In this document: piece by piece, positions 1-64,000 of the stretch
Position numbering within the stretch: position 1 is the first letter of the stretch
How the letters are laid out: the number at the start of each line of letters is the position of its first letter
Source: an uncultured Eubacteriales bacterium
GTDB lineage: Bacteria > Acidobacteriota > Aminicenantia > Aminicenantales > Aminicenantaceae
DNA length: 64,000 nucleotides
Assembly: GCA_964584935.1 (NCBI GenBank)
Contig: CAZPBN010000012.1
Coordinates: 17,094-81,093, forward strand
Direction of reading: 5' to 3'
Notes under the pieces: generated by a model
Told to the model about the DNA's origin: nothing
Databases searched by the model: none
What the model saw: the letters and a program-made list of their open reading frames with translations, nothing else
Translations under genes and position numbers: made by a program

Positions 1-204
1 GAAGAATTTATTGCAGAAACAGTTAGATATTTAAAAGAAAAAGGGATTTAAACAATGCGCCTCCAAAATTTCTAAAGGCATTATAAATAGATATAAAAAT
101 ATTTTTCTGTTTGTTCTTATTTGTGTTTCTTTTTTTATTCATTTTATTCAATCCCATTCTCAATATTGATCGAGTTTTCTTTCTTTCGTCTCCAGCTAAA
201 AAGA

Positions 205-978
205 TCAAATCATCAACAGACTCAACGCCATGATTAACATCCCCAGGACTATTCCCAATATCACAGTATGCCCATGACCAGAACGGTAAGCTGTCGGAAT
301 GATTTCATCCACAGATATATAGACCATGATACCTGCTACGAATGCCAAAAGGGACGCAATTAAAACTTCAGATAAAAAGGGCATCAATATCAAGAATCCA
401 AAAAGAGCCCCCACCGGTTCTGAAACACCGGATAAAAAAGAGTAAACAAATGCTTTGTTTCTATTTCCTGTGGCATAAAATAAAGGGATCGATACAGCAA
501 TCCCTTCAGGTATATTATGGATAGCTATAGCCATGGCAATAATCACCCCCAGCTCGACATCATTTAAGGCTGTCGCAAAGATCCCCAGTCCTTCTGGAAA
601 ATTATGAATTCCAATAGCCAAGGCAGTGAAAAAACCTGTTCTCATAAGGCTTTTATCTCCTTTAGTTTCCTTAATATCTTGTTCACCTCTGTAGTGATGA
701 GGATTTTTCTCTTCAGGAATTATTATATCAATTAAACCGATAAAACTAATTCCAATGAAAAACGCCACGATACTCCAGACTTTTCCAACATTTTCAATCG
801 ATTGAGGCAAAAGTTCCATGAACGATATGTAAATCATCACCCCGGCTGAAAATCCTAGAGAAAAGGAAAGATACCTTATCTTCGGTTTTCTAATAAAATA
901 GGCAATAGCACTCCCTATCCCCGTCGAAAGCCCGGCAAGAACAGTGAGTAATAGAGGTAAACCGATATCCCAATGCAT
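205..978 (-). CDS. zupT: ZIP family zinc/metal transporter (ZupT-like)
   Basis: 257 aa, 8 predicted TM segments, His-rich cytoplasmic loop (HHYRGEQD), ZIP signature HNxPEG twice (IHNFPEGLG, IHNIPEGIA). Confidence 0.8.
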   Translation of the reverse strand: MHWDIGLPLLLTVLAGLSTGIGSAIAYFIRKPKIRYLSFSLGFSAGVMIYISFMELLPQSIENVGKVWSIVAFFIGISFIGLIDIIIPEEKNPHHYRGEQDIKETKGDKSLMRTGFFTALAIGIHNFPEGLGIFATALNDVELGVIIAMAIAIHNIPEGIAVSIPLFYATGNRNKAFVYSFLSGVSEPVGALFGFLILMPFLSEVLIASLLAFVAGIMVYISVDEIIPTAYRSGHGHTVILGIVLGMLIMALSLLMI

Positions 979-1271
979 TAATATAATTCCTTATCCAATC
1001 TAGAACAATAGGACGATCCTTTCTTTCTTGTATGGAATGGGATATATTTGTAAATATTATGAACAAGAAATAGCTGGAGAAAGAGTGATTTTATCTCTTT
1101 TTCTTTTTTCTGTACGCCCATTAAACAATAAGCATACAGATTTGAACAAAAAATACAATGAAAAGGAGGATAAATCTCTGTTCTAATGGATTCACTCATC
1201 CTCTCAAATTCATTTCATTCCCCTTAAGCTGAAATAATCTGTATCCAAGCTCTTTTCTCTGAATGCTCTCC

Positions 1272-2753
1272 TTACGGGAAGATTCCTCTTTCTTTATAGA
1301 CCGTTTCAATGCGTGATATAGCTACCATCTGAGCCGCTGTTCGCATATCCACTTTTTTCTCTTTCGCCTTTTCACACACACGTTCATAGGCATTGACAAT
1401 GATCTTATGCAGTTTGTGATCCACTTCCTCAATATCCCAGAATTCACTGCGTTTATTCTGAAGCCACTCAAAGTAGCTAACAATCACTCCTCCGGCATTG
1501 CAGAGAATATCCGGAATAACATCTATTCCTCTGCTAACCAAAACTTTATCTCCATCCGGAGTGGTCGGGCCGTTGGCCCCTTCAGCAACGAGTTTAACCT
1601 TTAACAGTTTTGCAGTCTCTGATGTGATCTGATCTTCCAGAGCAGCCGGGATGAATATGTCCGCATCGGTGGTTAAGAAGGCCTCATGATCTATAGGACG
1701 TGCCTTAGGATAACCTTTTATAAGATTGTTGTTATTTTCCATATAATGAATCAAATCATCAGGATCAATGCCTTCCTTATTATAAATCGCTCCGGACACA
1801 TCTTCGACTGCCAAGAGATTTGATCCGTTTCTTTTCATCAATCGTGCTGACCAGGATCCAACATTCCCAAATCCTTGGATCATATAGGTCAATCCTTTCA
1901 TGTTGAATCCGCGATCCTTAACCCACTTCTCAATAAGAAAAACCAAACCTTGCCCTGTGGCTTTGTTGCGGCCTTGGGATCCACCCGCTTCGATGGGTTT
2001 CCCCGTGACCACGTGAATAGACCGATTACGTTCATTGGGAGCCACAGTTGACATATATGTGTCCATTATCCACGCCATGATCTGGGGGTTCGTATTCACA
2101 TCTGGAGCGGGAATATCATAGTCCGGACCGATATTATTTCCTAAAGAAAATGTGAACCGCCGGGTTATATTTTCTAATTCTCCATTACTGAAATCACTTG
2201 GATCAATTTGGATCCCTCCTTTGGCTCCTCCAAAAGGGATATTGGCAATGGCTGTCTTCCAAGTCATCAGAGTAGCCAGGGCTTTTATTTCGTCAACGTC
2301 AACAAGGGGATGAAATCGCAATCCGCCTTTGAATGGTCCCAGGATATTGTTATGCTGAACCCGATAGCCGGTTAACATTTTAACTGTCCCGTCATCCATT
2401 TTAACCGGAAAATGAACCACAAGTTCATTCATCGTTTCTGCCAAGATCCCACAAATATCTCTGTCAAAATGATTGTATTCCTTGATTTGTTCCAGTCGCT
2501 CGACAATATCTTTATACAAGTTTGATTTTTTTCTTTGTTTGGCTCTGTAATAGGGACATCGCCAAACGCCAGTTTCAGGTCTTGGTATATTACAAATCTC
2601 TTCTAGTTCACAAGAATTGCACAATCCTTTGAATTTTTTCCCTTCTTCAAAGCCTGGTCTCCCGTGTTGATAATACAACAGTTTCCATTCTTTGGTTGTT
2701 GACAAAGGCCTCAAACCATTGTTGTATTTACTCTCTCTTGTGTTATCTTTCAT
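1272..2753 (-). CDS. gdhA: Glutamate dehydrogenase (Glu/Leu/Phe/Val dehydrogenase family) with extra Cys4 N-terminal segment
   Basis: GPFKGGLRFHP, PFGGAKGG, GFGNVGS Rossmann motif. The longest ORF starts at GTG 2771, but ATG at 2753 is preceded by AAGGAG-N6, so the likely start is MKDNTRE. The N-terminal ~70 aa before the GDH core carries C-x2-C-x5-C-x11-C. Confidence 0.85.
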   Translation of the reverse strand: MKDNTRESKYNNGLRPLSTTKEWKLLYYQHGRPGFEEGKKFKGLCNSCELEEICNIPRPETGVWRCPYYRAKQRKKSNLYKDIVERLEQIKEYNHFDRDICGILAETMNELVVHFPVKMDDGTVKMLTGYRVQHNNILGPFKGGLRFHPLVDVDEIKALATLMTWKTAIANIPFGGAKGGIQIDPSDFSNGELENITRRFTFSLGNNIGPDYDIPAPDVNTNPQIMAWIMDTYMSTVAPNERNRSIHVVTGKPIEAGGSQGRNKATGQGLVFLIEKWVKDRGFNMKGLTYMIQGFGNVGSWSARLMKRNGSNLLAVEDVSGAIYNKEGIDPDDLIHYMENNNNLIKGYPKARPIDHEAFLTTDADIFIPAALEDQITSETAKLLKVKLVAEGANGPTTPDGDKVLVSRGIDVIPDILCNAGGVIVSYFEWLQNKRSEFWDIEEVDHKLHKIIVNAYERVCEKAKEKKVDMRTAAQMVAISRIETVYKERGIFP

Positions 2754-2782
2754 TTTTTTCTCCTTTCTCACATCTCCTTTAT

Positions 2783-2799
2783 TGCAATTTCAGTGCCAA
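2783..2799 (-). promoter_or_regulatory. Sigma54 (-24/-12) promoter for gdhA
   Basis: Minus strand reads TTGGCAC-TGAAA-TTGCA, a perfect match to TGGCAC-N5-TTGCA. It sits about 30 nt upstream of the gdhA ATG and directly downstream of a sigma54-dependent activator gene. Confidence 0.6.
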
Positions 2800-2984
2800 A
2801 TATAATATTTCATCCTTTTACTCCAATACCACTGGCGATATTATTTTTTGATTTCTTTAACTTGTTGAAAAAAAAAGAGTTATTTAACGCCCACAATGGA
2901 TAGAGCTGGGAATCCATTCACTCAGGTTTTTTTTGAATAATGAGAAAAGCGGGGAGATTTGTACCAGCGGGGAAAATTTCTCCG

Positions 2985-4352
2985 CTATGTGTGTTTCTTA
3001 TTCGAGTCTGGTATTTTTATTTTTTTTAACTTTTCACGAAGCGTTTTCCTGTCAACTCCTAGGATTTCAGCTGCTTTAGTCTTATTGTTATCCACGCTGG
3101 TTAAAACACTAAGAATATATTCAGCCTCCACTTCAGCCAAGCTTCTATGTCTTTTAATCCCACTGAGGGCCGAAAAACGCATAAGCGATGGAAGGTCAGG
3201 AACATCAATAATATTCCCTTCAGACATGACCACAAATCTTTGTACAATATTCTCCAACTCTCTAACATTTCCCGGCCAATAATAACTTTTCAAAACCTGC
3301 AAAGCACTTTCAGAAAACCGGGGGATTGACTTTCCAAACTCTTTGGCATACTTATCAGCAAAATGTTTGATCAACAACAAAATGTCTTCCTCTCTTTCTC
3401 TCAAAGGAGGAACCTCAATAGTGATCACATTCAGCCGGTAATAAAGATCCTCACGAAATGCTCCTTTATTCACATACCCCTGCAGGTCTTTGTTTGTTGC
3501 TGCAATGATCCTCACATCCACTTTCTGAGGGTACCTTTCTCCAACCATAATGACTTCCTTATCCTGGAGCACACGAAGGAGCTTGACTTGCATGGATAAA
3601 CTTGTCTCGCTTATTTCATCTAGAAAAATAGTCCCTCCATCTGCTGTCTGAAAAAACCCAGCCCTGGTTTCTGTAGCCCCTGTAAAAGCTCCTTTCACAT
3701 ACCCAAAAAGCTCACTTTCGAGTAAAGCCTCAGGGATCCCTCCGCAATTTATAGGGACAAAAGGAGACGAAGCGCGGGTGCTTTTGTAATGAATGGCTCT
3801 TGCCACCAGTTCTTTCCCAGTTCCACTCTCTCCAGTAATAAGAATCGTCGCTGAGCTTGAGCATGCTTTCTCGATAGCATTAAAAACCCTATGCATCGTT
3901 TTTGATTCTCCGATGAGCCCATAACGAGCGATAGGGACTTTATCGGTTTGCTTCTGAGTTGTTCTTCGCTCCTTGAGCTTACTGAGAACACGCTTCACAG
4001 AAGCAAAAAGTTCCTCATCAGTGAAGGGTTTCGCAAGATATTCTTCAGCTCCGGTTTTAACGGCTTCGACAGCTCCCTCAATGGAAGGATATCCTGTGAT
4101 CATGATAACTTCCGTATCTTTATAGTTTTCCTGAATATGCCGGACTAGGCTCAAACCATCTACCTTTGGCATTTTGAGATCCGTTATGACCAAATCCATT
4201 GGGGTGGATTCGAGAATCTTTATAGCCTCCACTGATCCCGGTGCAGTAAAGACATTATATCCTTTGGGCTCTAGATTTCTCCGCATCACCTCTAATATAT
4301 CCAGAGAATCATCCACAATAAGAATGCTTTCTTTTTTTGAAGGTTTTTTCAT
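2985..4352 (-). CDS. Sigma54-dependent response regulator (NtrC/AtoC family): REC + AAA+ sigma54-interaction + Fis-type HTH
   Basis: N-terminal receiver (ILIVDDS...VITDLKMP), Walker A GESGTGKE, GAFTGA sigma54-contact motif, ESELFGY, C-terminal HTH AAEILGVDRKTLREKL. Confidence 0.85.
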   Translation of the reverse strand: MKKPSKKESILIVDDSLDILEVMRRNLEPKGYNVFTAPGSVEAIKILESTPMDLVITDLKMPKVDGLSLVRHIQENYKDTEVIMITGYPSIEGAVEAVKTGAEEYLAKPFTDEELFASVKRVLSKLKERRTTQKQTDKVPIARYGLIGESKTMHRVFNAIEKACSSSATILITGESGTGKELVARAIHYKSTRASSPFVPINCGGIPEALLESELFGYVKGAFTGATETRAGFFQTADGGTIFLDEISETSLSMQVKLLRVLQDKEVIMVGERYPQKVDVRIIAATNKDLQGYVNKGAFREDLYYRLNVITIEVPPLREREEDILLLIKHFADKYAKEFGKSIPRFSESALQVLKSYYWPGNVRELENIVQRFVVMSEGNIIDVPDLPSLMRFSALSGIKRHRSLAEVEAEYILSVLTSVDNNKTKAAEILGVDRKTLREKLKKIKIPDSNKKHT

Positions 4353-4354
4353 CT

Positions 4355-6100
4355 TTACTTCTCGCTTTTTTCATTCGATTCAGGGATTGGAAGCCTTATC
4401 TCGAACCTTGTCCCCTGTCCCACCTTGCTTTTCACATCTATGGATCCTCCGTGGGAAGTAACAATTCCATGAACCACAGGCAACCCCAGCCCTGTTCCTT
4501 TTCCAATCTCCTTGGTTGTAAAAAAGGGAATAAATATCTTTTTGACAATGCCTTCCTCCATACCAACACCTGTGTCCTCCACTATAAATGAAATGGTTTT
4601 CCCTGATGATTCTGTTTTTATGGTTAATTCTCCACCATTGGGCATAGCCTGTATGGCATTGACAGCGATGTTGACAAAAACCTGTGTCATTTGAGCTGGG
4701 TCGGCAGTGATGTCTGGTATATTTTGAGAAAAGTTGCGAATAATCTTTATTCCTTCTTTGGCACATCGCGATTCAAGAAAATAAAGGCTCTCTTCAACAA
4801 TTTGACTTAAACTCACTTGAGCTTTTTGAGGAGGCATCTGACGTGCAAACAGCATCAATTTCTTAACCACTTCTCGTGCATGCAGAGAGGCTTTCATAAT
4901 TTTTTCAGTATCTTTTTTCACTTGATCGGATAAATCAGGATATTTCTGAACAAGCTGGGCAAATCCAAGAATGCTCCCTATAGGCTCATTCAATTCATGG
5001 GCTACTCCTGCAGATAATTGACCGATCGTAGCTAACCGGTCTGCATGCCTCAGCTGCTCTTGAAGTTTTTCTTTATCATGTTCTGTTTGCTTCCGTTCAA
5101 TAATCAAAGCCACCTCTTTAGCAACTGTATCAATTAAATTGCGCTCTTCTTTGAGAAAAGGGCCTTCGTCAAGCTCCGGTTTTTTTTCTGAATAAATCAC
5201 TTCAACGGTACCCCGCTCGCAATCACTAACAATAATACTCACCCTCTGTCTATGAACCCCATTTTGAAAATCATCAGTTAAGTAAGACTTTTGATCCACA
5301 GTAATTCTAGCTGAAGTGATCTCAGGATACAGCCAGGCTGGAGGAAGAAGCTGTGCAATTCCTTGAAGAATTTCTTCCAAGGAAAGGTCAGTCCGTTCCG
5401 CGAGCTTTGCAATACCATATAGACAGGTGAGTTCTTTAACCCTTTCGTTAAGCTCTACTTGAGCCCGCCGGTGAGCGGCAGCAATCCCTAAGGTCTGGAC
5501 AACATCCTCACAAAATAACACATCTTTTTTTTGGAAAGAATCAGGGGGCTTATTTTTTAATTGGAGCAATCCAATGTTTTCATTCTCCACGACAATCGGG
5601 ACCACAACTAAAGACCTGTAATTTTCAAACTTCATGGATTGGATCGAAGATACTCCCGAAATTTGTTTGGACAGAAAAGCAAGTGTTTTTTCAGTATGGT
5701 TTGTCCAAAAACTTCCATTGTCTGTTATAAAAGGCAAAGAAGAATCATATTGCTTAAGAAGAATATTCAAGCATAACTGATCCAGAGAAGAGTCTTTTTT
5801 CAATCCAGGTATATAGTGACCATTTCTATCTTTCACAACAGGAACAATTTCAAAGCGGAAAGACTGTTTTTTAGAACGCCTCATTTCACTTCGGTAATAC
5901 TTCCCCCGCTCCTTCAGCCACATCTCTACGGAATCACACCCACAAAATTCCAAGATAATTCTGGAAGTTTCTTTTAAAAAATCGATCCTCAGAAAGCCAT
6001 GAAAGGCAAGATGCATGATTTGATCTGAAACATTTCGGAAATCTTTAAGCTCATGGGGCGGGGCAAATTCTCTATTGGATTTCTTTGATGTCTTCGTCAT
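4355..6100 (-). CDS. Cytoplasmic sensor histidine kinase with N-terminal GAF-type sensor domains
   Basis: 581 aa, no TM segment, H-box HELNEPIGSILGFAQL, HATPase_c motifs (DTGVGM, GKGTGLGL). The stop is 3 nt from the regulator start, so the pair is probably an operon. Confidence 0.8.
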   Translation of the reverse strand: MTKTSKKSNREFAPPHELKDFRNVSDQIMHLAFHGFLRIDFLKETSRIILEFCGCDSVEMWLKERGKYYRSEMRRSKKQSFRFEIVPVVKDRNGHYIPGLKKDSSLDQLCLNILLKQYDSSLPFITDNGSFWTNHTEKTLAFLSKQISGVSSIQSMKFENYRSLVVVPIVVENENIGLLQLKNKPPDSFQKKDVLFCEDVVQTLGIAAAHRRAQVELNERVKELTCLYGIAKLAERTDLSLEEILQGIAQLLPPAWLYPEITSARITVDQKSYLTDDFQNGVHRQRVSIIVSDCERGTVEVIYSEKKPELDEGPFLKEERNLIDTVAKEVALIIERKQTEHDKEKLQEQLRHADRLATIGQLSAGVAHELNEPIGSILGFAQLVQKYPDLSDQVKKDTEKIMKASLHAREVVKKLMLFARQMPPQKAQVSLSQIVEESLYFLESRCAKEGIKIIRNFSQNIPDITADPAQMTQVFVNIAVNAIQAMPNGGELTIKTESSGKTISFIVEDTGVGMEEGIVKKIFIPFFTTKEIGKGTGLGLPVVHGIVTSHGGSIDVKSKVGQGTRFEIRLPIPESNEKSEK

Positions 6101-6419
6101 ATAATATTTTTATATTTTGTTTCCCTCAAATTAGCTTTTTTTCTCATTCATAACCCTCTCAACATTTCTATCTGTGATGCTATAAGAAAGCAGCTCTTCC
6201 GTCAAGACAAAATACAAAAGACAAAGAACGCAAAAAAGAACGTCAGGGAAACCGTCTTCTTGGTGTATTTGATGACAGGATCTTTTTCATTGTTGTTCGA
6301 TTTAACCATAATAACAGACCTTCAAAACAATTCTCATGGTTTTTTCTTGTCTTTTTAGTTTTTCCTGTTAAAATATTTGTGCATTTGCACGCTATTGAAG
6401 AAATTTAAGGAGTAAAAAA

Positions 6420-7295
6420 ATGGGTGATTTTTTTAAAAAAATTCTTTGGGCAACAGATTTTTCAGATGAGGCTCAAGATTCCCTTTATTATGCGGATATT
6501 TTTGCAAAAACTTTTAAAGCCAAACTCTTTGCCCTTCATGTTGTGCCGGATTTTTCACCTGCTTTATACACAGCTCCCTCAATGAAAGAACAAATTGAAA
6601 AAAGAGTCAATTCTGTTAAAAAAGAAGCGACAAAAAAACTTGAAACATTGAAGAAGTCCAAAGGGATATCTTTTGATATTTTAACCAAAAAAGGAAATGC
6701 ATCAAAAAAAATAATAGAAGCAATCGAAGAAAATGACATAGATCTGGTGGTCATGGGAAAAAAAGGTATGTCTGCATTGGAAAAAATATTCATTGGAAGT
6801 GTGGCAAATCATGTTTTAAGGGCTGTCCCCTGTCCGATATTACTCACAAAAAAGAAAACCGGAAAACCAAAATTTAAGAAATTTCTTGTTCCTACCGATT
6901 TTACGGAACAGGAAGAAGTAGAAAGAAACTATGCTTGGAAACTGGCTAAGGAATTTGATGGGGATCTGACCTTTCTTCATGTTTTGGAGCTCCATGATTA
7001 CGAATTTTCTCCCCGAGTCCTTGACGAAATGTTTGACTCTCTAATGAAAAAACTCAAGCAGAGAAGGAAAAGCGAAAAAGAAGATATAAAGATTTCAGAA
7101 GAAATTACTCGTGCGATTAATGCTTCTCTTGGAATCGTCGATTATGCTGAAACTAACAAGTATGATTTAATCATAATATCCACTTATGTTCATAGTAGAC
7201 TGGAAAAATTCTTTCTAGGAAGCACGACGGAAAAAGTAATCTCGCATTCCAATATTCCTATATTTGCCATTCCTCCTGCCGCAGGTTCTGATTAA
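6420..7295 (+). CDS. Tandem universal stress protein (two UspA domains)
   Basis: 291 aa with two UspA-like halves (ILWATDFSD...LHVVP; FLVPTDFTEQ...LHVLE). Good SD AAGGAG 8 nt upstream. Confidence 0.7.
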   Translation: MGDFFKKILWATDFSDEAQDSLYYADIFAKTFKAKLFALHVVPDFSPALYTAPSMKEQIEKRVNSVKKEATKKLETLKKSKGISFDILTKKGNASKKIIEAIEENDIDLVVMGKKGMSALEKIFIGSVANHVLRAVPCPILLTKKKTGKPKFKKFLVPTDFTEQEEVERNYAWKLAKEFDGDLTFLHVLELHDYEFSPRVLDEMFDSLMKKLKQRRKSEKEDIKISEEITRAINASLGIVDYAETNKYDLIIISTYVHSRLEKFFLGSTTEKVISHSNIPIFAIPPAAGSD

Positions 7296-7297
7296 AG

Positions 7298-8398
7298 GTG
7301 AAACAAAACCTTGAATACTGGATAGCACTCAATTTCATTCTTTCTGACTCTTATAAATTAACAAAAAAAATTGTTGACTTTTTCCCCTCTGTGGAGGATA
7401 TTTTCAAAGCGTCCAGGAATCAATTGATATCCCTGGGGCTGGAAACAAAAGCTGCTGAGAAACTCAAGTCTTCCAGGATTCTTGATGAGTCACGGAGAGA
7501 AATCGAACGATGCAATCGGTTGAATTATTCCATTCTCACTCTGGACGACGAGAATTATCCGGATTATTTAAGAGAAATCTATGATCCACCGTTCGTCCTT
7601 TATTGTGCTGGAAACAGAGAAGTATTAAACAAGCCTTCCGTTTCTATTGTGGGAGCAAGAAAACCCACACCTTACGGAAGGGCGGCGGCTGATAAGCTGG
7701 CACGTGAACTTTCTTCTCGTGGGCTTGTTATTGTGAGCGGCCTGGCAAGTGGTCTTGATTCCGTTGCCCATTGGGGTGCTCTCAAAGAAGGAAAGACAAC
7801 AGCCGTACTTGGCTCCGGGTTGGACAATATATATCCAAAGGAAAACCGGGGCCTTTTCAAAAAGATTATTGATGAGGGAGCTGTGATAACAGAATTTCCA
7901 AAAAAATCTCCTCCGTTGGGATACCATTTTCCTATGCGCAACAGAATAATAAGCGGGCTTTCCATTGCTACAGTCGTTGTGGAAGCATCTAACAGAAGCG
8001 GGTCATTGATTTCTGCCAGACTGGCTCTGGAGCAAAACAGAGAAGTTATGGCTGTTCCCGGTAATATCAATTCAAAATTAAGTGAAGGGACCAACTGGTT
8101 GATTAAAACAGGAGCCAAAACAGTAACCTGCTGGGAAGATGTTGCCGAAGAATTTCCTCTCCCTCTCAGAGAAAAACTTCTTCAAAAAAAGACAGATACA
8201 AAGAGATCCCTTCCCTCCTTAACCAGCAGAGAAAAATCCGTGTTTGAAATTTTAAAAACTGATATACAATTTCACATTGACGAAATCGTTAATGAAACAA
8301 AACTTTCCGTTTCTAAAGTGCTTTCTGTCTTAATGACTCTTGAAATAAAAGGGTTGGTTGTTCAAAGGCCAGGAAAATATTATCTCAGGAGATGGTAA
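7298..8398 (+). CDS. dprA: DNA processing protein DprA (Smf)
   Basis: Rossmann-like DprA core GARKPTPYG...IVSGLASGLDSVAHWGAL...AVLGSGLD...YPKENRGLF and a C-terminal winged-helix-like tail. Confidence 0.85.
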   Translation: MKQNLEYWIALNFILSDSYKLTKKIVDFFPSVEDIFKASRNQLISLGLETKAAEKLKSSRILDESRREIERCNRLNYSILTLDDENYPDYLREIYDPPFVLYCAGNREVLNKPSVSIVGARKPTPYGRAAADKLARELSSRGLVIVSGLASGLDSVAHWGALKEGKTTAVLGSGLDNIYPKENRGLFKKIIDEGAVITEFPKKSPPLGYHFPMRNRIISGLSIATVVVEASNRSGSLISARLALEQNREVMAVPGNINSKLSEGTNWLIKTGAKTVTCWEDVAEEFPLPLREKLLQKKTDTKRSLPSLTSREKSVFEILKTDIQFHIDEIVNETKLSVSKVLSVLMTLEIKGLVVQRPGKYYLRRW

Positions 8399-10623
8399 TG
8401 CAGAAAAATCTTGTAATTGTTGAATCACCAGCCAAAGCCAAAACCGTTAATCGTTATCTAGGCTCTGATTTTATAGTGAAAGCTTCTATTGGACACATCA
8501 GAGACCTGCCAAAAAACAAACTGGGCGTTGACATAGGAAATAATTTTAAACCGGAATATGAAATTCTTCCAGGAAAACAAAAAGTGGTCAAAGAATTAAA
8601 AGAAGCTGCAAAGAAATGTGACTCTGTTCTTCTTGCTGCCGATCCCGACAGAGAAGGAGAAGCAATCTGCTGGCATTTAAGCCATATCTTGAAAGATTCC
8701 AATAATAATATTCACAGAATTCTGTTTCATGAAATCACAAAAAATGCCCTTAAACAAGCTTTCCACAATCAGGGAGAGCTAGACAGAAATAAGTTTAATG
8801 CCCAACAAGCAAGAAGAATTCTTGACCGATTGGTCGGATACCTCATAAGCCCTTTATTATGGAAAAAAATAGGGAGAGGGCTCAGTGCAGGAAGAGTGCA
8901 GTCTATTGCTCTCCGGTTGATAAGCGAAAGAGAAAAAGAAATCAAAGACTTTGTTCCAGAAGAGTACTGGAATATCATTGCGGAACTCAAGGCCTCCAAT
9001 CCTCCTCCCTTTAAAGCAAAGTTAATCAAAATCGATAAGAAAAAAGCGAAAGTGAACAATAAAGAGAAAGCTGAACAAATTGTCTCTGAATTGAAAAAAG
9101 CTGTTTTTATTCTGGAAGACGTAAAAATTAAAGAGAAAAAGAAAAATCCAAATCCTCCTTATATAACCAGCACTCTTCAACAGGATAGTTTTCGCACCAT
9201 GCGCTTTTCTGTGAAAAAAACAATGCTCCTAGCCCAAAGGCTCTACGAAGGACTCGAAATAGGAGAAAGAGGCCAGGTGGGTTTGATCACATACATGAGA
9301 ACCGACTCAGTACGGACTTCAGACGATGCCATCAACTTATCCCGGAAATACATAAAAGAAAACTATTCAGAAAAATATCTGCCAGACAAGCCCCGTATAT
9401 ACAAGAACAAAAAAAAGAGCCAGGATGCCCATGAAGCCATTCGTCCGACCTCTCTGGATCTTTCTCCAGAAAAAATCAAGAGCTATCTTCAAAACGATGA
9501 ATACAGGCTTTATAAGCTTATTTGGAATCGGTTTATAGCATCTCAGATGAAACCAGCTCTCATTGAAGAGACAACCTTTGATATAAAAGCTTCCCAATAC
9601 CGACTTCAAACAAAAGGGGAGGTCATAAAATTCGACGGTTTTTTAGCCGCTTTCCCCAAACCGTCAACTGAGGATAATATATTACCAAAGGCACAACCTG
9701 GAGAAACATTATCTCTCCTTGATATTGAATCTGAGCAGAAATTCACCCAGCCGCCTCCTCGTTATAGTGAAGGAACGCTTGTTAAAGAATTGGAAGCCAA
9801 AGGAATTGGAAGACCCAGCACTTATGCTCCTATTATTTCGACTCTCCAGGATCGAGTTTATGTGGTTAAGGAAAAAGGAAAATTTATTCCAACTGAACTG
9901 GGGCTTTTTGTCACCGACTATTTAATAAACAATTTCCCTGATCTGATGAAATTTGAATTCACAGCCCGGTTGGAAGATGAATTGGATAAAATCAGTGAAG
10001 GAACAAAAGAATGGGTCGATTATATTGCCAGCTATCATAGTCTCCTTGAAAAAGATTTGAACCAAGCCACAAAAAAAGAAGGAGTCAAAGGGAAGGGAAT
10101 TCCTTTGGAAGAAGTCTGCCCTGTATGCGGACAGAAACTGGTGATAAAAAGCGGTCGATATGGCAAGTTTAAAGCCTGTTCCGGATATCCTGAATGCAAA
10201 TTTAAAAAAAGCATGGTTAAAAAGGAGGCAAAACCTCTGGATGAAACCTGTCCGAAATGTGGTTCTCAACTGGTTATAAGACATGGGAAATACGGGCAGT
10301 TCATTGCCTGCTCCAATTACCCTGAATGCAAGTATATAAAAAAGGAACAAACGGACACAGGAATCCCCTGTCCAAAAAATTGCGGAGGCACAATAATTCG
10401 GAAAAAAACCCGTAAGGGAAAAATATTTTACGGATGCAGCAATTATCCCTCCTGTGACTTTGCCAGCTGGGATGAGCCTATCGACCGAACCTGCCCTCTA
10501 TGCAATCAAAGACCCTTATTTAAAAAAAATCTCATCAATAAAGATTCTTATATATATTGTGCCAATAAAGATTGCGATTTTAAAGAGCCAGTGGACAAGG
10601 AAAAAATATGGAATAAAAAATGA
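8392..10623 (+). CDS. topA: DNA topoisomerase I with four C-terminal C4 zinc ribbons
   Basis: Toprim N-terminus LVIVESPAKAKTVNRYLG, catalytic region, 4x CxxC...CxxxxC zinc ribbons. Overlaps the dprA stop. Confidence 0.9.
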   Translation: MVMQKNLVIVESPAKAKTVNRYLGSDFIVKASIGHIRDLPKNKLGVDIGNNFKPEYEILPGKQKVVKELKEAAKKCDSVLLAADPDREGEAICWHLSHILKDSNNNIHRILFHEITKNALKQAFHNQGELDRNKFNAQQARRILDRLVGYLISPLLWKKIGRGLSAGRVQSIALRLISEREKEIKDFVPEEYWNIIAELKASNPPPFKAKLIKIDKKKAKVNNKEKAEQIVSELKKAVFILEDVKIKEKKKNPNPPYITSTLQQDSFRTMRFSVKKTMLLAQRLYEGLEIGERGQVGLITYMRTDSVRTSDDAINLSRKYIKENYSEKYLPDKPRIYKNKKKSQDAHEAIRPTSLDLSPEKIKSYLQNDEYRLYKLIWNRFIASQMKPALIEETTFDIKASQYRLQTKGEVIKFDGFLAAFPKPSTEDNILPKAQPGETLSLLDIESEQKFTQPPPRYSEGTLVKELEAKGIGRPSTYAPIISTLQDRVYVVKEKGKFIPTELGLFVTDYLINNFPDLMKFEFTARLEDELDKISEGTKEWVDYIASYHSLLEKDLNQATKKEGVKGKGIPLEEVCPVCGQKLVIKSGRYGKFKACSGYPECKFKKSMVKKEAKPLDETCPKCGSQLVIRHGKYGQFIACSNYPECKYIKKEQTDTGIPCPKNCGGTIIRKKTRKGKIFYGCSNYPSCDFASWDEPIDRTCPLCNQRPLFKKNLINKDSYIYCANKDCDFKEPVDKEKIWNKK

Positions 10624-11504
10624 AAAAGGAAATAGACATTTTCCTCTCCCATCTTAAATACGAAAAAAACTATTCCGACCACACCATATCCAACTATAAA
10701 AGAGATCTCACCCAGTTTCAAACATTCACAAAAGAAAAGAATTGTTCACTCAAGAAAGTGGATAATCGAGTCCTTCGTGGTTTTTTAGCTTATCTCAGTG
10801 AACAAGGAAATTACAAATCAACCATTGCAAGGAAACTGGCAGCAATCCGGTCTTTCTTCCAGTTTTGTATAAGTAAAAAATGGGCGGATGATAATCCAGC
10901 CAAAATAGTCGCTACCCCAAAACAAGAAAAAAATATTCCCTCTTTCCTTTCAGAAGAGGAAATGACAAATTTTTTGGACCTCCCCACATCAAACAAACCT
11001 TTGGATCTTAGAGACAATTCAATTCTTGAACTTCTCTATGCAACCGGAATTCGGGTGAGTGAACTTGTGGGCATCAATCTCGAAGATATCGATATGGAAC
11101 AAAGACTTATCCGGGTAAAGGGAAAAGGAAAAAAAGAAAGGATTCTCCCTTTCGGAAAGAAAGCCGAAGCCAAACTGGTTTCATACTTGCGTTCAAGACC
11201 GCTGTTAAGCAAAGGGAACATTCAAGAAAAAGCCCTGTTTTTAAACTACCGCGGTAATAGACTTTCTGGTCGCTCCATAGAAAGAATTGTCGATAAATAT
11301 ATCCGTTTTGCCGCATTGAGAAGGAAAATCAGTCCTCATTCACTGCGGCATTCATTTGCTTCTCATCTTCTAAGCAGAGGCGCTGATTTGAGATTCATCC
11401 AGGAACTATTAGGGCATGAAAGCTTGGCAACGACTCAAAAATACACCCATGTTGATTTAAAACAACTATTAAAAATCTATAAGAAAAGTCATCCGAGGTC
11501 ATAG
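10620..11504 (+). CDS. xerC: Tyrosine recombinase XerC (CodV-like)
   Basis: C-terminal catalytic motifs HSLRHSFASHLL and LLGHESLATTQKYTHV with Tyr. The smf-topA-xerC order matches the Bacillus smf-topA-...-codV arrangement. Confidence 0.8.
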   Translation: MKKEIDIFLSHLKYEKNYSDHTISNYKRDLTQFQTFTKEKNCSLKKVDNRVLRGFLAYLSEQGNYKSTIARKLAAIRSFFQFCISKKWADDNPAKIVATPKQEKNIPSFLSEEEMTNFLDLPTSNKPLDLRDNSILELLYATGIRVSELVGINLEDIDMEQRLIRVKGKGKKERILPFGKKAEAKLVSYLRSRPLLSKGNIQEKALFLNYRGNRLSGRSIERIVDKYIRFAALRRKISPHSLRHSFASHLLSRGADLRFIQELLGHESLATTQKYTHVDLKQLLKIYKKSHPRS

Positions 11505-11909
11505 TTCATACTACCGTAAGAAAGAAGACGTAAGATGTGAGATGTCATTGATAATAGTATATGAAGAATCGAAAAGAGAAAATAGAAATATGTCCTTGTC
11601 CGATTTGTTCGGGCAATCCAGCCTCTAGTTCTAAAACAGTCTATTATTGTAAACCCTCAGACGTGATGACGTCAGATGTTAATCCCTAGGGCTTTGAAAT
11701 CATTGAACAATAAAATTTAAACGATCCTGAAACTTAATTACTGTGACAAATAAAAAAGTAAACGTTTGTTGTCGGCCCATCCTTCTATTTGTCAACAACT
11801 GTTGACCCCCTTTCCATCAATGAATTTTCTAAGTTGCTGTTATCAAAGAAATTATATTATTTTCAGAATGGCATCAATATTGCAATTGGTATAAGAGAAA
11901 GGAGGTCTT

Positions 11910-12221
11910 ATGAACAATTTATTCACTAAAACACTTGCTTTAAGTCTCATTTTCTGTCTTTTGTTCTCTTCTATTATTGTCCTTCAGGTCTATTCATTTC
12001 CTGTCCCTAATGAAAAAAAGATAAATATCAATACGGCTTCTTTGACCGAACTTCAAAAGCTCCCCAGGATCGGAATCAAAATCGCCCAAAGAATTATCGA
12101 TTTCAGAAATAAGCACGGGAAATTCAAAAAGATTGAAGAAATTATGAAGGTCAAAGGTATCGGTGAGAAGACTTTTGAAAAACTGAAGGACAAGATTACG
12201 GTGGGCTCATCGAAAAAGTAA
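11910..12221 (+). CDS. comEA: ComEA-like helix-hairpin-helix DNA-binding protein (competence DNA receptor)
   Basis: 103 aa, N-terminal signal/anchor, INTASLTELQKLPRIGIKIAQRIIDFR...IGEKTFEKL HhH tandem. SD GAGAAAGGAGG upstream. Confidence 0.7.
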   Translation: MNNLFTKTLALSLIFCLLFSSIIVLQVYSFPVPNEKKININTASLTELQKLPRIGIKIAQRIIDFRNKHGKFKKIEEIMKVKGIGEKTFEKLKDKITVGSSKK

Positions 12222-12229
12222 AATTAAAT

Positions 12230-12253
12230 AAGGGGGAGTTTGAACTCCCCCTT
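12230..12253. terminator. Bidirectional rho-independent terminator between comEA and rdgB
   Basis: Perfect 9-bp GC-rich stem AAGGGGGAG / CTCCCCCTT with loop TTTGAA, T-rich flanks on both strands. The rdgB stop codon lies in the 3' arm. Confidence 0.6.
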
Positions 12254-12881
12254 ATCTTTCAATCCTTTCGTTTAAATATCCTGCTAAAAACTGTTCTAGT
12301 TGCTTTAATGCCATTCCGCGATGACTTACTCTGTTTTTTTCTTCACCTTTCATCTCACCAAATGTCTTTTTAAGGGGTTGATAATAAAAGATGGGATCAT
12401 ATCCAAATCCCGAATACCCTCTTTGTTCGGTTGTGATGAATCCTTCCACAGAGCCCTGGAATTCCTTAATAATTCTACTCTTTGTAGAGAGAACCATATA
12501 CGAAACAAATCGTGCTTTTCTTGATTCCATAGAAACATTTTTTAACAATCTCAAAACTTTTTTGATGTTCTCTCTATCTGTAGCTTTTGGACCCGCAAAT
12601 CTTGCTGAAAAAACTCCGGGAGCTCCATTCAAATAATCAATTTCCAGACCTGAATCTTCAGCTAAAGTGAGATCATCGCAAAATTTCCTGTAAAACAGGC
12701 ATTTTCCCCGTGCATTGTCTTCAAAAGTAGTCCCTTTTTCTGTGTGCTCAACTTTGTCATTTAAATCTAAAAGAGAAGATATTTCAAGGGGGAAATTATG
12801 CAAGTGTTTTTTTATTTCTTTGACTTTTCCTGAGTTCGTTGTCGATATCAGAAGTTTTCGTTTATTCAATATTGATCTCAA
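12252..12881 (-). CDS. rdgB: Non-canonical purine NTP pyrophosphatase (RdgB/Ham1, ITPase)
   Basis: LLISTTNSGKVKEIK N-terminus, FGYDPIF motif, about 200 aa. Confidence 0.8.
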   Translation of the reverse strand: MRSILNKRKLLISTTNSGKVKEIKKHLHNFPLEISSLLDLNDKVEHTEKGTTFEDNARGKCLFYRKFCDDLTLAEDSGLEIDYLNGAPGVFSARFAGPKATDRENIKKVLRLLKNVSMESRKARFVSYMVLSTKSRIIKEFQGSVEGFITTEQRGYSGFGYDPIFYYQPLKKTFGEMKGEEKNRVSHRGMALKQLEQFLAGYLNERIER

Positions 12882-13512
12882 GAATCCCCTGGAGGGCCAA
12901 CAGACTTTGGTGGAATTTTTGCGCAGTTTCTTCAGAAGAAGTAAATTTCAGATTCACAACGGTTGATTCTTTTTCTTTCTTGAGATTGAACTCACTGAAT
13001 GAAATATCTTCCAGGGTCGCCAGTTTTCTAATTTGAGGCAGAGTTTCTTTGGGGGTTCTTATTTTCAAGGAATATTTATAAGAAGCTTTTTTCAGAATCT
13101 GATTTTCAAACTTCCTAAATATAATCAATACAAGCATGATAATGCCTGTAAAGATAAGGGCTATGATATAATAACCAGATCCTATTAGGAGGCCCAATCC
13201 AGCAACAGTCCATAAAGTCGCCGCAGTGGTCAATCCAGCGATTATCATTCCCCGAGCCTGTATGATTGTCCCCCCTCCAATAAAACCGATTCCTGTGATT
13301 ATGCCAGCCGCAATTCTGGTTAAATCCCCGCTGTTCCCTTCTGCATTCTGAAGGATTAAGTTCGAGACAATCATCATCATTGTTGAGCCGACACAGATAA
13401 GAATATTCGTTCTAAATCCGGCAGGCTTATTGCTTGATTCCCTTTCCAATCCTATCAACCCTCCAAGAGCGACGGCAAGTAATAATTTTAATAATATTTC
13501 GAGGTAATTCAT
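12862..13512 (-). CDS. mgtC: MgtC/SapB family membrane protein
   Basis: LKLLLAVALGGLIGLERE signature, 4-5 TM helices plus a C-terminal soluble domain. Overlaps the rdgB start by 20 nt. Confidence 0.75.
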   Translation of the reverse strand: MNYLEILLKLLLAVALGGLIGLERESSNKPAGFRTNILICVGSTMMMIVSNLILQNAEGNSGDLTRIAAGIITGIGFIGGGTIIQARGMIIAGLTTAATLWTVAGLGLLIGSGYYIIALIFTGIIMLVLIIFRKFENQILKKASYKYSLKIRTPKETLPQIRKLATLEDISFSEFNLKKEKESTVVNLKFTSSEETAQKFHQSLLALQGILEINIE

Positions 13513-13568
13513 TGTTTAACTTTCAACGAGATGCTATCTCATTTAATCTATCATAATTTTCAATAATC

Positions 13569-14537
13569 TCAAACTAGAAAATACCCTAACAAGAAAACCA
13601 CAATGAGGAAAACAGTATAACAGGCGAATAAAGGCTTTATCAGCAGTTTCTCAGGCTCTTCCATCACAGATTTTGTGCTCAACGTTTTTTTGAAAATAAG
13701 GAAAAAATAGATAAAAACAAAAGGAGTTAGGTAAAAAAAATAATACAATTGGAACATAAGGGCAACCGCGAAATAAGTGCCAAAAAAAATAATAAGGCTC
13801 AGGATCATCCCGAGCATTAGAGAACTCTCTGAATATTTCTTATGAGAGCTTCTGTATTCTTTGGCTTTCTCCCCGAGTATTCTAAACTCAGAGTATCTTT
13901 TGGCAATCATCAAAAAACTTCCAAACGTCCACCAACCCAAAAGAAGGACTATCGGGGGAAACGACTGGGAAAAAGAAAATGTATACCATCCTATTAGAAA
14001 GCGGATAGGATTGTTCACAGATTCAGACACAGCATCCAGAAAAGGAATGTCTTTAGTTCTGATAGGCTTTACATTATAAATGAATCCTGCAATCAAAAGA
14101 CCTGATAGCGAAAGGAAAAAAGGGAGAGAGAAGAAAACATAGGCGATCAAAAGACTGGAAAAAACAATAACGACTCCCACAAAAAGGAACACATTTTTAC
14201 TTATTTCTCCTTTAACCAGAGGACGATTCTTTTTAACTGGGTGATGAATATCATAGGGAGCATCAACAATTTCATTTATTATGTAATTTGCTGTAGAAAT
14301 CGCCCAAGTAAGGAAAAAGGATACAGCAATTCTCAAAATTATTGGAATAATTCCAAGAGAGGAAAGACAATTTCTATGGAAAAAGAAAAAAGCTGCTGTC
14401 CCCACTAATATCGCCAGACTGCGGGGCCACCGCCCTAATCTCATGGCTTTAAAATAAGCAATCACGGGCTTTTCCCCTTTCTGGCATAAATTTCCATTGA
14501 ATCTCCCAGCGTCAATTTTATAGGAATTCTCCTCCAA
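13569..14537 (-). CDS. UbiA-superfamily polyprenyltransferase (DPPR-transferase-like)
   Basis: Multi-TM; Asp-rich motif NEIVDAPYDIHHP (NxxxDxxxD) followed by KKNRPLVKGE. The ORF overlaps the upstream gene by 76 nt, and an alternative start at Met32 (about 14444) removes the overlap. Confidence 0.65.
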   Translation of the reverse strand: MEENSYKIDAGRFNGNLCQKGEKPVIAYFKAMRLGRWPRSLAILVGTAAFFFFHRNCLSSLGIIPIILRIAVSFFLTWAISTANYIINEIVDAPYDIHHPVKKNRPLVKGEISKNVFLFVGVVIVFSSLLIAYVFFSLPFFLSLSGLLIAGFIYNVKPIRTKDIPFLDAVSESVNNPIRFLIGWYTFSFSQSFPPIVLLLGWWTFGSFLMIAKRYSEFRILGEKAKEYRSSHKKYSESSLMLGMILSLIIFFGTYFAVALMFQLYYFFYLTPFVFIYFFLIFKKTLSTKSVMEEPEKLLIKPLFACYTVFLIVVFLLGYFLV

Positions 14538-15385
14538 ATAGAAGTTAAGAATGAATGTTTTAAAAAGATTTTAAAATATTTTTTCCTGGAGAGGATATAA
14601 AAGACGCTGAATGTCCAGGAATAATTCTTATTCAACAAAATTGTGAATCCGGCTCGCTGAAGAATTGCGGTGATGCTTTTTCTGTTAAAATAAGCCAGAT
14701 GACCCGGCCTGAAATGCCACCATTTGCTTCCTGTGATTTTAGCCGCAAAACTATTTATATTGGGGGTCACAAGGCATAAGGTCCCTCCTGGTCTAAGGAT
14801 ATCATAAGCTTTCCTTAGGGATTTGAAAGGAAAAGGAATGTGTTCGATATAATCAATCATGGTTACCACAGAATAAAAATTTTTCTTCAAAGAAGCATCT
14901 TCGAAAGAGCCTTTTATAAGAGAGAGATTATATTTTTTGTTCGCAACTTTGACCGCCCAGGAACTGGGTTCTATTCCTTCAACTTGCCAACCTCTTTGCC
15001 TGGCATTATTCAAAAGAATCCCGGTTGCAGATCCCACATCAAAAAGAAATCTTTCTGTGGGATGCACTTTTCCTAGAAAATTTAAAATCGAAATAAAATT
15101 TTTTGATCGGCCTTCAGCTTCTTCTTCATAAAGCGGATCCACCACCTGAGAATACAGAGAGTTGATAAGCTTATTTGACGGACACGGATTGGCAAAAATA
15201 TGGCCGCAATTCTGGCATTTGCTCAAATTCCAGATCTTTCCGTATTCGCTGTCCGTGATTTTTATCTGATTTTCTTTCAGTCTATAAAAATCAAATGTTG
15301 CCTTTCTGTAAAAAATAATGGATTGACTCAAACACGCAGGGCATTCCGTCAAATATCTAAAATCATTTTCGCTTTTTATGACCAT
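14462..15385 (-). CDS. Class I SAM-dependent methyltransferase with N-terminal C4 zinc-ribbon domain
   Basis: CPAC...CQNCGH zinc ribbon; motif I LFDVGSATG; motif post-I/II LRPGGTLCLVTPN. Confidence 0.65.
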   Translation of the reverse strand: MVIKSENDFRYLTECPACLSQSIIFYRKATFDFYRLKENQIKITDSEYGKIWNLSKCQNCGHIFANPCPSNKLINSLYSQVVDPLYEEEAEGRSKNFISILNFLGKVHPTERFLFDVGSATGILLNNARQRGWQVEGIEPSSWAVKVANKKYNLSLIKGSFEDASLKKNFYSVVTMIDYIEHIPFPFKSLRKAYDILRPGGTLCLVTPNINSFAAKITGSKWWHFRPGHLAYFNRKSITAILQRAGFTILLNKNYSWTFSVFYILSRKKYFKIFLKHSFLTSIWRRIPIKLTLGDSMEIYARKGKSP

Positions 15386-15606
15386 TTCACAAATAGATTT
15401 TAGTATAAGGGAAAATCACTTATCGAACCTATCTATTTCCCTTAGGTATCATAAAATCAGCTAAGAATTCCAGAAACGCTCCCTAAGAATTTCTAACTGG
15501 AAACAAAAAGTATACTTTTTCTTTCCAAAAAAACCAATATTAAAAATTATTTGCGCTTGATGCCAGAGACTTTTTATATTTATTGACCAACTGTTTTGCA
15601 GGCTTT

Positions 15607-18483
15607 CTACATGTTTTCTTTCACAAAGTCATAAAAATCAATTTCATTAGCATCAATTCCATATTGATAGACGTAATGACTTGCCAACCATGAGGCAAAA
15701 ATAGCTTTAAGATAAGAATAAGGAACTCGATTAACGATTCTATCAAATCCAACATATTGAAGCAAAATATCAGGACAATAGTTTTCAATGACCTTTTGGA
15801 AGAGGATCTCATTTTTGACCAAATTTGATTTGGTGATGGTGTCTATAATGTTATTGATTTTCTCACTGATGCGATCAGAAAGAATAGAATAGGGTATATT
15901 CTTCATTTCGTTTTCTTTCCATATTATCTCAAATTCCATTTCAGCGTTTTTTTTAATCACTTGAATGATTTCATCTATATAATTTTTCCGAAACGATGGG
16001 ATTTCATCATCTCTGACACACATAAGGTCATCATATTCTTTATCTGATAGAGCCAAACTGGCAAACACTTCCAAAGATGAAGAAGTCACCCCTCCTTTGT
16101 TTGCAGAAGCATCTTTAAAAATGATGACTCCATATTCTTCCAGACGAAGGCGAGCCTGTTGAGTGATAAAAAGATTGGCTCCTTCAACAATATAGTTGAA
16201 GCGGGGGGTCCCTTGATCATCTACAAAATTATCCCAATTGTTTATATTAATGGAAGCAGGTCTTCCTCCACAGGGAAGAAACAGGTCTGCTTTAAAATGA
16301 GGATGAAGATGAAATTTGTTTCGGAATTCGAGCCCATTGGCTACTTTCTCCCCATCAGGAAGTTCCACATTTTTGTCTTCAATGGTAACGAGATATCCTC
16401 TGTTGGAAAGAAGAGAAGGATTGAAATGCTTCACTGCCCTCCTGGCTTTGGCAAGCCTTTTCAGTTCAGGTCTGTTGATTCCTTCTGGGTCATACAGCAC
16501 CCCGGAACCATCAATAATAGCCATTATTTTATCTTTTGATATAAGAATCTCGTTGCTCCCCAGATCCCCATCTGGACCTCCTGTCATAACCTTTGTAATG
16601 TCTTTTTCTTTAATCCCTTCTTTTTCCAAAATCTTAAGCACGTATTGATGAACAGAGTTTGTGGTCATCCCGTAATCATCATGAGGAATCCCTCCCATAT
16701 TGACGGGTTTCCCGGTAGAAAAAGCTTGCCAGTAAGGAAACTTTTTTGCTCTAGCTCTGAGAGCTGCCCATCCCATCAATTCTGCTGTCCCTTCATCTGG
16801 GCCGAGAAACAAAATGATTTCTTTCCCATAATGATCCACAATCTCTTCATCCGGTGAAAGCAGATCAAGAAGTCCATTAACATATTTCTTAAAGGAAATT
16901 TCAGCCTTGTCCTGATCTTCCCAACCCAACAAAATCGTCCCTTTGGAACCGCCTTCAGGAATATCTTTATTCTTTTTATGTTGAGTCAAAGAAAGATTAT
17001 AATTTTCATCAAAAATAAAATCCGAATTGTTCATATAATTCTGATAACTTGATGATTTCACAATTCGAATCCCTCCCCTGGCTATATCTTTGAATCGAAT
17101 ATGAAAACCTCTGAACTCAAGGGAAATGATATGGAAAAGTCCAAAAGGGACCTCCGGGTAATCAACTTTGTTTAAAAATTTCGGATCGTACATAAAGGCG
17201 ATGGAGTTCTTTCCTTTCTTAAAAAAGTTTGTCTTCAAAATGCTGTTTATAAACAATAGAATCATTAAAAATATATTTCGATCTAATTCTACTGAAATGT
17301 TCTGTAAGATTTCTGTTCTTAATTCTTCGATATCCCCATCAATATGGGATTTGTTAAGGAGGGGATTGAACTTTTTATTGAAAATCTGAAAAGCATTTTT
17401 GAGATAAATATAATAGTCAACCAACGACTTCCAAATTCGGGCAGAATCATAGGACATTTTTGAAAGACGTGTTCTCAAATTCCTGACGATTCCTATGAGC
17501 TCCGGGGAATCCTTTAACGACTCAACCAGTTTGAGATATTCTTCATTATACTCGCTTAAAAATTGATGTAAGAAACTCCATGCAGAAACTCCGAAAACCG
17601 TTTCTTGAGCAGTCAGTTTTCCACTTCTGAACAAAGAAAAAAGCGGGCTTTCTGGAATCACATAGATCAGAGTTATATCTTCAATCAAATTTTCGAATTT
17701 CTGTTTATCCTGAATGTAATCCAGGTAAAAAGTATAAACAGTTTTTCCGTTCATGAATTGCTCCACATATTTCCTATTGGATACAAGACCGTAAGAATTA
17801 ATCACATCCGATATATTGGAAAAGAAACAGGTGCTTGCCTCTTTATTAATAACAATCATGATCCGGTGTTCGTTCGTATCCAATTTTTCCGACACATCAA
17901 TCAGCGGGGTCTCCTTCCCAACCGCGTTTGCTAATACATCTTGATATCTTTGGATTGTTTCTTCTGTTGCTGACTCCAGAAAGGACTGACAGGCTACTTT
18001 TGTTAATTCGGTTTCATAAACCATTTCTTTCTTTATCCGGAACTTAGGCTTGTAAACAAGATACATCCTAAGATGTTCAATCCCTAAAGCTTTTCCTTTT
18101 GTTCTATAGGATTGAAGCCGAAATCCCGGATATTTTTTTTCAATCCTCCTCTCTACTTCCAAAGCTCTGGAGTGATGGTCATCAACCAAATACAATGCTT
18201 CATCTTCGGATTCGCTGGAAAGATCTATTTTAAATAATTTTTCTTTCTGGATGGTGGCAATGATTTCCGCAGATTTCACCGCCTCTATATGAGAAGCAAG
18301 TATTTTTAAGGGTGTGGTTTTAAAATAATATTCATTCATTCCCAGCCTGGTGCAAAACCAATCAACTTCTTTCCGAATCGTATATTTAGAAAAATGACCG
18401 TGGCTTAAAATAACGTTTTCGATCATTTCTAGCTGTTCTTCGTTTAAAAAAGATTCCTTTGCGATTTCTTTTAAGCTTTTCAT
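15607..18483 (-). CDS. Large NAD-specific glutamate dehydrogenase (about 110 kDa GDH2-like class)
   Basis: 958 aa. GDH-like catalytic segments ISLEFRGFHIRFKDIARGGIR, TGKPVNMGGIPHDDYGMTTNSVHQY and the fingerprint GGPDGDLGSNE. Much longer than hexameric GDHs. Confidence 0.6.
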   Translation of the reverse strand: MKSLKEIAKESFLNEEQLEMIENVILSHGHFSKYTIRKEVDWFCTRLGMNEYYFKTTPLKILASHIEAVKSAEIIATIQKEKLFKIDLSSESEDEALYLVDDHHSRALEVERRIEKKYPGFRLQSYRTKGKALGIEHLRMYLVYKPKFRIKKEMVYETELTKVACQSFLESATEETIQRYQDVLANAVGKETPLIDVSEKLDTNEHRIMIVINKEASTCFFSNISDVINSYGLVSNRKYVEQFMNGKTVYTFYLDYIQDKQKFENLIEDITLIYVIPESPLFSLFRSGKLTAQETVFGVSAWSFLHQFLSEYNEEYLKLVESLKDSPELIGIVRNLRTRLSKMSYDSARIWKSLVDYYIYLKNAFQIFNKKFNPLLNKSHIDGDIEELRTEILQNISVELDRNIFLMILLFINSILKTNFFKKGKNSIAFMYDPKFLNKVDYPEVPFGLFHIISLEFRGFHIRFKDIARGGIRIVKSSSYQNYMNNSDFIFDENYNLSLTQHKKNKDIPEGGSKGTILLGWEDQDKAEISFKKYVNGLLDLLSPDEEIVDHYGKEIILFLGPDEGTAELMGWAALRARAKKFPYWQAFSTGKPVNMGGIPHDDYGMTTNSVHQYVLKILEKEGIKEKDITKVMTGGPDGDLGSNEILISKDKIMAIIDGSGVLYDPEGINRPELKRLAKARRAVKHFNPSLLSNRGYLVTIEDKNVELPDGEKVANGLEFRNKFHLHPHFKADLFLPCGGRPASININNWDNFVDDQGTPRFNYIVEGANLFITQQARLRLEEYGVIIFKDASANKGGVTSSSLEVFASLALSDKEYDDLMCVRDDEIPSFRKNYIDEIIQVIKKNAEMEFEIIWKENEMKNIPYSILSDRISEKINNIIDTITKSNLVKNEILFQKVIENYCPDILLQYVGFDRIVNRVPYSYLKAIFASWLASHYVYQYGIDANEIDFYDFVKENM

Positions 18484-18665
18484 TGAAAACTCCCGTTAAA
18501 GTTTTTCTTATGATGCTTTCCCAGAGCCATTTATATAAAGAGTTCGCAGATTAATCAATTTTTCACAAAGCTCAGGTTGTATTAGCAATCTTCCCCATAA
18601 ATATAATAAGCAAAGATCAAAATTTATTCATTATCATAGCAATAAATCCAAAAAATGTGAAATGG

Positions 18666-20105
18666 TTAAATCTTCCCATTCTTATGTTTATTTTTGTAGA
18701 TTGTCACCCATTTCTCTATAATTTCTGCCAAGGTTCGTTCCACTTCGACTCCCCTTCCGTGTATGGGACGAATTTCTTCGGCAAGCTCTGTGTATCCGAG
18801 ACGATCCAGCCAGGTAGAAAAGTAATCATTATCGCTGAATTTTTGGATTTTTTCAGGCTTTATTGTTTTTAAACTATCCAGGAGCTCACGGAGAGTGAAT
18901 ATTTCTTTATCCCCTATGACCAAAGGAGTTGTTTTAACATTATCCATGGCTTTTTTAAAAATCTGTTTTAAAAAAGCCACCATCTTTTGTCCTTTATATC
19001 GAAGGGGAAGAATTTTATCAGCAAGATCTTTGAATCCATGCATATACAGCCAGGTAGAAAAATTATCCTTTCTTCCGTACTCCTCAAGAATTTGGCGAAG
19101 TTGACGCCCATAAGCCGTATCTTTTTCAGCCTTATTGAAGATGTCTATCATTTCATTGGTATTTTTAACCCGCTCCAGCTCTTTCCCTTCTTTTGAAAGA
19201 ATAACAAAATCTCCCATGCCCGTGAAATCATGAATATAATTCCTCAGGGTTTTTAAGCTGCCTGGATCTCCTTTGGGGAGGATAAAGGCTGTGGTGCGAA
19301 GGTCATCGGCTTCAGAAGCTTTAGAGGCAATTATTTTCGGGAATCGCGGGAAATATTTATCGACCAGACGAATGAAATCAGCCCCCACATCTGGTTTCAT
19401 TTCTCCGCCCCGAGGGAAATAGATGTCAGAGATAAGACACACAACATCATCCCCGTATCCTTTATTGGCATAATCGGAATCGTTGATCATTGATTCATCC
19501 CGAACGCCAAACAGAAATTCCATTGCTTGTTCAAAAGTGCGTGCGATTTGAACCGCTGCTCTCTGTCCTATAATATCATAAAGAACCGGAATAAACTGGG
19601 AAATCCAGCGGGGCTCATCATCCACCACCAGAATGATGTAACGGCGTGCCTTTGAATAGTTTTCAATATTGAGTTTATCCTGTGCACTCCTTACCACAGA
19701 AGTGATGATACGAGCAGGAGTACAATCTTTCTTATTGGAAGCAAATATCAAATCTGCTTTTTTGGTGTAAGGATATTTTTCTTCTGATACCGACGGAGGA
19801 GAACATTGAATCATATCAATGGCTGATATCAAAACAACTGCCACATCTTTATTGCGCCTGCGGATTTTTTGAGTATCCAAAAGGTTTAATCCTGTATCAT
19901 CACACACTAAGACAAACGCTTGACTTCGTTTCACCTGCTCTGCTTCGCCGGGATTGGAAAGAACACAAACTTCCACCCACGGCATTTGGTCTTCAAGAAC
20001 TTGGCCGGACTTTTTAACTTCTTCATCAGCAGACAATATCAATACTTGATTTATTTTTACCGGATTGACGACGCGGGGATAAAAGGAGTTGACTGAATTC
20101 AGCAT
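18666..20105 (-). CDS. Double receiver-domain protein (pseudo-REC + canonical REC) with duplicated C-terminal domain of unknown function
   Basis: REC2 has the acidic pocket VVDDE, phospho-acceptor LISDIYFP, IIASKAS, ILPKG. REC1 is degenerate (LILSADEE...LVCDD). The C-terminal ~190 aa contain two copies of D(N/Y)FSTWL...G(F/Y)x(D/E)LA(D/E)(K/E)IxP. Confidence 0.5.
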   Translation of the reverse strand: MLNSVNSFYPRVVNPVKINQVLILSADEEVKKSGQVLEDQMPWVEVCVLSNPGEAEQVKRSQAFVLVCDDTGLNLLDTQKIRRRNKDVAVVLISAIDMIQCSPPSVSEEKYPYTKKADLIFASNKKDCTPARIITSVVRSAQDKLNIENYSKARRYIILVVDDEPRWISQFIPVLYDIIGQRAAVQIARTFEQAMEFLFGVRDESMINDSDYANKGYGDDVVCLISDIYFPRGGEMKPDVGADFIRLVDKYFPRFPKIIASKASEADDLRTTAFILPKGDPGSLKTLRNYIHDFTGMGDFVILSKEGKELERVKNTNEMIDIFNKAEKDTAYGRQLRQILEEYGRKDNFSTWLYMHGFKDLADKILPLRYKGQKMVAFLKQIFKKAMDNVKTTPLVIGDKEIFTLRELLDSLKTIKPEKIQKFSDNDYFSTWLDRLGYTELAEEIRPIHGRGVEVERTLAEIIEKWVTIYKNKHKNGKI

Positions 20106-20113
20106 GTCTCCCC

Positions 20114-21841
20114 CTACTTCTCAGAAACGATCACACATTTCTGTTTGTTGGAATCAGCATAGATATTGACCGGTGTGGGAAATTTTCGTATAAAAATGGG
20201 ACTGTTTGTTTCAGGCGAGGAAAAGAACCAGGGATCAATATGATCCTCCAGAGGAGCAATATATCCATAAATTACCCTGTTGCTCATGAGATTTGTTAAA
20301 AAATGAGTCCCTTGGGTTCCAAACATACGGGTCCGAAGCCTTTTCTGTTCTTCATCAAATCCCCCCTGAATCATATAGAGAAAATGGCTCCCGTATATTC
20401 CCCCACCCGTGAGAGTATCATGCACTGGCTCCGATCTCGCTGCTATATCCACGCCGTATTCGAAAATAGCTGATGGCGATCCAACGTTCTCAAACTCCAC
20501 TTGAATTCCCCAATTACGGTTTTTTGTTCCCAACCTCCCCGGAACAATGATAATATAGCTCTTTCCCTGATTTTTAAGAGCACAGGAAAATTCACTCAAT
20601 TTTGCAACCACATCATCATGCATTTCTTTTTTATAGAGAAAAGGAGACACAACAACAGCACATTCAACATTTTTTTTCATGCCATGGCCCTGCAGATTCT
20701 GCAGGGAGAGATATGTTTTCTTCACTTTGTCAGGAATCCTCACCTTTTCGAATGTCATCTTTGGTAAAGGCGTTAATTGGACTACATGAAAAGTACCATT
20801 TCTTTTTATGTCTTTCAAGTGTTCCACATTAAAAACAAATTCAATTTGAAAGTGAGGCATCACCTTGGAAGTGATTGCTTCCATAATCTCGATAAGTCCG
20901 GTTCGGAATTCATACATATCATCTTGAACTAAAGCTTCGAGAGTGATCCATTTTTTTTCTCTTCCCAGTGCTTTGGTGGTATGATAATCGGCAAAACGGA
21001 TATGAAGCCTCCTCATGGTTTCCATTTCATCTCCTCTGAGGCTGGAGTTTTTTGTCATATCAATCGCATAGAAGAATTTTTGGCCTTCCCCCATGAATTT
21101 TACTGGAATAGGATTCTTGATGGTTGCCATAGAAATGACCGGAAAGTCATCTAAAACAGTCGCGTATCCATGACCAAAAGCCAACCGGGCAAATCCTTCA
21201 TTGGCTACCTGGGATTTCAAAGCATAGGGAAAAAAAGAGTTTGCTACCCCAGAGACCAGGGGGCAATAAACAGGGCCTGCCAAAGATTTCCAGCTCATTC
21301 CAGGAATGGGATTAATGACGATAGCCATTTTTTCCCGGCTGTTTGAATCCTGTTTCATTTTGAAATCGGAGTAAATGTTATCAATGGCTTGTATAAACTG
21401 ACGAAAACGTATGGATAAGTCAGGATGATTATTGGGAAGCATGAACGATGTATTCTCGCCAGCATGGACAGAAACATCATCTCGGGAAACAAAAGCTTCG
21501 TTCGTGGCAGAGGAACGAATACTTATAGGAATTTCTCCCAGTTTACTTAAAATATCTTTGATTGTCTCCAGGTCATTGTTATTAAATGTTCCTCCGTTTT
21601 TTAGATAGCGGTCATAATAAGAAGTTGTAAGAATTCTCGTTCGAAGCTGGTGCACCCGGGGAATGTGGTGTTCGTTGATTTTGATAAGACCATACCCTTT
21701 CCCTCCTGAAAATCCCTGGCCATATATTTTGACATCTCCAACTTTATCAACTATGTTTTCTCTCAGAATTTTGTTAGAGTCAGAAGCGTCATTGTTGTAT
21801 TTTTTTTGACCCATGTTCATCGATGAATCCCCGCTTATCAT
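20114..21841 (-). CDS. PEP-synthase/PPDK N-terminal nucleotide-binding (PPDK_N) domain protein lacking the PEP/pyruvate TIM-barrel domain
   Basis: SGGKGYGL; IRSSATNEA...SVHAGENTSF, which parallels VRSSATAEDLP..SFAGQ in PpsA/PPDK. 575 aa. The C-terminal ~150 aa are unassignable. 8-nt gap to the downstream REC gene. Confidence 0.55.
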   Translation of the reverse strand: MISGDSSMNMGQKKYNNDASDSNKILRENIVDKVGDVKIYGQGFSGGKGYGLIKINEHHIPRVHQLRTRILTTSYYDRYLKNGGTFNNNDLETIKDILSKLGEIPISIRSSATNEAFVSRDDVSVHAGENTSFMLPNNHPDLSIRFRQFIQAIDNIYSDFKMKQDSNSREKMAIVINPIPGMSWKSLAGPVYCPLVSGVANSFFPYALKSQVANEGFARLAFGHGYATVLDDFPVISMATIKNPIPVKFMGEGQKFFYAIDMTKNSSLRGDEMETMRRLHIRFADYHTTKALGREKKWITLEALVQDDMYEFRTGLIEIMEAITSKVMPHFQIEFVFNVEHLKDIKRNGTFHVVQLTPLPKMTFEKVRIPDKVKKTYLSLQNLQGHGMKKNVECAVVVSPFLYKKEMHDDVVAKLSEFSCALKNQGKSYIIIVPGRLGTKNRNWGIQVEFENVGSPSAIFEYGVDIAARSEPVHDTLTGGGIYGSHFLYMIQGGFDEEQKRLRTRMFGTQGTHFLTNLMSNRVIYGYIAPLEDHIDPWFFSSPETNSPIFIRKFPTPVNIYADSNKQKCVIVSEK

Positions 21842-22151
21842 TGTTGTCTTAATATATAATCCCAGCTCCTTATTTATTATAAAACAAAAATGGAAAACAG
21901 GTCATTAGGAATCCGGTAATCTCTCCAGTAATTGAACCAATTCCTTTCGTTTCAATAATCTAAATCCATTTCATAATTTATCATCAAATCGAATGACTAT
22001 GAAAAAACAGAATTTGTTCCGTTTGCTTTTAATAACTGGCAAATAAAAGAACTTGAATCAAAATTGGCCTTAACCGTGTTAAAAGAATTCAATTATAAAG
22101 GCGCTCAAGTGAAGATCTATAAGTATTGTCCCTAAGTGTCTGAGAGAATTC

Positions 22152-23129
22152 CTAATCAGAAAGTATTTTTTTCAACTCTTCTTTTAAAGGAGGAATCACT
22201 TCAAACAGATCTCCGACAATTCCAAAATCGGCTATGTTGAATATGGGAGCTTCGGGATCTTTATTCACAGCAATAATATATTTCGATGAACTCATTCCTG
22301 CTAGATGCTGGATCGCCCCTGATATTCCAAATGCCATATAAAGATCCGGAGAAACTGTCTTTCCTGTCTGCCCAACTTGATTCTGATGGTCTATCCATCC
22401 AGAATCAACCGCTGAACGGGAAGCCCCAACTGCTGAATTGGGAACAATGCCTGTGAGCTCTTTCAAAAGTTCAAAATTTTCCGCATTTTTCATCCCTCGT
22501 CCTCCTGAAACAATCACCTGTGCTTCACTAATATCAAGCTCTTCCCCTCCTTCTCTCACAACTTCCTCCACTCTAGATTTAATATCCTTCTCTGATATCT
22601 CCACTTCCTTTTTGACAACTTCTCCTTTCCTCCCTTCCTGGCTTATCAATGGAAAAATATTAGGCCTTAAACTTAAGATTTGAGGGGTGGATTGAAAAGA
22701 AATGGTCTCCAGAGCCTTTCCTGCAAAGATAGGCCTTAAAGCTTCCACTGTGCCATTCTTAACATCCATGCCTATGCAATCCGAAGCCATGCTCACTCCA
22801 ATCTTTGCTGCCAACCGGGGAGCCAAATCTTTCCCCATAGCCGTAGCAGAAAACATGATGATCTTAGGGGTTAGTTCTTTTACCAACGAATACAAAGCAT
22901 GGACAAATCCAGATGCTGAATACTCTTTTAAAAGAGTATTTTCTAAAACATAAACTTTAGAAGGAGTGTAGGAAAGAACTTCCTCAGCAAGGGTTTCCAT
23001 ATTATGACCAACCAGAACAGCATTGAGTTCTAATCCTGTCTCATCTGCTTTTCTTTTTCCTTCAGAAAGTGCTTCCAAAGACGACTTTTTTATTTTCCCT
23101 TCTCGCTCTTCTATATAAACCAAAATCAT
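22152..23129 (-). CDS. etfA: Electron transfer flavoprotein alpha subunit
   Basis: C-terminal FAD-binding signature VGQTGKTVSPDLYMAFGISGAIQHLAGM, about 325 aa. Confidence 0.85.
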   Translation of the reverse strand: MILVYIEEREGKIKKSSLEALSEGKRKADETGLELNAVLVGHNMETLAEEVLSYTPSKVYVLENTLLKEYSASGFVHALYSLVKELTPKIIMFSATAMGKDLAPRLAAKIGVSMASDCIGMDVKNGTVEALRPIFAGKALETISFQSTPQILSLRPNIFPLISQEGRKGEVVKKEVEISEKDIKSRVEEVVREGGEELDISEAQVIVSGGRGMKNAENFELLKELTGIVPNSAVGASRSAVDSGWIDHQNQVGQTGKTVSPDLYMAFGISGAIQHLAGMSSSKYIIAVNKDPEAPIFNIADFGIVGDLFEVIPPLKEELKKILSD

Positions 23130-23141
23130 TATAATCCTCCT

Positions 23142-23924
23142 TTAAATGACCTTAGCTTCCTGCCTCAGATATTCCACAAGCTTTTTTGCTGCCTCAGCAG
23201 GTTCATCTTCTATCTTTTTCCCAGCCTCTCTAGTAGGAGGACTGTCCATTTTTATAACAGATATTTGTGGTTTTATATCTTCATCGCTAAGTCCTAACTC
23301 CTCAAATGAAATAACAGGAATTTCTTTTCTCTTGGCTGCCATGATTCCCTTCAATGTTTCATAGCGTGGTTCATTCAATCCTTTTTGAGCGCTTATGACT
23401 GCTGGCAGAGGAAAAGAAACCTTTTCGCTGGCTCCTTCGATTTCCCGATAAGCCGATCCTTTTCCATCTTCTATTTCTAGTTTGGTAACCACATTGACCT
23501 GTGGGAGACTCAGCAGCTCGGCAACCATACTGGGCACCTGGGCATTATCACCTCCAACTGACTGCTTCCCAAACAAAAGCAAATCATATTGTGTAAACTT
23601 CTTCTTTAAAGCCTGTGAGATAATCTTGGCAATCCTCAAACCATCATACGTTTCAGGGGTATCATCTTTTATGAGGTAAGCTTCATCCGCCCCCATAGCA
23701 AGGCATTTTTTAAGAATAGGAATGGTGTTGTCCGCCCCAACTGAAATCACAGAAACTGTTCCTCCCTTGCTTTCTTTCAATTGAATGGCTTCTTCAACCG
23801 CGTATTCATCATAAGGATTCAAAACCAGATTAAGCCCTTCCTCTTGAATACTCGCATCCTCACGATTTACCTTTATCTTTGATTCTGTATCAGGCACCTT
23901 CTTTACAAACACAAAGATATTCAC
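23142..23924 (-). CDS. etfB: Electron transfer flavoprotein beta subunit
   Basis: MNIFVFVKKVPD...VKVNRE N-terminus, 260 aa, immediately upstream of etfA. Confidence 0.85.
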   Translation of the reverse strand: MNIFVFVKKVPDTESKIKVNREDASIQEEGLNLVLNPYDEYAVEEAIQLKESKGGTVSVISVGADNTIPILKKCLAMGADEAYLIKDDTPETYDGLRIAKIISQALKKKFTQYDLLLFGKQSVGGDNAQVPSMVAELLSLPQVNVVTKLEIEDGKGSAYREIEGASEKVSFPLPAVISAQKGLNEPRYETLKGIMAAKRKEIPVISFEELGLSDEDIKPQISVIKMDSPPTREAGKKIEDEPAEAAKKLVEYLRQEAKVI

Positions 23925-24026
23925 TTAATCCTCCTATAAAAAATCACCAGGGCAGTCTTTACGGTTTCAGATTATGTCTTTTGCCCTGTTTTTTATTGTT
24001 TTTTTTAATTCTTTTCAGTAAGAACC

Positions 24027-25307
24027 TCAGGACGGCTCCTCAAATTTTTTAAAAAGAAGAGCTCCATTGGTCCCTCCAAATCCAAATGAATTACTCAAGG
24101 CATAATTTATTTTTGCTTTACGTATCTCATTGGGAACATAATCAAGATCACATTCAGGATCTGGATGTTCATAATTAATCGTGGGAACGATCACCTCATT
24201 CTTTATACACAATACAGAAATGGCGGCTTCAGCTGCTCCGGCGGCACCCAGTAGATGCCCGGTCATGGATTTCGAAGAACTGACTGGAATTTTATAAGCT
24301 TGATCCCCAAAAAGTTTTTTAATAGCTGTTGTTTCAACCTTATCATTAAAAATCGTCGATGTTCCATGAGCATTTATGTAATCAATTTTTTCAGGTTCAA
24401 CATTCGCATCTTCGATTGCCTTTTTCATCGAGCGGACTGCCCCCGCTCCATCCACAGAAGGAGCTGTCACATGATAAGCATCTCCACTCAATCCATATCC
24501 GACAATTTCTGCATAAATATTCGCTCCTCTTTTCAAAGCTCTCTCTAATTCCTCAAGGATTAGAATCCCTGCTCCTTCTCCCATGACAAAACCATCTCTT
24601 TGGGAATCAAAAGGTCTGGACGCTTTTTCTGGTTCATTATTGCGCACAGAAATCGCACGCATGGAACAAAATCCGGCAAGCCCTAAAGGAGTTAAAGGGG
24701 CCTCTGCCCCTCCAGCAATCATAACGTCCGCATCTCCTCTGGCAATCATTCTGAAAGAATCTCCAACCGAATGGGTGCTGGTTGTACAGGCTGTGACGTT
24801 CGCACAATTAGGGCCCTTCGCTTTGTATAGAATAGAGATGTGCCCTGAAGCTTCATTGATAATTGTCGAAACGAGGAAAAATGGAGAAATGCGTCCCGGG
24901 CCTTTCTTGGAAAGCAAATCATGCTGTTTTTCAATCGCGCTGATTCCCCCAATACCGGAGCCAACATAGACACCTGTTTTTTCGCCACCGATCTCGGAAT
25001 CGTTCATTCCAGAATCTTCCACAGCTAATTTGGCAGCTGCAATGGCATACTGGATAAAGGGATCCATCTTTCTTATTTCTTTTTTATCTATGAATTGAAG
25101 TGGATCAAAATCATAAAGTTCTCCGGCAATTTGAGTGGTGTATTCTGAAACATCGAACTTGGTCATCTTTCTAATACCGCTTTTTCCCTTCCTCAGAGCA
25201 TCCCAGTTTTTTTGCTTCCCGACACCGAGAGGGGTAACAAGACCTATTCCTGTAATAACAACACGTCTTTCACAAATCTGCTTATTTGTAGAATTATAAG
25301 TCCCCAT
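24027..25307 (-). CDS. fabF: 3-oxoacyl-ACP synthase II
   Basis: RVVITGIGLVTPLG, active-site Cys region CANVTACTTSTHS, HGTSTxxND, GHLLGAAG motifs. Confidence 0.9.
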   Translation of the reverse strand: MGTYNSTNKQICERRVVITGIGLVTPLGVGKQKNWDALRKGKSGIRKMTKFDVSEYTTQIAGELYDFDPLQFIDKKEIRKMDPFIQYAIAAAKLAVEDSGMNDSEIGGEKTGVYVGSGIGGISAIEKQHDLLSKKGPGRISPFFLVSTIINEASGHISILYKAKGPNCANVTACTTSTHSVGDSFRMIARGDADVMIAGGAEAPLTPLGLAGFCSMRAISVRNNEPEKASRPFDSQRDGFVMGEGAGILILEELERALKRGANIYAEIVGYGLSGDAYHVTAPSVDGAGAVRSMKKAIEDANVEPEKIDYINAHGTSTIFNDKVETTAIKKLFGDQAYKIPVSSSKSMTGHLLGAAGAAEAAISVLCIKNEVIVPTINYEHPDPECDLDYVPNEIRKAKINYALSNSFGFGGTNGALLFKKFEEPS

Positions 25308-25318
25308 TTATACCTTTT

Positions 25319-25567
25319 TTACTTAGAGGAAATTTTCTCTAACACATAATCCATCGCTTTCCCGACAGTTGTTAGCTTTTCAGCTTCCTCATCAGGAATG
25401 TCTAAATCAAATTCATCTTCCAAAGCCATAACCAGTTCAACCGTGTCCAAAGAATCAGCCCCCAAATCATCAATAAAAGAAGCCTCTTCTGTAACCTGAT
25501 CTTCATTAATGCTTAACTTGTCTGAAACAATCTCTTTGACTTTCTTCAATAGTTCTTCTCTTTCCAT
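25319..25567 (-). CDS. acpP: Acyl carrier protein
   Basis: 82 aa, [20 protein letters not shown] phosphopantetheine site. Confidence 0.9.
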
Positions 25568-25607
25568 GGTTTCCTCCTTATTTTTTTAAATATTTTTCTC
25601 ATTATAA

Positions 25608-26348
25608 CTACATATACATTCCGCCATTGATATTTAAAACCTGGCCAGTGATATATGCAGCATCATCCGAGAGTAGAAATTTGACAGATTTGGCAACTTC
25701 TTCAACAGTCCCAAACCTCTTCATAGGAATTAAATTCAGAAACATATCTTTGACATGATCAGAAAGTTTTTCTGTCATTTCTGTGGATATGTAGCCGGGA
25801 GCTATCGCATTAACTGTTATATTACGAGTGGAAGCTTCTCTGGCTAATGATTTGGTAAGACCCAAAACCCCGGCTTTAGATGCCGAATAATTTGACTGTC
25901 CAACATTACCCATTAATCCAACAACTGAAGATATATTAACAATACGTCCATAACGATTGCCCATCATATTCCTGATAACCGCTTTTGAACAATTAAACAC
26001 TCCCTTCAAATTCACAGAAATAACAGCATCCCACTCTTCCTCTTTCATTCTCATAAACAAATTATCTCTGGTGATTCCCGCGTTATTTACCAGATGATCT
26101 ATCTTCTGATGATGATTCAATACTTTATTCACCACATCAGTAACCTGATCCATACTGGTGACATCCGCCGAATAAGAAAAAGCTTTCCCGTTCCTGTTTT
26201 TGATCGTCTCCGCTACTTTTAAAAGTGCCTCCTCCTGAATATCTATCAGGATAACATCAGCCCCTTCTTCCGCAAGTTCCGTTGCAATCTCCTTGCCGAT
26301 TCCCTGAGAGGCTCCAGTGACAATGGAAACTTTGCCAGTAAAACTCAT
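25608..26348 (-). CDS. fabG: 3-oxoacyl-ACP reductase
   Basis: VSIVTGASQGIGKEIA, NAG, YSASKAG short-chain dehydrogenase motifs. Confidence 0.9.
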   Translation of the reverse strand: MSFTGKVSIVTGASQGIGKEIATELAEEGADVILIDIQEEALLKVAETIKNRNGKAFSYSADVTSMDQVTDVVNKVLNHHQKIDHLVNNAGITRDNLFMRMKEEEWDAVISVNLKGVFNCSKAVIRNMMGNRYGRIVNISSVVGLMGNVGQSNYSASKAGVLGLTKSLAREASTRNITVNAIAPGYISTEMTEKLSDHVKDMFLNLIPMKRFGTVEEVAKSVKFLLSDDAAYITGQVLNINGGMYM

Positions 26349-26352
26349 TTTA

Positions 26353-27366
<1,014 letters not shown>

Positions 27367-27381
27367 CCATGTTCTCTCTTA

Positions 27382-27564
27382 TTAATCTTCACTTCCTTCA
27401 ATAACCTTCCTCTCCCGGTAATATCCGCATTCAGGGCAAACCCTGTGAGGCAATTTGGGGGATCCGCAATTAGGACAAAGGCTTAATGAAGGTATTGAAA
27501 GAGCATCATGTGCTCTTTTTTTCATTTTCCTTGCATGAGAATGTCGTCTTTTTGGATTAGCCAT
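27382..27564 (-). CDS. rpmF: 50S ribosomal protein L32
   Basis: MANPKRRHSHARKMKKRAH, C-terminal CPNCG...CPECG zinc ribbon. Confidence 0.85.
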   Translation of the reverse strand: MANPKRRHSHARKMKKRAHDALSIPSLSLCPNCGSPKLPHRVCPECGYYRERKVIEGSED

Positions 27565-27570
27565 TTATTA

Positions 27571-28089
27571 TCATCTCTTTATAAAATAATCCAGCCCTTT
27601 CAGCCTGGAATCAGATTTATCCCTTAAACATTTACACTCACCATTCTTTATAAGTTTTCCACATACAGGACAAATTCCCTGGCAATCTTTTGAACACAAT
27701 GGCTTTAAAGGAAATGTCAAATTTAACTGTTCAAGGACTATATCTCTAATACTGATCTCATAATTGTAATAAAAAAAGGTATTGATATCATTGCTATCTA
27801 ATTCTAATTGCTCATCTATCACTTCAAAATCTTCAGGAAGATAAACTAAATCAAAAAAAGAGTCAATAGGAAATTCAAAGGGGACCAGACACCGGCTACA
27901 GACAAAACTAATAAGCGTTTTTACAGAACCTTTTATATAGACTCGCTCCCCCTCTTTTTTTATTTCGAGGTCAGCATGAACCGGTTCAAGAAAGACAGCA
28001 TTTTCTTCCACTAGTTCAGAAGTAAGGAATTCAAAGTTCTTACACACTCGGCGTCCTTTTTCTGATAATTTTCCTACATCTATAATCAT
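27571..28089 (-). CDS. yceD: YceD/DUF177 family protein (23S rRNA accumulation protein)
   Basis: 172 aa, Cys pairs CSRC...CPVCG...CKC, conserved position upstream of rpmF-plsX. Confidence 0.75.
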   Translation of the reverse strand: MIIDVGKLSEKGRRVCKNFEFLTSELVEENAVFLEPVHADLEIKKEGERVYIKGSVKTLISFVCSRCLVPFEFPIDSFFDLVYLPEDFEVIDEQLELDSNDINTFFYYNYEISIRDIVLEQLNLTFPLKPLCSKDCQGICPVCGKLIKNGECKCLRDKSDSRLKGLDYFIKR

Positions 28090-28304
28090 TATTCCTCCAA
28101 AATTGTCATATAATTATAACATCTTACTTCCCTTTGTCAATAACATCAAATCTCTGAATTTCCCCTAAAAAATGCACTGTTTTTCGCTCAAATTAAAGTT
28201 ATTTCATTCTTTAGCGGATTTTAAATACCAAAAACCGATTATAACTAGGCTGTCTTTCTTTCAATTTTACTCTTTACCATGTATAATATTTTGGTAGAGA
28301 GAAA

Positions 28305-28577
28305 TTGTCTAAAACACATGGATTTAACTCAGAAATCAAACACAAGGGGAAACTCTATCATGTCCAGACTCAAGACAAGGGGCCTTCCGCCCAATACATC
28401 GAATCCATCATATACAGATCGGGAAAATTTCTTTCTATGAGAAAATCATATTATACTGACTTTATGAACAATCCTGATTTAAAAACTCATATAAATAGAA
28501 TGATCAGAGACCAACACTCAAAAATACTGGAGAATATTTCTCAGGGCAAAATCGATTCCTCTAACTCCCCAGATTAA
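28305..28577 (+). CDS. Hypothetical small protein (TTG start)
   Basis: 90 aa ORF with TATAAT 17 nt upstream. No recognisable domain; coding status uncertain. Confidence 0.3.
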   Translation: MSKTHGFNSEIKHKGKLYHVQTQDKGPSAQYIESIIYRSGKFLSMRKSYYTDFMNNPDLKTHINRMIRDQHSKILENISQGKIDSSNSPD

Positions 28578-28645
28578 ACAATAAACATGCAAAGCACAGT
28601 AAAACAGCTGACATGTTTGCTGTCAATTTTTAAAATTCTTTTTGA

Positions 28646-31321
28646 ATGAAAAAAAAACAGCTTTTTCTCATCGATTGCTCTTCTTTATTTTACCGCTCTT
28701 TTTATGCTATTAAGCACCTTTCCAATTCCCAGGGATTTCCCACTAATGCCATTTTTGGCTTTATCAATATGTTAAGAAAAATAAAAAAAAATGAACATCC
28801 GGATTATATGGGGCTTATCTTTGACGCCAAAGGCCCAACCGTTCGTCATAAAGAATTCAAAGACTATAAAGCTCAAAGAAAACCCATGCCTGAGGATTTG
28901 GTTGTTCAGGTCCCTGTTATTAAAAAAATAGCAAAGGCTATGAATCTTGCTTCCTTTGAATTCCAGGAATATGAGGCAGATGATGTGTTGGGAAGCCTTG
29001 CCAATAAAATTCAGGAAAAAGATCTCCATGTGGTGGTCGTCACCACGGATAAAGACCTTCTCCAGCTTGTCAATAAGACAACATCTATCTATCATCCTGT
29101 CAAGGAGGTCTATCTGGATGGAGACAAAGTCAAAGAAAACTTTGGCGTCCCCCCTTCCAAGGTTGTGGATGTGCTTGCTCTTTGGGGAGATGCTTCTGAT
29201 AACATTCCTGGAGTTCCGGGCATAGGAGAAAAAACATCCAAATCACTCATACAAGAATTTGGTTCCGTAAATAATCTCATCAATAACTTGCACAAGGTTA
29301 AAAACCTCCGTATCAAAGAAAAAATCGAACAGTCGCTTGACCAACTGAAACAGAGTTATCGACTGGTCGAAATAAGAAAAGACGTTGATATCCATTTCTC
29401 TCTTGAAGACTTCATGTTAGCTGAGCCTAACCTGAACGAATTAATCCCTCTTTTGCAGGAACTAGAATTTTCTTCACTTCTTTCAGAATACACCTCGCAA
29501 CAGGAAGAAGACAAACAAGACTATAAGACCATTCTGAATGAAGACGAGCTCAAAAAACTCATTGCCCGTATAAAAAAGGAAAAGCATGTCTCTATAGACA
29601 CAGAAACAGACAGCCCTTTTCCCACCCAGGCGCATTTAGTGGGAATCTCTTTTTCAACAAGCCCTCACCATGCCCACTATCTCCCTCTTTGCCATGATTA
29701 CCCGGGAGCTCCCCAACAGATTCCCAAGAAAAAAGCACTGGATCTCCTTAAAGAAATCCTCTCTGATCCTAAAATTAAAAAAACAGGCCACAATATCAAA
29801 TATGATGACATCGTGTTAAAGCGGGAGGGACAGGAAATTCAGGGAATTGATTCCGATACGATGCTCCTTTCCTATCTCCTTGAACCAACCTGGGGACAAC
29901 ATAACCTGGACAAACTTGCCTCCATATATCTCCATAGAAAGACCATTGCTTATGAAGATGTCACGGGAAAAGGAAAGAACCAAATCACAATCAATGCTGT
30001 GGATATAGAGAAAGTCACCCCCTACGCCTGTCAGGATGCAGATTTTGCCTATCAATTGAGTTCTCTTCTAAAGCCGAAAGTGCACAAAGCAGGGCTTGAA
30101 CCGCTTTACCGCGATATCGAACGGCCTTTAATAAAAGTCCTGGCATCTATGGAAATGGCTGGGGTGAAAATCGATAAAGACGTTCTAAAAAACATTTCTT
30201 TTGAATTAAAAGTGGAGCTCCAGCATCTCAAAAAAAAAATCTACCAGCACAGCGGAGTGGAATTCAACCTCAATTCCCCTCAGCAGTTAGGAGAAGTTCT
30301 GTTCAACAAATTGAAACTCCCAGCAACAAAAAAAACAAAGAAAACAAGACAATTTTCAACCGGCATGGATATTCTCAATGAACTTGCTCTTAGTTATCCT
30401 ATAGCCAAATATATACTAGAATACAGAAAGCTCGGAAAATTAAAATCAACCTATGCAGATTCTCTTCCCAAGTTAATCAATCCGGAAACAAACAGGATCC
30501 ACACCTCTTACAACCAAACCGTCACCGCCACGGGCAGGCTTTCCAGCAGCGATCCGAATCTTCAAAACATTCCTGTCAGAGGAAAACTGGGAGTGAGATT
30601 CAGGCAGGCCTTTATTCCTGAAAAAGGATGCTTCCTTCTTTCTGCTGATTATTCTCAGATAGAGTTGAGAGTACTTGCCCATCTTTCCAATGATCCTGCC
30701 CTCATCAAGACTTTTCTTGATGACCAAGATGTCCATAAGGAAACAGCCCAGAGAATCTTTGGAGACACTTTATTCCTCTCTGAAGAGGAACAAAGACGGA
30801 GAGCTAAAATCATCAACTTCAGTGTTATTTACGGAGCTTCTGCTTTTTCACTGGCAAGAGAGTTAGGCGTCTCCAATTCCGAGGCTCAAAAATTCATTGA
30901 TCTTTACTATGAAAAATACCCCCGGGTTAAAGAATATCTTGAAGGAAAAGTCAAGGAAGCCCAAGAGAAAGGATTTTCTGAGACCCTTTTTGGAAGGAGA
31001 CGACAAGTCCCTGAGCTCATACACAATAACAAACAAACCCATCAAGCAGGTAGGAGAATTGCCCTTAATGCTCCCATTCAAGGCACAGCCGCTGACCTCA
31101 TTAAAAAAGCGATGATCGATATCTGGGAGCACAACAGCCAGAAAAAACTTCAATCCAAAATGATCCTTCAAGTGCATGATGAACTTGTGTTTGAAGTCCC
31201 GGATAACGAGTTAGATCAACTGGAAGCCATTGTAAAGGAAGGAATGGAGAATGTTTTCCCCTTAAAAGTCCCTCTGAAAGTCAATATGAACTTTGGAATC
31301 AATTGGGCTGAAACCAAATAA
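28646..31321 (+). CDS. polA: DNA polymerase I (5'-3' exo, 3'-5' exo, polymerase domains)
   Basis: 891 aa; 5' nuclease N-terminus; Exo I VSIDTETDS; polymerase motifs A (LLSADYSQIELRVLAHLS) and C (LQVHDELVFE). Confidence 0.95.
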   Translation: MKKKQLFLIDCSSLFYRSFYAIKHLSNSQGFPTNAIFGFINMLRKIKKNEHPDYMGLIFDAKGPTVRHKEFKDYKAQRKPMPEDLVVQVPVIKKIAKAMNLASFEFQEYEADDVLGSLANKIQEKDLHVVVVTTDKDLLQLVNKTTSIYHPVKEVYLDGDKVKENFGVPPSKVVDVLALWGDASDNIPGVPGIGEKTSKSLIQEFGSVNNLINNLHKVKNLRIKEKIEQSLDQLKQSYRLVEIRKDVDIHFSLEDFMLAEPNLNELIPLLQELEFSSLLSEYTSQQEEDKQDYKTILNEDELKKLIARIKKEKHVSIDTETDSPFPTQAHLVGISFSTSPHHAHYLPLCHDYPGAPQQIPKKKALDLLKEILSDPKIKKTGHNIKYDDIVLKREGQEIQGIDSDTMLLSYLLEPTWGQHNLDKLASIYLHRKTIAYEDVTGKGKNQITINAVDIEKVTPYACQDADFAYQLSSLLKPKVHKAGLEPLYRDIERPLIKVLASMEMAGVKIDKDVLKNISFELKVELQHLKKKIYQHSGVEFNLNSPQQLGEVLFNKLKLPATKKTKKTRQFSTGMDILNELALSYPIAKYILEYRKLGKLKSTYADSLPKLINPETNRIHTSYNQTVTATGRLSSSDPNLQNIPVRGKLGVRFRQAFIPEKGCFLLSADYSQIELRVLAHLSNDPALIKTFLDDQDVHKETAQRIFGDTLFLSEEEQRRRAKIINFSVIYGASAFSLARELGVSNSEAQKFIDLYYEKYPRVKEYLEGKVKEAQEKGFSETLFGRRRQVPELIHNNKQTHQAGRRIALNAPIQGTAADLIKKAMIDIWEHNSQKKLQSKMILQVHDELVFEVPDNELDQLEAIVKEGMENVFPLKVPLKVNMNFGINWAETK

Positions 31322-31936
31322 GTGGGAACAAAGTCTCAGGTGATAAATTGTTTATTTTCACCTCTTCCTCACACTTTCTAGATTATCACCAACGATGCTG
31401 TAGGAAACAAACACCTTCTGTCAATGCGCATAAGAATTATTCCAGCTCCCTGATTGAATATGAAGAAAAGCTGCAATTGTGCTATAATAATGGGATTCCG
31501 AATATAAACTGTCCGTCAGGAGAGGCGGGCAGCCTATTTCATCGAACGGAAGGATTTTAGGATAGTCTAATGAAAACCGAAGACAAATACAAACGCAAAT
31601 CATTCTGGAAAAAGAAGAAGGACAACGAAGCACCTTCGCCCTCCAGGAGAGGCAAGGGCAGCAAAAAAAAATACAAGCCCAAGCTAAATATTCCCTCAAA
31701 AAAAAATTGAGAGGGTCAAATCTTTCTAAAAGACAAAACAGTCATTATCTTAGCCATGAAACTGTCATTAATAGAGCTCTGACTCCTTCTCTTTTCTTCA
31801 AATTATAATGAAATTAAATAAAATTGAATGTGTTTTTTATAATCCAAACAAAGGTATAATAATATATATCAGGAAAGAAAGAAAAAAATGGATATCCACA
31901 TCATAAAAGCGGGTATCAGCATCTGGATTGAATTAT

Positions 31937-33619
31937 TTATCGAACACAGGCTTTTTCCTTTAGCTCGGCAATCTTTCTAGAAATCAGTCTTTTTATTTCC
32001 TTTGCCTCGATAAATCCGATCACTCTATCATCATCAGACACAACCGGCATACATTCCAGACGGTTTTTCTCTAAAGAATCTTTCACCTCTGTCATAGGGC
32101 TATTTGGTTTTGCCACTTCGATAACAGGGTCCATCAAATCGTATGCCAATAAAAACTCATTCAGTCCTGTCAACATAAAGGTGTTTTTAATGTTATCAAC
32201 AGATATGATTCCCTTTATCTGTTTTTCTTCATTAACCACCGGGAAAGACAAATTAGGATTGTTACAGAACATTTCCAGAATCTTTGATAAGGACATATGT
32301 TGATACACAAGAGGAGGATTTTTTTCCATAATATCTTCTGCCTTACTCCTTCGAATCAAATCTTCCTCTGTGATGTTCAATCCGGCTTCCCCTGCTTTGG
32401 TGACTGCCATCTTAACAAAGTAAGGCCCTGCCATTTCAAGAATGAACACTGTGGATACAATGATGATAACCACAGCATTGCTGATCATCCCCTGAAAATT
32501 GTGGCTCACCAGAATGGACAACCCAATAGCCACGCCTGCCTGGCTGAAAAGACACAAGGGCAGATACTTTTGAACGGTTTTTGAAGCATTGGAAAGGCGC
32601 GCTCCGAAATTGGCGCCGGATATTTTCCCTGCAGTCCTTCCAATCAAATAGGCAGTTCCCAGCAAAATCATGGAAAGGCTCATATAACTCAAATTGAGCT
32701 TCGCCCCAACAAGCACAAAAAAAAGCACATATATGGGCGGAGTGAAGCCTCCGATCAATTTGAACATATCTTTGCTCTTTCGAGGGCAGGAATTAACCAC
32801 GGTCACTCCTAATGCCATGGCTGCTAACAAAATGTCCACATTGATCAATAACGAAACCCCCAAAACAAGCATGACTGTTCCAATTGAAAAGGCAAGGATC
32901 CTGTCCTCCTCGCTGTATTTTCTCAGAAGTTTGCTGAGAATAAGTCCTGATATGACCCCTATCATTATCGATCCTAAGATCTCATACACAGGAAAAAAAA
33001 TAGAATAAATGAGCCCGTTGCTCACATTCCCTACCATCGCTCCTGCTATTCCTGAAGCAATGGCAAAAAGCAAAAGAGCCAATCCATCATCCATGGCAAC
33101 AATTCCCAGAACGGTGGTGGTTAAAGGCCCTTTGCTTCTGTATTCCCACAGGACACTTGTTGTCGCTGCCGGAGCTGTGGCTGAGGCAATAGCCCCGAGT
33201 AGAAGCCCCAGCGCTAAAGCGATATTTGCCTCCATAAAAAAACTGCCCACAATTCCCACAAGCACAAAAACCAAAACAAAGGCGCTGATTCCTTCACAGA
33301 GAAGAACAGTTATGATTTGTCTCCCGTACTTTCTAAATGTTTCTTTTTTCAGTTCCCCCCCGATCATAAAACCAATGAGCCCCAGGGCAAAATAATTGAA
33401 CGGTTGGAACATTTCGATTGTCTGTTCGCCCACAATTCCAATTCCTGTTTGCCCAATTAAAATTCCCACAGTGATATAGCCCACCACCTGAGGTGTTTTT
33501 AATTTTTGAAACAGCCTGCCGCCAATCGTTCCCCCAAACAAAGCCAGTCCAAGGAGAATCAAAATATTCAGATGAATGTGGGACAATTGGGATATAAGGT
33601 CAGATATTTGATCGAACAA
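31937..33619 (-). CDS. Cation:proton antiporter (CPA family) with C-terminal tandem CBS domains
   Basis: 10-12 TM helices followed by two CBS modules (SKILEMF...FPVVNEEKQIKGIISVDNI; PVVSDDDRVIGFIEAKEI). Confidence 0.75.
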   Translation of the reverse strand: MFDQISDLISQLSHIHLNILILLGLALFGGTIGGRLFQKLKTPQVVGYITVGILIGQTGIGIVGEQTIEMFQPFNYFALGLIGFMIGGELKKETFRKYGRQIITVLLCEGISAFVLVFVLVGIVGSFFMEANIALALGLLLGAIASATAPAATTSVLWEYRSKGPLTTTVLGIVAMDDGLALLLFAIASGIAGAMVGNVSNGLIYSIFFPVYEILGSIMIGVISGLILSKLLRKYSEEDRILAFSIGTVMLVLGVSLLINVDILLAAMALGVTVVNSCPRKSKDMFKLIGGFTPPIYVLFFVLVGAKLNLSYMSLSMILLGTAYLIGRTAGKISGANFGARLSNASKTVQKYLPLCLFSQAGVAIGLSILVSHNFQGMISNAVVIIIVSTVFILEMAGPYFVKMAVTKAGEAGLNITEEDLIRRSKAEDIMEKNPPLVYQHMSLSKILEMFCNNPNLSFPVVNEEKQIKGIISVDNIKNTFMLTGLNEFLLAYDLMDPVIEVAKPNSPMTEVKDSLEKNRLECMPVVSDDDRVIGFIEAKEIKRLISRKIAELKEKACVR

Positions 33620-33942
33620 TTTTACAGTCCTGGAAATCTTGAATCATGCTTGATATAAGATTTTACAGCTTCAGGCCGGATTTAATCTCAGTTTTAAATT
33701 TTATTACATACCATAGATGAAGTCAATTCTGTATTTCTGCTGAATTCTCCCTTTTTTCTTCATAGGAGGATAACGGTAGACAGTCTCAAGTTAAGGAATT
33801 CAAAAACAAGCCGCATTTCAGGACTCATGCCTCTCCGAGGAATCGTGTCCCCTCGTTTTTCAAACGATTTTCTATCCCAAATAATCCTATTTGCAAATTC
33901 ATTTGGACTGTGTTAAGGCTTATTATTAATGACTAAGGAGGA

Positions 33943-34911
33943 TTGGATATGATTAAGGAAATCACAGCCAAAGAGCTCAATCCAGAACGTTTCATCAAAG
34001 AACAGGTGGAACAAATAAAGACCGCCGTGGGGGAAGGACAGGCAATCAATGCCTTATCCGGCGGTGTGGATTCATCCACAGTCACTATCCTGGGACATAA
34101 GGCTTTGGGAGATCGTCTCAAAACCGTTTTTGTTGACAACGGTCTCATGCGGGAAGGGGAATCCCAGAGAGTGGTTGATACTTTTAAGAAACTGGGAATT
34201 GTTGTGGATGTTGTGGACGCCCGCCAGGAATTTTTTGATGCCCTTAAAGGGATAACCGATCCTGAAGAAAAACGGGAAGCCATCACCCAGACCTTTTATA
34301 AAAAGGTCTTTGGGCGGCTGGTGAAAGAAAGCGGAGCTCAGTTTGTGCTTCAAGGAACCATTCTCACTGATGTTGACGAAACCACCGCCGGAATCAAGAG
34401 GCAGCACAATGTGTTCGAACAGATGGGCATTGATCCGCAGGAAAGCTTTGGTTATCAAATAATAGAACCCCTAATCCAGCTTCGGAAAGACGGTGTCAGA
34501 AAAGTAGGGGAAGCCCTTGGCCTGCCTGAAGAGCTTTTTGACAGGATTCCATTTCCCGGCCCAGCGCTATCAGCAAGGGTGATCGGGGAGGCAAGCCCGA
34601 AACGGATCGAGACCGTGCGCAAAGCCACAAGAGTGGTGGAACAAATCCTCAAAGACAGCGGGGCTTTCCAATATATGGCTATCCTTCACAATGATCGGGT
34701 TACAGGTATACGAGAAGGAAAAAGGGATTTTGGTCATCAGATTGAAGTGCGCTGCTGGAACAGCACAGATGCTAGAACAGCCACTCCCTCTCACCTTCCA
34801 TTTGACATCCTTGAAAATCTAGCAGCTAAAATTATCCAGGAGGTGCCCGGTATTGTCAGTGTGACCTACAATATTGCCTCCAAACCTCCCTCAACCCTTG
34901 AGGCAGTTTGA
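33943..34911 (+). CDS. guaA: GMP synthase ATP-pyrophosphatase subunit (split, archaeal-type GuaA subunit B)
   Basis: PP-loop ALSGGVDSS; C-terminal dimerisation signature IEPLIQLRKDGVRKVGEALGLPEELFDRIPFPGPALSARVIGE; 322 aa with no GATase domain. Confidence 0.75.
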   Translation: MDMIKEITAKELNPERFIKEQVEQIKTAVGEGQAINALSGGVDSSTVTILGHKALGDRLKTVFVDNGLMREGESQRVVDTFKKLGIVVDVVDARQEFFDALKGITDPEEKREAITQTFYKKVFGRLVKESGAQFVLQGTILTDVDETTAGIKRQHNVFEQMGIDPQESFGYQIIEPLIQLRKDGVRKVGEALGLPEELFDRIPFPGPALSARVIGEASPKRIETVRKATRVVEQILKDSGAFQYMAILHNDRVTGIREGKRDFGHQIEVRCWNSTDARTATPSHLPFDILENLAAKIIQEVPGIVSVTYNIASKPPSTLEAV

Positions 34912-35045
34912 TCTTTAAAGCGAGAGAATAATGGCGGCTTTCTCTTTCCAGGCAAAAATTATTTTTGACTGAATCTGTTTTTCCTTATATGATTGTTTAT
35001 AAAGAAGATAGTGGGTGAAAATGGAGCCCAGTTATCAAAAAATGA

Positions 35046-35816
35046 ATGAAAAGGTTCCTTTCAAACAAAATCATATCCTGTAAAATGCGCATCTGTTTCA
35101 GTCAACCGGCATTTATCCCCTGGTGCGGATTCTTCAGCCGCTTAATGCATTCCGATCAAATGGTTCTTCTTGATGACACTCTGCTTTCAACCGGATTTAC
35201 CTATGTGAACCGGAATCGTATCAAGGGCCCTGAAGGGGAGGTTTGGATCTCAGTGCCGGTTAAAAAAAAGGGGAAAGGACGTCAGAAGATCAAAGACCTG
35301 GAACTCTATCATAAAGATCAATGGGCGAAGGATTTCCTTCTCACTCTCTGGCATTTTTATGTCAAATCCATATACTTCCAGCCTGTCTATAAAAAAATAA
35401 AATATTCTTTGGGCACCCGGGACAGGAGTTTTTTGCATCTGATCCTCAACCTCCTCAAAGTCATAAAAAGCGAATTTTCCATCAGCCCCAACTTCACTCT
35501 TCAATCAGATCTTGGCATTAAAGGGAAAGGAATCGATCTTCTCTTATCCATCACCAAAGAACTGAATGCCTCCCAAGTGATTCTGCCTTATTTTTCCAGA
35601 AAAGCCATTGACTGGAACCAATTTGCCAGAGAAAACATTGAAGTTTTTTTTCTGCGCTACGCCCCTCCTCAATATCCTCAATTCTGGGGGAAATTCATCC
35701 GGAGACTTTCGGCTCTGGATCTTCTGCTGTGCATGGGAAAGGAAGGGAGAAAAATTTTAGATAGAGGCTCTCATTTTTATGATTCTGAAAAAAACAACTG
35801 TGATTATAAAATTTAA
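35046..35816 (+). CDS. WbqC-like family protein
   Basis: QPAFIPWCGFFSRL...VLLDDTLLSTGFTYVNRNRIKGPEGEVWISVPVKKKGKG parallels the WbqC N-terminal signature QPYFFPYIGYFQL...NRNRI...WLTVPV. The real start is probably the internal MRICFSQ (about 35085). Confidence 0.6.
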   Translation: MKRFLSNKIISCKMRICFSQPAFIPWCGFFSRLMHSDQMVLLDDTLLSTGFTYVNRNRIKGPEGEVWISVPVKKKGKGRQKIKDLELYHKDQWAKDFLLTLWHFYVKSIYFQPVYKKIKYSLGTRDRSFLHLILNLLKVIKSEFSISPNFTLQSDLGIKGKGIDLLLSITKELNASQVILPYFSRKAIDWNQFARENIEVFFLRYAPPQYPQFWGKFIRRLSALDLLLCMGKEGRKILDRGSHFYDSEKNNCDYKI

Positions 35817-35841
35817 ATCTTTCTGAAAGGAGGAAACACAA

Positions 35842-36309
35842 ATGAAACTTTACCTCGTCCGTCACGCTCAGGCTAAATCAAAGCAAGAGGACCCGGAACG
35901 CTCCCTGTCGGAACAAGGACTGTCTGAAATAAACAAAGTGGCTTCTTTTCTTTCCAGTCAATCAATGATCCAGGTCTCACATGTTTTCCACAGCGGAAAA
36001 AACAGAGCCCGCCAGACTGCAGAAGTTCTGTCTGAGCATTTGAATATCACTGACAACATCAAAAAAGACTCCAGCCTTGAACCTCTGGAAAATCCAGGCA
36101 TGTGGGCGAATCGTCTTGTTGATGAAAAAGAAAACATCATGCTGGTCGGCCATTTGCCTCACTTGAATAAACTGTGCGCCCTTTTGCTTTCCGGCGATGA
36201 AGAACATAAAATCGTTGACCTTCCTGGAGCCGGAATTATCTGTCTTCAAAGAGATGATTCAAACTCATGGATAATCCATTGGATGGTGACTCCAGAAATA
36301 GTACCTTAA
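35842..36309 (+). CDS. sixA: Phosphohistidine phosphatase SixA (histidine phosphatase superfamily)
   Basis: MKLYLVRHAQA...RSLSEQG N-terminus (RHG-type catalytic motif), 155 aa. Confidence 0.7.
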   Translation: MKLYLVRHAQAKSKQEDPERSLSEQGLSEINKVASFLSSQSMIQVSHVFHSGKNRARQTAEVLSEHLNITDNIKKDSSLEPLENPGMWANRLVDEKENIMLVGHLPHLNKLCALLLSGDEEHKIVDLPGAGIICLQRDDSNSWIIHWMVTPEIVP

Positions 36310-36339
36310 ATAAAATTGTGATTTTAAGAAGCCCCAGGT

Positions 36340-37464
36340 TCAAAGCTTCTTCTTGTAAACCCGGAACTTTTTATATACCTCGCCCCCCATTTTCTCCATG
36401 GTCGAACGCACTTTGACATTGGATTCCAATTCATGATGGGTGTCCATGAATTCAAATCCTGCTTTTTTGGCTGACATAAGCATATTCACTCCCATCAACG
36501 CATCAAGACCTTTTCCTTGATATTTTTCCTTAATCCCGCCCAGGAGCAAATCAAGCTGCTTTGTTTTTTTCGCCGCACGCAATATTTTTATAAAGCCAAA
36601 GGGAAAAAGCTTTCCCCCTGCTTCCTGAATTCCTTTTGTCATATCAGGAATGCCCACTATAAACGCAATCAATTCGTCTCCCTTTCTTACGGCTTTAACA
36701 AATCTCGGATCAATAATGGGCAAATAGCGCTTCGCCAGATCTTCCATCTCTTTTTCTTTAAGAGGTGTGTATCCGTATATATTACTGGATGTGTAACATT
36801 CATTCATGAGCTGTAAAATCGGTTTGATCCAGGGCTTCAATTCTTTTCTTTTTTGAAATTGAATAAGCTTATACTTTCCTTTATTCTCAGCCCTGTCATG
36901 AATTTTTTTAAAAAAATCAGGAATTTTTTCGGGTATATCTATTTTGTAAACATAATAATCCACATCTTTTTTATATCCTTGTTTTTCCACCATATGGGGC
37001 ATCCATGGATAATTATGGTTTGTGGCTATGGTTGCCCTGTGCTCAAACCCCTCAATTAAAAATCCTTCTGGATCCTGATCTGTAAATCCATACGGCCCAA
37101 TGATTCCTGTCATTCCCCTTTCTTTTCCCCATTGTTCAATGTAATCCAACAGCGCTTTAATAACTTCTTCTTCTTTTTCAGTTTCCAGGTATGAAAAACG
37201 GACGGTCTTGACTCCCTTGGCTTTATTGTACCTATGGTTGATGATACCCATTATCCTGCCTATAACTGTATCCTCTCTCCAGGCAAGAAGGAGAATCGTA
37301 TCACAATAAGAAAAATGATCATTTTTCTTGGGATTGAAATAATTTTTCTCATCCGAATAAATCGGAGGAACCCAAGTGGGATGATTGTCATGAAGTTTTT
37401 CAGGAAGAAAGATAAACTTTTTCAAATCTCTCTTTGTCTTAACTTCCTTTATAACAAAATCCAT
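36340..37464 (-). CDS. GNAT-fold acyltransferase-like protein, function unknown
   Basis: 374 aa, no TM. Two acyltransferase-like halves; weak resemblance only. Confidence 0.35.
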   Translation of the reverse strand: MDFVIKEVKTKRDLKKFIFLPEKLHDNHPTWVPPIYSDEKNYFNPKKNDHFSYCDTILLLAWREDTVIGRIMGIINHRYNKAKGVKTVRFSYLETEKEEEVIKALLDYIEQWGKERGMTGIIGPYGFTDQDPEGFLIEGFEHRATIATNHNYPWMPHMVEKQGYKKDVDYYVYKIDIPEKIPDFFKKIHDRAENKGKYKLIQFQKRKELKPWIKPILQLMNECYTSSNIYGYTPLKEKEMEDLAKRYLPIIDPRFVKAVRKGDELIAFIVGIPDMTKGIQEAGGKLFPFGFIKILRAAKKTKQLDLLLGGIKEKYQGKGLDALMGVNMLMSAKKAGFEFMDTHHELESNVKVRSTMEKMGGEVYKKFRVYKKKL

Positions 37465-37670
37465 TTTACTTTTATCCCCTCATTAATTGAATCAAGGGCT
37501 CTGTTCAATTTATCCTATATAATCATTAAAAAATCAAACAAAAATTTAGATTTTATAAAGATTTATCTCCAATTATTGGATTCTTTTCTCATTAGTATAA
37601 GATTTTTGTTGACAATTCCACATTTGAATTATTAAACTTTAATCTCTTTTTTAATCAACACTCGATAAAA

Positions 37671-38993
37671 ATGAAATTAAAAACTTTTACCCACGGCATT
37701 CATCCTCCTGAACACAAGCAGAGAACAGAAGAAAAAAAAATAGTTCCCTTCACATCTCCAGAGAAGGTGGTCATTCCTCTGAACCAGCACTTCGGGAAAC
37801 CGGCTGAACCAATTGTCAATAAAGGGGATGAAGTCCTTCTCGGCCAGAGAATTGGAGAAAGCACAGCTTTTTGCTCAGCCCACATACACTCCAGCGTTTC
37901 AGGAAAAGTCTTATCAGTCGATACTTATTATCATCCTGTCTGCGATTCTTCCCTTGCTGTCACCATAAAAAACGACGGAGAAGATCGCTTATCTCCTGAA
38001 CGGAAAGGATACAAAGATCCCTTTTCTTTGCCCCCTGAAAAAATCCAAAACGCTATCAAGGAAGCTGGGATCGTAGGCCTGGGAGGAGCGGCTTTCCCCA
38101 CAGCTATCAAACTGGCTCCTCCAAAAGACAAGCCCGTTGATACCCTCATCATCAACGGTTGTGAATGCGAGCCCGTGCTCACTTCTGACTATAGACTGAT
38201 GCTGGAGCATCCAGACGATATCCTTAAAGGGGCAGAGCTCGCCCGAATAGCCTCTGGCGCCAAACGGATCATTGTCGGTATTGAAGACAACAAGAAAAAA
38301 GCCTATGACCATTTAAAGGAAAAAGCCAAAACAATTCCGGCAGAGATCGCTCTCCTCAAAACAAAATATCCCCAGGGAGCAGAAAAGAATTTAATCCATG
38401 CTCTTCTTAAAAAAGAAGTTCCACGCGGAGGGCTTCCTTTTGATGTTGGAGTGGTTGTCCAAAATGTGGGAACAGCCAAATCCATTTGGGATGCCCTGAG
38501 TGAGGGGAAACCTCTCTATGAAAGAGTAATAACTGTTTCTGGAAATGGGATAAACAATCCGAAAAATATTCTGATCCGGCTAGGAACTCCTTTTCAGGAT
38601 GCCATCGATTTCTGTGAAGGAATAACCGAAGATGCCAACATTATTGTCATGGGTGGCCCTATGATGGGAATTGCCCAATGGACTCTCGAAGCACCTGTCA
38701 TCAAAGGCACCTCTGGGATTTTGGTTTGGGAAGCTGAACCTTCCAAGCAAGAATATTCTTGTATAAAATGTGGCCGTTGTGTTGAACACTGTCCTATGAG
38801 ATTGTCTCCGACCCAGCTGGCAAAATATGCCCAATTTGACAAATTAGCAGAGGCAGAAGCCTGGGGTATTCTGGACTGTGTCGAGTGTGGATGCTGTCAG
38901 TATTCCTGTCCTTCAAAAATTCCTCTTGTCCACTGGATACGCCTGGGCAAAAACAAAGTCGCCTGTTTAAAAAGGAAGAATAACGCCCGATGA
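37671..38993 (+). CDS. rnfC: Rnf complex subunit C (NADH-binding, 2x[4Fe-4S])
   Basis: RnfC N-terminal barrel sandwich, GxGGAxFP-like GLGGAAFPT, two ferredoxin motifs CIKCGRCVEHCP and CVECGCCQYSCP. Confidence 0.9.
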   Translation: MKLKTFTHGIHPPEHKQRTEEKKIVPFTSPEKVVIPLNQHFGKPAEPIVNKGDEVLLGQRIGESTAFCSAHIHSSVSGKVLSVDTYYHPVCDSSLAVTIKNDGEDRLSPERKGYKDPFSLPPEKIQNAIKEAGIVGLGGAAFPTAIKLAPPKDKPVDTLIINGCECEPVLTSDYRLMLEHPDDILKGAELARIASGAKRIIVGIEDNKKKAYDHLKEKAKTIPAEIALLKTKYPQGAEKNLIHALLKKEVPRGGLPFDVGVVVQNVGTAKSIWDALSEGKPLYERVITVSGNGINNPKNILIRLGTPFQDAIDFCEGITEDANIIVMGGPMMGIAQWTLEAPVIKGTSGILVWEAEPSKQEYSCIKCGRCVEHCPMRLSPTQLAKYAQFDKLAEAEAWGILDCVECGCCQYSCPSKIPLVHWIRLGKNKVACLKRKNNAR

Positions 38994-39952
38994 AGGAACG
39001 ATCATTATTCATCCAATCGTCCCCTTTCTTCACTGACAAAGATTCCACTCCAAAAATAATGTACACGGTGATTCTGAGTCTCGTTCCGGCAATCTTTTCA
39101 TCGATTTATTTTTTCAGGATGAAAGCTTTCTTCATTTTCATATCCAGTATCGCAGCCTGTATGATAACCGAAGCCGTGATTCTCTGGATCAGGAAGAAAC
39201 CGTTGAATTCAGTTCTGGACGGATCTGCCATCATAACAGGTCTTCTTCTGGCGATGACTCTTCCCCCTTCCCTACCCCTGGAATTTGTGGCCATTGGCGC
39301 TGTGGCTGCCATTGCCATAGGAAAACAGGTTTTCGGCGGGCTGGGGTACAACATATTCAATCCTGCGTTGGTAGGAAGAGCCTTTCTGCAAACCGCTTTT
39401 CCTGTGGCAATGACAACATGGACTCCTCCCATAACTGTTAAAGTCGACCTTTCAACCTTTGCCACTCCTCTGGCTGATTTAAAATTCGAAGGAATCCTGG
39501 CTTCTCTCAAAGACCTTTTTTGGGGGAATACAGGGGGCTGCATTGGAGAAACATCCGCTTTGGCCCTCATTCTGGGAGGCCTTTATCTTCTCTACAAACA
39601 GACCATTGACTGGCGTATTCCTGCAGGGATTATTCTTTCCTTAAGTGCTTTCACCGGGATTTTCTTCTGGCTGATCAATGACGATAAATACGCGTCTCCA
39701 GTATTTCATATACTCTCCGGGGGACTGCTCATTGGAGCTATTTTTATGGCGACTGATATGGTCACATCCCCCATAACTCCGCGCGGAAGCTGGGTTTATG
39801 CTGTGGGTATCGGAATCAATATTGGACTTATCCGTCTTTTCGGAGGGTTCCCGGAAGGAGTTATGTATTCCATTCTGTTCTGGAATACATTTGTTCCTTT
39901 GATCAACCGTTACACCCGGCCAAAAATCCTGGGAGAGAGGAGGAATTTATGA
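38990..39952 (+). CDS. rnfD: Rnf complex subunit D (NqrB/RnfD family)
   Basis: 320 aa polytopic membrane protein; FMN-attachment region SGGLLIGAIFMATDMVTSP. Confidence 0.85.
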   Translation: MKERSLFIQSSPFFTDKDSTPKIMYTVILSLVPAIFSSIYFFRMKAFFIFISSIAACMITEAVILWIRKKPLNSVLDGSAIITGLLLAMTLPPSLPLEFVAIGAVAAIAIGKQVFGGLGYNIFNPALVGRAFLQTAFPVAMTTWTPPITVKVDLSTFATPLADLKFEGILASLKDLFWGNTGGCIGETSALALILGGLYLLYKQTIDWRIPAGIILSLSAFTGIFFWLINDDKYASPVFHILSGGLLIGAIFMATDMVTSPITPRGSWVYAVGIGINIGLIRLFGGFPEGVMYSILFWNTFVPLINRYTRPKILGERRNL

Positions 39953-40554
39953 ATCTTTCTTTGAGGATGATTCTGGTCTTGACATCTGTGGGCCTTCTCT
40001 CCGGGATTCTCCTCACTGGAGTCAATCTGGCGACAAGAGAAAGAATCGAAGAAAACAAACAACAAGAAATTAAAGATGCCATCACTGACGTCGTTCCTGG
40101 CACTCAATCCAGCCCGGTCATCCATGATGAAGAAAATCTTACTGTCTACAAAGGAACGAACAAAAAAGGGGAAACGACAGGGTATGCCATCTACTCTTCG
40201 GGCACAGGCTTCCAAGACAAAATCACCATTATGCTGGGGATTGATTCGTCTCTTTCCAAAATAAACGACCTTGTTATTCTAGAACAGACAGAAACACCCG
40301 GGCTGGGAGCCAAAATTACAGATGAAAAACTTTTCTTGCGGTTCTGGAAGAATAAGGACATCCGCCAACCATTGACACTTCATGAACCGGCTGTCAACGC
40401 CCCTAATAAACTCGGCCCTTCAGAAGTTAACACAATCACGGGAGCAACCATATCCTCTGAAGCGGTCTTAAATATAGCCAATAAGTCCATAAATCAGGTG
40501 AGATCCCTGTTGGACAAAGAAAAATATAAGAGCAAGGAAAACAATGGCAACTAA
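39949..40554 (+). CDS. rnfG: Rnf complex subunit G (FMN-binding)
   Basis: N-terminal TM anchor, FMN_bind motif TITGATISSEAV. Confidence 0.85.
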   Translation: MNLSLRMILVLTSVGLLSGILLTGVNLATRERIEENKQQEIKDAITDVVPGTQSSPVIHDEENLTVYKGTNKKGETTGYAIYSSGTGFQDKITIMLGIDSSLSKINDLVILEQTETPGLGAKITDEKLFLRFWKNKDIRQPLTLHEPAVNAPNKLGPSEVNTITGATISSEAVLNIANKSINQVRSLLDKEKYKSKENNGN

Positions 40555-41155
40555 AAGTCTCAGTCAAGAATTTGTCAAAGGCTTGTGGGAGGAAAATGCT
40601 GTGTTCCGGCAACTTTTAGGAATGTGTCCCACCCTTGCTGTAACCAATGCGGTTATCAACGGGATTGCCATGGGATTAGCCACCACATTTGTTCTCGTCT
40701 TCAGCTCCCTGGTCATATCATCAATCAAAAAAATAATCCCCAATCAGGTACGCATTGCCTGTTATATTGTGATCATTGCCACTTTTGTCACCATGGCAGA
40801 CCGCTTTCTCGCTGCCTTCTTCCCTCCCATATCCAAGGCACTGGGTCCTTATGTTCCTCTTATTGTGGTGAATTGTATCATCCTGGGAAGACAGGAAGCT
40901 TTTGCTTCAAAAAATCCGGTAGGACGCTCCCTTATCGATGCTTTGGGCATGAGCACCGGCTTTATAATGGCTCTGCTCATACTAAGCTCTATAAGAGAAC
41001 TCCTGGGCACAGGTGCCATTCTGGGATATCAAATAATGGGAACCTGGTTCAAGCCCTGGACCATTATGATTCTCCCTGCAGGAGCATTTATAACCCTGGG
41101 CTTATTACTGGGACTTTTTATTTTTATTGAAAATAAAATAAATCCAAGGAGATAA
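40544..41155 (+). CDS. rnfE: Rnf complex subunit E
   Basis: 203 aa, 6 TM, RnfE/NqrD family. Confidence 0.85.
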   Translation: MATKSLSQEFVKGLWEENAVFRQLLGMCPTLAVTNAVINGIAMGLATTFVLVFSSLVISSIKKIIPNQVRIACYIVIIATFVTMADRFLAAFFPPISKALGPYVPLIVVNCIILGRQEAFASKNPVGRSLIDALGMSTGFIMALLILSSIRELLGTGAILGYQIMGTWFKPWTIMILPAGAFITLGLLLGLFIFIENKINPRR

Positions 41156-41157
41156 AT

Positions 41158-41733
41158 TTGGAACTTATCGCTATTTTCATATCCGCCATATTGATCAACA
41201 ATTTTGTTCTCCATTATTTTCTTGGAATCTGTCCCTTTCTGGGAGTATCAAAAAAAATTGACTCTGCTCTTTCCATGGGACTAGCGGTTACCTTCGTCAT
41301 GACGATCACAGCAGTGGTCTCATGGGTCATCAACAACTGGATTCTCATTCCTAAAAATCTTGACTTTTTACAGATTGTATCATTCATTCTCATCATCGCT
41401 TCTCTGGTTCAACTGGTCGAAATGTTTATCCGTAAAGCAAGCCCTCCTCTTTACCAAGCTCTGGGAATTTATCTCCCCCTCATCACAACCAACTGTTCGA
41501 TCATGGGGCTGGCTCTTCTGGCGGCTCTGAAAGAATATTCATTCTTAGAAGCTGTTGTTTTTGGAATGGGATCTGGAATTGGATTCACCCTCGCCATCGT
41601 ACTGATGGCTGGCATCAGAGAACAATTAGACCTGGCGGATGTGCCGGAGCCTCTAAAAGGCGCAGGCATTTCTCTGATTGTTGCCGGAATCATGGCTCTT
41701 GCATTCTTAGGTTTTTCAGGGATGATAAAATAA
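41158..41733 (+). CDS. rnfA: Rnf complex subunit A
   Basis: 191 aa, 6 TM, RnfA/NqrE family. Confidence 0.85.
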   Translation: MELIAIFISAILINNFVLHYFLGICPFLGVSKKIDSALSMGLAVTFVMTITAVVSWVINNWILIPKNLDFLQIVSFILIIASLVQLVEMFIRKASPPLYQALGIYLPLITTNCSIMGLALLAALKEYSFLEAVVFGMGSGIGFTLAIVLMAGIREQLDLADVPEPLKGAGISLIVAGIMALAFLGFSGMIK

Positions 41734-42569
41734 TGGATTTATTGTGGCCAATTATCACAATGGGTGCCTTGGGGCTCCTGTTCTCAACAGGTCTTGTCTT
41801 TGCCTATAAAAAGCTGAAAGTCTCTATAGATCCAAAAATAGAACAAATTTCAGAGCTGCTTCCCCAGGCTAACTGTGGAGCCTGCGGATTCAGCGGGTGC
41901 CAGGCTTTTGCCGAAGCAGTTGTCAATAATAAGGTTAATCCGAGTGAATGCCCTATTAGCGGAGATGAGACTGCTGAACAAATTGCAGATATACTGGGAG
42001 TGAAATCCGAAGAGAAAAAAGTAAAAAAAGTAGCTCGCATTCTCTGCCGGGGGACCAAAGAAGCCGCCAAAGAGAAAGGGCAATATCTAGGAGTTCCAAG
42101 CTGTGCTTCCGCGCATCTAATTGGAGGGAATAAGAGCTGTTCTTTCGGATGTTTGGGTTTCGGAGATTGTGCTCGAGCCTGCCCTTTTGATGCAATTGAG
42201 ATGAAAGATGACGGTCTCCCTCATATCATCGAAGAAAAATGCACGGCATGCGGAATTTGCGTTGAGGAATGTCCAAGAAATATCATCGAACTTTTTCCTC
42301 TTTCCCAGAATATATTCGTTTTCTGCCGATCCCACGACAATGGCAAGATCTCAAGAAAAGTCTGTAAAAACGCCTGCATTGCTTGTAATATATGTGTCAG
42401 AGCTTGTCCGGAGGCTATCGTTCTCGAAAACAATCTGGCGAAAATCACGGACGTTAAAAAAATTGATGAAGATAAAATTCCTGCCAGCCAGAAATGTCCC
42501 ACAGGAGCTATAGGACTTCTCAAAAAGGAAGACAATAAGGATAACGATAAGGATAATGATGAAAGATAA
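41733..42569 (+). CDS. rnfB: Rnf complex subunit B (polyferredoxin)
   Basis: N-terminal TM, CGACGFSGC motif, multiple CxxCxxCxxxCP ferredoxin motifs, Asp/Lys-rich tail. Confidence 0.85.
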   Translation: MDLLWPIITMGALGLLFSTGLVFAYKKLKVSIDPKIEQISELLPQANCGACGFSGCQAFAEAVVNNKVNPSECPISGDETAEQIADILGVKSEEKKVKKVARILCRGTKEAAKEKGQYLGVPSCASAHLIGGNKSCSFGCLGFGDCARACPFDAIEMKDDGLPHIIEEKCTACGICVEECPRNIIELFPLSQNIFVFCRSHDNGKISRKVCKNACIACNICVRACPEAIVLENNLAKITDVKKIDEDKIPASQKCPTGAIGLLKKEDNKDNDKDNDER

Positions 42570-42996
42570 AGCATTCGTTATAAAAACTGAAAAAAACGGC
42601 ATGGCGCAAGTCAAAGTCACTCCTTCAATCCCTTGTCAAAAATGCCGGGCAAAGGACCTATGTGTAGGAGCCAAACAACATAACGGGCTTTTGAGAGTCA
42701 AAAATCAAATCAATGCTCAAGAGGGAGATAATGTCATCATAGAAATTCCGGATACATATTACAATAAAAATCTCATCTTTCTTTTCACTTCTCTTCTTTT
42801 GGCTTCTCTCTTGGGGATGACTGCCGGGTATCTATTGTCTTCATTCATTCCCTTCTCCCCTCAGACCACAAGTGTGGCTGGGCTTTTTGTTTCAGTTGTC
42901 ATAGCTGGAGTTGTTCTTTTTCGCATACTCCGCAAGAAAAACAATTCAGATTTTTTTCCGGTTATAATAAATATACAGGGAGGTTCTCATGGATAG
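42556..42996 (+). CDS. rseC: RseC/MucC family protein (Rnf-associated, SoxR-reducing-system component-like)
   Basis: 146 aa; N-terminal Cys cluster CQKCRAKDLC followed by two TM helices; overlaps the rnfB stop. Confidence 0.65.
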   Translation: MMKDKAFVIKTEKNGMAQVKVTPSIPCQKCRAKDLCVGAKQHNGLLRVKNQINAQEGDNVIIEIPDTYYNKNLIFLFTSLLLASLLGMTAGYLLSSFIPFSPQTTSVAGLFVSVVIAGVVLFRILRKKNNSDFFPVIINIQGGSHG

Positions 42997-43720
42997 ACGC
43001 AATTTCTTTAAAAAAGTACTGGTGACACCAGCTCTGTTTCCTTTTCTTTTTGCATCCAAATCGCAAAACCACTCTTTTGATCTCTTTATCATCTCAGAAA
43101 AACCATCTTCCATTCTCATTAAACTATTGGAAGGGCTAAAAGTATACGGTATGAATCCCGGGAAGAAATTTTCTTTTTTAAATAAACATCCTAAGGAAAA
43201 ATTTCTTATAAAAACTCTCTCCGGCAAAGGATTGAAACTCACCCAGAAAAACCAATGGGCAGATTTCACTCTTAGTTTCAGCCGTTTGCAGCGTTCCTGC
43301 TTTCCTTCATTCTCATTAGTCAAAGAAGGAAACTTGTTGGATATCAGATCCAGAGATCTCTATTCCCTGTGGAAAAAAATGAGCAAGAGTCAGCCTTCAT
43401 CCATGGTCACCGTTGCGACGTTCCAATCCAATTACAAATCATTGAACCCAGGAAAAACAGCTTCTGTCTTCATAAATGGAGAAATGACAGAGAAAATAAG
43501 TTTATATAATAATGCCGTTAAAACCTATCATCTTAAAAATGGAACAATAAACGTTGTGGTTTCTGAAAGAAAAGCCTGGATATCCGATTCGTGCTGTCCC
43601 CAAAAGATTTGTTTATATTCCACACCCATATCACTGGAAGGCGAAAGAATTATCTGTGCTCCCAATCATTTCCTTATACAAATAGACTCTTCTTCTTTGA
43701 TTGACACTGTCATCGGATAA
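42989..43720 (+). CDS. Tat-signal (RRNFFKK) exported protein of unknown function, translationally coupled to rseC
   Basis: MDRRNFFKKVLVTPALFPFLFAS twin-arginine signal. C-terminal Cys motifs SDSCCPQKICL and IICAPN. No assignable domain. Confidence 0.4.
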   Translation: MDRRNFFKKVLVTPALFPFLFASKSQNHSFDLFIISEKPSSILIKLLEGLKVYGMNPGKKFSFLNKHPKEKFLIKTLSGKGLKLTQKNQWADFTLSFSRLQRSCFPSFSLVKEGNLLDIRSRDLYSLWKKMSKSQPSSMVTVATFQSNYKSLNPGKTASVFINGEMTEKISLYNNAVKTYHLKNGTINVVVSERKAWISDSCCPQKICLYSTPISLEGERIICAPNHFLIQIDSSSLIDTVIG

Positions 43721-43760
43721 AAGATCAAAAATAATAAATTTTAACTTTAAGAAGTAAAAG

Positions 43761-44870
43761 TCAAATTTTCATCGGCATTAATACATATGAGTATTCCATG
43801 TCTTCTTCTGATTCAGGCCGCATCAGGACTGCATTATTCTCATCTTTTAATTCAAATCGGACCTTATCTGATTTCACTGTTGACAAAAAATCAAGTAAGT
43901 ATTGGGAGTTAAATCCTATTTCGATGTTTTTCCCTTTATAATCGATATCGATCTTATCTCTGGCTTCACCTATCTCTGGGTTCGAGGAAAACAGCCTGAT
44001 TTTATCCTTTTCTATAAAAAATTTGACTCCTTTTGACCTTTCCGTGGAAAGTAAAGAAACTCTTCGTATAGAACTGGCAAGCTCTTCTCTGGAGAGGACT
44101 AAAGTATTGGGATTGTCTTTGGGAATGACTGTTTCATAGTTAGGAAATTTTCCTTCTATAATACGAGAAACCAGTATTCTGTTGTCCGTTTTGAAAAACA
44201 AATTGTTTTCGTCCAAATCAAACTCTATATTATCTTCTTCAAATTTTTTCAACTCATTCAATGTTTTCTTGGAAATGATCACACTGATTTCATTCTCCAA
44301 TTTCAGTTTTTCTAACATTCTTGACGTATAAGCCAATCTATGACCATCCGTGCTTATGAGTTTAACGTTGTTGTCGCTGAGACTAAGTAGAGCACCATTT
44401 AAATAATACCTGTGTTCCTGAGTTATGGCATAAAACACACCATTGATCATTTCTTTCAATTTCTCCAAGGGAAAATTTATGTTTTTTTCAAATTTAGGTA
44501 TTGGCACTTGGGGATAATCTTCTTTAGGCAAACATAGAACCTTGAATTCAGATACTCCTGACTTGATTTCCATTACTAAATCGCTTCCTTCTGTGAACGT
44601 TATTTTTTTATCATCAGGAAGGGATTTGATTATTTCAAAAAGTTTCGTTCCTGAAATGGTGGTTGCACCTGGTTCTTCAACAGACGCATCTGAAATTGTT
44701 TTGAGTCCTACTTCAAGGTCTGTTCCAATCATATTGATATAATTTTCCGATGTTTCAATCAGTATATTTGCAAGAATGGGCATTGTATTTCTCTTTTCAA
44801 CGATTCCTTGAAGTAATGATAGTTCTGTAAAAATCTTTGTTTTATCCACTGTAAATTTCATTTTATTCAC
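43761..44870 (-). CDS. dnaN: DNA polymerase III beta sliding clamp
   Basis: 369 aa, MKFTVDKTKIFTELSLLQGIVEKRNTMPILANILIE N-terminus, GTG start. Confidence 0.9.
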   Translation of the reverse strand: MNKMKFTVDKTKIFTELSLLQGIVEKRNTMPILANILIETSENYINMIGTDLEVGLKTISDASVEEPGATTISGTKLFEIIKSLPDDKKITFTEGSDLVMEIKSGVSEFKVLCLPKEDYPQVPIPKFEKNINFPLEKLKEMINGVFYAITQEHRYYLNGALLSLSDNNVKLISTDGHRLAYTSRMLEKLKLENEISVIISKKTLNELKKFEEDNIEFDLDENNLFFKTDNRILVSRIIEGKFPNYETVIPKDNPNTLVLSREELASSIRRVSLLSTERSKGVKFFIEKDKIRLFSSNPEIGEARDKIDIDYKGKNIEIGFNSQYLLDFLSTVKSDKVRFELKDENNAVLMRPESEEDMEYSYVLMPMKI

Positions 44871-44880
44871 CTTTCAACAG

Positions 44881-44940
44881 TATATTTATATATTATTATT
44901 ATTTATTAATAAAGATATAATATTAAATAAATACACTGTT
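44881..44940. other. AT-rich candidate DNA unwinding element between dnaA and dnaN
   Basis: About 60 nt at >90% AT (TATATTTATATATTATTATTATTTATTAATAAAGATATAATATTAAATAAATAC). DnaA-box-like TTATCCACT (44842-44850) and TTATTCACC (44863-44871) lie at its edge. Confidence 0.4.
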
Positions 44941-44978
44941 GATTTGTATAAAACTTTTGTAAGATATTGATTTCACTG

Positions 44979-46307
44979 TTATATACTCTCTGTCAAGTTG
45001 TTTATTTCTCTGTTAAAATTTTGATTATCACTTCTTAATTTCTCTATTTTCCTTATGCTGTGAATTACAGTGGTGTGGTGTTTTCCGCCAAATTTTTTTC
45101 CAATTTCCGGTAATGATGTTTTTGTCAATTCCTTTGAAAGATACATTGCGACCTGACGGGGGAAAGCTATTTTTGGAGAGTTGTTTTTTGATTTAAGCTG
45201 AGACAGCTTTATTTTATATTTATGACAAACTAACTTTTGTATTTTTTCCACAGTCACAACGGTTGAAGAGGATGATAACAAACTGTTCAGAGCTTCTTTT
45301 GTGATATCCATATCGATTTCTTTTCCTTTTAAGGAGGAATAAGCAATCACCCGTCTTAGATATCCTTCCAATTCCCTTATATTAGAGTGAACTTTGTCTG
45401 CAATGAATAAGGCAATACTTTCTGGTAAAGAAACTCCTTCCATCTCTGCTTTTTTATTAAGAATGGCAATTCTGGTTTCGATATCAGGCGGTTTGAGATC
45501 GGCAATTAAACCCCATTCGAAGCGGGAGCGGAATCTGTCTTCAAGATTTCGAATTTCTTTGGGTGAGCAGTCACTCGATATCACGATTTGTTTTTGGTTG
45601 TCGTAAAGATGATTGAACGTATGGAAGAATTCTTCTTTTGTTCTTTCCCTGCCAGAAAGGTAATGAATATCATCCATTAAAAGGACATCAATGGTTCTGT
45701 ATTTTTGACGAAAATCAAGAATTTTTCCGTATTGAAGATGATTGATCAAATCATTCATAAATTTCTCTGTTGTTATGTATAAGATTTTCTTCGCCGTGGA
45801 ATTCTCAAAAACACAATGCCCTATGGCATTCATTAAGTGTGTCTTTCCAAGACCAGCTCCCCCATAGATGAATAGAGGGTTGTAAGATTTTGTTGTCTTT
45901 TTTGCGACAGCTAAAGCAGCCGCATGGGCAAACTGATTGCATGAGCCCACCACAAAATTATCGAATGTGTAGTTGGGATTGAGATTTGGATTTAAAAGAG
46001 TCCCGTGCTTCACTCTTCTTTCATAGGGAGCCCGGCGGATGAACGAAGACGGGGTTTCATTATATATATATTTTATATCATAAATTTTATTGAATACTTC
46101 ACTCGAGCATTTGTTTATGAGCGATGAATAATGAAAAGAAAGCCAGTCCTTGAAGTATGAATTGGGTACTTTGACATAGAGACTGTCGGCTTCATCTCCG
46201 ATGTAACTTGTGGGTTCAAACCAGGTTTCAAAGCTTTTCCAATCGATTTTTTTCTTGATTTCATTTAAGATTTTCTGCCAAAGATTAATCTTTTCTGTAG
46301 GTTCCAT
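44979..46307 (-). CDS. dnaA: Chromosomal replication initiator DnaA
   Basis: 442 aa, Walker A GGAGLGKTHLMNAIGH, DnaA domain IV HTH at the C-terminus. Confidence 0.95.
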   Translation of the reverse strand: MEPTEKINLWQKILNEIKKKIDWKSFETWFEPTSYIGDEADSLYVKVPNSYFKDWLSFHYSSLINKCSSEVFNKIYDIKYIYNETPSSFIRRAPYERRVKHGTLLNPNLNPNYTFDNFVVGSCNQFAHAAALAVAKKTTKSYNPLFIYGGAGLGKTHLMNAIGHCVFENSTAKKILYITTEKFMNDLINHLQYGKILDFRQKYRTIDVLLMDDIHYLSGRERTKEEFFHTFNHLYDNQKQIVISSDCSPKEIRNLEDRFRSRFEWGLIADLKPPDIETRIAILNKKAEMEGVSLPESIALFIADKVHSNIRELEGYLRRVIAYSSLKGKEIDMDITKEALNSLLSSSSTVVTVEKIQKLVCHKYKIKLSQLKSKNNSPKIAFPRQVAMYLSKELTKTSLPEIGKKFGGKHHTTVIHSIRKIEKLRSDNQNFNREINNLTESI

Positions 46308-46319
46308 TTAGAGACATCA

Positions 46320-46351
46320 GTTTTCCACACACTTATCCACAGCTGTGGAAA
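46320..46351. promoter_or_regulatory. DnaA-box cluster upstream of dnaA (oriC / dnaA autoregulation)
   Basis: TTTTCCACA (46320-46328), perfect TTATCCACA (46332-46340) and inverted TGTGGAAAA (46343-46351) within 32 bp. Confidence 0.6.
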
Positions 46352-46439
46352 ACCTCCTTTAAATTGGATTTTTTGAAGACAAATCGAAGTTATAATAGCA
46401 TGCTTATTTTTGGATTTCAAGCAATTTTATATTTTTTTT

Positions 46440-49373
46440 TTAAAAGTCAAAACCGATCCATAATTTCGTCTCAAAATTATCTGTGACATCGAGGTCAAAG
46501 GGACTTGAAATATCAGAAATACCAATTCTTTTCACAAATTCAATGTGAACAGGAAACCCGAGGAAGAAGAACTGGAAACCAAAACCGTAGGAACCCAAAG
46601 CATCGAAAACGAGAAGACCTTGTTCGTAATCAAATATATAAATATGACTTCCATATCCCTTGATTTTTGCTCTTGACATATCAAAAAATATTGTTCCCCG
46701 GACAGGACCGATTTGGCCGATTAATGTGGATGCATTATTGATCACCGGAAACCTGAATTCTATATTGGCATACCAGCCTTCATTGGCAATGATGCTGTAA
46801 TAATAGGCAGAACGCACCTGGTTGTTTCCTCCATAGTAAAAAACGAATGGATTTTCTCCGAAACTGGAGAATCCTTTGAATCTCGTGGCAAAAAGAAAAT
46901 CACCGCCCAGATAGAGGTACTGTCTGAGATCTGCTTCGAGGGTTGTGTTGTCAATAAAGTTGCTGGTAATGGGAATGGACTGACGGGCAGAAAGACTGAA
47001 GGTGTTTCCTGTGAAAGGACCATATGATTTGAATCGGGTTGTTTCTCCCACAAAAGCAAGAGATGCCGCAAGGAGATTGCCATTCCAGAATTGGCCGAAA
47101 TTGGAAGTGGTGAGATAGGCAAAATCTTCTTCATAGTTGTAAAAACCCAAACCGGCTTCTAAACGGAGAAACTTGCTTAGAGGATAAAGGGCTTGCAAAA
47201 AAACTCCTGTAATTTTGCGGGTGGCAATGGCTTGGTCGTATGATAATCTGTAATATAAGGTCGGATCGAAGTAATAATATTCAGGATAGTAAAATATTGT
47301 GTAGTGAAAAGCGCTCGCCATATACTGCAACCGTCTTTTTCTATTGATAAAAGAAAAACTGTAGGAACGGAATGTCCTTACCTGGTAGGCACTCAGAGTA
47401 AAAGTGTAGTCTTGAAAAAGGTCTGAAAACGATATGGACGTTCCTCCAAAGATGGAACCGTCGGTTGTGACCAGAGCTTCAACTGGAGGTTTTGAAGTCA
47501 GGAAAAATTTTTGCATTCCCTTATAAGGGCTGATTTTCTTTTCGTTTATATCAAAAGTGAGAATGGGCTCAAATTTTTGGTATTCTTCATCTGATTCCTT
47601 TTTCTCAAATTGGATTGTTCTTTCTTCTGTTCCTTCAAATTCGCTTATGTACACTTGGAAAGCGCTTTTGTTGAAGGATGAGAATAAAATTTTTTTGGAA
47701 TCAGAAGGAAGGGGAGTGGGAAGGAAATTTCCAGTTCTGACATCAGTGTATCTGACAAGCTTTCCTGTATCTAATTCCAGAGAATATAGATTGTAAGCAT
47801 CCCTTTGGTCTCCGGAGAAATATATTTTTTTGGAGTCAGGAGAGAAACAGGGAGTTATTGAGTTATTGTCACCAAAAGTCAACTGTGTTTTTTCCCTTAA
47901 ATCATTTGCCGGGGAAAGAAAAAGCTTGTCATATTCCCCGATATGAATTGTGTAGGCAATCAGCTTGCCATCCGGTGATATTGTGGGGGCTTTTTCAAAT
48001 AAATCATCGTTGGTTAACTTTTTTGTTTTCTCTGTAGAAAGATTTATTTTAAAGATATCGTGTTTTCCTTCGTGAAAGGCAGAAAATAAAAGCTCTTTTC
48101 CTCCAGGGTAAAAACAGGGAGAGGAAGGCTGGTCAAAAGGAATCTCAATTTTTCTCATTGTCTTTCCGGTGATAGAGTCGAGAAGAATAAGAGAATGTTT
48201 TTCCCCAACTCTTCCAAAAATTGCCAAGGTATTCCCGTCATCAGACCAGGACAAATCTCTTCCTTTTGAAGGGAAAATTTCGCTTTTGATATATTCGTAT
48301 TTGAGAGTATAGCCTTTGGTTATATTCTTAATAACAGAACCGTCTTTGACGGAGAGCAAGAGAATATCGCTTTCCCCGGATTTGACATTAATGGTTATGG
48401 TTGCAAGAACTTCTCCTGAAGGAGAAAGAGTATGAGAATAATTGAAAAAGTAAGGGTTGACCGGATAATTAGGACCAATTGGGAGGCTGTAATCTTCAGG
48501 ATTGCCTCTTAAAAAAAAGTCTTTATACCGGTTTCTCAGGTATTTTTTAAATTCGTGATAAAATTGCTTGAAGTCTTTATCAAAGACGTCATTGATGATT
48601 GGCTGCTTTTTAACAATTCCAAGACGAGGAAATTTCTTCATAGAATACCAAAGGTTCCTGATATACGCTTTTCCGTATTTTTCTTCGATGAATTCATAGA
48701 TAGCATGTCCAAAATTATAAGGGATCCTGAGCATAGGATAATTAGATTTCAAGGAACCATCCTCGGTTAAAACAGGAATCCGGTCGTTAAGAACAGCATC
48801 TCTGACCACTAAAGAGTCAAGAGTATTCCAGGTTTTGCTGTTGTATTCCGAGAATCCTTCCATGATCCATAGGGGAGGTTGGGAAAGGGTGTATAATGAG
48901 TTCCCTGGGCTTCCCCATAGAAGGTCAAACTCAAAAATATGGGTTAATTCGTGTTCTATAAGATTCTGCATTTCATCGAGAGTCATATCTCCCCTGATCA
49001 CCAATCGGTGAAGAATCGGTTCAGCAAATCCTAATACGCCAGGACTGACTCGCCCCAGATTCGTTTGTTCAAAGTCCGTGGAGGTTAAATAGTAAATCAG
49101 GGGAACCCGTTGAGAAAGATGATGCCTGAGAACCTGGCTTATTTGTTGGTAGGCGCTTTCAGCCATATTGGCAATTTCTTTGAGAATTTCTGGGGTTTTG
49201 ACATAATAGTAGATGTCGAAATGCTCAGTCTTATAGTGTTCCCATTGAATATTTTTATAAATGACTTTATTTTTTCCGTAATAAGGAAAATACACAGATT
49301 GGGCAAGAACAGAAGGAATTAAAAAAGATGAGATAAGAAGAAACGTTATGAGAATTGAAATATTTTTATTCAT
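46440..49373 (-). CDS. Secreted outer-membrane protein: HExxH zincin-like N-domain + PD40/TolB-type beta-propeller + C-terminal Omp85-like beta-barrel
   Basis: Signal peptide LIPSVLAQS; HELTHIFE...EGFSEY gluzincin-like motif; five PD40-like repeats (SPSGEVLA, DDGNTLAIFG, PGGKELLF, SPDGKLIAY, SPDSKKIYF); C-terminal ~400 aa rich in amphipathic beta-strands, ending ...LWIGFDF with terminal Phe. Confidence 0.5.
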   Translation of the reverse strand: MNKNISILITFLLISSFLIPSVLAQSVYFPYYGKNKVIYKNIQWEHYKTEHFDIYYYVKTPEILKEIANMAESAYQQISQVLRHHLSQRVPLIYYLTSTDFEQTNLGRVSPGVLGFAEPILHRLVIRGDMTLDEMQNLIEHELTHIFEFDLLWGSPGNSLYTLSQPPLWIMEGFSEYNSKTWNTLDSLVVRDAVLNDRIPVLTEDGSLKSNYPMLRIPYNFGHAIYEFIEEKYGKAYIRNLWYSMKKFPRLGIVKKQPIINDVFDKDFKQFYHEFKKYLRNRYKDFFLRGNPEDYSLPIGPNYPVNPYFFNYSHTLSPSGEVLATITINVKSGESDILLLSVKDGSVIKNITKGYTLKYEYIKSEIFPSKGRDLSWSDDGNTLAIFGRVGEKHSLILLDSITGKTMRKIEIPFDQPSSPCFYPGGKELLFSAFHEGKHDIFKINLSTEKTKKLTNDDLFEKAPTISPDGKLIAYTIHIGEYDKLFLSPANDLREKTQLTFGDNNSITPCFSPDSKKIYFSGDQRDAYNLYSLELDTGKLVRYTDVRTGNFLPTPLPSDSKKILFSSFNKSAFQVYISEFEGTEERTIQFEKKESDEEYQKFEPILTFDINEKKISPYKGMQKFFLTSKPPVEALVTTDGSIFGGTSISFSDLFQDYTFTLSAYQVRTFRSYSFSFINRKRRLQYMASAFHYTIFYYPEYYYFDPTLYYRLSYDQAIATRKITGVFLQALYPLSKFLRLEAGLGFYNYEEDFAYLTTSNFGQFWNGNLLAASLAFVGETTRFKSYGPFTGNTFSLSARQSIPITSNFIDNTTLEADLRQYLYLGGDFLFATRFKGFSSFGENPFVFYYGGNNQVRSAYYYSIIANEGWYANIEFRFPVINNASTLIGQIGPVRGTIFFDMSRAKIKGYGSHIYIFDYEQGLLVFDALGSYGFGFQFFFLGFPVHIEFVKRIGISDISSPFDLDVTDNFETKLWIGFDF

Positions 49374-49385
49374 AGCGGCTCCTCG

Positions 49386-50066
49386 CTATTTTGTAATGAG
49401 GTGTCTTTGTTGAAATTTTTTTCCTTCCAGGATGTCACGAAAAAGCCTGATTTTTATCTTTCGCATAAGTTCATAGAAGGCAAAATATGATGTTTGATTG
49501 GGATTCTTGTCACTCTTTGATTCTTCAAATTTGTTATTGTAAAGAATCTTTCCAGATTGTGAGTCAATAAAGTAGACGGTTAGAGTCAGTTTGAAAAACT
49601 TTCTTTCTGCCAATCGACTCCTTTCTTCAAAAGGATCTTCAAAACGGCCTCCTTTTAAGTTTTTAATAAACTTTCTGATTTGTTTTTCATACCCAATCTT
49701 ACCCGTAAGAAAAACCGTTTTATCCTGGGGGGAAAGAGATTTCCAAAAAGTTTTGTCTTTGAACACCTCATCTTTTTCAAATTTCAGTTTATCAGAAGAA
49801 ATGTTTCCTTGAAATTGCGATCGGACCTCGGAAATGAAAAAATCCTTGGTTTTGTCATTGAGATCAAACTCTAATTTTTCATCTGGAACAATAAAATCCA
49901 GAACAACAAAATTTTTATATTGATTGATAGAGAAATTTTGTTCACCAGGGACATCGATTTTAATCTTTATATTCTGGGAAGAACAGGAAAGAAATAAAAA
50001 AACCGGAAGAAAAATAATGATGAACTTAATTTTTATCTTTATTTTTTTCATTTTTGTCCGTTTCAA
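49386..50066 (-). CDS. Putative lipoprotein
   Basis: Lipobox FLFLSC at the N-terminus; 226 aa, no known domain. Confidence 0.4.
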   Translation of the reverse strand: MKRTKMKKIKIKIKFIIIFLPVFLFLSCSSQNIKIKIDVPGEQNFSINQYKNFVVLDFIVPDEKLEFDLNDKTKDFFISEVRSQFQGNISSDKLKFEKDEVFKDKTFWKSLSPQDKTVFLTGKIGYEKQIRKFIKNLKGGRFEDPFEERSRLAERKFFKLTLTVYFIDSQSGKILYNNKFEESKSDKNPNQTSYFAFYELMRKIKIRLFRDILEGKKFQQRHLITK

Positions 50067-50400
50067 TGAGTTTTATGAGACGTTCAAAATTAGATTTGAT
50101 TAATTCATTATCCGGATCAAGTTTTAATGCAATTTCATATTCGCCTTTGGCTTTTTCCCATTGTCGTTTTACTTCATAAGCGACAGCCAAATTGTTATGT
50201 GCTGCGGCTGAGTCTGGATTGGATTCTATAATTTTTTTCCAGCGGAAGAGGGCTTCATCCCAGAGATTTTTCTGCGCTGCTTCTACTCCAAATTGAAGTT
50301 GAGATTCATAATAAGAGGAAGCACATGAAATGAAAAGGGACAGGGTAAGAAATAGAAAAATGCAATATAAAAATGCCCTTTGCTTATTCATTTTCATCAT
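50026..50400 (-). CDS. TPR-repeat lipoprotein
   Basis: Lipobox LFISCAS; TPR consensus AAAHNNLAVAYEVKRQWEKAKGEYEIALKLDPDN. Confidence 0.5.
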   Translation of the reverse strand: MMKMNKQRAFLYCIFLFLTLSLFISCASSYYESQLQFGVEAAQKNLWDEALFRWKKIIESNPDSAAAHNNLAVAYEVKRQWEKAKGEYEIALKLDPDNELIKSNFERLIKLIETDKNEKNKDKN

Positions 50401-50620
50401 ACTTAGATTACTTCTTTTTTAATCTGTCGTCAAGCATACAAATTAAATGAAAGCAATTATCATACCAAAAATAAAAAGGAATCGTTAAATCGTTATTGTT
50501 ATATGAAGAAGACAGATGTATAATCAAGAAGTCTAGTAGATTAAAATTTGTTGATTGAATGAATTTATTTTAGAATAACCGGTCTTTACAACTGGAAAAG
50601 AATCCGAACAGGAGGAATAA

Positions 50621-51544
50621 ATGGGTATTTGGATGGAAGGAAAAACCCTGGCTAATGATATAAAACAGGAAATTGAAAAAGAAGTCAGTGACTATCAGGA
50701 ACAAGGACGTGAGGCTCCTTATCTTATAGGTATTCAAGTAGGAGAGAACAAAGCATCGCAGATTTACTTGAAGTCAAAGAAAAGGAATTGCGAAAAAATA
50801 GGGATTAAGTCAGACGTTTTGAATTTTCCTGTCGATATAAAGCCGGATCATTTAAAGAAGGAAATAAGCAGGTTAAATGAAAAAGACGATGTGGATGGAA
50901 TACTTGTTCAGCTACCCTTGCCGCCGGCTTTTAATCAAAACGACATCATCATGTCTCTTTCTCCGGAAAAAGATGTGGACGGATTTCATCCTATTAACCT
51001 GGGGAATTTATTATTGAATCAAGAGGGATTCAAGCCATGTACACCACTTGGAATCATTGAACTGTTGAAATCCAATAAGATAGGAATCGAAGGGAAAAGG
51101 GTCGTTATCATTGGGCGGAGCTTGATTGTGGGAAAACCGCTTGCAGCGATGATGACCAATGAACATGGAACAGTGACTATCTGTCATTCTAGAACAAAAA
51201 ATCTGTCAGAAGTGGCTTCTGATGCTGATATTTTAGTCGCAGCGATAGGACGGACAGCCTTTGTGAATTCAGAATTTGTGAAAGAAGGAGCGACCGTTGT
51301 TGATGTGGGAATAAATTATTTATCAGATAAAGCTAAAATGGAGCAGCTCTTTGGAAAGGATGAAAAAAGAGAGAAGAAGTTGAGCAAAAAGGGATACACA
51401 TTGGTAGGGGATGTTCATCCAGAAGTTATTAAAAAAGCTGAATTCTTGACTCCTGTTCCGGGAGGAGTGGGCCCCTCAACAATAGCCATGCTTATGAAGA
51501 ACACTTTGGAAGCCTTCAAAAAAAGAAGAGGGGGCAAGGCTTAA
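50621..51544 (+). CDS. folD: Bifunctional methylene-THF dehydrogenase / methenyl-THF cyclohydrolase
   Basis: GRSLIVGKPLAAMM, PVPGGVGPSTIAMLM motifs; about 25-aa Lys/Glu-rich insertion near the C-terminus. Confidence 0.9.
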   Translation: MGIWMEGKTLANDIKQEIEKEVSDYQEQGREAPYLIGIQVGENKASQIYLKSKKRNCEKIGIKSDVLNFPVDIKPDHLKKEISRLNEKDDVDGILVQLPLPPAFNQNDIIMSLSPEKDVDGFHPINLGNLLLNQEGFKPCTPLGIIELLKSNKIGIEGKRVVIIGRSLIVGKPLAAMMTNEHGTVTICHSRTKNLSEVASDADILVAAIGRTAFVNSEFVKEGATVVDVGINYLSDKAKMEQLFGKDEKREKKLSKKGYTLVGDVHPEVIKKAEFLTPVPGGVGPSTIAMLMKNTLEAFKKRRGGKA

Positions 51545-51695
51545 AATAAAAATTGGAAGATCCATTTTGAAAGAGAGATTGTAAAATTGTCAATAAATGA
51601 TACATTGAATTTCAAATGAATTGATGGATTTTTCAAAAACTATTGGAATTTATTAGGAAATTATGGTATAAAATCTAGTTTTAGAGAGATGAACA

Positions 51696-51887
51696 ATGGC
51701 TAAAGTTTGTGAAATCTGCGGAAAAGGTCCTGTTTTTGGGCAAACGTTGAGTCATTCTCATAAGGCATCCAAGAAAAAGTGGAAGCCCAACCTGCAAAGA
51801 GCGAAAACTCAAACCAAGTCAGGTGTGAAACAAATATGGGTTTGCACAAGATGCCTCCGGTCCGGGAAAGTCGAAAAAGTTATCTAA
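51696..51887 (+). CDS. rpmB: 50S ribosomal protein L28
   Basis: 63 aa MAKVCEICGKGPVFGQTLSHSHKASKKKWKPNLQ. Confidence 0.85.
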   Translation: MAKVCEICGKGPVFGQTLSHSHKASKKKWKPNLQRAKTQTKSGVKQIWVCTRCLRSGKVEKVI

Positions 51888-51898
51888 AAGAAATATTC

Positions 51899-54052
51899 CT
51901 AAATCCTTTTTACTTTATATATATCTTTGATTCCGGAAATTTTTTTGATTATATTCTTTAGGTGCCGGTAATCCTGGATTGTCATAGAAACTCTTATGCG
52001 GGTTTTGTTATCAGAGAAAGTTGCCACATCTGCTTTGGTGATATTTCCTCCCAATTGAGCGATGACAGCTGTGAGGTTGGCTAAAATACCGGGGATATCT
52101 TTTCCCACGATTATCAGCTTCCCTTTATAGCTTCCCTCTAATGATTGATCCCATGCCACGTCAATCATGCGTTTGCTATCCAGAATCTCTTTGGAGACGA
52201 GAGGACAGCGTAAAGAATGAACGGTCACTCCTTTTCCAGAAGTGATGTAACCAATGATAGGTTCTCCTTTAATGGGAGAGCAGCATTTCGCTAGTTTCAC
52301 CAGAGAGCTCTTCATGTCTTTGACCTGTAAAGGAAGACTTCTTTTCTTGGTCACTTTTTTGACAACTTTTTTTAATTTTGTTCTTTTCTTTTTTTCCTCT
52401 TTTGCAGGGGGCGAAATTTTGTTCATGACCTTTTTATCAAGGACAATTTTTCCAAATCCGATCATTGCATAAAACTCATTCATATTTTTGGGTTTTAGAT
52501 TTGTCGCTTGTTTCAGATGATCGAGAAAATTTTCTTTTTCAAGCCATTCAGGAGGAAGAGAGTGCTGTTTTATTTTCATGCCCCATAATCTTTTTCCAAG
52601 GACGATGTTTTTCTTTTTTTCTTGGAGATTTAGCCAGCGTTTAATGTGATGTCTTGCTTTAGAGGTGAAAGCCATATTTAACCAATTCCTGCTCGGAACT
52701 GTCTCCGAGGAGGTTACGATTTCTACAATATCTCCTGATTTTAATATTGTCTTGAGAGGAACATTTTTCCCATTGATCTTTGTGTGCTTACAGTGAAGCC
52801 CAATTTCTGTATGGATTTTAAAAGCGAAATCTAATACAGAAGATCCTAAAGGAAGAGTTATCACCTGACCTTTAGGTGTGAAGACCGTTACCTCTTCCGG
52901 GATTAAATTGACTTTCAGGTTTTTGAGAAATTCTTTTGGATTTTTTTGCCCCTTGAACAATTCTGCCATCTCTCTAAGCCAATGGAGTCTGGCGTCTTCC
53001 TTTACAATATTGGAAGGATCCGGTTCCTTGTATTTCCAGTGAGCAGATATTCCCTTTTCAGCCAACTCATGCATCTCTTTTGTTCTTATTTGTATTTCTA
53101 TTGTTTGTTTTTTCCCAGTAAGAATGGTTGAGTGAAGGGACTGATAGAGGTTGGTTTTAGGCATTGATATAAGGTCACGGAATCTTTGAGGGATATGAGG
53201 CCAATTCTGATGAATGATTCCGAGGATGGAATAGCAGTTCGCTGGAGTGTCCGTAATGATTCTTAAAGCCATAAAATCATATACCTGCTCAAAATTAACA
53301 CCCCGTTTTTCCATTTTGTTGTAGATGCTGTACGGCCTTTTTATTCGGTAGGAAATTTTTGCTGGAATATGATTCTTGCTCATAAGGTCTTTAAGAATTT
53401 TTCTGATTTTCTTCAATTCCCTTTCTGTTTTTTTGTATATGGGCTCTATGAGAGAGACGATTCTAAAATAATTTTCTGGTAAAACATATCGGAAGGAAAA
53501 ATCTTCAAGTTCAGCTTTAATTCTTCCCATCCCCAGTCTGTTTGCTATGGGAGCATATATCTCCAGAGTTTCTTTGGCGATTGTTTTTTGCTTTTCCTCT
53601 GGCAGGAATTTCAGGGTTTTTAAGTTGTGGATTCTATCGGCAAGTTTTATGAAAATAACCCTTAAATCATCCGTCATGGCGAGAATTATTTTGCGTATGA
53701 TTTCTGCCTGTTTTTTCTCTGGTGAAGAGTCCTGTACAAGGCTGATCTTGGTCACTCCTTCCACTAGTTGAGTTATTTCTTTTCCGAATGCTTTCATAAG
53801 TTCAGATGATGAAGAATCGGTATCTTCCAGAATATCGTGAAGCAAGCCGGCACAAAGAGTGGTTGTGTCTAACTTCATATCAGCAAGCATATTTGTCACT
53901 TCTAAGGGGTGACTTAGATAAGGTTCTCCAGAACGGCGCACTTGCCCTTTATGGGCGTGGGCTGCGAAGACGTAGGCTTTTTGGAGCAACGTGATATCTT
54001 TTTCGCTGTAAAAAGAGGATATTTTATCCAGGATATCATTGAATCTAATCAT
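51899..54052 (-). CDS. rel: Bifunctional (p)ppGpp synthetase/hydrolase RelA/SpoT family
   Basis: 717 aa; HD domain (HDILEDTD), synthetase domain, TGS and ACT-like C-terminal domains. Confidence 0.9.
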   Translation of the reverse strand: MIRFNDILDKISSFYSEKDITLLQKAYVFAAHAHKGQVRRSGEPYLSHPLEVTNMLADMKLDTTTLCAGLLHDILEDTDSSSSELMKAFGKEITQLVEGVTKISLVQDSSPEKKQAEIIRKIILAMTDDLRVIFIKLADRIHNLKTLKFLPEEKQKTIAKETLEIYAPIANRLGMGRIKAELEDFSFRYVLPENYFRIVSLIEPIYKKTERELKKIRKILKDLMSKNHIPAKISYRIKRPYSIYNKMEKRGVNFEQVYDFMALRIITDTPANCYSILGIIHQNWPHIPQRFRDLISMPKTNLYQSLHSTILTGKKQTIEIQIRTKEMHELAEKGISAHWKYKEPDPSNIVKEDARLHWLREMAELFKGQKNPKEFLKNLKVNLIPEEVTVFTPKGQVITLPLGSSVLDFAFKIHTEIGLHCKHTKINGKNVPLKTILKSGDIVEIVTSSETVPSRNWLNMAFTSKARHHIKRWLNLQEKKKNIVLGKRLWGMKIKQHSLPPEWLEKENFLDHLKQATNLKPKNMNEFYAMIGFGKIVLDKKVMNKISPPAKEEKKKRTKLKKVVKKVTKKRSLPLQVKDMKSSLVKLAKCCSPIKGEPIIGYITSGKGVTVHSLRCPLVSKEILDSKRMIDVAWDQSLEGSYKGKLIIVGKDIPGILANLTAVIAQLGGNITKADVATFSDNKTRIRVSMTIQDYRHLKNIIKKISGIKDIYKVKRI

Positions 54053-54064
54053 AACAAATCTTGT

Positions 54065-54637
54065 TCACTTTTCTCTTCTAAGAATCCATTTTATCGCATC
54101 GAGCAAATTTGAGGCAATATATCCTGGTTCAATTCCTTCTTTTTTTAGAATTGGCAAAGATTTTGTTCCGAATCCTGTCAGGACAAGAACAGGGATGGCT
54201 TTGATGTTGAACCCGAATTGGATGTCTTCGACTTTATCTCCAATCATATAAGATTGTTCTAAATCAATATTCAAGTCTAATGATGCTCTTATAGCCATTC
54301 CAGGATTTGGTTTTCTGCATTGACAGTCTTTTTTATATAGAGGAATCTCAGAATGAATATAGTGAGGGCAGTAGTAAATCCCATCAAAAAAAGCACGGTG
54401 CTTTAAGAAGTCTGTTTTCAGTTTATTATGGATTTTATAAAGATTTTCTTCTTTGATTAGCCCCCTTCCTACTCCAGATTGATTGGTCACAATGACAGCT
54501 AATAATCCTTGTTCGTTGATTTTTTTCACAGCTTCAAAGCTGTGAGAATATATTTTTATTTGATCATAGGAGCAAGGATATCCAATATCTTCATTTATAT
54601 TCCCGTCTCTATCAAGAAATACCGCTTTTTTTTTCAT
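54065..54637 (-). CDS. gmhB: D,D-heptose 1,7-bisphosphate phosphatase (HAD family)
   Basis: AVFLDRDGNIN (DxDxT-type motif I), 190 aa, adjacent to the heptosyltransferase. Confidence 0.75.
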   Translation of the reverse strand: MKKKAVFLDRDGNINEDIGYPCSYDQIKIYSHSFEAVKKINEQGLLAVIVTNQSGVGRGLIKEENLYKIHNKLKTDFLKHRAFFDGIYYCPHYIHSEIPLYKKDCQCRKPNPGMAIRASLDLNIDLEQSYMIGDKVEDIQFGFNIKAIPVLVLTGFGTKSLPILKKEGIEPGYIASNLLDAIKWILRREK

Positions 54638-55713
54638 TCAATAAATTCTTTGCTTGCCTGATAAACTTCTTCAGCCTCAATTCGTTCCATACACCGATGG
54701 TCATAGGGACATTCCCTGTAGCTGCAAGGCCAGCAAGCAACATTTTTCTTAATTATTTTTGAGGGTTTCTGAAACGGACCTGTCACCCGGGGATCTGTGG
54801 GACCAAAAATTGATATAACTGGTGTTTTAAGAGCATTTGCCATATGCATGGGTCCGGAATCGTTGGTGATGAACAAAGAAGAATCGCTAATGATCCCGGC
54901 TAGTTGCCTGAGGCTGGTTTTTCCTATCAAGCTTATCGGTTTTTCTGGCACATATGAAATGATGGTTTCTGCTAACCAGGATTCGTTTTTTGATCCTGTG
55001 ATGATTATGGTTGCGTTTTTTCTTTGCTGCAGGAGGGTGGCTGTCTCTGCAAATTTCTTTGCAGGCCATCTTTTAGCAGATCCATAATAAGCCCCTGGGT
55101 TAAGAGTAATGAGGGGCTGTTTGCGATCAACATTCAAAGAGTCAAGGATTTTTTCAGATTCTTTTTTGTCTTCAGCCTTAAGAGGAAGAAACAGTTCTGA
55201 AGGATAAACTTTAAACCCTAATTTCTTTATGAGATCCCTATAATAATCAACCTGATGGATGAAAAGACTTTGGGTTTGGGAAGAAACTCCATTGGTTAAT
55301 AAAATGCTTCGTCCGTCCCGGCTGTATCCCCACCGTTCTGGGATTTTTGCAAGGGAAAAAAGCAGAGCAGAAGCAAATGAATTGGTCATAAGAAGGCCTG
55401 CATCGAACTTGTGTTCTTTTATTTTTTTAACTGAACTCTTCAAATCTTTTAATTTATTGGAAGGGGGGAGAAGAACAAAACCCTCAATGAAATCGAAGGA
55501 CTGGAATAATTCTCTCACCCATTCGTTGGCTGCGATCCATATTTGAGCTCCTGGGAAATTTTTACTCAGGCTTTTGATGGCAGGAACAGAAAGAATAGAG
55601 TCTCCAATCCAGTTAGGGACACGAATAATGATTTTCATGTGTCTCATTTTATTCTTTGCCTCAATAATTGTCAAAACATGCACAATAAGGAGTTCCGCTA
55701 AAAATGGCTTCAT
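54634..55713 (-). CDS. ADP-heptose:LPS heptosyltransferase (GT9)
   Basis: IIRVPNWIGDSILSVPAIKSL N-terminal GT9 signature, 359 aa. Cannot distinguish WaaC from WaaF. Confidence 0.8.
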   Translation of the reverse strand: MKPFLAELLIVHVLTIIEAKNKMRHMKIIIRVPNWIGDSILSVPAIKSLSKNFPGAQIWIAANEWVRELFQSFDFIEGFVLLPPSNKLKDLKSSVKKIKEHKFDAGLLMTNSFASALLFSLAKIPERWGYSRDGRSILLTNGVSSQTQSLFIHQVDYYRDLIKKLGFKVYPSELFLPLKAEDKKESEKILDSLNVDRKQPLITLNPGAYYGSAKRWPAKKFAETATLLQQRKNATIIITGSKNESWLAETIISYVPEKPISLIGKTSLRQLAGIISDSSLFITNDSGPMHMANALKTPVISIFGPTDPRVTGPFQKPSKIIKKNVACWPCSYRECPYDHRCMERIEAEEVYQASKEFIE

Positions 55714-55828
55714 TCCATTTCTAAATTGAAATCACTTCTTGATTTTCGAAAGCCCTCCTGAAGAAGGGATCGATTTTTTAAAAAAACTTTAGATACAAAA
55801 TGAAGATACGGGTGGCGAAGGATGAGCT

Positions 55829-56146
55829 TTACTTGTGGGAAGGCGTTGAAGATTCTTTTTCTTTTTTAATTGAATCCTTTGACTCTTTTTTCTGGTTTTT
55901 GTTGCCGTCTTCTTTTTCCGGTTTGTTTTTACGGGCATAATCAGTGATGTACCAGCCGCTTCCTTTGAATTGTATGGCAGGTGGAGAAATTATTTTTTTT
56001 AATTTGCCTCCACATTCAGGGCATTTTTTCAAAGGGAGATCGGTGGCTTTTTGTAACATTTCAAATGTCTTGTTGCATTTTGTGCATTTGTATTCATATA
56101 TTGGCATTTTGACCTTCTTTGTTATTGCAAAAATATTGACATTCAT
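55829..56146 (-). CDS. FmdB-family zinc-ribbon protein
   Basis: [16 protein letters not shown]...CPECGG; likely start at Met14 (about 56107); Lys/Glu-rich tail. Confidence 0.6.
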
Positions 56147-56362
56147 TATATCAACAAATTAGGCTGAATGAAACACTTAAATGATGGGAGGATTTTCCCA
56201 CTTTTCTTTCCTGTCAAATGACAATTGAGGAGGAGCTGAGTAACGAATTCATAAAATCCAATGATACCGGAAGAAGGCAGAATTCAGAGGGCTCTAAGAA
56301 GGGAAATAAAGGGGGAGGGGAATTAACTTTGTTTGAAGCTTTAATTCAATTTCGAACAGATT

Positions 56363-57796
56363 TTAGTGGAAGACGTCCGCTTCAAAGATGAATATATTGG
56401 CATCCTTTTTCCAGGCATCGGGCGGCAGCCCTGCTTTCAGGCAAGTCTGTTCTAAAAAGGTTTCTCTTGTCCAGTTGTTTTCGACAGGGACTTGAGGTAA
56501 AAGAAGCCCTCTCTTATCTCCTTGGGAAATAACAAGACCATGTTTTCCCACTCTGATTGTTTCTGGGTTTTTTATCTTTTTGACAGGGGAAAGGACAGAA
56601 ATTTCAATTTCCAGCTCATCCAATTCTGAAGCCGAAACAGGAGGGAATCTTGCATCTTTACATGCCGCATAAATAGCTGCCTGCAGGACTGTTTCGTAAA
56701 GAGGGGAAATAGGCTCAATAAATCCGATGCATCCTCTAAGGAGTCCATTTTTTTTTATAGTAACAAACGCTCCTCTTTTTTTTGCGAGATGAGTATTTTG
56801 AGGGTCATAATCAAGAACTGTTTTATTCTTGACATATTCATCGATGGCATGGCTAGCTAAATTTATCAGTTCCTTTTTTTCTTTTTTGGAAAGAAGGTTG
56901 CTGGGGATGCTCTTATTTTTAGTGATTGCTGCCGCAAAATAACCAACGACCTTGTCTTTTGTGCCTCCAAATTGAGAAGAGTCAGCGTAATGAAGGGTAT
57001 GAACTTTGAATTCTCCTTTTTGTTGAAGGTGAATGAGGGTGGAAAGAACAGGTCCTCCTCCGCACATAATATTTTCTCTATTGAGGACTTTGTTCAAAAG
57101 GGACTTAATTTTTATGTTTTCAATAAGAGAGATGGTTTCTAGGTCTTGTTTGTTTGCCTGTTTCTTAGGGTAAAAATGGGACATGTCTGTGGAAGCAATG
57201 ATCAATACCTTTTTTCCTTTCAGGGCTTTTGTTAATGCGAAAGCCAAAGTATTTATGACCTTTTCTGAAGGAACCCCCATTATAATAGGAACAATGTTCG
57301 CATGAGGAAGAATTTTTTGAATAAAGGGAATTTGAACTTCAATGCAATGCTCTTTCTGGTGGGCTTTGGGAATATAATTGAATCCGGAAGCAAGAGAAAA
57401 CTCCTCAGCCATTTGAGAGTCAATGTTCACAATTCCGAGAGGGGATTGATATCCTCCCTTTGGATAGATTGAGCATCCATGGAATCCATAATGGTGGGAA
57501 GGACCAATGATGACAACCGTTTCGTAATTTTTCCCCTGGACTGTTTTATAGGCAGAGGCAGCGACCATACCTGAATATTGATGTCCTGCATGAGGGATGA
57601 TGAGTGCGGATATATCTTCTAAAGAAGAGGACGGCTGTTTGGCTCTTTTAAGGAACTGGTCAATCTGTTCGGAAAGGGATTCAGCATCTGCGTCATAGAA
57701 CTTTCCTGCCCAGACAGGTTTTCGAATGCCCTGGGAAAACGCGAATTGACTCAGGAACACAAATGCAAATAAGATGACTATAGCTTTTTTTATCAT
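56363..57796 (-). CDS. Fusion of Memo-like (AmmeMemoRadiSam protein B) and AMMECR1 (protein A) domains with N-terminal signal peptide
   Basis: Signal/anchor MIKKAIVILFAFVFLSQFAFSQ; Memo motifs WAGKFY...IIPHAGHQYSG; AMMECR1 motif RGAFVTIKKNGLLRGCIGFIEP. Confidence 0.7.
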   Translation of the reverse strand: MIKKAIVILFAFVFLSQFAFSQGIRKPVWAGKFYDADAESLSEQIDQFLKRAKQPSSSLEDISALIIPHAGHQYSGMVAASAYKTVQGKNYETVVIIGPSHHYGFHGCSIYPKGGYQSPLGIVNIDSQMAEEFSLASGFNYIPKAHQKEHCIEVQIPFIQKILPHANIVPIIMGVPSEKVINTLAFALTKALKGKKVLIIASTDMSHFYPKKQANKQDLETISLIENIKIKSLLNKVLNRENIMCGGGPVLSTLIHLQQKGEFKVHTLHYADSSQFGGTKDKVVGYFAAAITKNKSIPSNLLSKKEKKELINLASHAIDEYVKNKTVLDYDPQNTHLAKKRGAFVTIKKNGLLRGCIGFIEPISPLYETVLQAAIYAACKDARFPPVSASELDELEIEISVLSPVKKIKNPETIRVGKHGLVISQGDKRGLLLPQVPVENNWTRETFLEQTCLKAGLPPDAWKKDANIFIFEADVFH

Positions 57797-57934
57797 GTCA
57801 CTCCACCTTCTTTAATTTTACCAGATAATAAAGACAAAGGTCTAGGGAGAAATTGAGAATAATCTTATTCCTGTTGGAACAGATATAAACTTGACAAAAT
57901 CGAAAAGCTTTCCTTTAATGACAATGGTGTTGTT

Positions 57935-58930
57935 ATGAAGGGCGAAGAAATATTTGAGAAATTGAATCTAAAGAAAGAAGACTTTGATGATTTGCATATC
58001 ACCAGGAATTTTTCTTCATTTGTTGCCGTGTCTCACGGTGAAATCATTCAAATGACAGATCCAATATTAACCCATTGTCCTTTATTTTCCAGGCTGTACA
58101 AAGGGAATCCGGGAGAAAAGAAAAAGGAAATTAGGAAAAGTATAAAAATGGCAGTGGAAAGTAAAATAAAAGAGTTTGGATCATTTACGGAAATACGAAA
58201 ACTTAAGCAGACTAAAATAGCTGTTCCCTATGGGGCATCAGAAATGATGATGTATGCGATTCGAAAAGGCTTTATAGAGGCAGCTCTTTCTGTGTGTGAT
58301 GGAGCCGGAAGCGTGATAACAGATTATCCGGCTTTAGTTCAGGGAATCGGAGCCCGAATGAATGGTCTGTTCTATACCACTCCTGTGAAGAAAATTATCG
58401 ATACCATTAGGAAAAACAGAGGGATTGTGGTCTTTCCAGACAACGCGGAGATTAACCAGGTTTTGGCTTTAGAGCATGCTGCTAGGCAGGGATATAAAAG
58501 AATAGCGGTTACAATCAATGGTTTTACAGATGAAGACATATCAGAAATCAAACCGATTGAAGGAAAGTACGGGATAAAAACTGTTGTGATAGTGGTTTGT
58601 ACAACGGATATATTAAAAGCGAGGACAGAACATATTGCCCGTTATGCGGATGTTGTCTGGTCATGTGCCTCTAGGAATGTGAGGGAAATCATTGGTTCAA
58701 GATCGATTCTTCAGATCACAACTGGAATTCCGGTGTTTGTTTTAACGCCCAGAGGGATGGAATTTGTTTCATCTTATAGCAATCAACCACAGGTGTTTCG
58801 TGAATTAGACCTGAATCGCCAATACTTGATCTCAGGGTATGTGAGAGGGCGACAGATTAAAATGGGACATATGTCCACGTATCTTACTGAATCCCGGCTT
58901 CCCATTCGAAGCAATAAAGAACCAAAATAA
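57935..58930 (+). CDS. Conserved hypothetical protein
   Basis: 331 aa, alpha/beta-like pattern, no recognisable motif (no CxxxCxxC); divergent from the Memo-AMMECR1 gene. Confidence 0.4.
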   Translation: MKGEEIFEKLNLKKEDFDDLHITRNFSSFVAVSHGEIIQMTDPILTHCPLFSRLYKGNPGEKKKEIRKSIKMAVESKIKEFGSFTEIRKLKQTKIAVPYGASEMMMYAIRKGFIEAALSVCDGAGSVITDYPALVQGIGARMNGLFYTTPVKKIIDTIRKNRGIVVFPDNAEINQVLALEHAARQGYKRIAVTINGFTDEDISEIKPIEGKYGIKTVVIVVCTTDILKARTEHIARYADVVWSCASRNVREIIGSRSILQITTGIPVFVLTPRGMEFVSSYSNQPQVFRELDLNRQYLISGYVRGRQIKMGHMSTYLTESRLPIRSNKEPK

Positions 58931-59419
58931 GGATTATTATGGCAAACATTTGTATAGGGCATCAAATTATGACGTTTTTATTGACTTTTTTCCTGTTTTA
59001 GATTAAAAATATAAATGGAAGGTTCAGATGAAAAAGATACTTAAGCCTCTTTTTACTATATTAATTTTTGGATCCGCTTTTTTTATTGGATACTACTTAG
59101 GTGAAGAAAAATTAAAAACCAAGATACCTGATTTTCAAGAAGATGAACGTTAGGTAAAGAGATTTTCTGATTCATTAAAAGGGGGAATTTTCTATTTTTT
59201 TTTCATATTGGGGATTTTTTTACAAAAGCTTCCCCAAAAATTACTTTAGAATCTGTATAAATTATTACTAATCAATAAGTTAGTTAAATTTTAAAGTGAA
59301 AAACTAATTTTTTGGGGCCCCCTTGACAGCTCTCCCCCCATCATGAAGCTTCCCCCCTCATTTTTAAATTTCTCTTTAAACCTTAAGACATCGTTTATAA
59401 GAGAATTTGTTCTCTAAAA

Positions 59420-59645
59420 GAATAAGGGGTGGCGCGGCGAAGGGGCTCCCCACCCGCACCACAGTTCTTTGGAGGGGGAACAGCTTCGCTTTCCCCCTTC
59501 CAACGGTCGCTCCGCTCCCTGCCTTTCCTTCTCGAGCTTCGCTCTGCGACCAAGGAGACGTACCCCCTTGGATCCTACATGGATTTGTTTATAAACAAAT
59601 CCTATTGGCGAGGACGGATGGGGAAGAGCCGTGACAGGACCCCTT
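59420..59645. ncRNA. GC-rich, hairpin-dense island (candidate structured RNA of unknown class)
   Basis: About 60% GC within >70% AT intergenic DNA. Terminal pairing AAGGGGT (59423-59429) / ACCCCTT (59638-59644). Internal hairpins GGAGGGGGAA...TTCCCCCTTCC, CCAAGG...CCTTGG, and 22-nt palindrome GGATTTGTTTATAAACAAATCC. Confidence 0.3.
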
Positions 59646-59780
59646 AATGTTTGTTGCTTCTGATGTTTATAATAGAAATTTAAAAATTGAGGGAACTTCA
59701 CTCATCTTCCCTTTGTTGACTAATGAAAGGTGTGCGTTTATAATCAAAAACAAAGCATTTATTAGATTTAGAGGAATGAA

Positions 59781-60107
59781 ATGAATTTTGGATTATATGG
59801 AATTATCATTATTTTTGCCCTTTTTTTTATCATTTTAATGGTCAATCCTAAAATATCTTGTTTTGGGAAAAAGATTAAATCCCCGTTTTATCCTCTTTTA
59901 AGAAAAAAAAAGAAAAAAAAGAAAGAGACAAAAACACAAGATTACGGATTTAAACTAGTGGATGGGGAGGTAAAGCAGCACTCGAAGAAAAAGAAGCACC
60001 CGAAAGCGAATTTAGAAAAAGTTGAAGATTATGGACTTAACCTTAATGATGACAATGAAAAAAATCTTGCCGAAAATAAAAAAAATAAAGGAAAAAGAGA
60101 TTCCTAA
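59781..60107 (+). CDS. Small membrane protein with Lys-rich tail (hypothetical)
   Basis: One TM helix then KKKKKKKETK...; SD GAGGAAT upstream; contains A9 and A8 homopolymers. Confidence 0.35.
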   Translation: MNFGLYGIIIIFALFFIILMVNPKISCFGKKIKSPFYPLLRKKKKKKKETKTQDYGFKLVDGEVKQHSKKKKHPKANLEKVEDYGLNLNDDNEKNLAENKKNKGKRDS

Positions 60108-60807
60108 GTTTTTTTTCAATAGCGTTCTATATATTTTTCTTATATCAACGGGGATTTTATTTCTTTCCAATTGCCGGCCTGCTTCCATAATTCTTTCACC
60201 TCTCCCCGATCATATAGAAAGTATGGAAGGATATGCTTCCATTAAGATTACAGGAGAAGAGAATCATACCAGGGCAAGATTTTCCTTTATTTTGGATTCT
60301 TCTCGAAAGGGGAAAATACAGGTATCAAATGTGATGGGAAAAACACTGTTTCAAATACTCATTGATAAAAATCAAGCATTTTTTGTTCTTCCTTCAAAAA
60401 GAGCATACTGGAAAGGGAAAGAAAAAGAAATTATGAGCAAATTTTTAGGATTTGAAATTGGCCTTTCAGAACTTAAAAGCTTTTTGACTGGACGTTGGGA
60501 AAGGAAAATGATAAATAATCCGGAAAGCAAGGGAATCAAAAAGTGGAAGTTGTTTACTGATGAACAAGGCAGAGCTGTAAGAGGAGAGAAAGGAAATTTG
60601 TGTTTTGAGGTGAAAGAATTTCTGAATGATACATCTATTGCCCGGATTTTTTATTTTTATTATTATAAAAATGAATACCGGTTGAAAATACTTCAAATAG
60701 ATTTCAATCAGCCAATTAAAAAAGGTGTTTTTTCTTTGGGCTATTTGAAAGGTTATGAACAAAAAAGCTGGGCTGAATTAGAAAAATTGATAGAAAATGA
60801 TAGCTAG
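60022..60807 (+). CDS. LolB-like / DUF4292-like outer-membrane lipoprotein (position conserved upstream of ispE)
   Basis: Hydrophobic N-terminus with LFLSNC lipobox-like motif; about 200 aa beta-rich body; the start is probably an internal Met. Confidence 0.4.
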   Translation: MKIMDLTLMMTMKKILPKIKKIKEKEIPKFFFNSVLYIFLISTGILFLSNCRPASIILSPLPDHIESMEGYASIKITGEENHTRARFSFILDSSRKGKIQVSNVMGKTLFQILIDKNQAFFVLPSKRAYWKGKEKEIMSKFLGFEIGLSELKSFLTGRWERKMINNPESKGIKKWKLFTDEQGRAVRGEKGNLCFEVKEFLNDTSIARIFYFYYYKNEYRLKILQIDFNQPIKKGVFSLGYLKGYEQKSWAELEKLIENDS

Positions 60808-61663
60808 ATCCTATGCGAAAATAAACCTAGGGATAGAAGTCTCAGGGATAAGGAAGGATGGCTTTCACGAAGTCAAAACTTTACTTCAGACTATAGACTT
60901 GTATGATGTTTTAAATTTTTTGCCTATAGAGAAGGATTCAATTGAATTAGCAGGAGATGATGTGTCCATATCTTGGGGAAAGGACAATCTGATATATAGG
61001 GCGGCTTCTCTTCTCAAAGAAAAACACAAGGTCTCTTTTGGGGTGAGAATCAAAGTCAAAAAAAACATTCCTTCGGGAAAAGGATTGGGAGGAGGAAGCA
61101 GCAACGCCGCAATCTCTCTTTTTGTTTTAAATGAATTGTGGGGGCTGAAACTCTCAAAGAGCGACTTGATGGGCTTAGGAAAAATTCTGGGCTCAGATAT
61201 TCCTTTTTTTCTTGAAGGAGGAGCGTGCCTTGGAGAGGGGCGTGGGGATGAGATCACTCCTTTGAATGATATGAATTTGTTTTTCTGTCTTTTAACAATG
61301 CCTGACTTTTCGATTATGACCAGGCAAGTTTATAAACGCTTTCAGTTTGACTTGACTTCAAAAGAGAAAGACAGTAAAATTATTCAGTTTCTGAATACAA
61401 AAGAAGCATTTTTTTTAGAGAACAGTTTAGAAGAAACAGTATTTAGTTTATTTCCTCAACTCAAAGCCATTAAGTGTCTTATTCAAAGTCAAGGAGCGGA
61501 TTTATCGCTGGTTACAGGAACAGGCTCAGCAGTATATGGTCTTTTTAAAGATAAGAAAAAGGCTCAAGATGCTCTCAAGGAAGTGGAAAAAAAGTATTCT
61601 TCATGCGTGGTGAAAACACTGGGCAGAGAGGAATACTGGAGGAAGGTAAAAGTTGGGGTGTAG
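60797..61663 (+). CDS. ispE: 4-diphosphocytidyl-2-C-methyl-D-erythritol kinase
   Basis: KINLGIEV, GHMP kinase motif PSGKGLGGGSSNAAI. Confidence 0.9.
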   Translation: MIARSYAKINLGIEVSGIRKDGFHEVKTLLQTIDLYDVLNFLPIEKDSIELAGDDVSISWGKDNLIYRAASLLKEKHKVSFGVRIKVKKNIPSGKGLGGGSSNAAISLFVLNELWGLKLSKSDLMGLGKILGSDIPFFLEGGACLGEGRGDEITPLNDMNLFFCLLTMPDFSIMTRQVYKRFQFDLTSKEKDSKIIQFLNTKEAFFLENSLEETVFSLFPQLKAIKCLIQSQGADLSLVTGTGSAVYGLFKDKKKAQDALKEVEKKYSSCVVKTLGREEYWRKVKVGV

Positions 61664-61725
61664 CCAAGTGGTAAGGCAGCGGACTTTGGCTCCGCTATTC
61701 GGGGGTTCGAATCCTCCCACCCCAG
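61654..61725 (+). tRNA. tRNA-Gln (anticodon UUG)
   Basis: Manual fold: acceptor TGGGGTG/CACCCCA, D-arm GCCAAGTGGTAAGGC, anticodon stem GCGGA/TCCGC with loop CTTTGGC (UUG), T-arm GGGGG-TTCGAAT-CCTCC, discriminator G, CCA not encoded. Overlaps the ispE stop by 10 nt. Close to E. coli tRNA-Gln. Confidence 0.85.
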
Positions 61726-61767
61726 TTTGAATATAAACAGCTTTTATAATGAAACTCCAGGGAAGGA

Positions 61768-62709
61768 TTGGAGGGAAAGATGAAGGTGTTTGCAGGAACA
61801 TCCAACAAGGAATTAGCCAAGGAGGTTTCAGAGTACCTGAATATAGATTTAGGAAAGTGTGTGCTTGAGCGATTCAGCGATGGAGAAATCCATTTTTATA
61901 TTGAGGAAAATGTTCGAAGAGAAGATGTTTTTGTTATCCAAACCGGTTCTTATGATGCGAATTTTCACCTTATGGAGTTATTTCTGATGATCGATGCCTT
62001 CAAGCGGGCTTCCGCGGAAAGGATTTCTGCGGTTCTTCCTTATTATAGTTATGCGAGGCAAGATTGGAAAGATCGCCCCCGCGTCCCCATTTCTGCTAGA
62101 CTCGTTGCTGATTTGATTGAAGCCACGGGAGCAGACAGAGTGTTGACAATGGATCTTCACTCTCCTCAGATTCAGGGTTTTTTTTCAATCCCGGTTGATA
62201 ACTTAATGGCAGGGCCTGTGTTGATAAAATACCTTCGTTCATTGAAATTAGAAGATTTGATTATTGTTTCTCCTGATGCAGGAGGTGTGGGGAGAGCCAG
62301 ATATTATGCAAAGCGGCTGGATGCAAAGTTGGCAATCATTGATAAACGGCGGCCATCTGTCAATGAAGCTGAAGTCCTTCATGTGGTTGGTGAAGTTAAA
62401 GGGAAAAATGCAGTTATTATTGATGATATGATAGATACAGCCGGGACTCTAGTACAGAGTGTCAAAGTTTTGAAAGAGGAAGGAGCGAGAAAAATTTATG
62501 CTGCCTGCACGCATCCTGTATTGTCCGGAAAGGCAATGGAAAGAATAGAAAATTCAGAGTTGGAAGGTCTGATAGTCACCAATACAATTCCGCTTGGTGA
62601 AGAAATAAAATCTTATAAAAATTTAACTGTTCTTTCTGTTGCGGAGCTATTTGGAGAAGCCATCAGGAGAATTCATTTAGGACATTCAGTGAGTTCTTTG
62701 TTTGAATAA
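61768..62709 (+). CDS. prs: Ribose-phosphate pyrophosphokinase
   Basis: KVFAGTSNKELAKEV, DLHSPQIQGFF, PRPP-binding VIIDDMIDTAGT. Confidence 0.95.
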   Translation: MEGKMKVFAGTSNKELAKEVSEYLNIDLGKCVLERFSDGEIHFYIEENVRREDVFVIQTGSYDANFHLMELFLMIDAFKRASAERISAVLPYYSYARQDWKDRPRVPISARLVADLIEATGADRVLTMDLHSPQIQGFFSIPVDNLMAGPVLIKYLRSLKLEDLIIVSPDAGGVGRARYYAKRLDAKLAIIDKRRPSVNEAEVLHVVGEVKGKNAVIIDDMIDTAGTLVQSVKVLKEEGARKIYAACTHPVLSGKAMERIENSELEGLIVTNTIPLGEEIKSYKNLTVLSVAELFGEAIRRIHLGHSVSSLFE

Positions 62710-62721
62710 GGAGGAAGGAAT

Positions 62722-63420
62722 ATGGCTATCACAATTAAATGCGAAAAAAGAGACACTTTCGGCAAGAACGAATCTCGACGCTTGAGAAAAGAAGATAAGA
62801 TGCCTGGCATTTTTTATGGGAGAAATGAAAAAAATATTCCTCTTATTTTGGAAAAAGAGGATATATTTAAAGTATTGAAATCTGAAACAGGAGAAAATAC
62901 TATTTTTAAAATTTCTTTTGGGGATTCCGAAAAAAAGGATGTGATGATCAGAGAATTGCAAAGAGATCCAGTCACAGAGAAAGTTTTGCATGCAGACCTT
63001 GTCCATATCGCAATGGACCAAATAATCAGTATTTCTGTTCCTGTTGTGACAGAGGGAGAGGCTATTGGAGTGAAGAGTGAAGGAGGCTTTGTAGATTTTG
63101 TAACTCGAGAAGTGGATATAGAATGCCTTCCCAAGGATATTCCGGATCATATTAAAATAGATATAACAGACCTTCATGTTAATCAATCATTTAAAGTTGG
63201 GGATATGACTCCGCCGGTGGGAGTGAAAATCACAAGTGATCCGGATGAAATATTGATAAATGTATCACTTCCTCATGAAGAAGAGATTGAAGAAGAGGAA
63301 GTTGAAGAAGAACTTCTTGAAGGAGAAGAGGGCCCTGAGGTTATAGGAAAAGAAAAAGAAAAGGTTGAAGAAGAAGAAGAAAAAGAAGAGAAAGAAGGAA
63401 AAGGCGAAGAGAAGGAGTGA
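62722..63420 (+). CDS. rplY: 50S ribosomal protein L25 / general stress protein Ctc (long form with acidic tail)
   Basis: RDTFGKNESRRLRKEDKMPGIFYG N-terminus, Glu-rich C-terminal tail. Confidence 0.85.
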   Translation: MAITIKCEKRDTFGKNESRRLRKEDKMPGIFYGRNEKNIPLILEKEDIFKVLKSETGENTIFKISFGDSEKKDVMIRELQRDPVTEKVLHADLVHIAMDQIISISVPVVTEGEAIGVKSEGGFVDFVTREVDIECLPKDIPDHIKIDITDLHVNQSFKVGDMTPPVGVKITSDPDEILINVSLPHEEEIEEEEVEEELLEGEEGPEVIGKEKEKVEEEEEKEEKEGKGEEKE

Positions 63421-63423
63421 TAT

Positions 63424-64000
63424 GTGTGGGCTGTGGTTGGATTGGGAAATCCAGGCAGGAAGTATTTACATACAAGGCATAATATAGGATTTGTTTTTAT
63501 TAAAAACTTAGCCAAGAAATGGAAAGTCAGGCTAAAAAAAAGACGGTATTCATCGAAGATAGTTGAAGTCAAACGAAAAAATGATAGAATACTCTTAGTT
63601 ATGCCTCAGACATTTATGAATCTAAGTGGAGTGGCAGTGAAACAGATCATAGAAACAAAAGGAATTTCTCCTGAAAATATGGTGATTGTTTACGATGATT
63701 TGGATCTTTACGGAGGAGAGATCAGGATAAAAAAAGGAGGAAGTGCAGGGACTCACAGGGGAATGAATTCGATTATACAGGAATTGAATAACACCAATTT
63801 TCTTCGGATTAGGATAGGGATAGGACCCATGAATCCTGGAATTGATGCCACGGATTATGTTCTGGCTCCTTTTGAAGAGGAAGAGAATATTCTTATGAAG
63901 GAAAGTATAGAAAAGGCTCTGAAAGCTCTGGAAATGATTCTGGATGGAGATGCAGAAGGAGCCATGAATGAATTTAATCAAAGAAAGAAAATTGTTGACG
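63424..64000 (+). CDS. pth: Peptidyl-tRNA hydrolase (3' end truncated by window)
   Basis: GTG start 4 nt after the rplY stop: VWAVVGLGNPGRKYLHTRHNIGF...VYDDLDL...IRIKKGGSAGTHRGMNS. Runs to the window edge (not in the ORF track). Confidence 0.85.
   Translation, partial: MWAVVGLGNPGRKYLHTRHNIGFVFIKNLAKKWKVRLKKRRYSSKIVEVKRKNDRILLVMPQTFMNLSGVAVKQIIETKGISPENMVIVYDDLDLYGGEIRIKKGGSAGTHRGMNSIIQELNNTNFLRIRIGIGPMNPGIDATDYVLAPFEEEENILMKESIEKALKALEMILDGDAEGAMNEFNQRKKIVD

Follow-up and report, generated by a model that had tools for sequence, protein, structure and literature searches.

How does an uncultured Aminicenantes bacterium control the synthesis of its glutamate dehydrogenase (GDH)? In the 64-kb stretch of its DNA analyzed here (the window), genes for a kinase and a regulator lie directly 5' of gdh, all three on the minus strand, and just 2 nt (4354-4353) separate the kinase stop codon from the regulator ATG, one fewer than the 3 nt counted in a first-pass annotation of the sequence. 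We consider it likely that this locus forms a self-contained switch dedicated to GDH transcription, in which the enzyme is very probably switched on by the neighboring kinase and sigma-54 activator. Comparison with related sequences upholds all the structural elements of such a module, as first proposed. The genes are:

1272-2753, minus strand: gdh, glutamate dehydrogenase of 493 aa (Pfam ELFV_dehydrog_N and ELFV_dehydrog)
2985-4352, minus strand: NtrC-family response regulator and sigma-54 activator (bEBP) of 455 aa (Pfam domains)
4355-6100, minus strand: sensor histidine kinase of 581 aa (Pfam GAF, HisKA and HATPase_c)

The regulator contains Response_reg, Sigma54_activat, AAA_lid_14 and HTH_8 domains (Pfam E-values of 3.4e-29 for REC, 2e-71 for Sigma54_activat and 7.9e-13 for HTH_8), a GAFTGA sigma-54 contact loop at aa 220, and the acceptor Asp58 in TDLKMP; its closest solved structures are the Aquifex NtrC-family proteins 4L4U and 1NY5. 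Assignment as NtrC, AtoC or ZraR proper was rejected, as the protein falls below every NCBIfam equivalog cut-off: the best match is NtrC (TIGR01818; 430.8 bits against 558.6), with AtoC at 428.3 against 714 and ZraR at 400.5 against 760. Its sub-threshold NtrC score means that it is not an NtrC orthologue, and it classes as an NtrC-family member orthologous to no named regulator. The kinase has the core of a sensor histidine kinase, a HisKA domain with the H-box HELNEP (His368) followed by HATPase_c. Pfam, the GAFTGA loop and synteny thus bear out the initial reading of an NtrC-family sigma-54 activator and a histidine kinase 5' of GDH.

This arrangement is widespread. Some 40 genomes, representing more than 10 mostly uncultured and anaerobic phyla, show kinase-regulator-GDH synteny, and regulator orthologues directly 5' of GDH in these loci are 58-80% identical. 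Among metagenome loci having upstream sequence, 59 of 62 carry an orthologous regulator 5' of a small Cys protein; in two of the three exceptions (L137 and L141) the regulator lies just past our 900-nt search cut-off. As judged by comparing these sequences, the invariant core of the cassette is the kinase, the regulator, a tandem site, a sigma-54 promoter and a protein with four conserved cysteines (the 4-Cys protein), which is either the first gene of the operon or the N-terminal domain of the enzyme. The cargo varies between small GDH, large NAD-GDH and a NuoE/NuoF/ferredoxin/GltB-type glutamate synthase-like complex: 69 classifiable loci comprise 48 of the NuoE/GltB type, 14 with small GDH and 7 others, and the two distinct downstream proteins that we scanned (L099 and L131) are Bac_GDH_CD enzymes of about 1,010-1,022 aa. 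The large NAD-GDH and NuoEF/GltB-type alternatives had been overlooked at first pass.

The signals for initiation lie between the regulator and gdh:

2783-2799, minus strand: predicted sigma-54 promoter TTGGCAC-TGAAA-TTGCA (TTGGCACTGAAATTGCA), an exact consensus match conserved in orthologues
2760-2765, minus strand: Shine-Dalgarno sequence AAGGAG, 6 nt before the gdh ATG (2753-2751)

The textbook -24/-12 promoter motif of the first-pass annotation, TTGGCAC-N5-TTGCA, is confirmed at 2799-2783: its -24 GG (2797-2796) and -12 GC (2785-2784) doublets show the exact GG-N10-GC spacing, and the GC element, placed about 30 nt before the GDH start, measures 31 nt 5' of the ATG. By the usual sigma-54 geometry, transcription is predicted to start near 2772. 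In Aminicenantes orthologues (L001-L006) the motif is kept in position while its flanks diverge. We scanned the coding strand from the regulator stop to the first Cys motif in 103 cassette loci. Checking the promoter by comparative genomics, as had been suggested, showed that 85 of the 103 match the -24/-12 consensus at the same place in at least 9 of 11 positions, against 2.3% in shuffles and 2 of 103 loci on the reverse strand as a control; the loci share phylogeny and include some near-duplicates, so independent observations are fewer than these counts suggest. At the median, 203 nt separate the regulator stop from the match and 46 nt the match from the start codon, and half of the 18 loci scoring below 9/11 reach 8/11, mostly at the expected position.

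Just past the regulator stop codon lie two further conserved elements:

2969-2983, minus strand: unit A of a candidate upstream activator site, GGAGAAATTTTCCCC (conserved tandem motif, position weight matrix)
2951-2965, minus strand: unit B of the same candidate site, GGTACAAATCTCCCC (conserved tandem motif, position weight matrix)

The two follow the pattern GGKAAWTTYTCCCC-N3-GGTTCAAATCTCCCC (consensus across loci, GGgAAaTTcTCCCCggtGGTTCAAATcTCCCCg), and their TCCCC elements are spaced by 18 nt. The motif is present in 71 of 85 non-redundant loci; it starts a median of 13 nt past the regulator stop codon and about 186 nt 5' of the promoter, and its individual columns are strongly conserved across phyla. 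Its median log-odds is 26 against 3.1 for the 99th percentile in shuffles, with a matrix trained on the same sequences that it scores. Scanning the 64-kb window with this matrix returned one strong match (30.8), at the tandem site; the runner-up (16.0) is this palindromic site read on the other strand, and matches unrelated to it reach at most 7.9. Direct repeats had been noticed here at 2949-2984 and are real, although their placement is amended to AGCGGGGAGATTT at 2948-2960 and AGCGGGGAAAATTT at 2966-2979 on the plus strand. They had been proposed as either enhancer sites or part of a terminator. Conserved in sequence across phyla and showing no hairpin or terminator behavior, they support the enhancer option over the terminator. 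Repeated, dyad-like, within the 80-200 bp range 5' of a -24/-12 element and conserved together with the regulator, the repeats behave as a candidate enhancer for the bEBP.

Two other accounts of this intergenic region have to be weighed. The repeats might instead form the intrinsic terminator of the kinase-regulator operon, or serve in both roles; they begin 2-13 nt past the regulator stop, where a terminator is expected, the window sequence GCGGAGAAAUUUUCCCCGC folds at -10.1 kcal/mol, and unit B is followed by UUUUCUCAUU. We regard this as improbable. That fold is unexceptional (z = -1.77; equaled or bettered by 10 of 200 shuffles), and no minus-strand terminator was called at the repeats. 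What is conserved across the 71 sites is the sequence (GG...TCCCC twice) and not pairing: in 53 of the 71, at most two Watson-Crick pairs arise among the four outer positions of unit A, and the 10 nt past unit B are not T-rich (mode, 3 T). Moreover, units 17-18 bp apart and some 186 bp 5' of a sigma-54 promoter have the classic NtrC-type enhancer layout.

A more radical account holds that the -24/-12 match is fortuitous or vestigial, that GDH owes its transcription to a sigma-70 promoter or to read-through out of the regulator gene, and that the kinase and regulator control other genes. Chance alone deserves attention here: exact TGGCAC-N5-TTGCW occurs once in the 64 kb on both strands (shuffle mean, 0.08), with at least one exact match in 8 of 100 shuffled windows, and allowing one mismatch yields two matches in the window against 1.46 expected. 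On these statistics the motif by itself is therefore just moderately unlikely, and its position and conservation carry the argument: its place is kept in 85 of 103 loci from many phyla, whereas its surroundings are not. A weak sigma-70-like match (TCAACA-17-AATAAT, 9 of 12 positions) does occur at 2868-2840 and may provide basal or alternative transcription, but such matches are about as frequent in the region as in shuffles (15 against 12.7 expected). Also in favor of this account, rpoN was found neither among the scanned ORFs of the window nor in up to 10 kb of extra contig flank at each end, and no ORF with an RpoN box was seen in the window or in any fetched cassette locus. Against control of other genes, the candidate site always lies next to the activator gene, and the tandem site has no second comparable match in the window, hence no other local target. 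Taken together, we judge this account very unlikely and retain the sigma-54-driven switch.

What might the switch sense? Two regions precede the catalytic core of the kinase:

5480-5983, minus strand: GAF domain of the kinase, aa 40-207 (Pfam, 29.7 bits against a cut-off of 22.4)
5081-5458, minus strand: conserved unannotated domain beside the kinase core, aa ~215-340 (alignment A4)

No 19-residue stretch of the kinase exceeds 1.31 on the Kyte-Doolittle scale; lacking a hydrophobic 19-mer, it is predicted to be cytoplasmic. It had been described as a cytoplasmic GAF-sensor kinase, and both its location and the presence of the GAF domain stand. The GAF domain as a conserved input does not. Among 70 complete cassette kinases, 69 could be clearly classed as long (46) or short (23, about 380-430 aa), and the 23 short ones align just from window residue ~210 onward and so have no GAF domain. 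In the cassette, GAF thus appears accessory and dispensable. The 2-oxoglutarate idea of the first-pass annotation had leaned on this domain.

The sole sensor-like part common to all cassette kinases is the unannotated domain, with the motif ERvKELtCLY ... PpAW ... G.veV.Y ... pFl.EE..L and 16 invariant columns, including one Cys, in alignment A4. It has no credible Pfam or PDB match, and a comparison with GAF gave a match in 1 of 17 members (E 0.14). We therefore take this domain, and not GAF, to be the probable conserved sensor of the kinase.

The enzyme itself has an unusual N-terminus. Its ELFV core (aa ~78-493, hexameric type) comprises both Glu/Leu/Phe/Val dehydrogenase domains (Pfam E-values of 1.6e-54 for ELFV_dehydrog_N and 2.2e-74 for ELFV_dehydrog) and the catalytic-Lys GGxKGG motif (GGAKGG at 175). 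Its best NCBIfam match, GdhA_Arch (461 bits, below the 750 cut-off), aligns from aa 78. "Small GDH", as it was first called, describes a protein of 493 aa that extends about 75 aa N-terminally beyond the start position of comparable GDHs; orthologues of about 490 aa align over 97-100% of the query. The extension contains:

2544-2651, minus strand: 4-Cys module, GDH aa 35-70, FEEGKKFKGLCNSCELEEICNIPRPETGVWRCPYYR (hhalign, invariant Cys)
2673-2690, minus strand: EWKLLY motif, GDH aa 22-27, which precedes the Cys module in single-module versions

The module (Cys45, 48, 54 and 66; Cx2Cx5Cx11C) matches the profile of the stand-alone small proteins (A2) with 97.6% probability (hhalign, E 3.8e-12), and all 109 fused GDHs keep C45, C48, C54, G62, W64 and C66. 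W23, K24, L26 and Y27 of EWKLLY are invariant in alignment A3, and the motif recurs in versions from TA06, Gemmatimonadota and Zixibacteria. Depending on lineage, the 4-Cys protein is fused to GDH or encoded by a small gene of its own that opens the operon. Its family comprises about 2,000 clusters, and each module has four invariant Cys. It has no relative in Pfam, NCBIfam or PDB, and AlphaFold models are of low confidence (pLDDT 58 for the small Cys protein and below 58 for GDH residues 1-77). The module may be an Fe-S or a Zn site, Zn being equally possible. This obligatory module had escaped the first-pass annotation. An invariant Cys is likewise present in the conserved domain of the kinase.

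With the parts, their order and their conservation established by sequence and comparison, the steps between them (phosphotransfer, site binding, looping and activation) can be proposed by analogy with the established NtrC/sigma-54 mechanism. The cytoplasmic kinase (6100-4355) would detect an intracellular cue and phosphorylate Asp58 of the adjacent regulator (4352-2985). The regulator would then bind the tandem sites (2983-2951), which start just past its own stop codon, and assemble as an AAA+ ring, looping out the ~155-185 bp of AT-rich DNA between these sites and the promoter. ATP hydrolysis and the GAFTGA loop would open the sigma-54 RNA polymerase complex on the promoter (2799-2783), and transcription from near 2772 would yield an mRNA encoding GDH fused to the 4-Cys module.

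As to the cue, our best guesses are glutamate, 2-oxoglutarate or nitrogen status; redox or metal input via the Cys module is possible. The same mechanism could also operate as a substrate-induced catabolic switch, in which the availability of glutamate or amino acids triggers oxidative deamination for fermentation, on the model of RocR and rocG in Bacillus, rather than as an NtrBC-type nitrogen-limitation or 2-oxoglutarate circuit; the two differ on signal and direction alone. This is a serious contender, though we lean slightly against it. The cargo includes large Bac_GDH-type NAD-GDHs, which are generally catabolic, and the L081 cassette adjoins the glutamate-fermentation genes HGD-D (2-hydroxyglutaryl-CoA dehydratase) and a BcrAD_BadFG activator. 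No glutaminase-domain gene accompanies the GltB-like cargo in the loci inspected, so this cargo need not be a classical assimilatory GOGAT, and many sigma-54 activators of anaerobes control amino-acid catabolism (PMC12316311, Bacillota). However, the commonest cargo (48 of 69) has a Glu_synthase (GltB FMN) subunit with NuoEF-like partners and is glutamate-forming by annotation, the window operon includes no transporter or further catabolic genes, and flux direction is not readable from sequence.

Several known systems resemble the proposed GDH switch. Enterobacterial NtrB/NtrC-glnAp2 likewise combines a histidine kinase with an activator of REC-AAA+-HTH_8 architecture, a tandem pair of activator sites over 100 bp 5' of a sigma-54 -24/-12 promoter, and a target gene in ammonium/glutamate metabolism. 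However, NtrB has PAS where the window kinase has GAF and the unannotated domain, no PII gene lies near the window cassette, GGKAAWTTYTCCCC is unlike the NtrC site consensus TGCACC-N5-GGTGCA, and the cassette forms a dedicated system within one operon, in which the 4-Cys protein is obligatory. RocR/SigL-dependent rocG of Bacillus subtilis is also a sigma-54-dependent GDH gene with a dedicated enhancer-binding protein, but RocR has no receiver domain or partner kinase and senses via PAS, the rocG enzyme is catabolic and induced by arginine or ornithine, and there is no Cys module. More broadly, GDH belongs to sigma-54 regulons of Bacillota (PMC12316311). The gdhA gene of Geobacter sulfurreducens has an RpoN-dependent promoter under the GnfL/GnfM two-component system, whose sigma-54 activator similarly acts on repeated upstream sites (PMC2995071, PMC2725144). 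By contrast, GnfM controls nitrogen fixation globally and its gene lies at another place in the genome, GnfL senses through a PAS domain, the gdhA footprint (-77 to +7) overlaps the promoter and also represses, and no Cys-rich partner is described (PMC2995071, PMC2725144). A two-component system coupled to a sigma-54 enhancer-binding protein is textbook; the novelty here is one of parts and of their wide spread rather than of principle.

The cassette nonetheless provides a regulon concrete enough to be tested, its promoter, activator-site consensus and kinase-regulator pair being defined, and helps to recognize co-regulated glutamate enzymes in metagenomes, including the unusual NuoEF/GltB-type complex. 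To our knowledge, next to nothing has been reported on how central nitrogen and glutamate metabolism is regulated in Aminicenantes, Zixibacteria, WOR-3, Stahlbacteria, TA06, Phycisphaerae and similar uncultured sediment lineages. For the sizeable unannotated Cys-rich family and the unannotated kinase sensor domain, genomic association can guide biochemistry.

A bolder and rather doubtful reading assigns the 4-Cys protein a place in the circuit as a third component that senses metal or redox state; together with the unannotated kinase domain it would constitute an unrecognized control system. If it holds Fe-S or Zn, it could exert feedback on the kinase or the activator, or else gate the activity of the glutamate enzyme. 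If true, this would amount to an unrecognized, widespread glutamate/nitrogen-redox control in uncultured anaerobic phyla, alongside or replacing NtrBC/PII. A possible feedback role is suggested by analogy with ZraS/ZraR-zraP and PspF-pspA, where the operon of a sigma-54 activator also begins with a small protein, which in turn acts back on the regulator; ZraP, however, is periplasmic, whereas the 4-Cys protein is cytoplasmic, Cys-rich, sometimes fused to an enzyme and unrelated in sequence to ZraP or PspA. With no detectable homology to any Pfam, NCBIfam or PDB entry, it shares with the [4Fe-4S] spacing of FNR and WhiB-like proteins a Cx2Cx5C followed by a fourth invariant Cys, a lead from spacing alone; the FNR ligands are Cx2Cx5C plus a distal Cys, whereas the fourth Cys of the cassette protein lies just 11-12 residues away.

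The GDH locus of this window is best seen as one copy of an undescribed and widespread cassette, in which a histidine kinase, a sigma-54 regulator, a tandem activator site, a sigma-54 promoter and a four-cysteine (4-Cys) protein precede variable downstream genes (the cargo). The mechanism is known; what is new is a family of 4-Cys proteins, a kinase sensor domain that carries no annotation, and an enhancer motif with a defined consensus. Genes and promoter below come from reading the sequence, units A and B (the halves of the tandem site) from its consensus, and the kinase domain from alignment.

6100-4355, minus strand: histidine kinase, 581 aa
5081-5458, minus strand: conserved kinase domain of ~130 aa (aa ~215-340), next to the kinase core, in all cassette kinases
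4352-2985, minus strand: response regulator, 455 aa
2983-2969, minus strand: unit A, GGAGAAATTTTCCCC
2965-2951, minus strand: unit B, GGTACAAATCTCCCC
2799-2783, minus strand: TTGGCAC-TGAAA-TTGCA, with exact GG-N10-GC spacing
2765-2760, minus strand: AAGGAG, downstream of the promoter motif (GDH ATG at 2753)
2753-1272, minus strand: GDH, 493 aa

Kinase and regulator genes are separated by 2 nt, and a 231-nt intergenic region lies between regulator and GDH. Pfam identifies a weak GAF (29.7 bits), HisKA and HATPase_c in the kinase, which has no transmembrane-like segment and carries its H-box at His368. The regulator consists of Response_reg, Sigma54_activat, AAA_lid_14 and HTH_8 domains, with Asp58 and, at residue 220, the GAFTGA loop that contacts sigma-54; it scores below every NCBIfam equivalog threshold, and among solved structures the closest to it are those of Aquifex NtrC-family proteins. 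The GDH has ELFV_dehydrog_N and ELFV_dehydrog domains, and its closest relatives are ~490-aa proteins from Candidatus Aminicenantes MAGs, 65-78% identical over the full query length.

The first-pass annotation had placed a sigma-54 promoter upstream of GDH, and we confirmed that observation: the element at 2799-2783 is the single exact match to TGGCAC-N5-TTGCW in the 64-kb window (0.08 expected; 8 of 100 shuffles contain one). Taken alone, such a motif is suggestive, not decisive. The cross-genome comparison that the annotation had called for bears it out. Across the six closest Aminicenantes orthologues (loci L001-L006) the intergenic region is divergent, yet a -24/-12 element is kept 30-45 nt before the ATG (examples: TGGCACAAAATATGCA, TGGCACCAAAGTTGCA, TGGCATCAAAATTGCA, TGGCACCAATATTGCA and TGGCACTGATAATGCA). 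We then surveyed the region from the regulator stop to the first Cys motif, requiring GG, GC and at least 9 of 11 matches to TGGCAC-N5-TTGCW; among 103 cassette loci, all related by descent and some near-duplicates, 85 contained such a match on the coding strand, as against two on the opposite strand and 2.3% of mononucleotide shuffles. In nine further loci the score was 8/11, for most of them where the element would be expected. Median distances are 203 nt from the regulator stop to the element and 46 nt from the -12 GC to the start codon. The search for rpoN itself covered window ORFs in the right size range and the sequence obtained past the window ends, and found none; an RpoN-box regular expression likewise had no match in the window or in any of the 169 loci.

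Between regulator and promoter, inspection by eye and a one-site-per-sequence expectation-maximisation search of 85 non-redundant intergenic regions revealed a tandem site with the consensus GGgAAaTTcTCCCCggtGGTTCAAATcTCCCCg. Median distances from its start are 13 nt back to the regulator stop and 186 nt on to the promoter. Its median log-odds is 26, compared with 3.1 at the 99th percentile of shuffles, for a matrix trained on the same data; the conservation is also obvious by eye, and columns G0, G1, C10, C13, G17, C21, C30 and C31 are nearly fixed across 71 sites. Scanning the 64-kb window with this matrix returned one strong match (30.8), followed by the same site on the opposite strand (16.0) and a best unrelated score of 7.9; no second copy indicative of a wider regulon was detected elsewhere in the window.

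The direct repeats noted here on first reading had been offered as either enhancer sites or part of a terminator hairpin, and only the former proposal stands. We rejected a terminator because the window hairpin is unremarkable (-10.1 kcal/mol, z = -1.77), in other loci its arms for the most part do not pair, and no T-run follows the site in the 71 examples. Well upstream of the -24/-12 element lie two sites of dyad character, their TCCCC elements spaced by 18 nt, an arrangement typical of NtrC-type enhancers, which the site is predicted to be.

As a candidate IHF site in the interval from these upstream sites to the promoter we considered TTTCAAYANNTTA, which the window has in common with the Aminicenantes loci L001, L002 and L004. 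In the window the IHF-like sequence is at 2858-2870 (minus strand), where a T-tract is followed by TTTCAACAAGTTA with one mismatch to WATCAA-N4-TTR. It is common to the window and the same three loci, not to the cassette in general: WWTCAA-N4-TTR occurs in just 4 of 71 loci (1.6 expected), and we discarded an IHF site as a general feature.

Using the window's kinase and regulator as tblastn queries against 80 GDH loci, we found both genes immediately upstream of GDH and in the same orientation in about 40, with regulators 58-80% identical. The phyla represented include Aminicenantes, TA06, Gemmatimonadota, Stahlbacteria, WOR-3 and Zixibacteria, as well as Terriglobales, Spirochaetes, Cloacimonadota, Planctomycetota/Phycisphaerae, Coatesbacteria and Myxococcales, which agrees with the earlier proposal that the pair adjoins GDH as a dedicated module. 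The cassette extends beyond GDH. Three inspected members of the 4-Cys family each directly follow a kinase and sigma-54 regulator pair, with different genes downstream (loci L081 and L083-L087, described below), and a metagenome scan with the 4-Cys profile yielded 80 loci. A regulator orthologue (64-75% identical) was within 900 nt in 59 of the 62 with enough upstream sequence, and about 960 nt away in two of the remaining three (L137 and L141). Cargo was of a NuoE/GltB type in 48 loci, small GDH, often as two tandem paralogues, in 14, and 'other' in seven; the two distinct 'other' proteins that we scanned (L099 and L131) are Bac_GDH_CD enzymes of ~1,010-1,022 aa, that is, large NAD-GDHs. From these upstream-regulator and cargo counts we infer that kinase, regulator and Cys protein are the invariant core of the cassette, and that its cargo is always an enzyme interconverting glutamate and 2-oxoglutarate.

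In the NuoE/GltB-type loci (L083-L087, L102, L107 and many of L088-L167), the regulatory core is followed by NuoE-like, NuoF/GltD-like, ferredoxin-like (Fer2_4/Fer4_7) and Glu_synthase (GltB FMN-domain) genes. None of those inspected has a glutaminase-domain gene, and the cargo may encode an NADH/ferredoxin-linked, ammonia-dependent complex resembling glutamate synthase. Tandem GDH paralogues after the Cys-rich gene were seen in the metagenomic cassettes L088, L089, L096, L106, L108, L120, L126 and L161; identity to the window GDH is about 60-69% for one copy and about 52-63% for the other. Another comparison locus, L081, has a four-module (228-aa) Cys-rich protein at 6001-6687 after the kinase-regulator pair, then a convergent GDH and 2-hydroxyglutaryl-CoA dehydratase (HGD-D) with its BcrAD_BadFG activator, and upstream LarA and lactate/malate dehydrogenase genes, a context that suggests glutamate fermentation. 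In L004, a complete Aminicenantes chromosome (CP070825.1), a second kinase and sigma-54 regulator pair, more distantly related, lies just downstream of GDH (10895-12980), its regulator 45% identical to the window's.

In the window, the 4-Cys module is fused to the enzyme. Residues 1-77 of the GDH are an extension, since the Pfam domains do not start before residue 110 and alignment to the archaeal GdhA model begins at residue 78. This extension carries EWKLLY (aa 22-27) and Cys45, Cys48, Cys54 and Cys66 (Cx2Cx5Cx11C), residues that do not vary across 109 fused GDHs. Most other phyla encode the module in a small ORF of its own, placed between promoter and GDH. It is then usually duplicated, about 100-130 aa long, and ends in ...GGVWHCEEY; eight cysteines are invariant among 23 aligned stand-alone proteins, and profile comparison matched window GDH residues 35-70 to the second module with 97.6% probability. 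The family comprises 1,259 clusters at 90% identity, with a Pfam match in none and every named cluster 'hypothetical' except for one 'acetyl-CoA carboxylase beta subunit' label, and 2,011 representatives at 50% identity (1,342 with E ≤1e-10). The module drew no meaningful Pfam or NCBIfam match, and a PDB profile search gave only a chance transferrin match (E 0.07). AlphaFold models were of low confidence, too low for fold searching, both for the stand-alone protein P0135 (92-sequence alignment; pLDDT 58, pTM 0.23) and for the full window GDH (109 sequences; pLDDT 69.6, with residues 1-77 at about 28-58). The Cx2Cx5C...C spacing recalls the cluster ligands of FNR and Wbl proteins. That the module is invariant and made as the first product may point to a connection with the regulatory pair; its fusion to GDH may point to a physical one with the enzyme.

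The GAF domain, initially taken as the kinase sensor, did not hold up in that role. Of the 70 complete cassette kinases, 46 match the window's in length (about 580 aa) and 23 are about 380-430 aa, aligning only from window residue ~210; the Pfam-visible GAF is therefore accessory, missing in about a third of orthologues. The predicted shared input domain is the unannotated stretch at aa ~215-340, with 16 invariant positions including the Cys in KELtCLY. A PDB profile search with this stretch retrieved only designed repeat proteins, via a short low-complexity segment, and Pfam matched GAF in one of 17 members (E 0.14); by eye only, the sequence pattern is GAF-like.

The promoter, tandem-site and synteny comparisons support the originally predicted sigma-54 switch for GDH. 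Given the parts list, geometry and co-conservation, the best-supported reading is a standard switch of two-component system, enhancer-binding protein and sigma-54 dedicated to one operon. By analogy with NtrC/sigma-54 systems, phosphorylation would drive oligomerisation of the regulator on the upstream sites, the intervening DNA would loop to the promoter, and ATP hydrolysis would power open-complex formation. Judged by its cargo, the circuit would respond to glutamate, 2-oxoglutarate or nitrogen status. Such a circuit could be substrate-induced and catabolic, like that of RocR, or assimilatory, like that of NtrBC; we consider the catabolic variant possible, if somewhat doubtful. Sigma-54-dependent GDH is not new in kind, because in Geobacter sulfurreducens the two-component activator GnfM binds an RpoN-dependent promoter of gdhA (PMC2725144, PMC2995071) and sigma-54 regulons of Bacillota include GDH genes (PMC12316311). 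Our literature search found nothing on this cassette, on Aminicenantes with sigma-54 or on a Cys-rich GDH extension, and nothing specific on NuoEF-GltB regulation.

A second sigma-54-like element in the window, TGGCATCAATATTGCA (GG-N10-GC; 11869-11884, plus strand), lies 27 nt upstream of an ATG and is a TGGCAT variant, as in the L004 GDH promoter.

11911-12222, plus strand: gene for a ~103-aa ComEA-like helix-hairpin-helix protein, downstream of TGGCATCAATATTGCA

AGGAGG precedes this gene at 11900-11905, and a GC-rich hairpin with a T-run follows at about 12232-12260. No activator gene adjoins it; the gene upstream encodes an XerC/D-type recombinase (10620-11504). Elsewhere, dnaN (43761-44870) adjoins dnaA (44979-46307) on the minus strand, and the window therefore probably spans the chromosomal replication origin region. 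An RnfC-like gene at 37671-38993 (plus strand), with RnfC_N, Complex1_51K, SLBB and 4Fe-4S domains, heads a same-strand run of ORFs to ~42569 that is probably an Rnf ferredoxin:NAD+ oxidoreductase operon.

Follow-up and report, generated by a model that had tools for sequence, protein, structure and literature searches.

Two adjacent minus-strand genes, P1 and P2, were analyzed in the window, by which we mean the whole stretch of 64,000 nucleotides. Both open reading frames lie as an earlier note on this DNA had described them, and the 8-nt gap that it gave between P1 and P2 is exact. The length of 575 aa for P1 holds for the longest ORF; the likely start is M8 (21818-21820), which yields 568 aa, and a database protein identical to P1 (P0001) also starts at M8 and has 568 aa. 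Every one of the 570 homologues of P1 is annotated as 'hypothetical'. The sequence from the P1 stop to the P2 start reads TAG-GGGGAGAC-ATG, and this short spacer with its Shine-Dalgarno-like element indicates translational coupling of the two genes. The genes of the pair and its surroundings are as follows.

20114..21841, minus strand: P1 gene, 575 aa, divergent PPDK_N-type ATP-grasp protein with a C-terminal His-bearing domain (ORF call, 570 homologues)
20106..20113, minus strand: P1/P2 spacer, 8 nt, with GGAG inside
18666..20105, minus strand: P2 gene, 479 aa, pseudo-receiver, receiver and DUF5752 with two internal repeats (ORF, 593 homologues)
15607..18483, minus strand: large NAD-specific glutamate dehydrogenase (GDH), 958 aa (Pfam GDH2_N, GDH_2nd, Bac_GDH_CD, ELFV_dehydrog)
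4355..6100, minus strand: GAF-HisKA-HATPase histidine kinase (Pfam)
2985..4352, minus strand: NtrC-type sigma-54 activator (REC-AAA+-HTH_8; Pfam), partner of the GAF histidine kinase
2783-2798, minus strand: sigma-54 promoter consensus TGGCACTGAAATTGCA, preceding the small GDH gene (pattern search, 0 mismatches)
1272-2771 (with promoter 1272..2798), minus strand: small ELFV glutamate dehydrogenase (Pfam)

The large GDH gene lies directly downstream of P2 on the same strand, and no minus-strand terminator was found between them. It and etfA, etfB and fabF are the flanking genes, as had been stated. In a pattern search of the window, the promoter preceding the small GDH gene was the only perfect match to the sigma-54 consensus.

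Domain composition of P1 and P2

The domains and key residues of the two proteins were placed as follows.

20732..21739, minus strand: P1 ATP-grasp (PPDK_N-like) domain, residues ~35-370, with K48, R109, S132, E334 and Q355
21698-21700, minus strand: P1 K48
21515-21517, minus strand: P1 R109
21446-21448, minus strand: P1 S132
20117..20731, minus strand: P1 C-terminal domain, residues 371-575 (~200 aa), common to all paralogous families, with PGRLG (R436)
20384-20386, minus strand: P1 H486 in GGIYGSHFLYM, second copy of the His motif
20303-20305, minus strand: P1 H513 in GTQGTHF, candidate phospho-carrier
19656..20054, minus strand: P2 pseudo-receiver (REC1), N-terminal (beta-alpha)5, residues ~18-150 (secondary structure of the AF2 model)
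19221..19643, minus strand: P2 receiver (REC2), residues ~155-295, with D162/D163, acceptor D227, S261 and K278
19425-19427, minus strand: P2 D227, the REC2 acceptor Asp
18669..19220, minus strand: P2 DUF5752 region, residues 296-479, repeats at 18951-19220 and 18669-18950

The motifs on which the earlier note had relied are all present, and most do not vary across 47-48 homologues: GGKG (K48), IRSSATNEA (R109), AGENTSFMLPNN, DDEPRW (D162/D163), ISDIYFP (D227), ASKA (S261), LPKGDP (K278) and two FSTWL. The PPDK_N nucleotide-binding signature claimed for P1 was confirmed, with one correction. Pfam PPDK_N reached 16.5 bits against a threshold of 27, and the assignment was therefore made on profile-profile and fold evidence. 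P1 aligned over its full length with PPDK_N-positive paralogues (hhalign probability 99.9-100%), and its best structural matches, obtained with a model of modest quality (pLDDT 61), were rifampin phosphotransferase (RPH) and HpeI. K48, R109 and S132, the equivalents of RPH Lys22, Arg117 and Thr136, are invariant in 48 homologues; among distant relatives, the Lys is kept in 111/111 and the Arg in 114/114. Judged from its sequence, P1 is a very divergent ATP-grasp protein of the PPDK/PEPS/rifampin-phosphotransferase type with its ATP-positioning residues intact.

Neither a PEP/pyruvate nor a PEP-utilizers domain was detected in P1, in line with the earlier claim, and a third, acceptor-substrate domain (PEP/pyruvate TIM barrel or rifampin-binding) is absent. 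The C-terminal domain is not recognizable by sequence as a phosphohistidine or swivel domain and lacks the canonical GGxTSH. The His of its S-x-G-x-H-F motif is invariant (114/114 relatives). In place of a canonical swivel motif, the earlier note had seen only a 'loose' GGIYGSHFLY; it belongs to a P1-family-specific insertion of ~37 aa (residues ~465-501), and the universal His motif is the next one, GTQGTHF.

P2 was modeled with a pLDDT of 90.8 and a pTM of 0.91. Its pseudo-receiver lacks the acidic pair and the Lys, retains D69/D70 and has no sequence similarity to REC2. In Foldseek searches, the best specific matches of this domain were the tandem receiver proteins PleD and 3mf4, which likewise combine a receiver with a pseudo-receiver, whereas P2 has the pseudo-receiver first. 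Its counterpart in fused relatives is positive for Pfam Response_reg (25-32 bits) with a non-acidic acceptor position. REC2 shows a (beta-alpha)5 CheY-like fold, and D162, D163, D227, S261 and K278 are invariant among homologues and aligned to CheY, OmpR-type and NtrC-type receivers; the Asp pocket of what had been called a canonical receiver is thus conserved. P2 shares this fold and the D-D-D-S-K signature with classical two-component systems. Unlike them, the pair has no HPt or known output domain, HisKA and HATPase_c (DHp, GHKL ATPase) domains are absent from both proteins, and Pfam Response_reg (PF00072) gave no match on P2 at E <= 1. The divergence of REC2 from the Pfam model could point to a non-canonical phosphodonor.

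The C-terminus of P2, previously said to match nothing, corresponds to Pfam DUF5752 (PF19027). The match, in two stretches, only just clears the cut-off of 23 with its 23.5 bits, and fused relatives reach 18-22 bits; marginal as it is, it recurs. Its duplication was borne out by hhalign profile self-comparison (residues 296-385 versus 386-479, probability 98.5%, E = 4e-15), and both repeats carry an FSTWL...G(F/Y)xELA motif. DUF5752 consists of small helical repeats (~2 x 80 aa). No PDB entry matched it, and besides FSxW it has no universally conserved His or other residue that looks catalytic.

The low PPDK_N score and the failure of Pfam Response_reg to match REC2 would fit a non-catalytic scaffold, in which P1 only binds nucleotide, as an AMP/ATP energy sensor, and P2 is a phosphorylation-independent adaptor, the two jointly modulating GDH by allostery; many atypical receivers work without phosphorylation. 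However, the ATP-positioning residues, the candidate carrier His and the five receiver signature residues are all invariant over a wide phylogenetic distance, which is not expected of pseudoenzymes, and we regard a scaffold as very improbable.

The pair and its fused relatives

P1 and P2 had been proposed to form a functional unit. A gene-neighborhood survey showed the pair to be conserved across many phyla of uncultured bacteria: P2 follows P1 at 72 of the 79 related loci, which represent at least 8 phyla, among them Aminicenantes, KSB1, Zixibacteria, Gemmatimonadota, Zhuqueibacterota, Eisenbacteria and Fischerbacteria. In five of the seven other loci the contig ends, and two carry a fused homologue instead. 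Fused proteins, with Response_reg, DUF5752 and PPDK_N as their Pfam content, have the order pseudoREC-REC-DUF5752-PPDK_N, so that DUF5752 sits between REC and PPDK_N; REC-DUF5752 is N-terminal in about 70% of long relatives. P2 residues 73-390 align to fusion residues 95-402 (hhalign, 99.2%, E = 1e-19) and P1 residues 37-573 to fusion residues 425-983 (probability 100%, E = 2e-38). One fusion has the reverse order, P1->P2, that is, kinase->receiver as in hybrid histidine kinases. Adjacency, homology to fused proteins and the reverse-order fusion together make functional coupling well supported. These sequence comparisons identify the pair as the two-protein version of a widespread single-chain signaling enzyme with the layout pseudoREC-REC-DUF5752-[PPDK-type ATP-grasp]-[C-terminal His domain].

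The earlier note had taken the architecture to be undescribed, which does not hold. The Galperin et al. census (PMC5847659) includes 'REC with pyruvate phosphate dikinase' as a type of response regulator whose predicted output is enzymatic, and VadK (Rv1127c) of Mycobacterium tuberculosis is a truncated PPDK that autophosphorylates on His and regulates a metabolic pathway (PMC13400623). The census proteins have the same domain combination, and P1 and P2 are full-length homologues of their C- and N-terminal halves; here, in contrast, the combination is split into two translationally coupled genes, and P1 has diverged too far to reach the Pfam PPDK_N threshold. In the literature searched, the intervening DUF5752 and the leading pseudo-receiver of REC+PPDK proteins were not found described. 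Given the census and VadK, the architecture is not wholly new. To our knowledge, no member of the REC+PPDK family has been biochemically characterized.

Glutamate genes and regulators around the pair

The gene context had been read as pointing to redox or nitrogen/carbon balance. The nitrogen side gained a link to glutamate, as 22 of 34 well-flanked loci (about 65%) have a gene for GDH or glutamate synthase within 10 kb, but the etf/fab neighborhood is conserved in none of the related loci. The large GDH gene directly follows P2 here and in six other loci (KSB1/Zhuqueibacterota-type). Glutamate-linked loci often also hold a GAF histidine kinase and an NtrC-type regulator, as does the window, where the two lie beside the sigma-54-driven small GDH gene. 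Type II loci have the order gdhS>GAF-HK>NtrC_RR>P1>P2, with an NtrC-to-P1 gap of 40-94 nt in 5/7, and the kinase is directly upstream of NtrC_RR>P1>P2 in nine loci other than ours. The window kinase is an orthologue (54-62% identity to the type II GAF-HK in the kinase core) located 12 kb from the pair, and the window NtrC-type activator belongs to the family found upstream of P1 in 9 loci. In being accompanied by this orthologous kinase and regulator, the pair resembles two-component systems, and the window kinase is a candidate phosphodonor for P2. Aminicenantes-type loci have an OmpR-type regulator after P2, and in most of them no histidine kinase lies within 10 kb; over that distance, about 14/17 P1>P2>OmpR_RR loci lack a classical histidine kinase. 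At the level of architecture, a link between the split REC-DUF5752/PPDK_N module and glutamate genes is very probable. GDH itself may be the target of P1, as a candidate only.

This metabolic neighborhood would also suit a small-molecule dikinase, in which P1 provides the ATP-grasp, the DUF5752 of P2 binds a metabolite (e.g. glutamate- or 2-oxoglutarate-related) that becomes phosphorylated, and the receiver only tunes the reaction. RPH and HpeI are the best structural matches of P1, the two-component dikinase HpeHI shows that such enzymes can consist of two polypeptides (PMC4844700, PMC12167813), and DUF5752, which carries no function in its annotation, could bind a ligand. However, RPH and HpeH have a large small-molecule-binding domain and a canonical GGxTSH swivel; P1 and P2 have neither, and the partner of P1 is a receiver protein. 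DUF5752 is unlike the RIF-binding/HpeH domain and, FSxW apart, offers no likely catalytic residue. The constant tie to receivers and to HK, NtrC and OmpR regulators points to signaling, and the pair has no resistance, catabolic or PADLOC defense context (no PADLOC model matched it at E <= 1). We consider a small-molecule dikinase improbable.

Receiver as a proposed input or a possible phosphate acceptor

The explanation that we prefer takes the receiver as the input to P1. P1 would bind ATP at the PPDK/RPH-type site (K48, R109, S132) and most likely phosphorylate its own His513, like PPDK, PEPS, RPH and VadK. The lack of a PEP/pyruvate or small-molecule domain points away from a metabolic dikinase and toward a regulatory role as kinase or phosphocarrier. 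P2, on synteny and fusions, would be its obligate partner, with REC2 (D227) as a phosphorylatable switch and DUF5752 as a dedicated module joining receiver to kinase. REC2 would most likely receive its phosphate from the GAF histidine kinase that co-occurs with the pair. This kinase may also drive the NtrC-type activator as well as the sigma-54 promoter that precedes the small GDH gene. P2~P would then switch P1 activity, leading to post-translational modification at the glutamate node (of GDH and/or glutamate synthase, or of their regulator) in parallel to transcriptional control.

Receiver input is favored because the receiver is N-terminal in most fused relatives, the usual place of an input domain, and because a classical GAF histidine kinase co-occurs; the census class of response regulators with enzymatic output supports the same direction. 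VadK, as a precedent, supports P1 as a regulatory kinase. Set beside VadK by description, P1 likewise has an ATP-grasp and a His-bearing domain without a PEP/pyruvate domain, and the role of VadK on a central metabolic pathway, rather than in PEP formation, is akin to that proposed for P1. Unlike P1, VadK is a recent derivative of a bona fide PPDK, with a recognizable phosphohistidine domain (His422) and no receiver or DUF5752 partner. Against receiver input stand the kinase-free Aminicenantes-type loci, the one kinase->receiver fusion and a fused relative in an archaeon that is solitary, with neither kinase nor GDH nearby. As a whole, the explanation is held tentatively, at somewhat less than an even chance, and control running from receiver to P1 is likewise only a slight preference over the opposite direction.

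That opposite direction would be a phosphorelay, in which P1 autophosphorylates His513 from ATP, releasing AMP + Pi, and its mobile His domain passes the phosphate to Asp227. REC2, held by DUF5752, would replace the missing PEP/pyruvate domain as the second swivel station, and P2~P would act on its own target or signal on to an OmpR-type regulator, making the PPDK_N module a non-histidine-kinase transmitter for receiver domains. Characterized PPDK-type enzymes all need a third, acceptor-binding domain, which P1 and its paralogues lack, and a receiver with an intact acceptor pocket, atypical in sequence, is the constant companion of the P1 family in cis or in trans. Fusions in both orders, the archaeal relative and the P1>P2>OmpR_RR loci without a histidine kinase fit such a relay. 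In addition, depending on the genome, the same 'sensor X' region (35-40% identity, E down to 1e-28) is joined to a HisKA/HATPase core or to a PPDK_N module, as though either ATP-using module could serve as its transmitter.

A conceptual parallel is offered by Enzyme I of the PTS, where the phosphohistidine domain of the PPDK/EI superfamily hands its phosphate to a protein acceptor, HPr. However, Enzyme I uses PEP rather than ATP, the acceptor is a His of HPr rather than a receiver Asp, and no sequence similarity of P1 to Enzyme I was detected (searched with an approximate query sequence). Transfer from a PPDK-type phosphohistidine to a receiver Asp has no known precedent, and the C-terminal domain of P1 is only a putative swivel. 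The N-terminal receivers and the cognate-looking GAF kinase of type II loci and the window also speak against the relay, as do the B583 and sensor-PPDK_N paralogues, which have no receiver in cis, and the about 13% of fused relatives that lack the acceptor Asp yet keep the His. We consider the relay unlikely. Equally doubtful is its broader form, in which the PPDK_N-plus-His module, in P1 and its roughly 1,000 relatives, is a second, evolutionarily independent receiver transmitter (an ATP-to-AMP dikinase, His513 to D227) within an energy-charge-sensitive two-component system controlling GDH and glutamate synthase in these phyla. A true relay would give response regulators their first ATP-driven phosphodonor that is not a histidine kinase.

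If the preferred, receiver-input proposal is true, a signaling enzyme family that spans bacteria and archaea, with about 1,000 clusters when grouped at 50% identity, would couple receiver phosphorylation to PPDK-type ATP-grasp/phosphohistidine chemistry. It would play a major part in post-translational control of the glutamate node, the junction of carbon and nitrogen metabolism, in Aminicenantes, KSB1, Zixibacteria, Gemmatimonadota and related uncultured phyla, for which we know of nothing on how this node is regulated. The residues singled out for mutation are K48 and H513 (plus H486) in P1 and D227 in P2. DUF5752 can now be placed as the domain that links or partners these putative kinases.

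Domain architecture of the pair

The pair lies on the reverse strand, the first gene encoding an ATP-grasp protein (P1) and the second a receiver protein (P2):

20114-21841, (-): P1 ORF, 575 aa
18666-20105, (-): P2 ORF, 479 aa

The ORFs are separated by an 8-nt spacer (GGGGAGAC) with a Shine-Dalgarno-like element. Because an identical database protein of 568 aa begins at M8 of P1, M8 is probably the true start. About 570–590 homologues were detectable for each protein. The best 120 of each were 52–67% identical, came from Aminicenantes, KSB1, and Acidobacteriota MAGs, and were all named 'hypothetical', with a Pfam domain on record in none; the nearest relatives were Aminicenantes MAGs, and the related sequences were MAG-derived throughout. 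The motifs quoted in the earlier note were found in P1 and P2 and were mostly invariant among homologues.

The Pfam PPDK_N score of P1 was sub-threshold (16.5 bits, cut-off 27), and nothing meaningful came back when P1, P2, and the P1 profile were run against NCBIfam, PADLOC, and PDB sequences. The P1 profile aligned over its whole length with three neighboring paralogous families, each strongly PPDK_N-positive (114–204 bits): the ~583-aa paralogues B583 (probability 99.9%, E = 1.6e-33), 985–1064-aa REC-fusion proteins (probability 100%, E = 2.3e-38), and 920–1070-aa sensor proteins (probability 98%, E = 6.6e-14). Judged from these profile alignments, the assignment of P1 to the PPDK_N-type ATP-grasp proteins is therefore secure despite the weak Pfam score; the predicted P1 structure was of modest quality. 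E334 and Q355 of P1 presumably represent the Mg ligands of PPDK. In RPH, mutagenesis identified Lys22, Arg117, and Thr136 as ATP-positioning residues (PMC4844700). Their counterparts in P1 (K48, R109, and S132) were invariant within the family, and those of the Lys and Arg were also invariant in 111–114 distant relatives. P1 pairs an intact ATP-grasp nucleotide site with an invariant C-terminal His and carries no acceptor-substrate domain; a role as a non-catalytic scaffold is highly improbable.

P1 residues ~371–575 form a domain common to all four paralogous families, and its profile matched no Pfam family or PDB sequence at E <= 10, PEP-utilizers included. The 'loose' motif GGIYGSHFLYM singled out in the earlier note is present (H486), but it sits in a ~37-aa insertion restricted to the P1 family. 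It is the following motif, GTQGTHFLTN (H513), that aligned with SQGSHFFxN of the paralogous relatives. G[ST]HF occurred in 77/77 P1-family, 27/28 B583, and 23/24 sensor-type proteins and in all four fusions (4/4), and the Ser, Gly, and His of S-x-G-x-H-F, together with the Arg of GPGRWG, were invariant in 114 representatives of distant clusters. Comparison of the C-terminal profiles with approximate sequences of E. coli Enzyme I and a PpsA swivel fragment by hhalign revealed no similarity, and for this reason we keep as a well-motivated inference that the domain is a phosphohistidine carrier with H513 as the carrier. P1 would then autophosphorylate on H513, as do PPDK, RPH, and VadK. A regex search of the window and related loci for genuine PEPS, PPDK, or EI genes found none. 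Within the P1 family, the His motif occurs twice at a spacing of 27 residues: GGIYGSHFLYM (H486, 20384-20386 (-)) and YGTQGTHFLTN (H513, 20303-20305 (-)). The first was invariant in 75/77 members and is a possible second phospho-site or regulatory mimic.

Both a PEP/pyruvate domain and a small-molecule-binding domain are absent from P1, and a two-component dikinase acting on a small molecule is improbable. Unlike PEP synthase, PPDK, and RPH, P1 has no third domain and so falls outside these families. RPH and HpeI are nearest to it in structure. Among characterized proteins, the closest in logic is M. tuberculosis VadK; this truncated PPDK phosphorylates itself on a His and modulates the methylcitrate cycle (PMC13400623). 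An antibiotic or aromatic phosphotransferase was rejected, as there is no substrate-binding domain and no resistance or catabolic context.

In P2, the receiver REC2 (residues ~155–295) aligned with CheY, OmpR-type, and NtrC-type receivers (approximate CheY sequence), and D162/D163, D227, S261, and K278 were all invariant among P2 homologues. Pfam Response_reg was not detected on REC2; it is the fold and the signature residues, not the Pfam model, that mark P2 as a receiver protein. The (beta-alpha)5 domain at the N-terminus has neither the acidic pair nor the Lys, and is not similar to REC2 in sequence. This pseudo-receiver carries an invariant Asp-Asp, D69/D70 (19896-19901 (-)), at the end of strand 3, which is the acceptor position according to the alignment with the approximate CheY sequence. 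The C-terminus had been described as matching nothing recognizable; in fact, Pfam DUF5752 covers its last 184 aa at the gathering threshold. This stretch is made up of two repeats that are homologous to each other (probability 98.5%, E = 4e-15). No solved structure was found for DUF5752, a literature search for DUF5752 or PF19027 found no mention, and a homology search with the DUF5752 half of P2 retrieved P2's own fragments only.

The receiver protein is a constant partner of P1, in cis or in trans

A locus scan with one genome per species yielded 80 loci, all MAGs, from Aminicenantes, KSB1, Zixibacteria, Gemmatimonadota, Zhuqueibacterota, Eisenbacteria, Fischerbacteria, and others. P1 was followed by P2 on the same strand in 72/79 loci, so that the pair, whose conservation the earlier note had left to a neighborhood survey, is conserved across many phyla. 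Five of the seven exceptions were contig ends with partial P2 matches; in the two true ones (L016 and L082), a neighboring single-chain Response_reg + DUF5752 + PPDK_N protein takes the place of P2. The P2 family aligned with the N-terminal half of such fusions (P2 73-390 to fusion 95-402, E = 1e-19) and P1 with the C-terminal half. The whole P2 layout is repeated there: a pseudo-receiver with Met or Thr at the acceptor position, a REC2-like receiver with an intact pocket, and DUF5752. P1 and P2 are one functional unit.

When 1.84 billion representatives were searched exhaustively with a profile, 994 relatives emerged, 470 of them at E <= 1e-10; the majority were either ~950–1010 aa with a C-terminal kinase module or ~560–590 aa. 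Of 48 long relatives sampled, 47 had PPDK_N, 18 had Response_reg, and 11 had DUF5752, and no other recurrent sensor domain was found. The REC2 pocket on which the earlier note had placed weight is invariant in the P2 family; in the 114-sequence set, 68/78 retained the acceptor Asp and 71/75 the Lys. REC2 would be phosphorylated at D227, and DUF5752 would couple it to P1.

As REC-DUF5752 is N-terminal in most fusions, and as a census classes REC+PPDK as a response regulator with enzymatic output (PMC5847659), we tentatively favor, at somewhat under even odds, a reading in which the receiver serves as input: a GAF kinase would feed it, it would control P1, and P1 would modify a target at the glutamate node. 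The combination is listed in that census but is not known to have been studied; what is new here is the recognition of the split two-gene form and of the pseudoREC-REC-DUF5752 module as its constant partner, the invariant His motif with its duplication in P1, and the lineage-wide link to GDH and GOGAT. The opposite direction, in which P1 is the phosphodonor for D227 and REC-DUF5752 substitutes for the third domain missing from P1, is rather unlikely, though the missing domain itself speaks for it, as does a reverse-order fusion:

926-3961, (+), of locus L087 (GCA_964648455.1, contig CAZYMQ010000742.1): 1011-aa ORF, P1 then P2

This single ORF (database protein P0270) holds a P1 homologue at residues 15-548 and a complete P2 homologue at 570-1008 (38% identity, E = 3e-103), the opposite domain order to the common REC-DUF5752-PPDK_N proteins. 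The next genes downstream encode an unknown protein of 377 aa and a sigma factor of the ECF type.

Glutamate-metabolism and two-component gene clusters around the pair

All ORFs of the 80 loci were clustered without bias, which gave three recurrent arrangements with operon-like intergenic distances. In Aminicenantes, P1, P2, an OmpR-type response regulator, and a calcineurin-like phosphoesterase face an overlapping-gene operon of small GDH, B583, and a sensor-PPDK_N protein (~1064 aa) with a C-terminal NTP_transf_2 nucleotidyltransferase domain; the facing operon is seen, for example, at L074 14945-21142 and L057 14770-21024 and in many Aminicenantes. Taken together, the two operons resemble an island of several covalent-modification enzymes around GDH. 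The additional island genes do not occur in the window. Most Aminicenantes-type loci encode no histidine kinase yet two receiver proteins, which argues for P1 as the phosphodonor. In Zixibacteria, Gemmatimonadota, and others, the order is small GDH, GAF histidine kinase, NtrC-type activator, P1, P2, and the existence of such operons favors the receiver as the input. In KSB1 and Zhuqueibacterota, it is NuoEF/GltD-ferredoxin-glutamate synthase, P1, P2, large GDH.

Of the 79 loci, 38 had a GDH or glutamate-synthase gene within 10 kb, as did 22/34 with long flanks; 19/34 of the latter had a further PPDK_N paralogue. The etfBA/fab neighborhood on the other side of the pair, from which the earlier note had partly drawn a possible role for the pair, recurred in no related locus, and this link was rejected. 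Fused relatives extend to Marine Group III archaea: euryarchaeote contigs L088-L090 encode a 974-aa pseudoREC-REC-DUF5752-PPDK_N protein (L088 gene at 8001-10925). The protein is encoded on its own among housekeeping genes, and neither a histidine kinase nor a GDH was seen within 8 kb; the glutamate link is therefore lineage-specific, not superfamily-wide.

The window has the KSB1/Zhuqueibacterota-type order of P1, P2, and large GDH (15607-18483). No terminator was found between P2 and large GDH, in a sigma-70 and terminator scan that did not rise above chance, and no sigma-54 promoter with <= 2 mismatches precedes P1 or large GDH. Parts of the Zixibacteria/Gemmatimonadota arrangement lie 12 kb from the pair:

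4355-6100, (-): GAF-HisKA-HATPase kinase, orthologous to the kinase upstream of P1 elsewhere (core 54–62% identical)
2985-4352, (-): NtrC-type sigma-54 activator
1272-2771, (-): small ELFV GDH
2783-2798, (-): sigma-54 promoter of small GDH, TGGCAC-N5-TTGCA, the sole perfect match in the window

In nine other loci, this kinase and activator stand directly upstream of P1 and P2. Kinase residues ~210–350 (sensor X; 5050-5470 (-), the GAF-HisKA interval) are 35–40% identical to the N-terminus of the 920–1070-aa PPDK_N proteins. Since the PPDK_N module replaces the kinase core in these proteins, sensor X sits on two different ATP-using modules across genomes. Its fusion to the PPDK_N module in 24 loci (L034 4352-7114, L057 14770-17964, and 22 others) again speaks for P1 as the phosphodonor.

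As a whole, 1272-6100 (-) forms a complete circuit of kinase, activator, and sigma-54-preceded small GDH. Only 12 nt separate the promoter from the annotated GTG, so the true start of small GDH is probably a few codons downstream. The ORF is 499 aa long, compared with 427–436 aa in related loci, and its N-terminal extension of ~90 aa (2480-2771 (-)) includes four Cys (CNSCELEEIC...WRCPYY) and may be a metal or redox module.

Follow-up and report, generated by a model that had tools for sequence, protein, structure and literature searches.

A conserved three-gene envelope module with a WD40-like Omp85 protein upstream of dnaA in Candidatus Aminicenantes

Omp85 proteins with fused propellers and enzymes

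A "WD40-like" subfamily of Omp85 proteins was catalogued by Heinz and Lithgow (2014, Front Microbiol 5:370, PMC4104836), whose Table S3 lists about 95 proteins that combine a BamA/TamA barrel, TolB and a "best aminopeptidase hit" (tricorn factor F3, aminopeptidase A, ERAP1 or ColH/ColT collagenase), and whose Table S2 records PF01103 together with PF07676 but without a POTRA domain. The absence of POTRA is recognised there in the WD40-like, Metallo and noNterm subfamilies. That study is a catalogue, without analysis of catalytic residues, gene neighbourhood or function and without the two partner genes described below, and its main text makes no mention of Acidobacteria or Aminicenantes (PMC4104836). 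In the literature no functional study was found, and for no family member any experiment on its activity or metal binding, on its topology, or on its partners and substrate. An enzyme domain N-terminal to an Omp85 barrel is also present in PlpD, whose patatin domain was located in the periplasm by experiment (PMC11116518), and BepA is described as an M48 protease with TPRs that binds to the BAM complex (PMC13478230, PMC8423444).

The locus reported here lies in a window (the whole stretch of DNA analysed, 64,000 nucleotides) whose source organism is a Candidatus Aminicenantes bacterium (Acidobacteriota). The minus strand carries, in this order, a gene for a TPR lipoprotein (124 aa), a gene for a second lipoprotein (222 aa), the gene for a 977-aa protein, dnaA and dnaN. 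The 977-aa protein has the three-part architecture of the WD40-like subfamily, with an Omp85 barrel after a TolB-like PD40 propeller and an N-domain resembling M1 aminopeptidase or M9 collagenase, and its fold matches are the same proteins as those of Table S3. The architecture was already catalogued in 2014 and is less novel than the original prediction implied; two points appear to be undescribed, namely that the three genes form an old module and that its adjacency to dnaA is confined to Aminicenantes.

Parts of the locus also recall other systems. The barrel is homologous to that of BamA, with which it shares the L6 RG(F/Y) and β13 motifs and a C-terminal aromatic strand, and the module can be set beside BAM, the propeller being comparable to BamB, the TPR lipoprotein to BamD, the small lipoprotein to BamC/E and the putative Zn-metallopeptidase to BepA. 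However, the 977-aa protein has no POTRA, and its propeller is six-bladed, of TolB type and fused to the barrel, unlike BamB, which is an eight-bladed lipoprotein; the barrel-fused peptidase is a gluzincin of M1/M9/M30-like fold, whereas BepA belongs to M48; and the TPR protein, with half the length of BamD, gives no match to the BamD family. PlpD differs in carrying a lipase domain and one POTRA and in forming homodimers, whereas the 977-aa protein carries a peptidase and a propeller and no POTRA. The six-bladed PD40 propeller is shared with TolB, but the N-terminal α/β domain of TolB is missing, and the protein is predicted to be barrel-embedded in the membrane, whereas TolB is soluble. In contrast to tricorn, DPP-IV and S9 enzymes, the catalytic domain is a metallopeptidase and not a serine peptidase, and, as a difference from M1/M9 gluzincins, not all family members keep the Glu of GFAEP.

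The three genes and their products

The TPR lipoprotein gene (50026..50400, minus strand, 124 aa) was assigned from its ORF and Pfam TPR matches, and the second lipoprotein gene (49386..50054, minus strand, 222 aa) from an ORF spanning 50066..49386 in which the ATG at 50054 is the likeliest start, overlapping the end of the TPR gene by 29 nt. The third gene (46440..49373, minus strand, stop codon included, 977 aa), assigned from its ORF and homologues, is preceded by a 12-nt gap with GAGGAG 5' of the gene. These overlapping and tightly spaced genes suggest an operon, and three co-directional genes for secreted proteins ahead of dnaA are what had been predicted. The 977-aa protein has more than 100 full-length homologues at 55–64% identity, so the ORFs are not a product of chance.

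The 124-aa protein has a signal peptide, a lipobox (FISC-A, Cys26) and about two to three TPR motifs in residues 32–105, with Pfam matches to TPR_2 (E 2.3e-9) and TPR_11 (E 2.4e-8); orthologues all keep Cys26 and the core motif W..A..RW...E..P.SAAAHNNLAVAYE. An assignment to BamD/YfiO was rejected, since generic TPR models match and the BamD/YfiO model does not. The DUF6340 model stays below its cutoff of 26.4 bits, at 25.0 bits, and the best NCBIfam matches (PilW, GltE and Tgl) all fall far below their cutoffs. The 222-aa lipoprotein (lipobox FLSC-S, Cys24) evolves fast: a word-index search returned a single homologue, and positional orthologues are about 40% identical, with Cys24 invariant. 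A profile search of the PDB gave no match for it, and 5 of 12 family members show a weak match to Pfam FlgT_M.

The 977-aa protein begins with a signal peptide, which is followed by a peptidase domain of gluzincin fold, a TolB-like propeller of six blades and a barrel of 16 strands, with no POTRA. Its full-length AlphaFold2 model has a mean pLDDT of 81.1 and a pTM of 0.73. The original reading of the domains as gluzincin, propeller and barrel was right on all three counts. Of the domains proposed for checking, PD40 was found on the query by a Pfam scan but Peptidase_MA and Omp85 gave no match, and the peptidase and Omp85 assignments of the query come from homologues, profiles and the predicted structure. 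The signal peptide (residues 1–24, …SVLA-Q; 49302..49373, minus strand) was read from the sequence and is modelled as a helix over residues 3–24, followed by a disordered stretch; Q25 directly after it is nearly invariant in homologues.

The metallopeptidase domain (residues ~40–295; 48489..49256, minus strand) is marked by GFAEP, HELTH, EGFSEY and Y219. The predicted gluzincin-like motif is present, as HELTH at residues 141–145 (48939-48953, minus strand) and EGFSEY at residues 172–177 (48843-48860, minus strand), both read from the translation. None of the residues H141, E142, H145, E172, G173 and Y219 varies among 27 family members of 28–57% identity, and the same set is invariant across 48 Aminicenantes sequences; HExxH is conserved in close and diverse homologues alike. 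Conservation of HExxH together with the downstream Glu as putative third zinc ligand points to a gluzincin of clan MA(E), and the domain has the thermolysin-like catalytic fold of that clan. Judged by M1/gluzincin enzymes, the invariant set would comprise all the residues for Zn-dependent peptide hydrolysis. Endopeptidases (M9, M30) as well as aminopeptidases (M1) are among the folds closest to the N-domain. GFAEP occupies residues 115–119, 26 residues before H141, and its Glu is replaced by S/T in several members. This spacing is similar to that between GGMEN and HExxH in LTA4H, and the HExxH/Glu/Tyr spacing with a GxxE strand 26 residues upstream resembles the M1 layout. Pfam Peptidase_MA_2 (PF13485, gathering threshold 32.4 bits) gives no match on the query, whose N-domain has a weak DUF2268 match (E 0.07) as its lone Pfam match; distant homologues score 14.8–30.1 bits with PF13485, all under the cutoff, and for some homologues from Aminicenantes PF13485 is marked in precomputed annotation.

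The TolB/PD40-type propeller (residues ~297–586; 47616..48485, minus strand) had been predicted to have five blades; the model has six, and in structure it comes closest to the six-bladed folds of TolB, NHL and sialidase proteins. TolB is the best match in both sequence and structure, and the repeats also match the Tricorn_N, Tricorn_2nd, DPPIV_N and APH-like_N models. An equivalog relationship with TolB was discarded, TIGR02800 scoring 91.4 bits against a cutoff of 343, over the propeller part only and with the TolB N-terminal domain missing.

The Omp85-type barrel (residues ~624–977; 46443..47504, minus strand) is modelled with 15 confident long strands and a weak β1 over residues 624–973, model confidence being low for β1 and for the 587–640 linker. 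Foldseek matched it to BamA barrels (9n2f_A, E 3.2e-8; 6qgy_A, E 5.8e-8, TM 0.56 normalised to target), the family profile matched Fusobacterium nucleatum BamA among PDB sequences (E 9e-9), and a barrel-only family profile matched Escherichia coli BamA (E 5e-7) with the motifs of L6, β13 and the terminal strand β16 aligned. PF01103 gives no match on the query at E <= 1, whereas the homologue P0218 passes it (44.2 bits against a cutoff of 24) and several relatives carry it as a precomputed mark, so the link of the query to Omp85 is transitive or profile-based. In the HMMER alignments the family consensus FyfGGnntlRg stands against BamA FYAGGSSTVRGF and the family segment plRgklfvdlg against BamA SVRTSFFWDMG, the counterpart of the β13 F-x-D-x-G motif; we take these BamA segments to be L6 and β13. 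By translation and alignment, GGNNQVRS at residues 848–855 (46809..46832, minus strand) is the counterpart of the BamA loop-6 (V/I)RG(F/Y) motif; G848, G849 and R854 of GGxNxxR are invariant, and most members have LRGF/Y where the query has VRS. POTRA PF07244 gives no match on the query, and about 50 low-confidence residues (587–640) separate propeller and barrel. The amphipathic C-terminal strands form, as predicted, a barrel of Omp85 type and not a soluble β-sandwich, on the evidence of the BamA profile and Foldseek matches and of PF01103 in a homologue, and the protein ends, with the expected terminal Phe, in WIGFDF.

A probable outer-membrane-anchored peptidase complex

We consider it probable that the conserved three-gene envelope operon, with a WD40-like Omp85 protein as its main product, encodes a periplasm-facing peptidase complex anchored in the outer membrane. 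The barrel would anchor the enzyme in that membrane, and the most likely location of the peptidase and propeller is on its periplasmic side, as both termini of a 16-strand Omp85 barrel are periplasmic, the lumen-plugging motif of L6 is kept and the enzyme domain of PlpD is periplasmic. By analogy with tricorn, DPP-IV and S9 peptidases, the propeller may admit only unfolded chains or peptides to the active site, and the TPR protein and second lipoprotein would be partner subunits for docking of substrates or partners. The likeliest role would be to process envelope proteins proteolytically at the outer membrane or to control their quality there, comparable to that of BepA at BAM.

The order of passenger and barrel also fits a protease displayed on the surface, in which the barrel would export the peptidase and propeller, as in the original type Vd model of PlpD, for the degradation of external proteins and peptides that would feed an amino-acid-fermenting Aminicenantes cell. 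Patatin-like Omp85 proteins have the same order of an N-terminal passenger and a C-terminal barrel (PMC4104836), the closest folds of the N-domain are secreted collagenases and M30 proteases, and two glutamate dehydrogenases encoded in the window are consistent with amino-acid catabolism. Against this, the passenger of PlpD stays periplasmic (PMC11116518), the L6 RG and β13 motifs that plug and stabilise the lumen of BamA are conserved, neither a POTRA nor a linker of the type Vd kind is present, and the gene belongs to a conserved lipoprotein operon in a housekeeping neighbourhood. There is moreover no precedent for the passage of a folded two-domain passenger of 560 residues through a 16-strand barrel, and we regard surface display as unlikely.

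Equally doubtful is a non-proteolytic, BAM-like insertase or scaffold, in which the barrel would insert proteins, the propeller and the TPR protein would take the roles of BamB and BamD, and the gluzincin domain would be a binding module. A likeness to a BamA-BamB fusion was remarked on by Heinz and Lithgow (PMC4104836). The barrel keeps the BamA signature motifs, the TPR lipoprotein partner is conserved, and β1, which forms the lateral gate in BamA, is modelled as poorly ordered. BamA and TamA, however, receive their substrates through POTRA domains, which are absent here, and the 124-aa TPR protein, with two to three repeats, does not match the BamD/YfiO family. Additionally, the HExxH motif, the third-ligand Glu and Tyr219 are strictly invariant in members only 28% identical, which argues for retained catalysis.

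A TolB-like tether, in which binding of the propeller to a partner that is Pal-like or associated with peptidoglycan would connect the outer membrane with the cell wall or with the Tol system, and in which no substrates would be acted on, draws on TolB as the best sequence and structure match of the propeller. It is very improbable, given the TIGR02800 score (91 bits against 343), the missing TolB N-terminal domain and the lack of adjacent pal or tol genes in the window and orthologous loci, and it leaves the invariant catalytic motif and the Omp85 barrel unexplained.

Distribution of the module and its position beside dnaA

The order of TPR lipoprotein, 222-aa lipoprotein and 977-aa protein is found in almost all Aminicenantes loci, in most of the loci fetched from other Acidobacteriota (among them Vicinamibacteria-labelled and Marinacidobacterales loci) and in three distant metagenomic lineages (HMM E 1e-17 to 1e-38). 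The TPR family HMM places the partner directly upstream in 61 loci (E 2e-30 to 1e-38 in distant lineages), and that of the 222-aa lipoprotein finds its family in 59 loci (E 7.5e-17 to 2.5e-29 in distant lineages). Even relatives that share just 30% identity have a TPR gene and a gene for a protein of about 220 aa directly upstream, which makes the three genes an old module. Both partner genes are missing upstream of homologues of the Vicinamibacterales type, and the partners are thus not obligatory for this type of protein.

The unusual placement at oriC that had been pointed out is real and conserved in Aminicenantes, but the synteny check showed it to be absent in the other lineages that bear the module. 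The order of the 977-aa gene, dnaA (44979-46307) and dnaN (43761-44870; together 43761..46307, minus strand, neighbours outside the module assigned by Pfam on orthologous loci) is kept in nearly all Aminicenantes loci, two of which (L010 and L013) have no dnaA downstream, and the adjacency was absent in every other lineage with the module. Its confinement to Aminicenantes indicates a lineage-specific synteny and speaks against any functional tie with replication.

The 132 nt that separate the 977-aa gene from dnaA hold three DnaA boxes (46321..46352; one is a perfect TTATCCACA at 46333, the other two have a single mismatch each), the sole cluster of three within 300 nt among the 34 DnaA-box matches of the window (18.3 expected), and the cumulative GC-skew minimum lies at ~45.0 kb. 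This cluster belongs to dnaA/oriC and not to the envelope operon. A σ70-like TTGAAA-17-TATTAT site is present at 46420..46392 (minus strand), such matches being no commoner than chance in the region, and no terminator-like site was found between the 977-aa gene and dnaA. A coupling of the operon to replication initiation, by read-through into dnaA or attachment of the origin to the membrane, would explain the position at oriC and could appeal to the kept gene order, the DnaA boxes and the missing terminator-like site, but it is barely credible given the unrelated neighbourhoods of the module in other Acidobacteriota and the three distant lineages, L010 and L013, the promoter-like site of dnaA itself and the fact that DnaA boxes 5' of dnaA are the usual autoregulatory or oriC arrangement. 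For the outer-membrane-anchored peptidase complex favoured above, the position beside dnaA would be an Aminicenantes-specific synteny without functional meaning.

More tentatively, the products may form a self-contained proteolytic machine of the outer membrane, in which a barrel with fused protease and propeller has its own TPR and lipoprotein subunits, and BamA-, BamB-, BamD- and BepA-like parts are united in one ancient module. If so, this machine would perform an undescribed step of envelope quality control or maturation.

A three-gene envelope operon upstream of dnaA

Five co-directional ORFs occupy the minus strand between 43761 and 50400; they encode a 124-aa TPR protein (50400..50026), a middle protein (ORF 50066..49386, for which the likeliest start is the ATG at 50054, giving 222 aa), a 977-aa protein (49373..46440), DnaA (46307..44979) and DnaN (44870..43761). 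The end of the TPR gene overlaps the start of the middle gene by 29 nt and a gap of only 12 nt, with GAGGAG inside it, separates the middle gene from the large one, which is typical operon spacing. More than 100 full-length homologues of the 977-aa protein were found in Aminicenantes with 55–64% of identity, the closest one (98%) in a Candidatus Aminicenantaceae metagenome-assembled genome (MAG), indicating that the genes are real and that the organism belongs to Aminicenantes (Acidobacteriota). The original prediction of envelope genes upstream of dnaA is thereby confirmed.

Nearby genes, recognised from the sequence and from the Pfam annotation of orthologous loci, encode a family-9 glycosyltransferase (heptosyltransferase-type), a histidinol-phosphatase-like hydrolase and RelA/SpoT; these predicted neighbours point to a lipopolysaccharide-bearing diderm. 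Beyond dnaN, the plus strand carries an Rnf complex operon, a RseC-like gene and a gene for a 243-aa NusG_II-domain protein (37671-43720), an arrangement that is kept in one of the loci fetched for comparison (L001) and partly in another (L002). Elsewhere in the window, two adjoining long ORFs on the minus strand (18666-20105, 479 aa, and 20114-21841, 575 aa) are without Pfam match at E ≤ 1e-5. Two glutamate dehydrogenases, also on the minus strand (15607-18483 and 1272-2771), one of them a 958-aa protein of the large NAD-GDH type with GDH2_N, GDH_2nd and Bac_GDH_CD domains, are consistent with amino-acid catabolism in the host organism.

Architecture of the 977-aa protein and its partners

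The full-length AlphaFold2 model of the 977-aa protein, based on 48 homologues, reached a mean pLDDT of 81 and a pTM of 0.73. It comprises a signal peptide (residues 1-24, ending VLA/Q), a peptidase domain, a propeller, a linker and a C-terminal barrel. The reading first proposed for this protein (gluzincin-like motif, propeller and Omp85-like barrel) is supported by invariant residues, by the model and by matches to BamA, and both the architecture and the family assignment are held with high confidence.

The barrel (residues about 624-977) is formed by long antiparallel strands in the model and is preceded by a linker (residues 587-640) of low model confidence that is too short for a POTRA domain; no POTRA model matched the protein in a Pfam scan. 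Foldseek placed the barrel with BamA from F. johnsoniae (3.2e-8) and with the E. coli BamA barrel (5.8e-8, TM 0.56 normalised to target). The same relationship was recovered by profile: the whole-family profile matched BamA among PDB sequences at 9e-9 to 2e-6, the barrel-only profile matched E. coli BamA with an E of 5e-7, and Pfam PF01103 (Omp85) recognises a relative of the large protein (P0218) with 44.2 bits, above its cutoff of 24. In the barrel-profile alignment, the invariant FyfGGnntlRg of the family lies opposite BamA FYAGGSSTVRGF, plRgklfvdlg opposite SVRTSFFWDMG and the terminal fdfwiG opposite FQFNIG, BamA segments that we take to be the loop-6 motif, the β13 motif and β16 respectively. 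With these motifs as anchors the model has 16 strands, of which β1 is the least confident, and L6 corresponds to the loop at 840-864. A soluble β-sandwich in the C-terminal region is ruled out by this homology, seen by Foldseek as well as by the barrel-only profile.

Both termini of a 16-strand Omp85 barrel are periplasmic, and the L6 and β13 motifs, which the large protein keeps, fill and stabilise the lumen of BamA. Additionally, the enzyme domain is periplasmic in PlpD, to our knowledge the one enzyme-carrying Omp85 protein with a tested topology (PMC11116518). Because of these three features the peptidase and the propeller are expected to face the periplasm, most likely hanging from the outer membrane on its inner side. 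Display of the protease at the cell surface by the same barrel is considered unlikely.

Residues about 40-295 form a mixed β/α peptidase domain (pLDDT 84.7 when modelled alone). H141, E142, H145, E172, G173 and Y219 are invariant in all 27 aligned family members, picked for their diversity and 28–57% identical to the query, so that the HExxH motif, whose lack of conservation would have spoken against a peptidase, is retained throughout. The layout is HExxH-x26-EG(F/L/M)(A/S)E…, with the Tyr 78 residues past the first His, and agrees with HExxH…(W)LNEGFA…Tyr, the pattern of M1 enzymes. A GFAEP sequence sits 26 residues upstream of HExxH, at the position where, as we understand it, M1 enzymes have GxMEN; its Glu is not invariant across the family. 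The query itself reaches no Pfam peptidase threshold, and distant homologues fall just short of the Peptidase_MA_2 cutoff (best 30.1 vs 32.4 bits). By analogy with M1/gluzincin enzymes, the invariant residues may be catalytic. The likeness to BamA might also be read as that of a BAM-like, non-catalytic assembly scaffold, which is improbable beside a family-wide invariant motif that would predict a real enzyme.

The propeller (residues about 297-586) has 24 strands arranged in six four-stranded blades in the model; the structures that match it next best are likewise propellers with six blades. A TolB orthologue was rejected: with the TolB equivalog model the large protein obtains only 91 bits where 343 are required, and it lacks the TolB N-terminal domain. 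A TolB-like tether is accordingly given very little credence. Among the Pfam marks precomputed for homologues are Tricorn_N, Tricorn_2nd and DPPIV_N, which denote propellers that control access to the active site of a peptidase. The position of the propeller beside the peptidase suggests substrate filtering, by analogy with tricorn, DPP-IV and S9 enzymes.

The signal peptide of the 124-aa protein closes with the lipobox FISC/A and is followed by two to three TPR motifs (Pfam TPR_2, E 2.3e-9); among orthologues of this protein neither the lipobox cysteine nor a long core motif varies. Residues 34-78 of this protein (gene 50026-50400, minus strand) match the C-terminal end of Pfam DUF6340 with 25.0 bits, under the cutoff of 26.4. 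The 222-aa protein (lipobox FLSC/S) evolves fast: a word-indexed search returned one near-identical sequence only, and its positional orthologues show about 40% of identity with an invariant lipobox cysteine. No Pfam family was found for the query sequence, and a profile of 12 members matched nothing in the PDB below an E of 0.35. Pfam FlgT_M, a domain that we understand to resemble the TolB N-terminal domain, matches the middle protein (gene 49386-50054, minus strand) weakly, in five of the 12 family members (best E 0.008, alignment A7). In distant lineages the lipobox is sometimes swapped for an ordinary signal peptide or anchor, thus the conserved feature is secretion to the envelope and not lipidation.

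Both small proteins would be partner subunits of the large one, and their conservation would predict a complex. A periplasmic catalytic enzyme working with these two partners is somewhat favoured over the other readings taken together, and the specific substrate class is held with less confidence than that. The most economical role would be to cleave envelope proteins at the outer membrane, in quality control or maturation, a role functionally comparable to that of BepA at BAM. The window holds no canonical BamA, BepA or TolB and no second Omp85 barrel.

Genomic settings of the module and the replication origin

The neighbourhood survey was based on tblastn and locally built HMMs, and a motif scan of one genome per species gave at least 554 loci with relatives of the large protein; the best 80 of these belong to Aminicenantes and other Acidobacteriota, including Vicinamibacteria, Marinacidobacterales and Luteitalea. 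The search for small proteins was restricted to upstream ORFs of up to 350 aa, given that an unrestricted TPR search drew long spurious ORFs, and the module counts are lower bounds because this filter or a wrong-frame ORF (e.g., at L044) hid the middle gene in some high-GC loci. Three Aminicenantes contigs have their genes in the order TPR protein, ~200-aa protein, large protein, dnaA, dnaN. The TPR and lipoprotein genes lie upstream of the large gene in essentially all Aminicenantes loci with enough upstream sequence, and also in most other Acidobacteriota loci (Vicinamibacteria-labelled, Marinacidobacterales and others). They were not found upstream in Vicinamibacterales/Luteitalea-type loci, as confirmed in the called-gene context of L086, indicating loss, relocation or replacement of the partners in that clade; the large protein of these loci is longer, about 1040 aa (L068, L069, L072-L080, L082, L083, L086).

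In three further metagenomic lineages (L084, L085, L087) the large protein is only about 30% identical to the query, and the same three-gene order stands in entirely different neighbourhoods; the distant small proteins match the HMMs with E of 2e-30 to 1e-38 (TPR) and 7.5e-17 to 2.5e-29 (middle protein). Since the order is kept beside such divergent large proteins, the module is, by sequence comparison, an old unit under selection. Among the loci surveyed, dnaA-dnaN follows the large gene in Aminicenantes only, and the adjacency to dnaA is a lineage-specific arrangement. Two Aminicenantes exceptions (L010 and L013) have the module, with dnaA/dnaN absent from the 3–4 kb downstream. Many public MAGs whose locus is of the Aminicenantes type (54–60% identity, with the same synteny around dnaA) bear the title “uncultured Eubacteriales bacterium” or “Clostridiales bacterium” (L006, L007, L011, L015-L018, L020 and others; protein P0332), a taxonomy that looks wrong.

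The claim that the operon abuts the origin held up: the cumulative GC-skew minimum falls at ~45.0 kb, within dnaA, and the only DnaA-box cluster of the window (three boxes, one of them perfect, at 46321-46352) lies within the 132 nt that separate the large gene from dnaA. The cluster is preceded by a σ70-like TTGAAA-17-TATTAT, of a kind no commoner here than in shuffled sequence. The spacer between dnaA and dnaN has 108 nt (44871-44978) and 84% A+T, and there is no long intergenic oriC region near dnaA. The origin is likely split around dnaA, with the boxes upstream, the A+T-rich spacer downstream and the skew minimum inside the gene. As the skew changes sign at ~45 kb, the envelope operon (46440-50400) lies on the lagging-strand side, transcribed toward the origin and head-on to replication, whereas dnaA and dnaN are co-directional with it. 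Downstream of the large gene the sequence has no terminator-like site or hairpin, so that read-through into dnaA is possible. Nothing beyond this read-through and the proximity to the origin ties the operon to replication, and the other genomic settings of the module argue against such a functional link, the least probable of the readings weighed.

Place in the Omp85 superfamily

Omp85 proteins are central to outer-membrane biogenesis, and we know of no established function for several POTRA-less Omp85 subfamilies catalogued in 2014. The Omp85/TpsB superfamily was split into ten subfamilies, one of which, called WD40-like, combines PF01103 with PF07676 repeats and has no POTRA (Heinz and Lithgow, 2014; PMC4104836, Table S2). 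For about 95 WD40-like proteins, Table S3 gives BamA/TamA as the barrel template, TolB as a second template and, under “best aminopeptidase hit”, tricorn factor F3, aminopeptidase A, ERAP1 or ColH/ColT (PMC4104836); these templates are the same as those recovered for the large protein. The only speculation in the main text is that the group resembles a BamA-BamB fusion (PMC4104836), and a 2024 paper sums it up as “divergent WD40 and peptidase domains” (PMC11358297). Among open-access papers and bioRxiv, neither experimental work on the subfamily nor an account of partner genes was found. The 977-aa protein is thus a member of a catalogued, functionally uncharacterised Omp85 subfamily, from a phylum not highlighted before; the additions made here are modest: the three-gene module is deeply conserved, and adjacency to dnaA is shown to be lineage-specific.

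The WD40-like type is widely distributed. At least 554 species-level genomes gave a match in one motif scan, and the barrel region alone, searched against 1.84 billion representatives, reached 709 clusters with E ≤ 1e-3, of which 276 (clusters at 50% identity) had E ≤ 1e-10; most full-length matches have about 930–1050 aa, with the matched part at the C-terminus. Cultivable carriers of the family probably include Gemmatimonas aurantiaca, Myxococcus, Cytophaga hutchinsonii, Rhodothermus and Vibrio vulnificus. Homologues are at present publicly labelled “PD40 domain protein”, “Tol biopolymer transport component” or “hypothetical protein”, and “Omp85-family metallopeptidases” would fit these genes better. 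Should the complex be a periplasmic protease anchored by its barrel, the Omp85 scaffold would have been reused to hold an enzyme in a further instance besides PlpD, and there would be a second way of controlling the quality of outer-membrane proteins alongside BAM-BepA.
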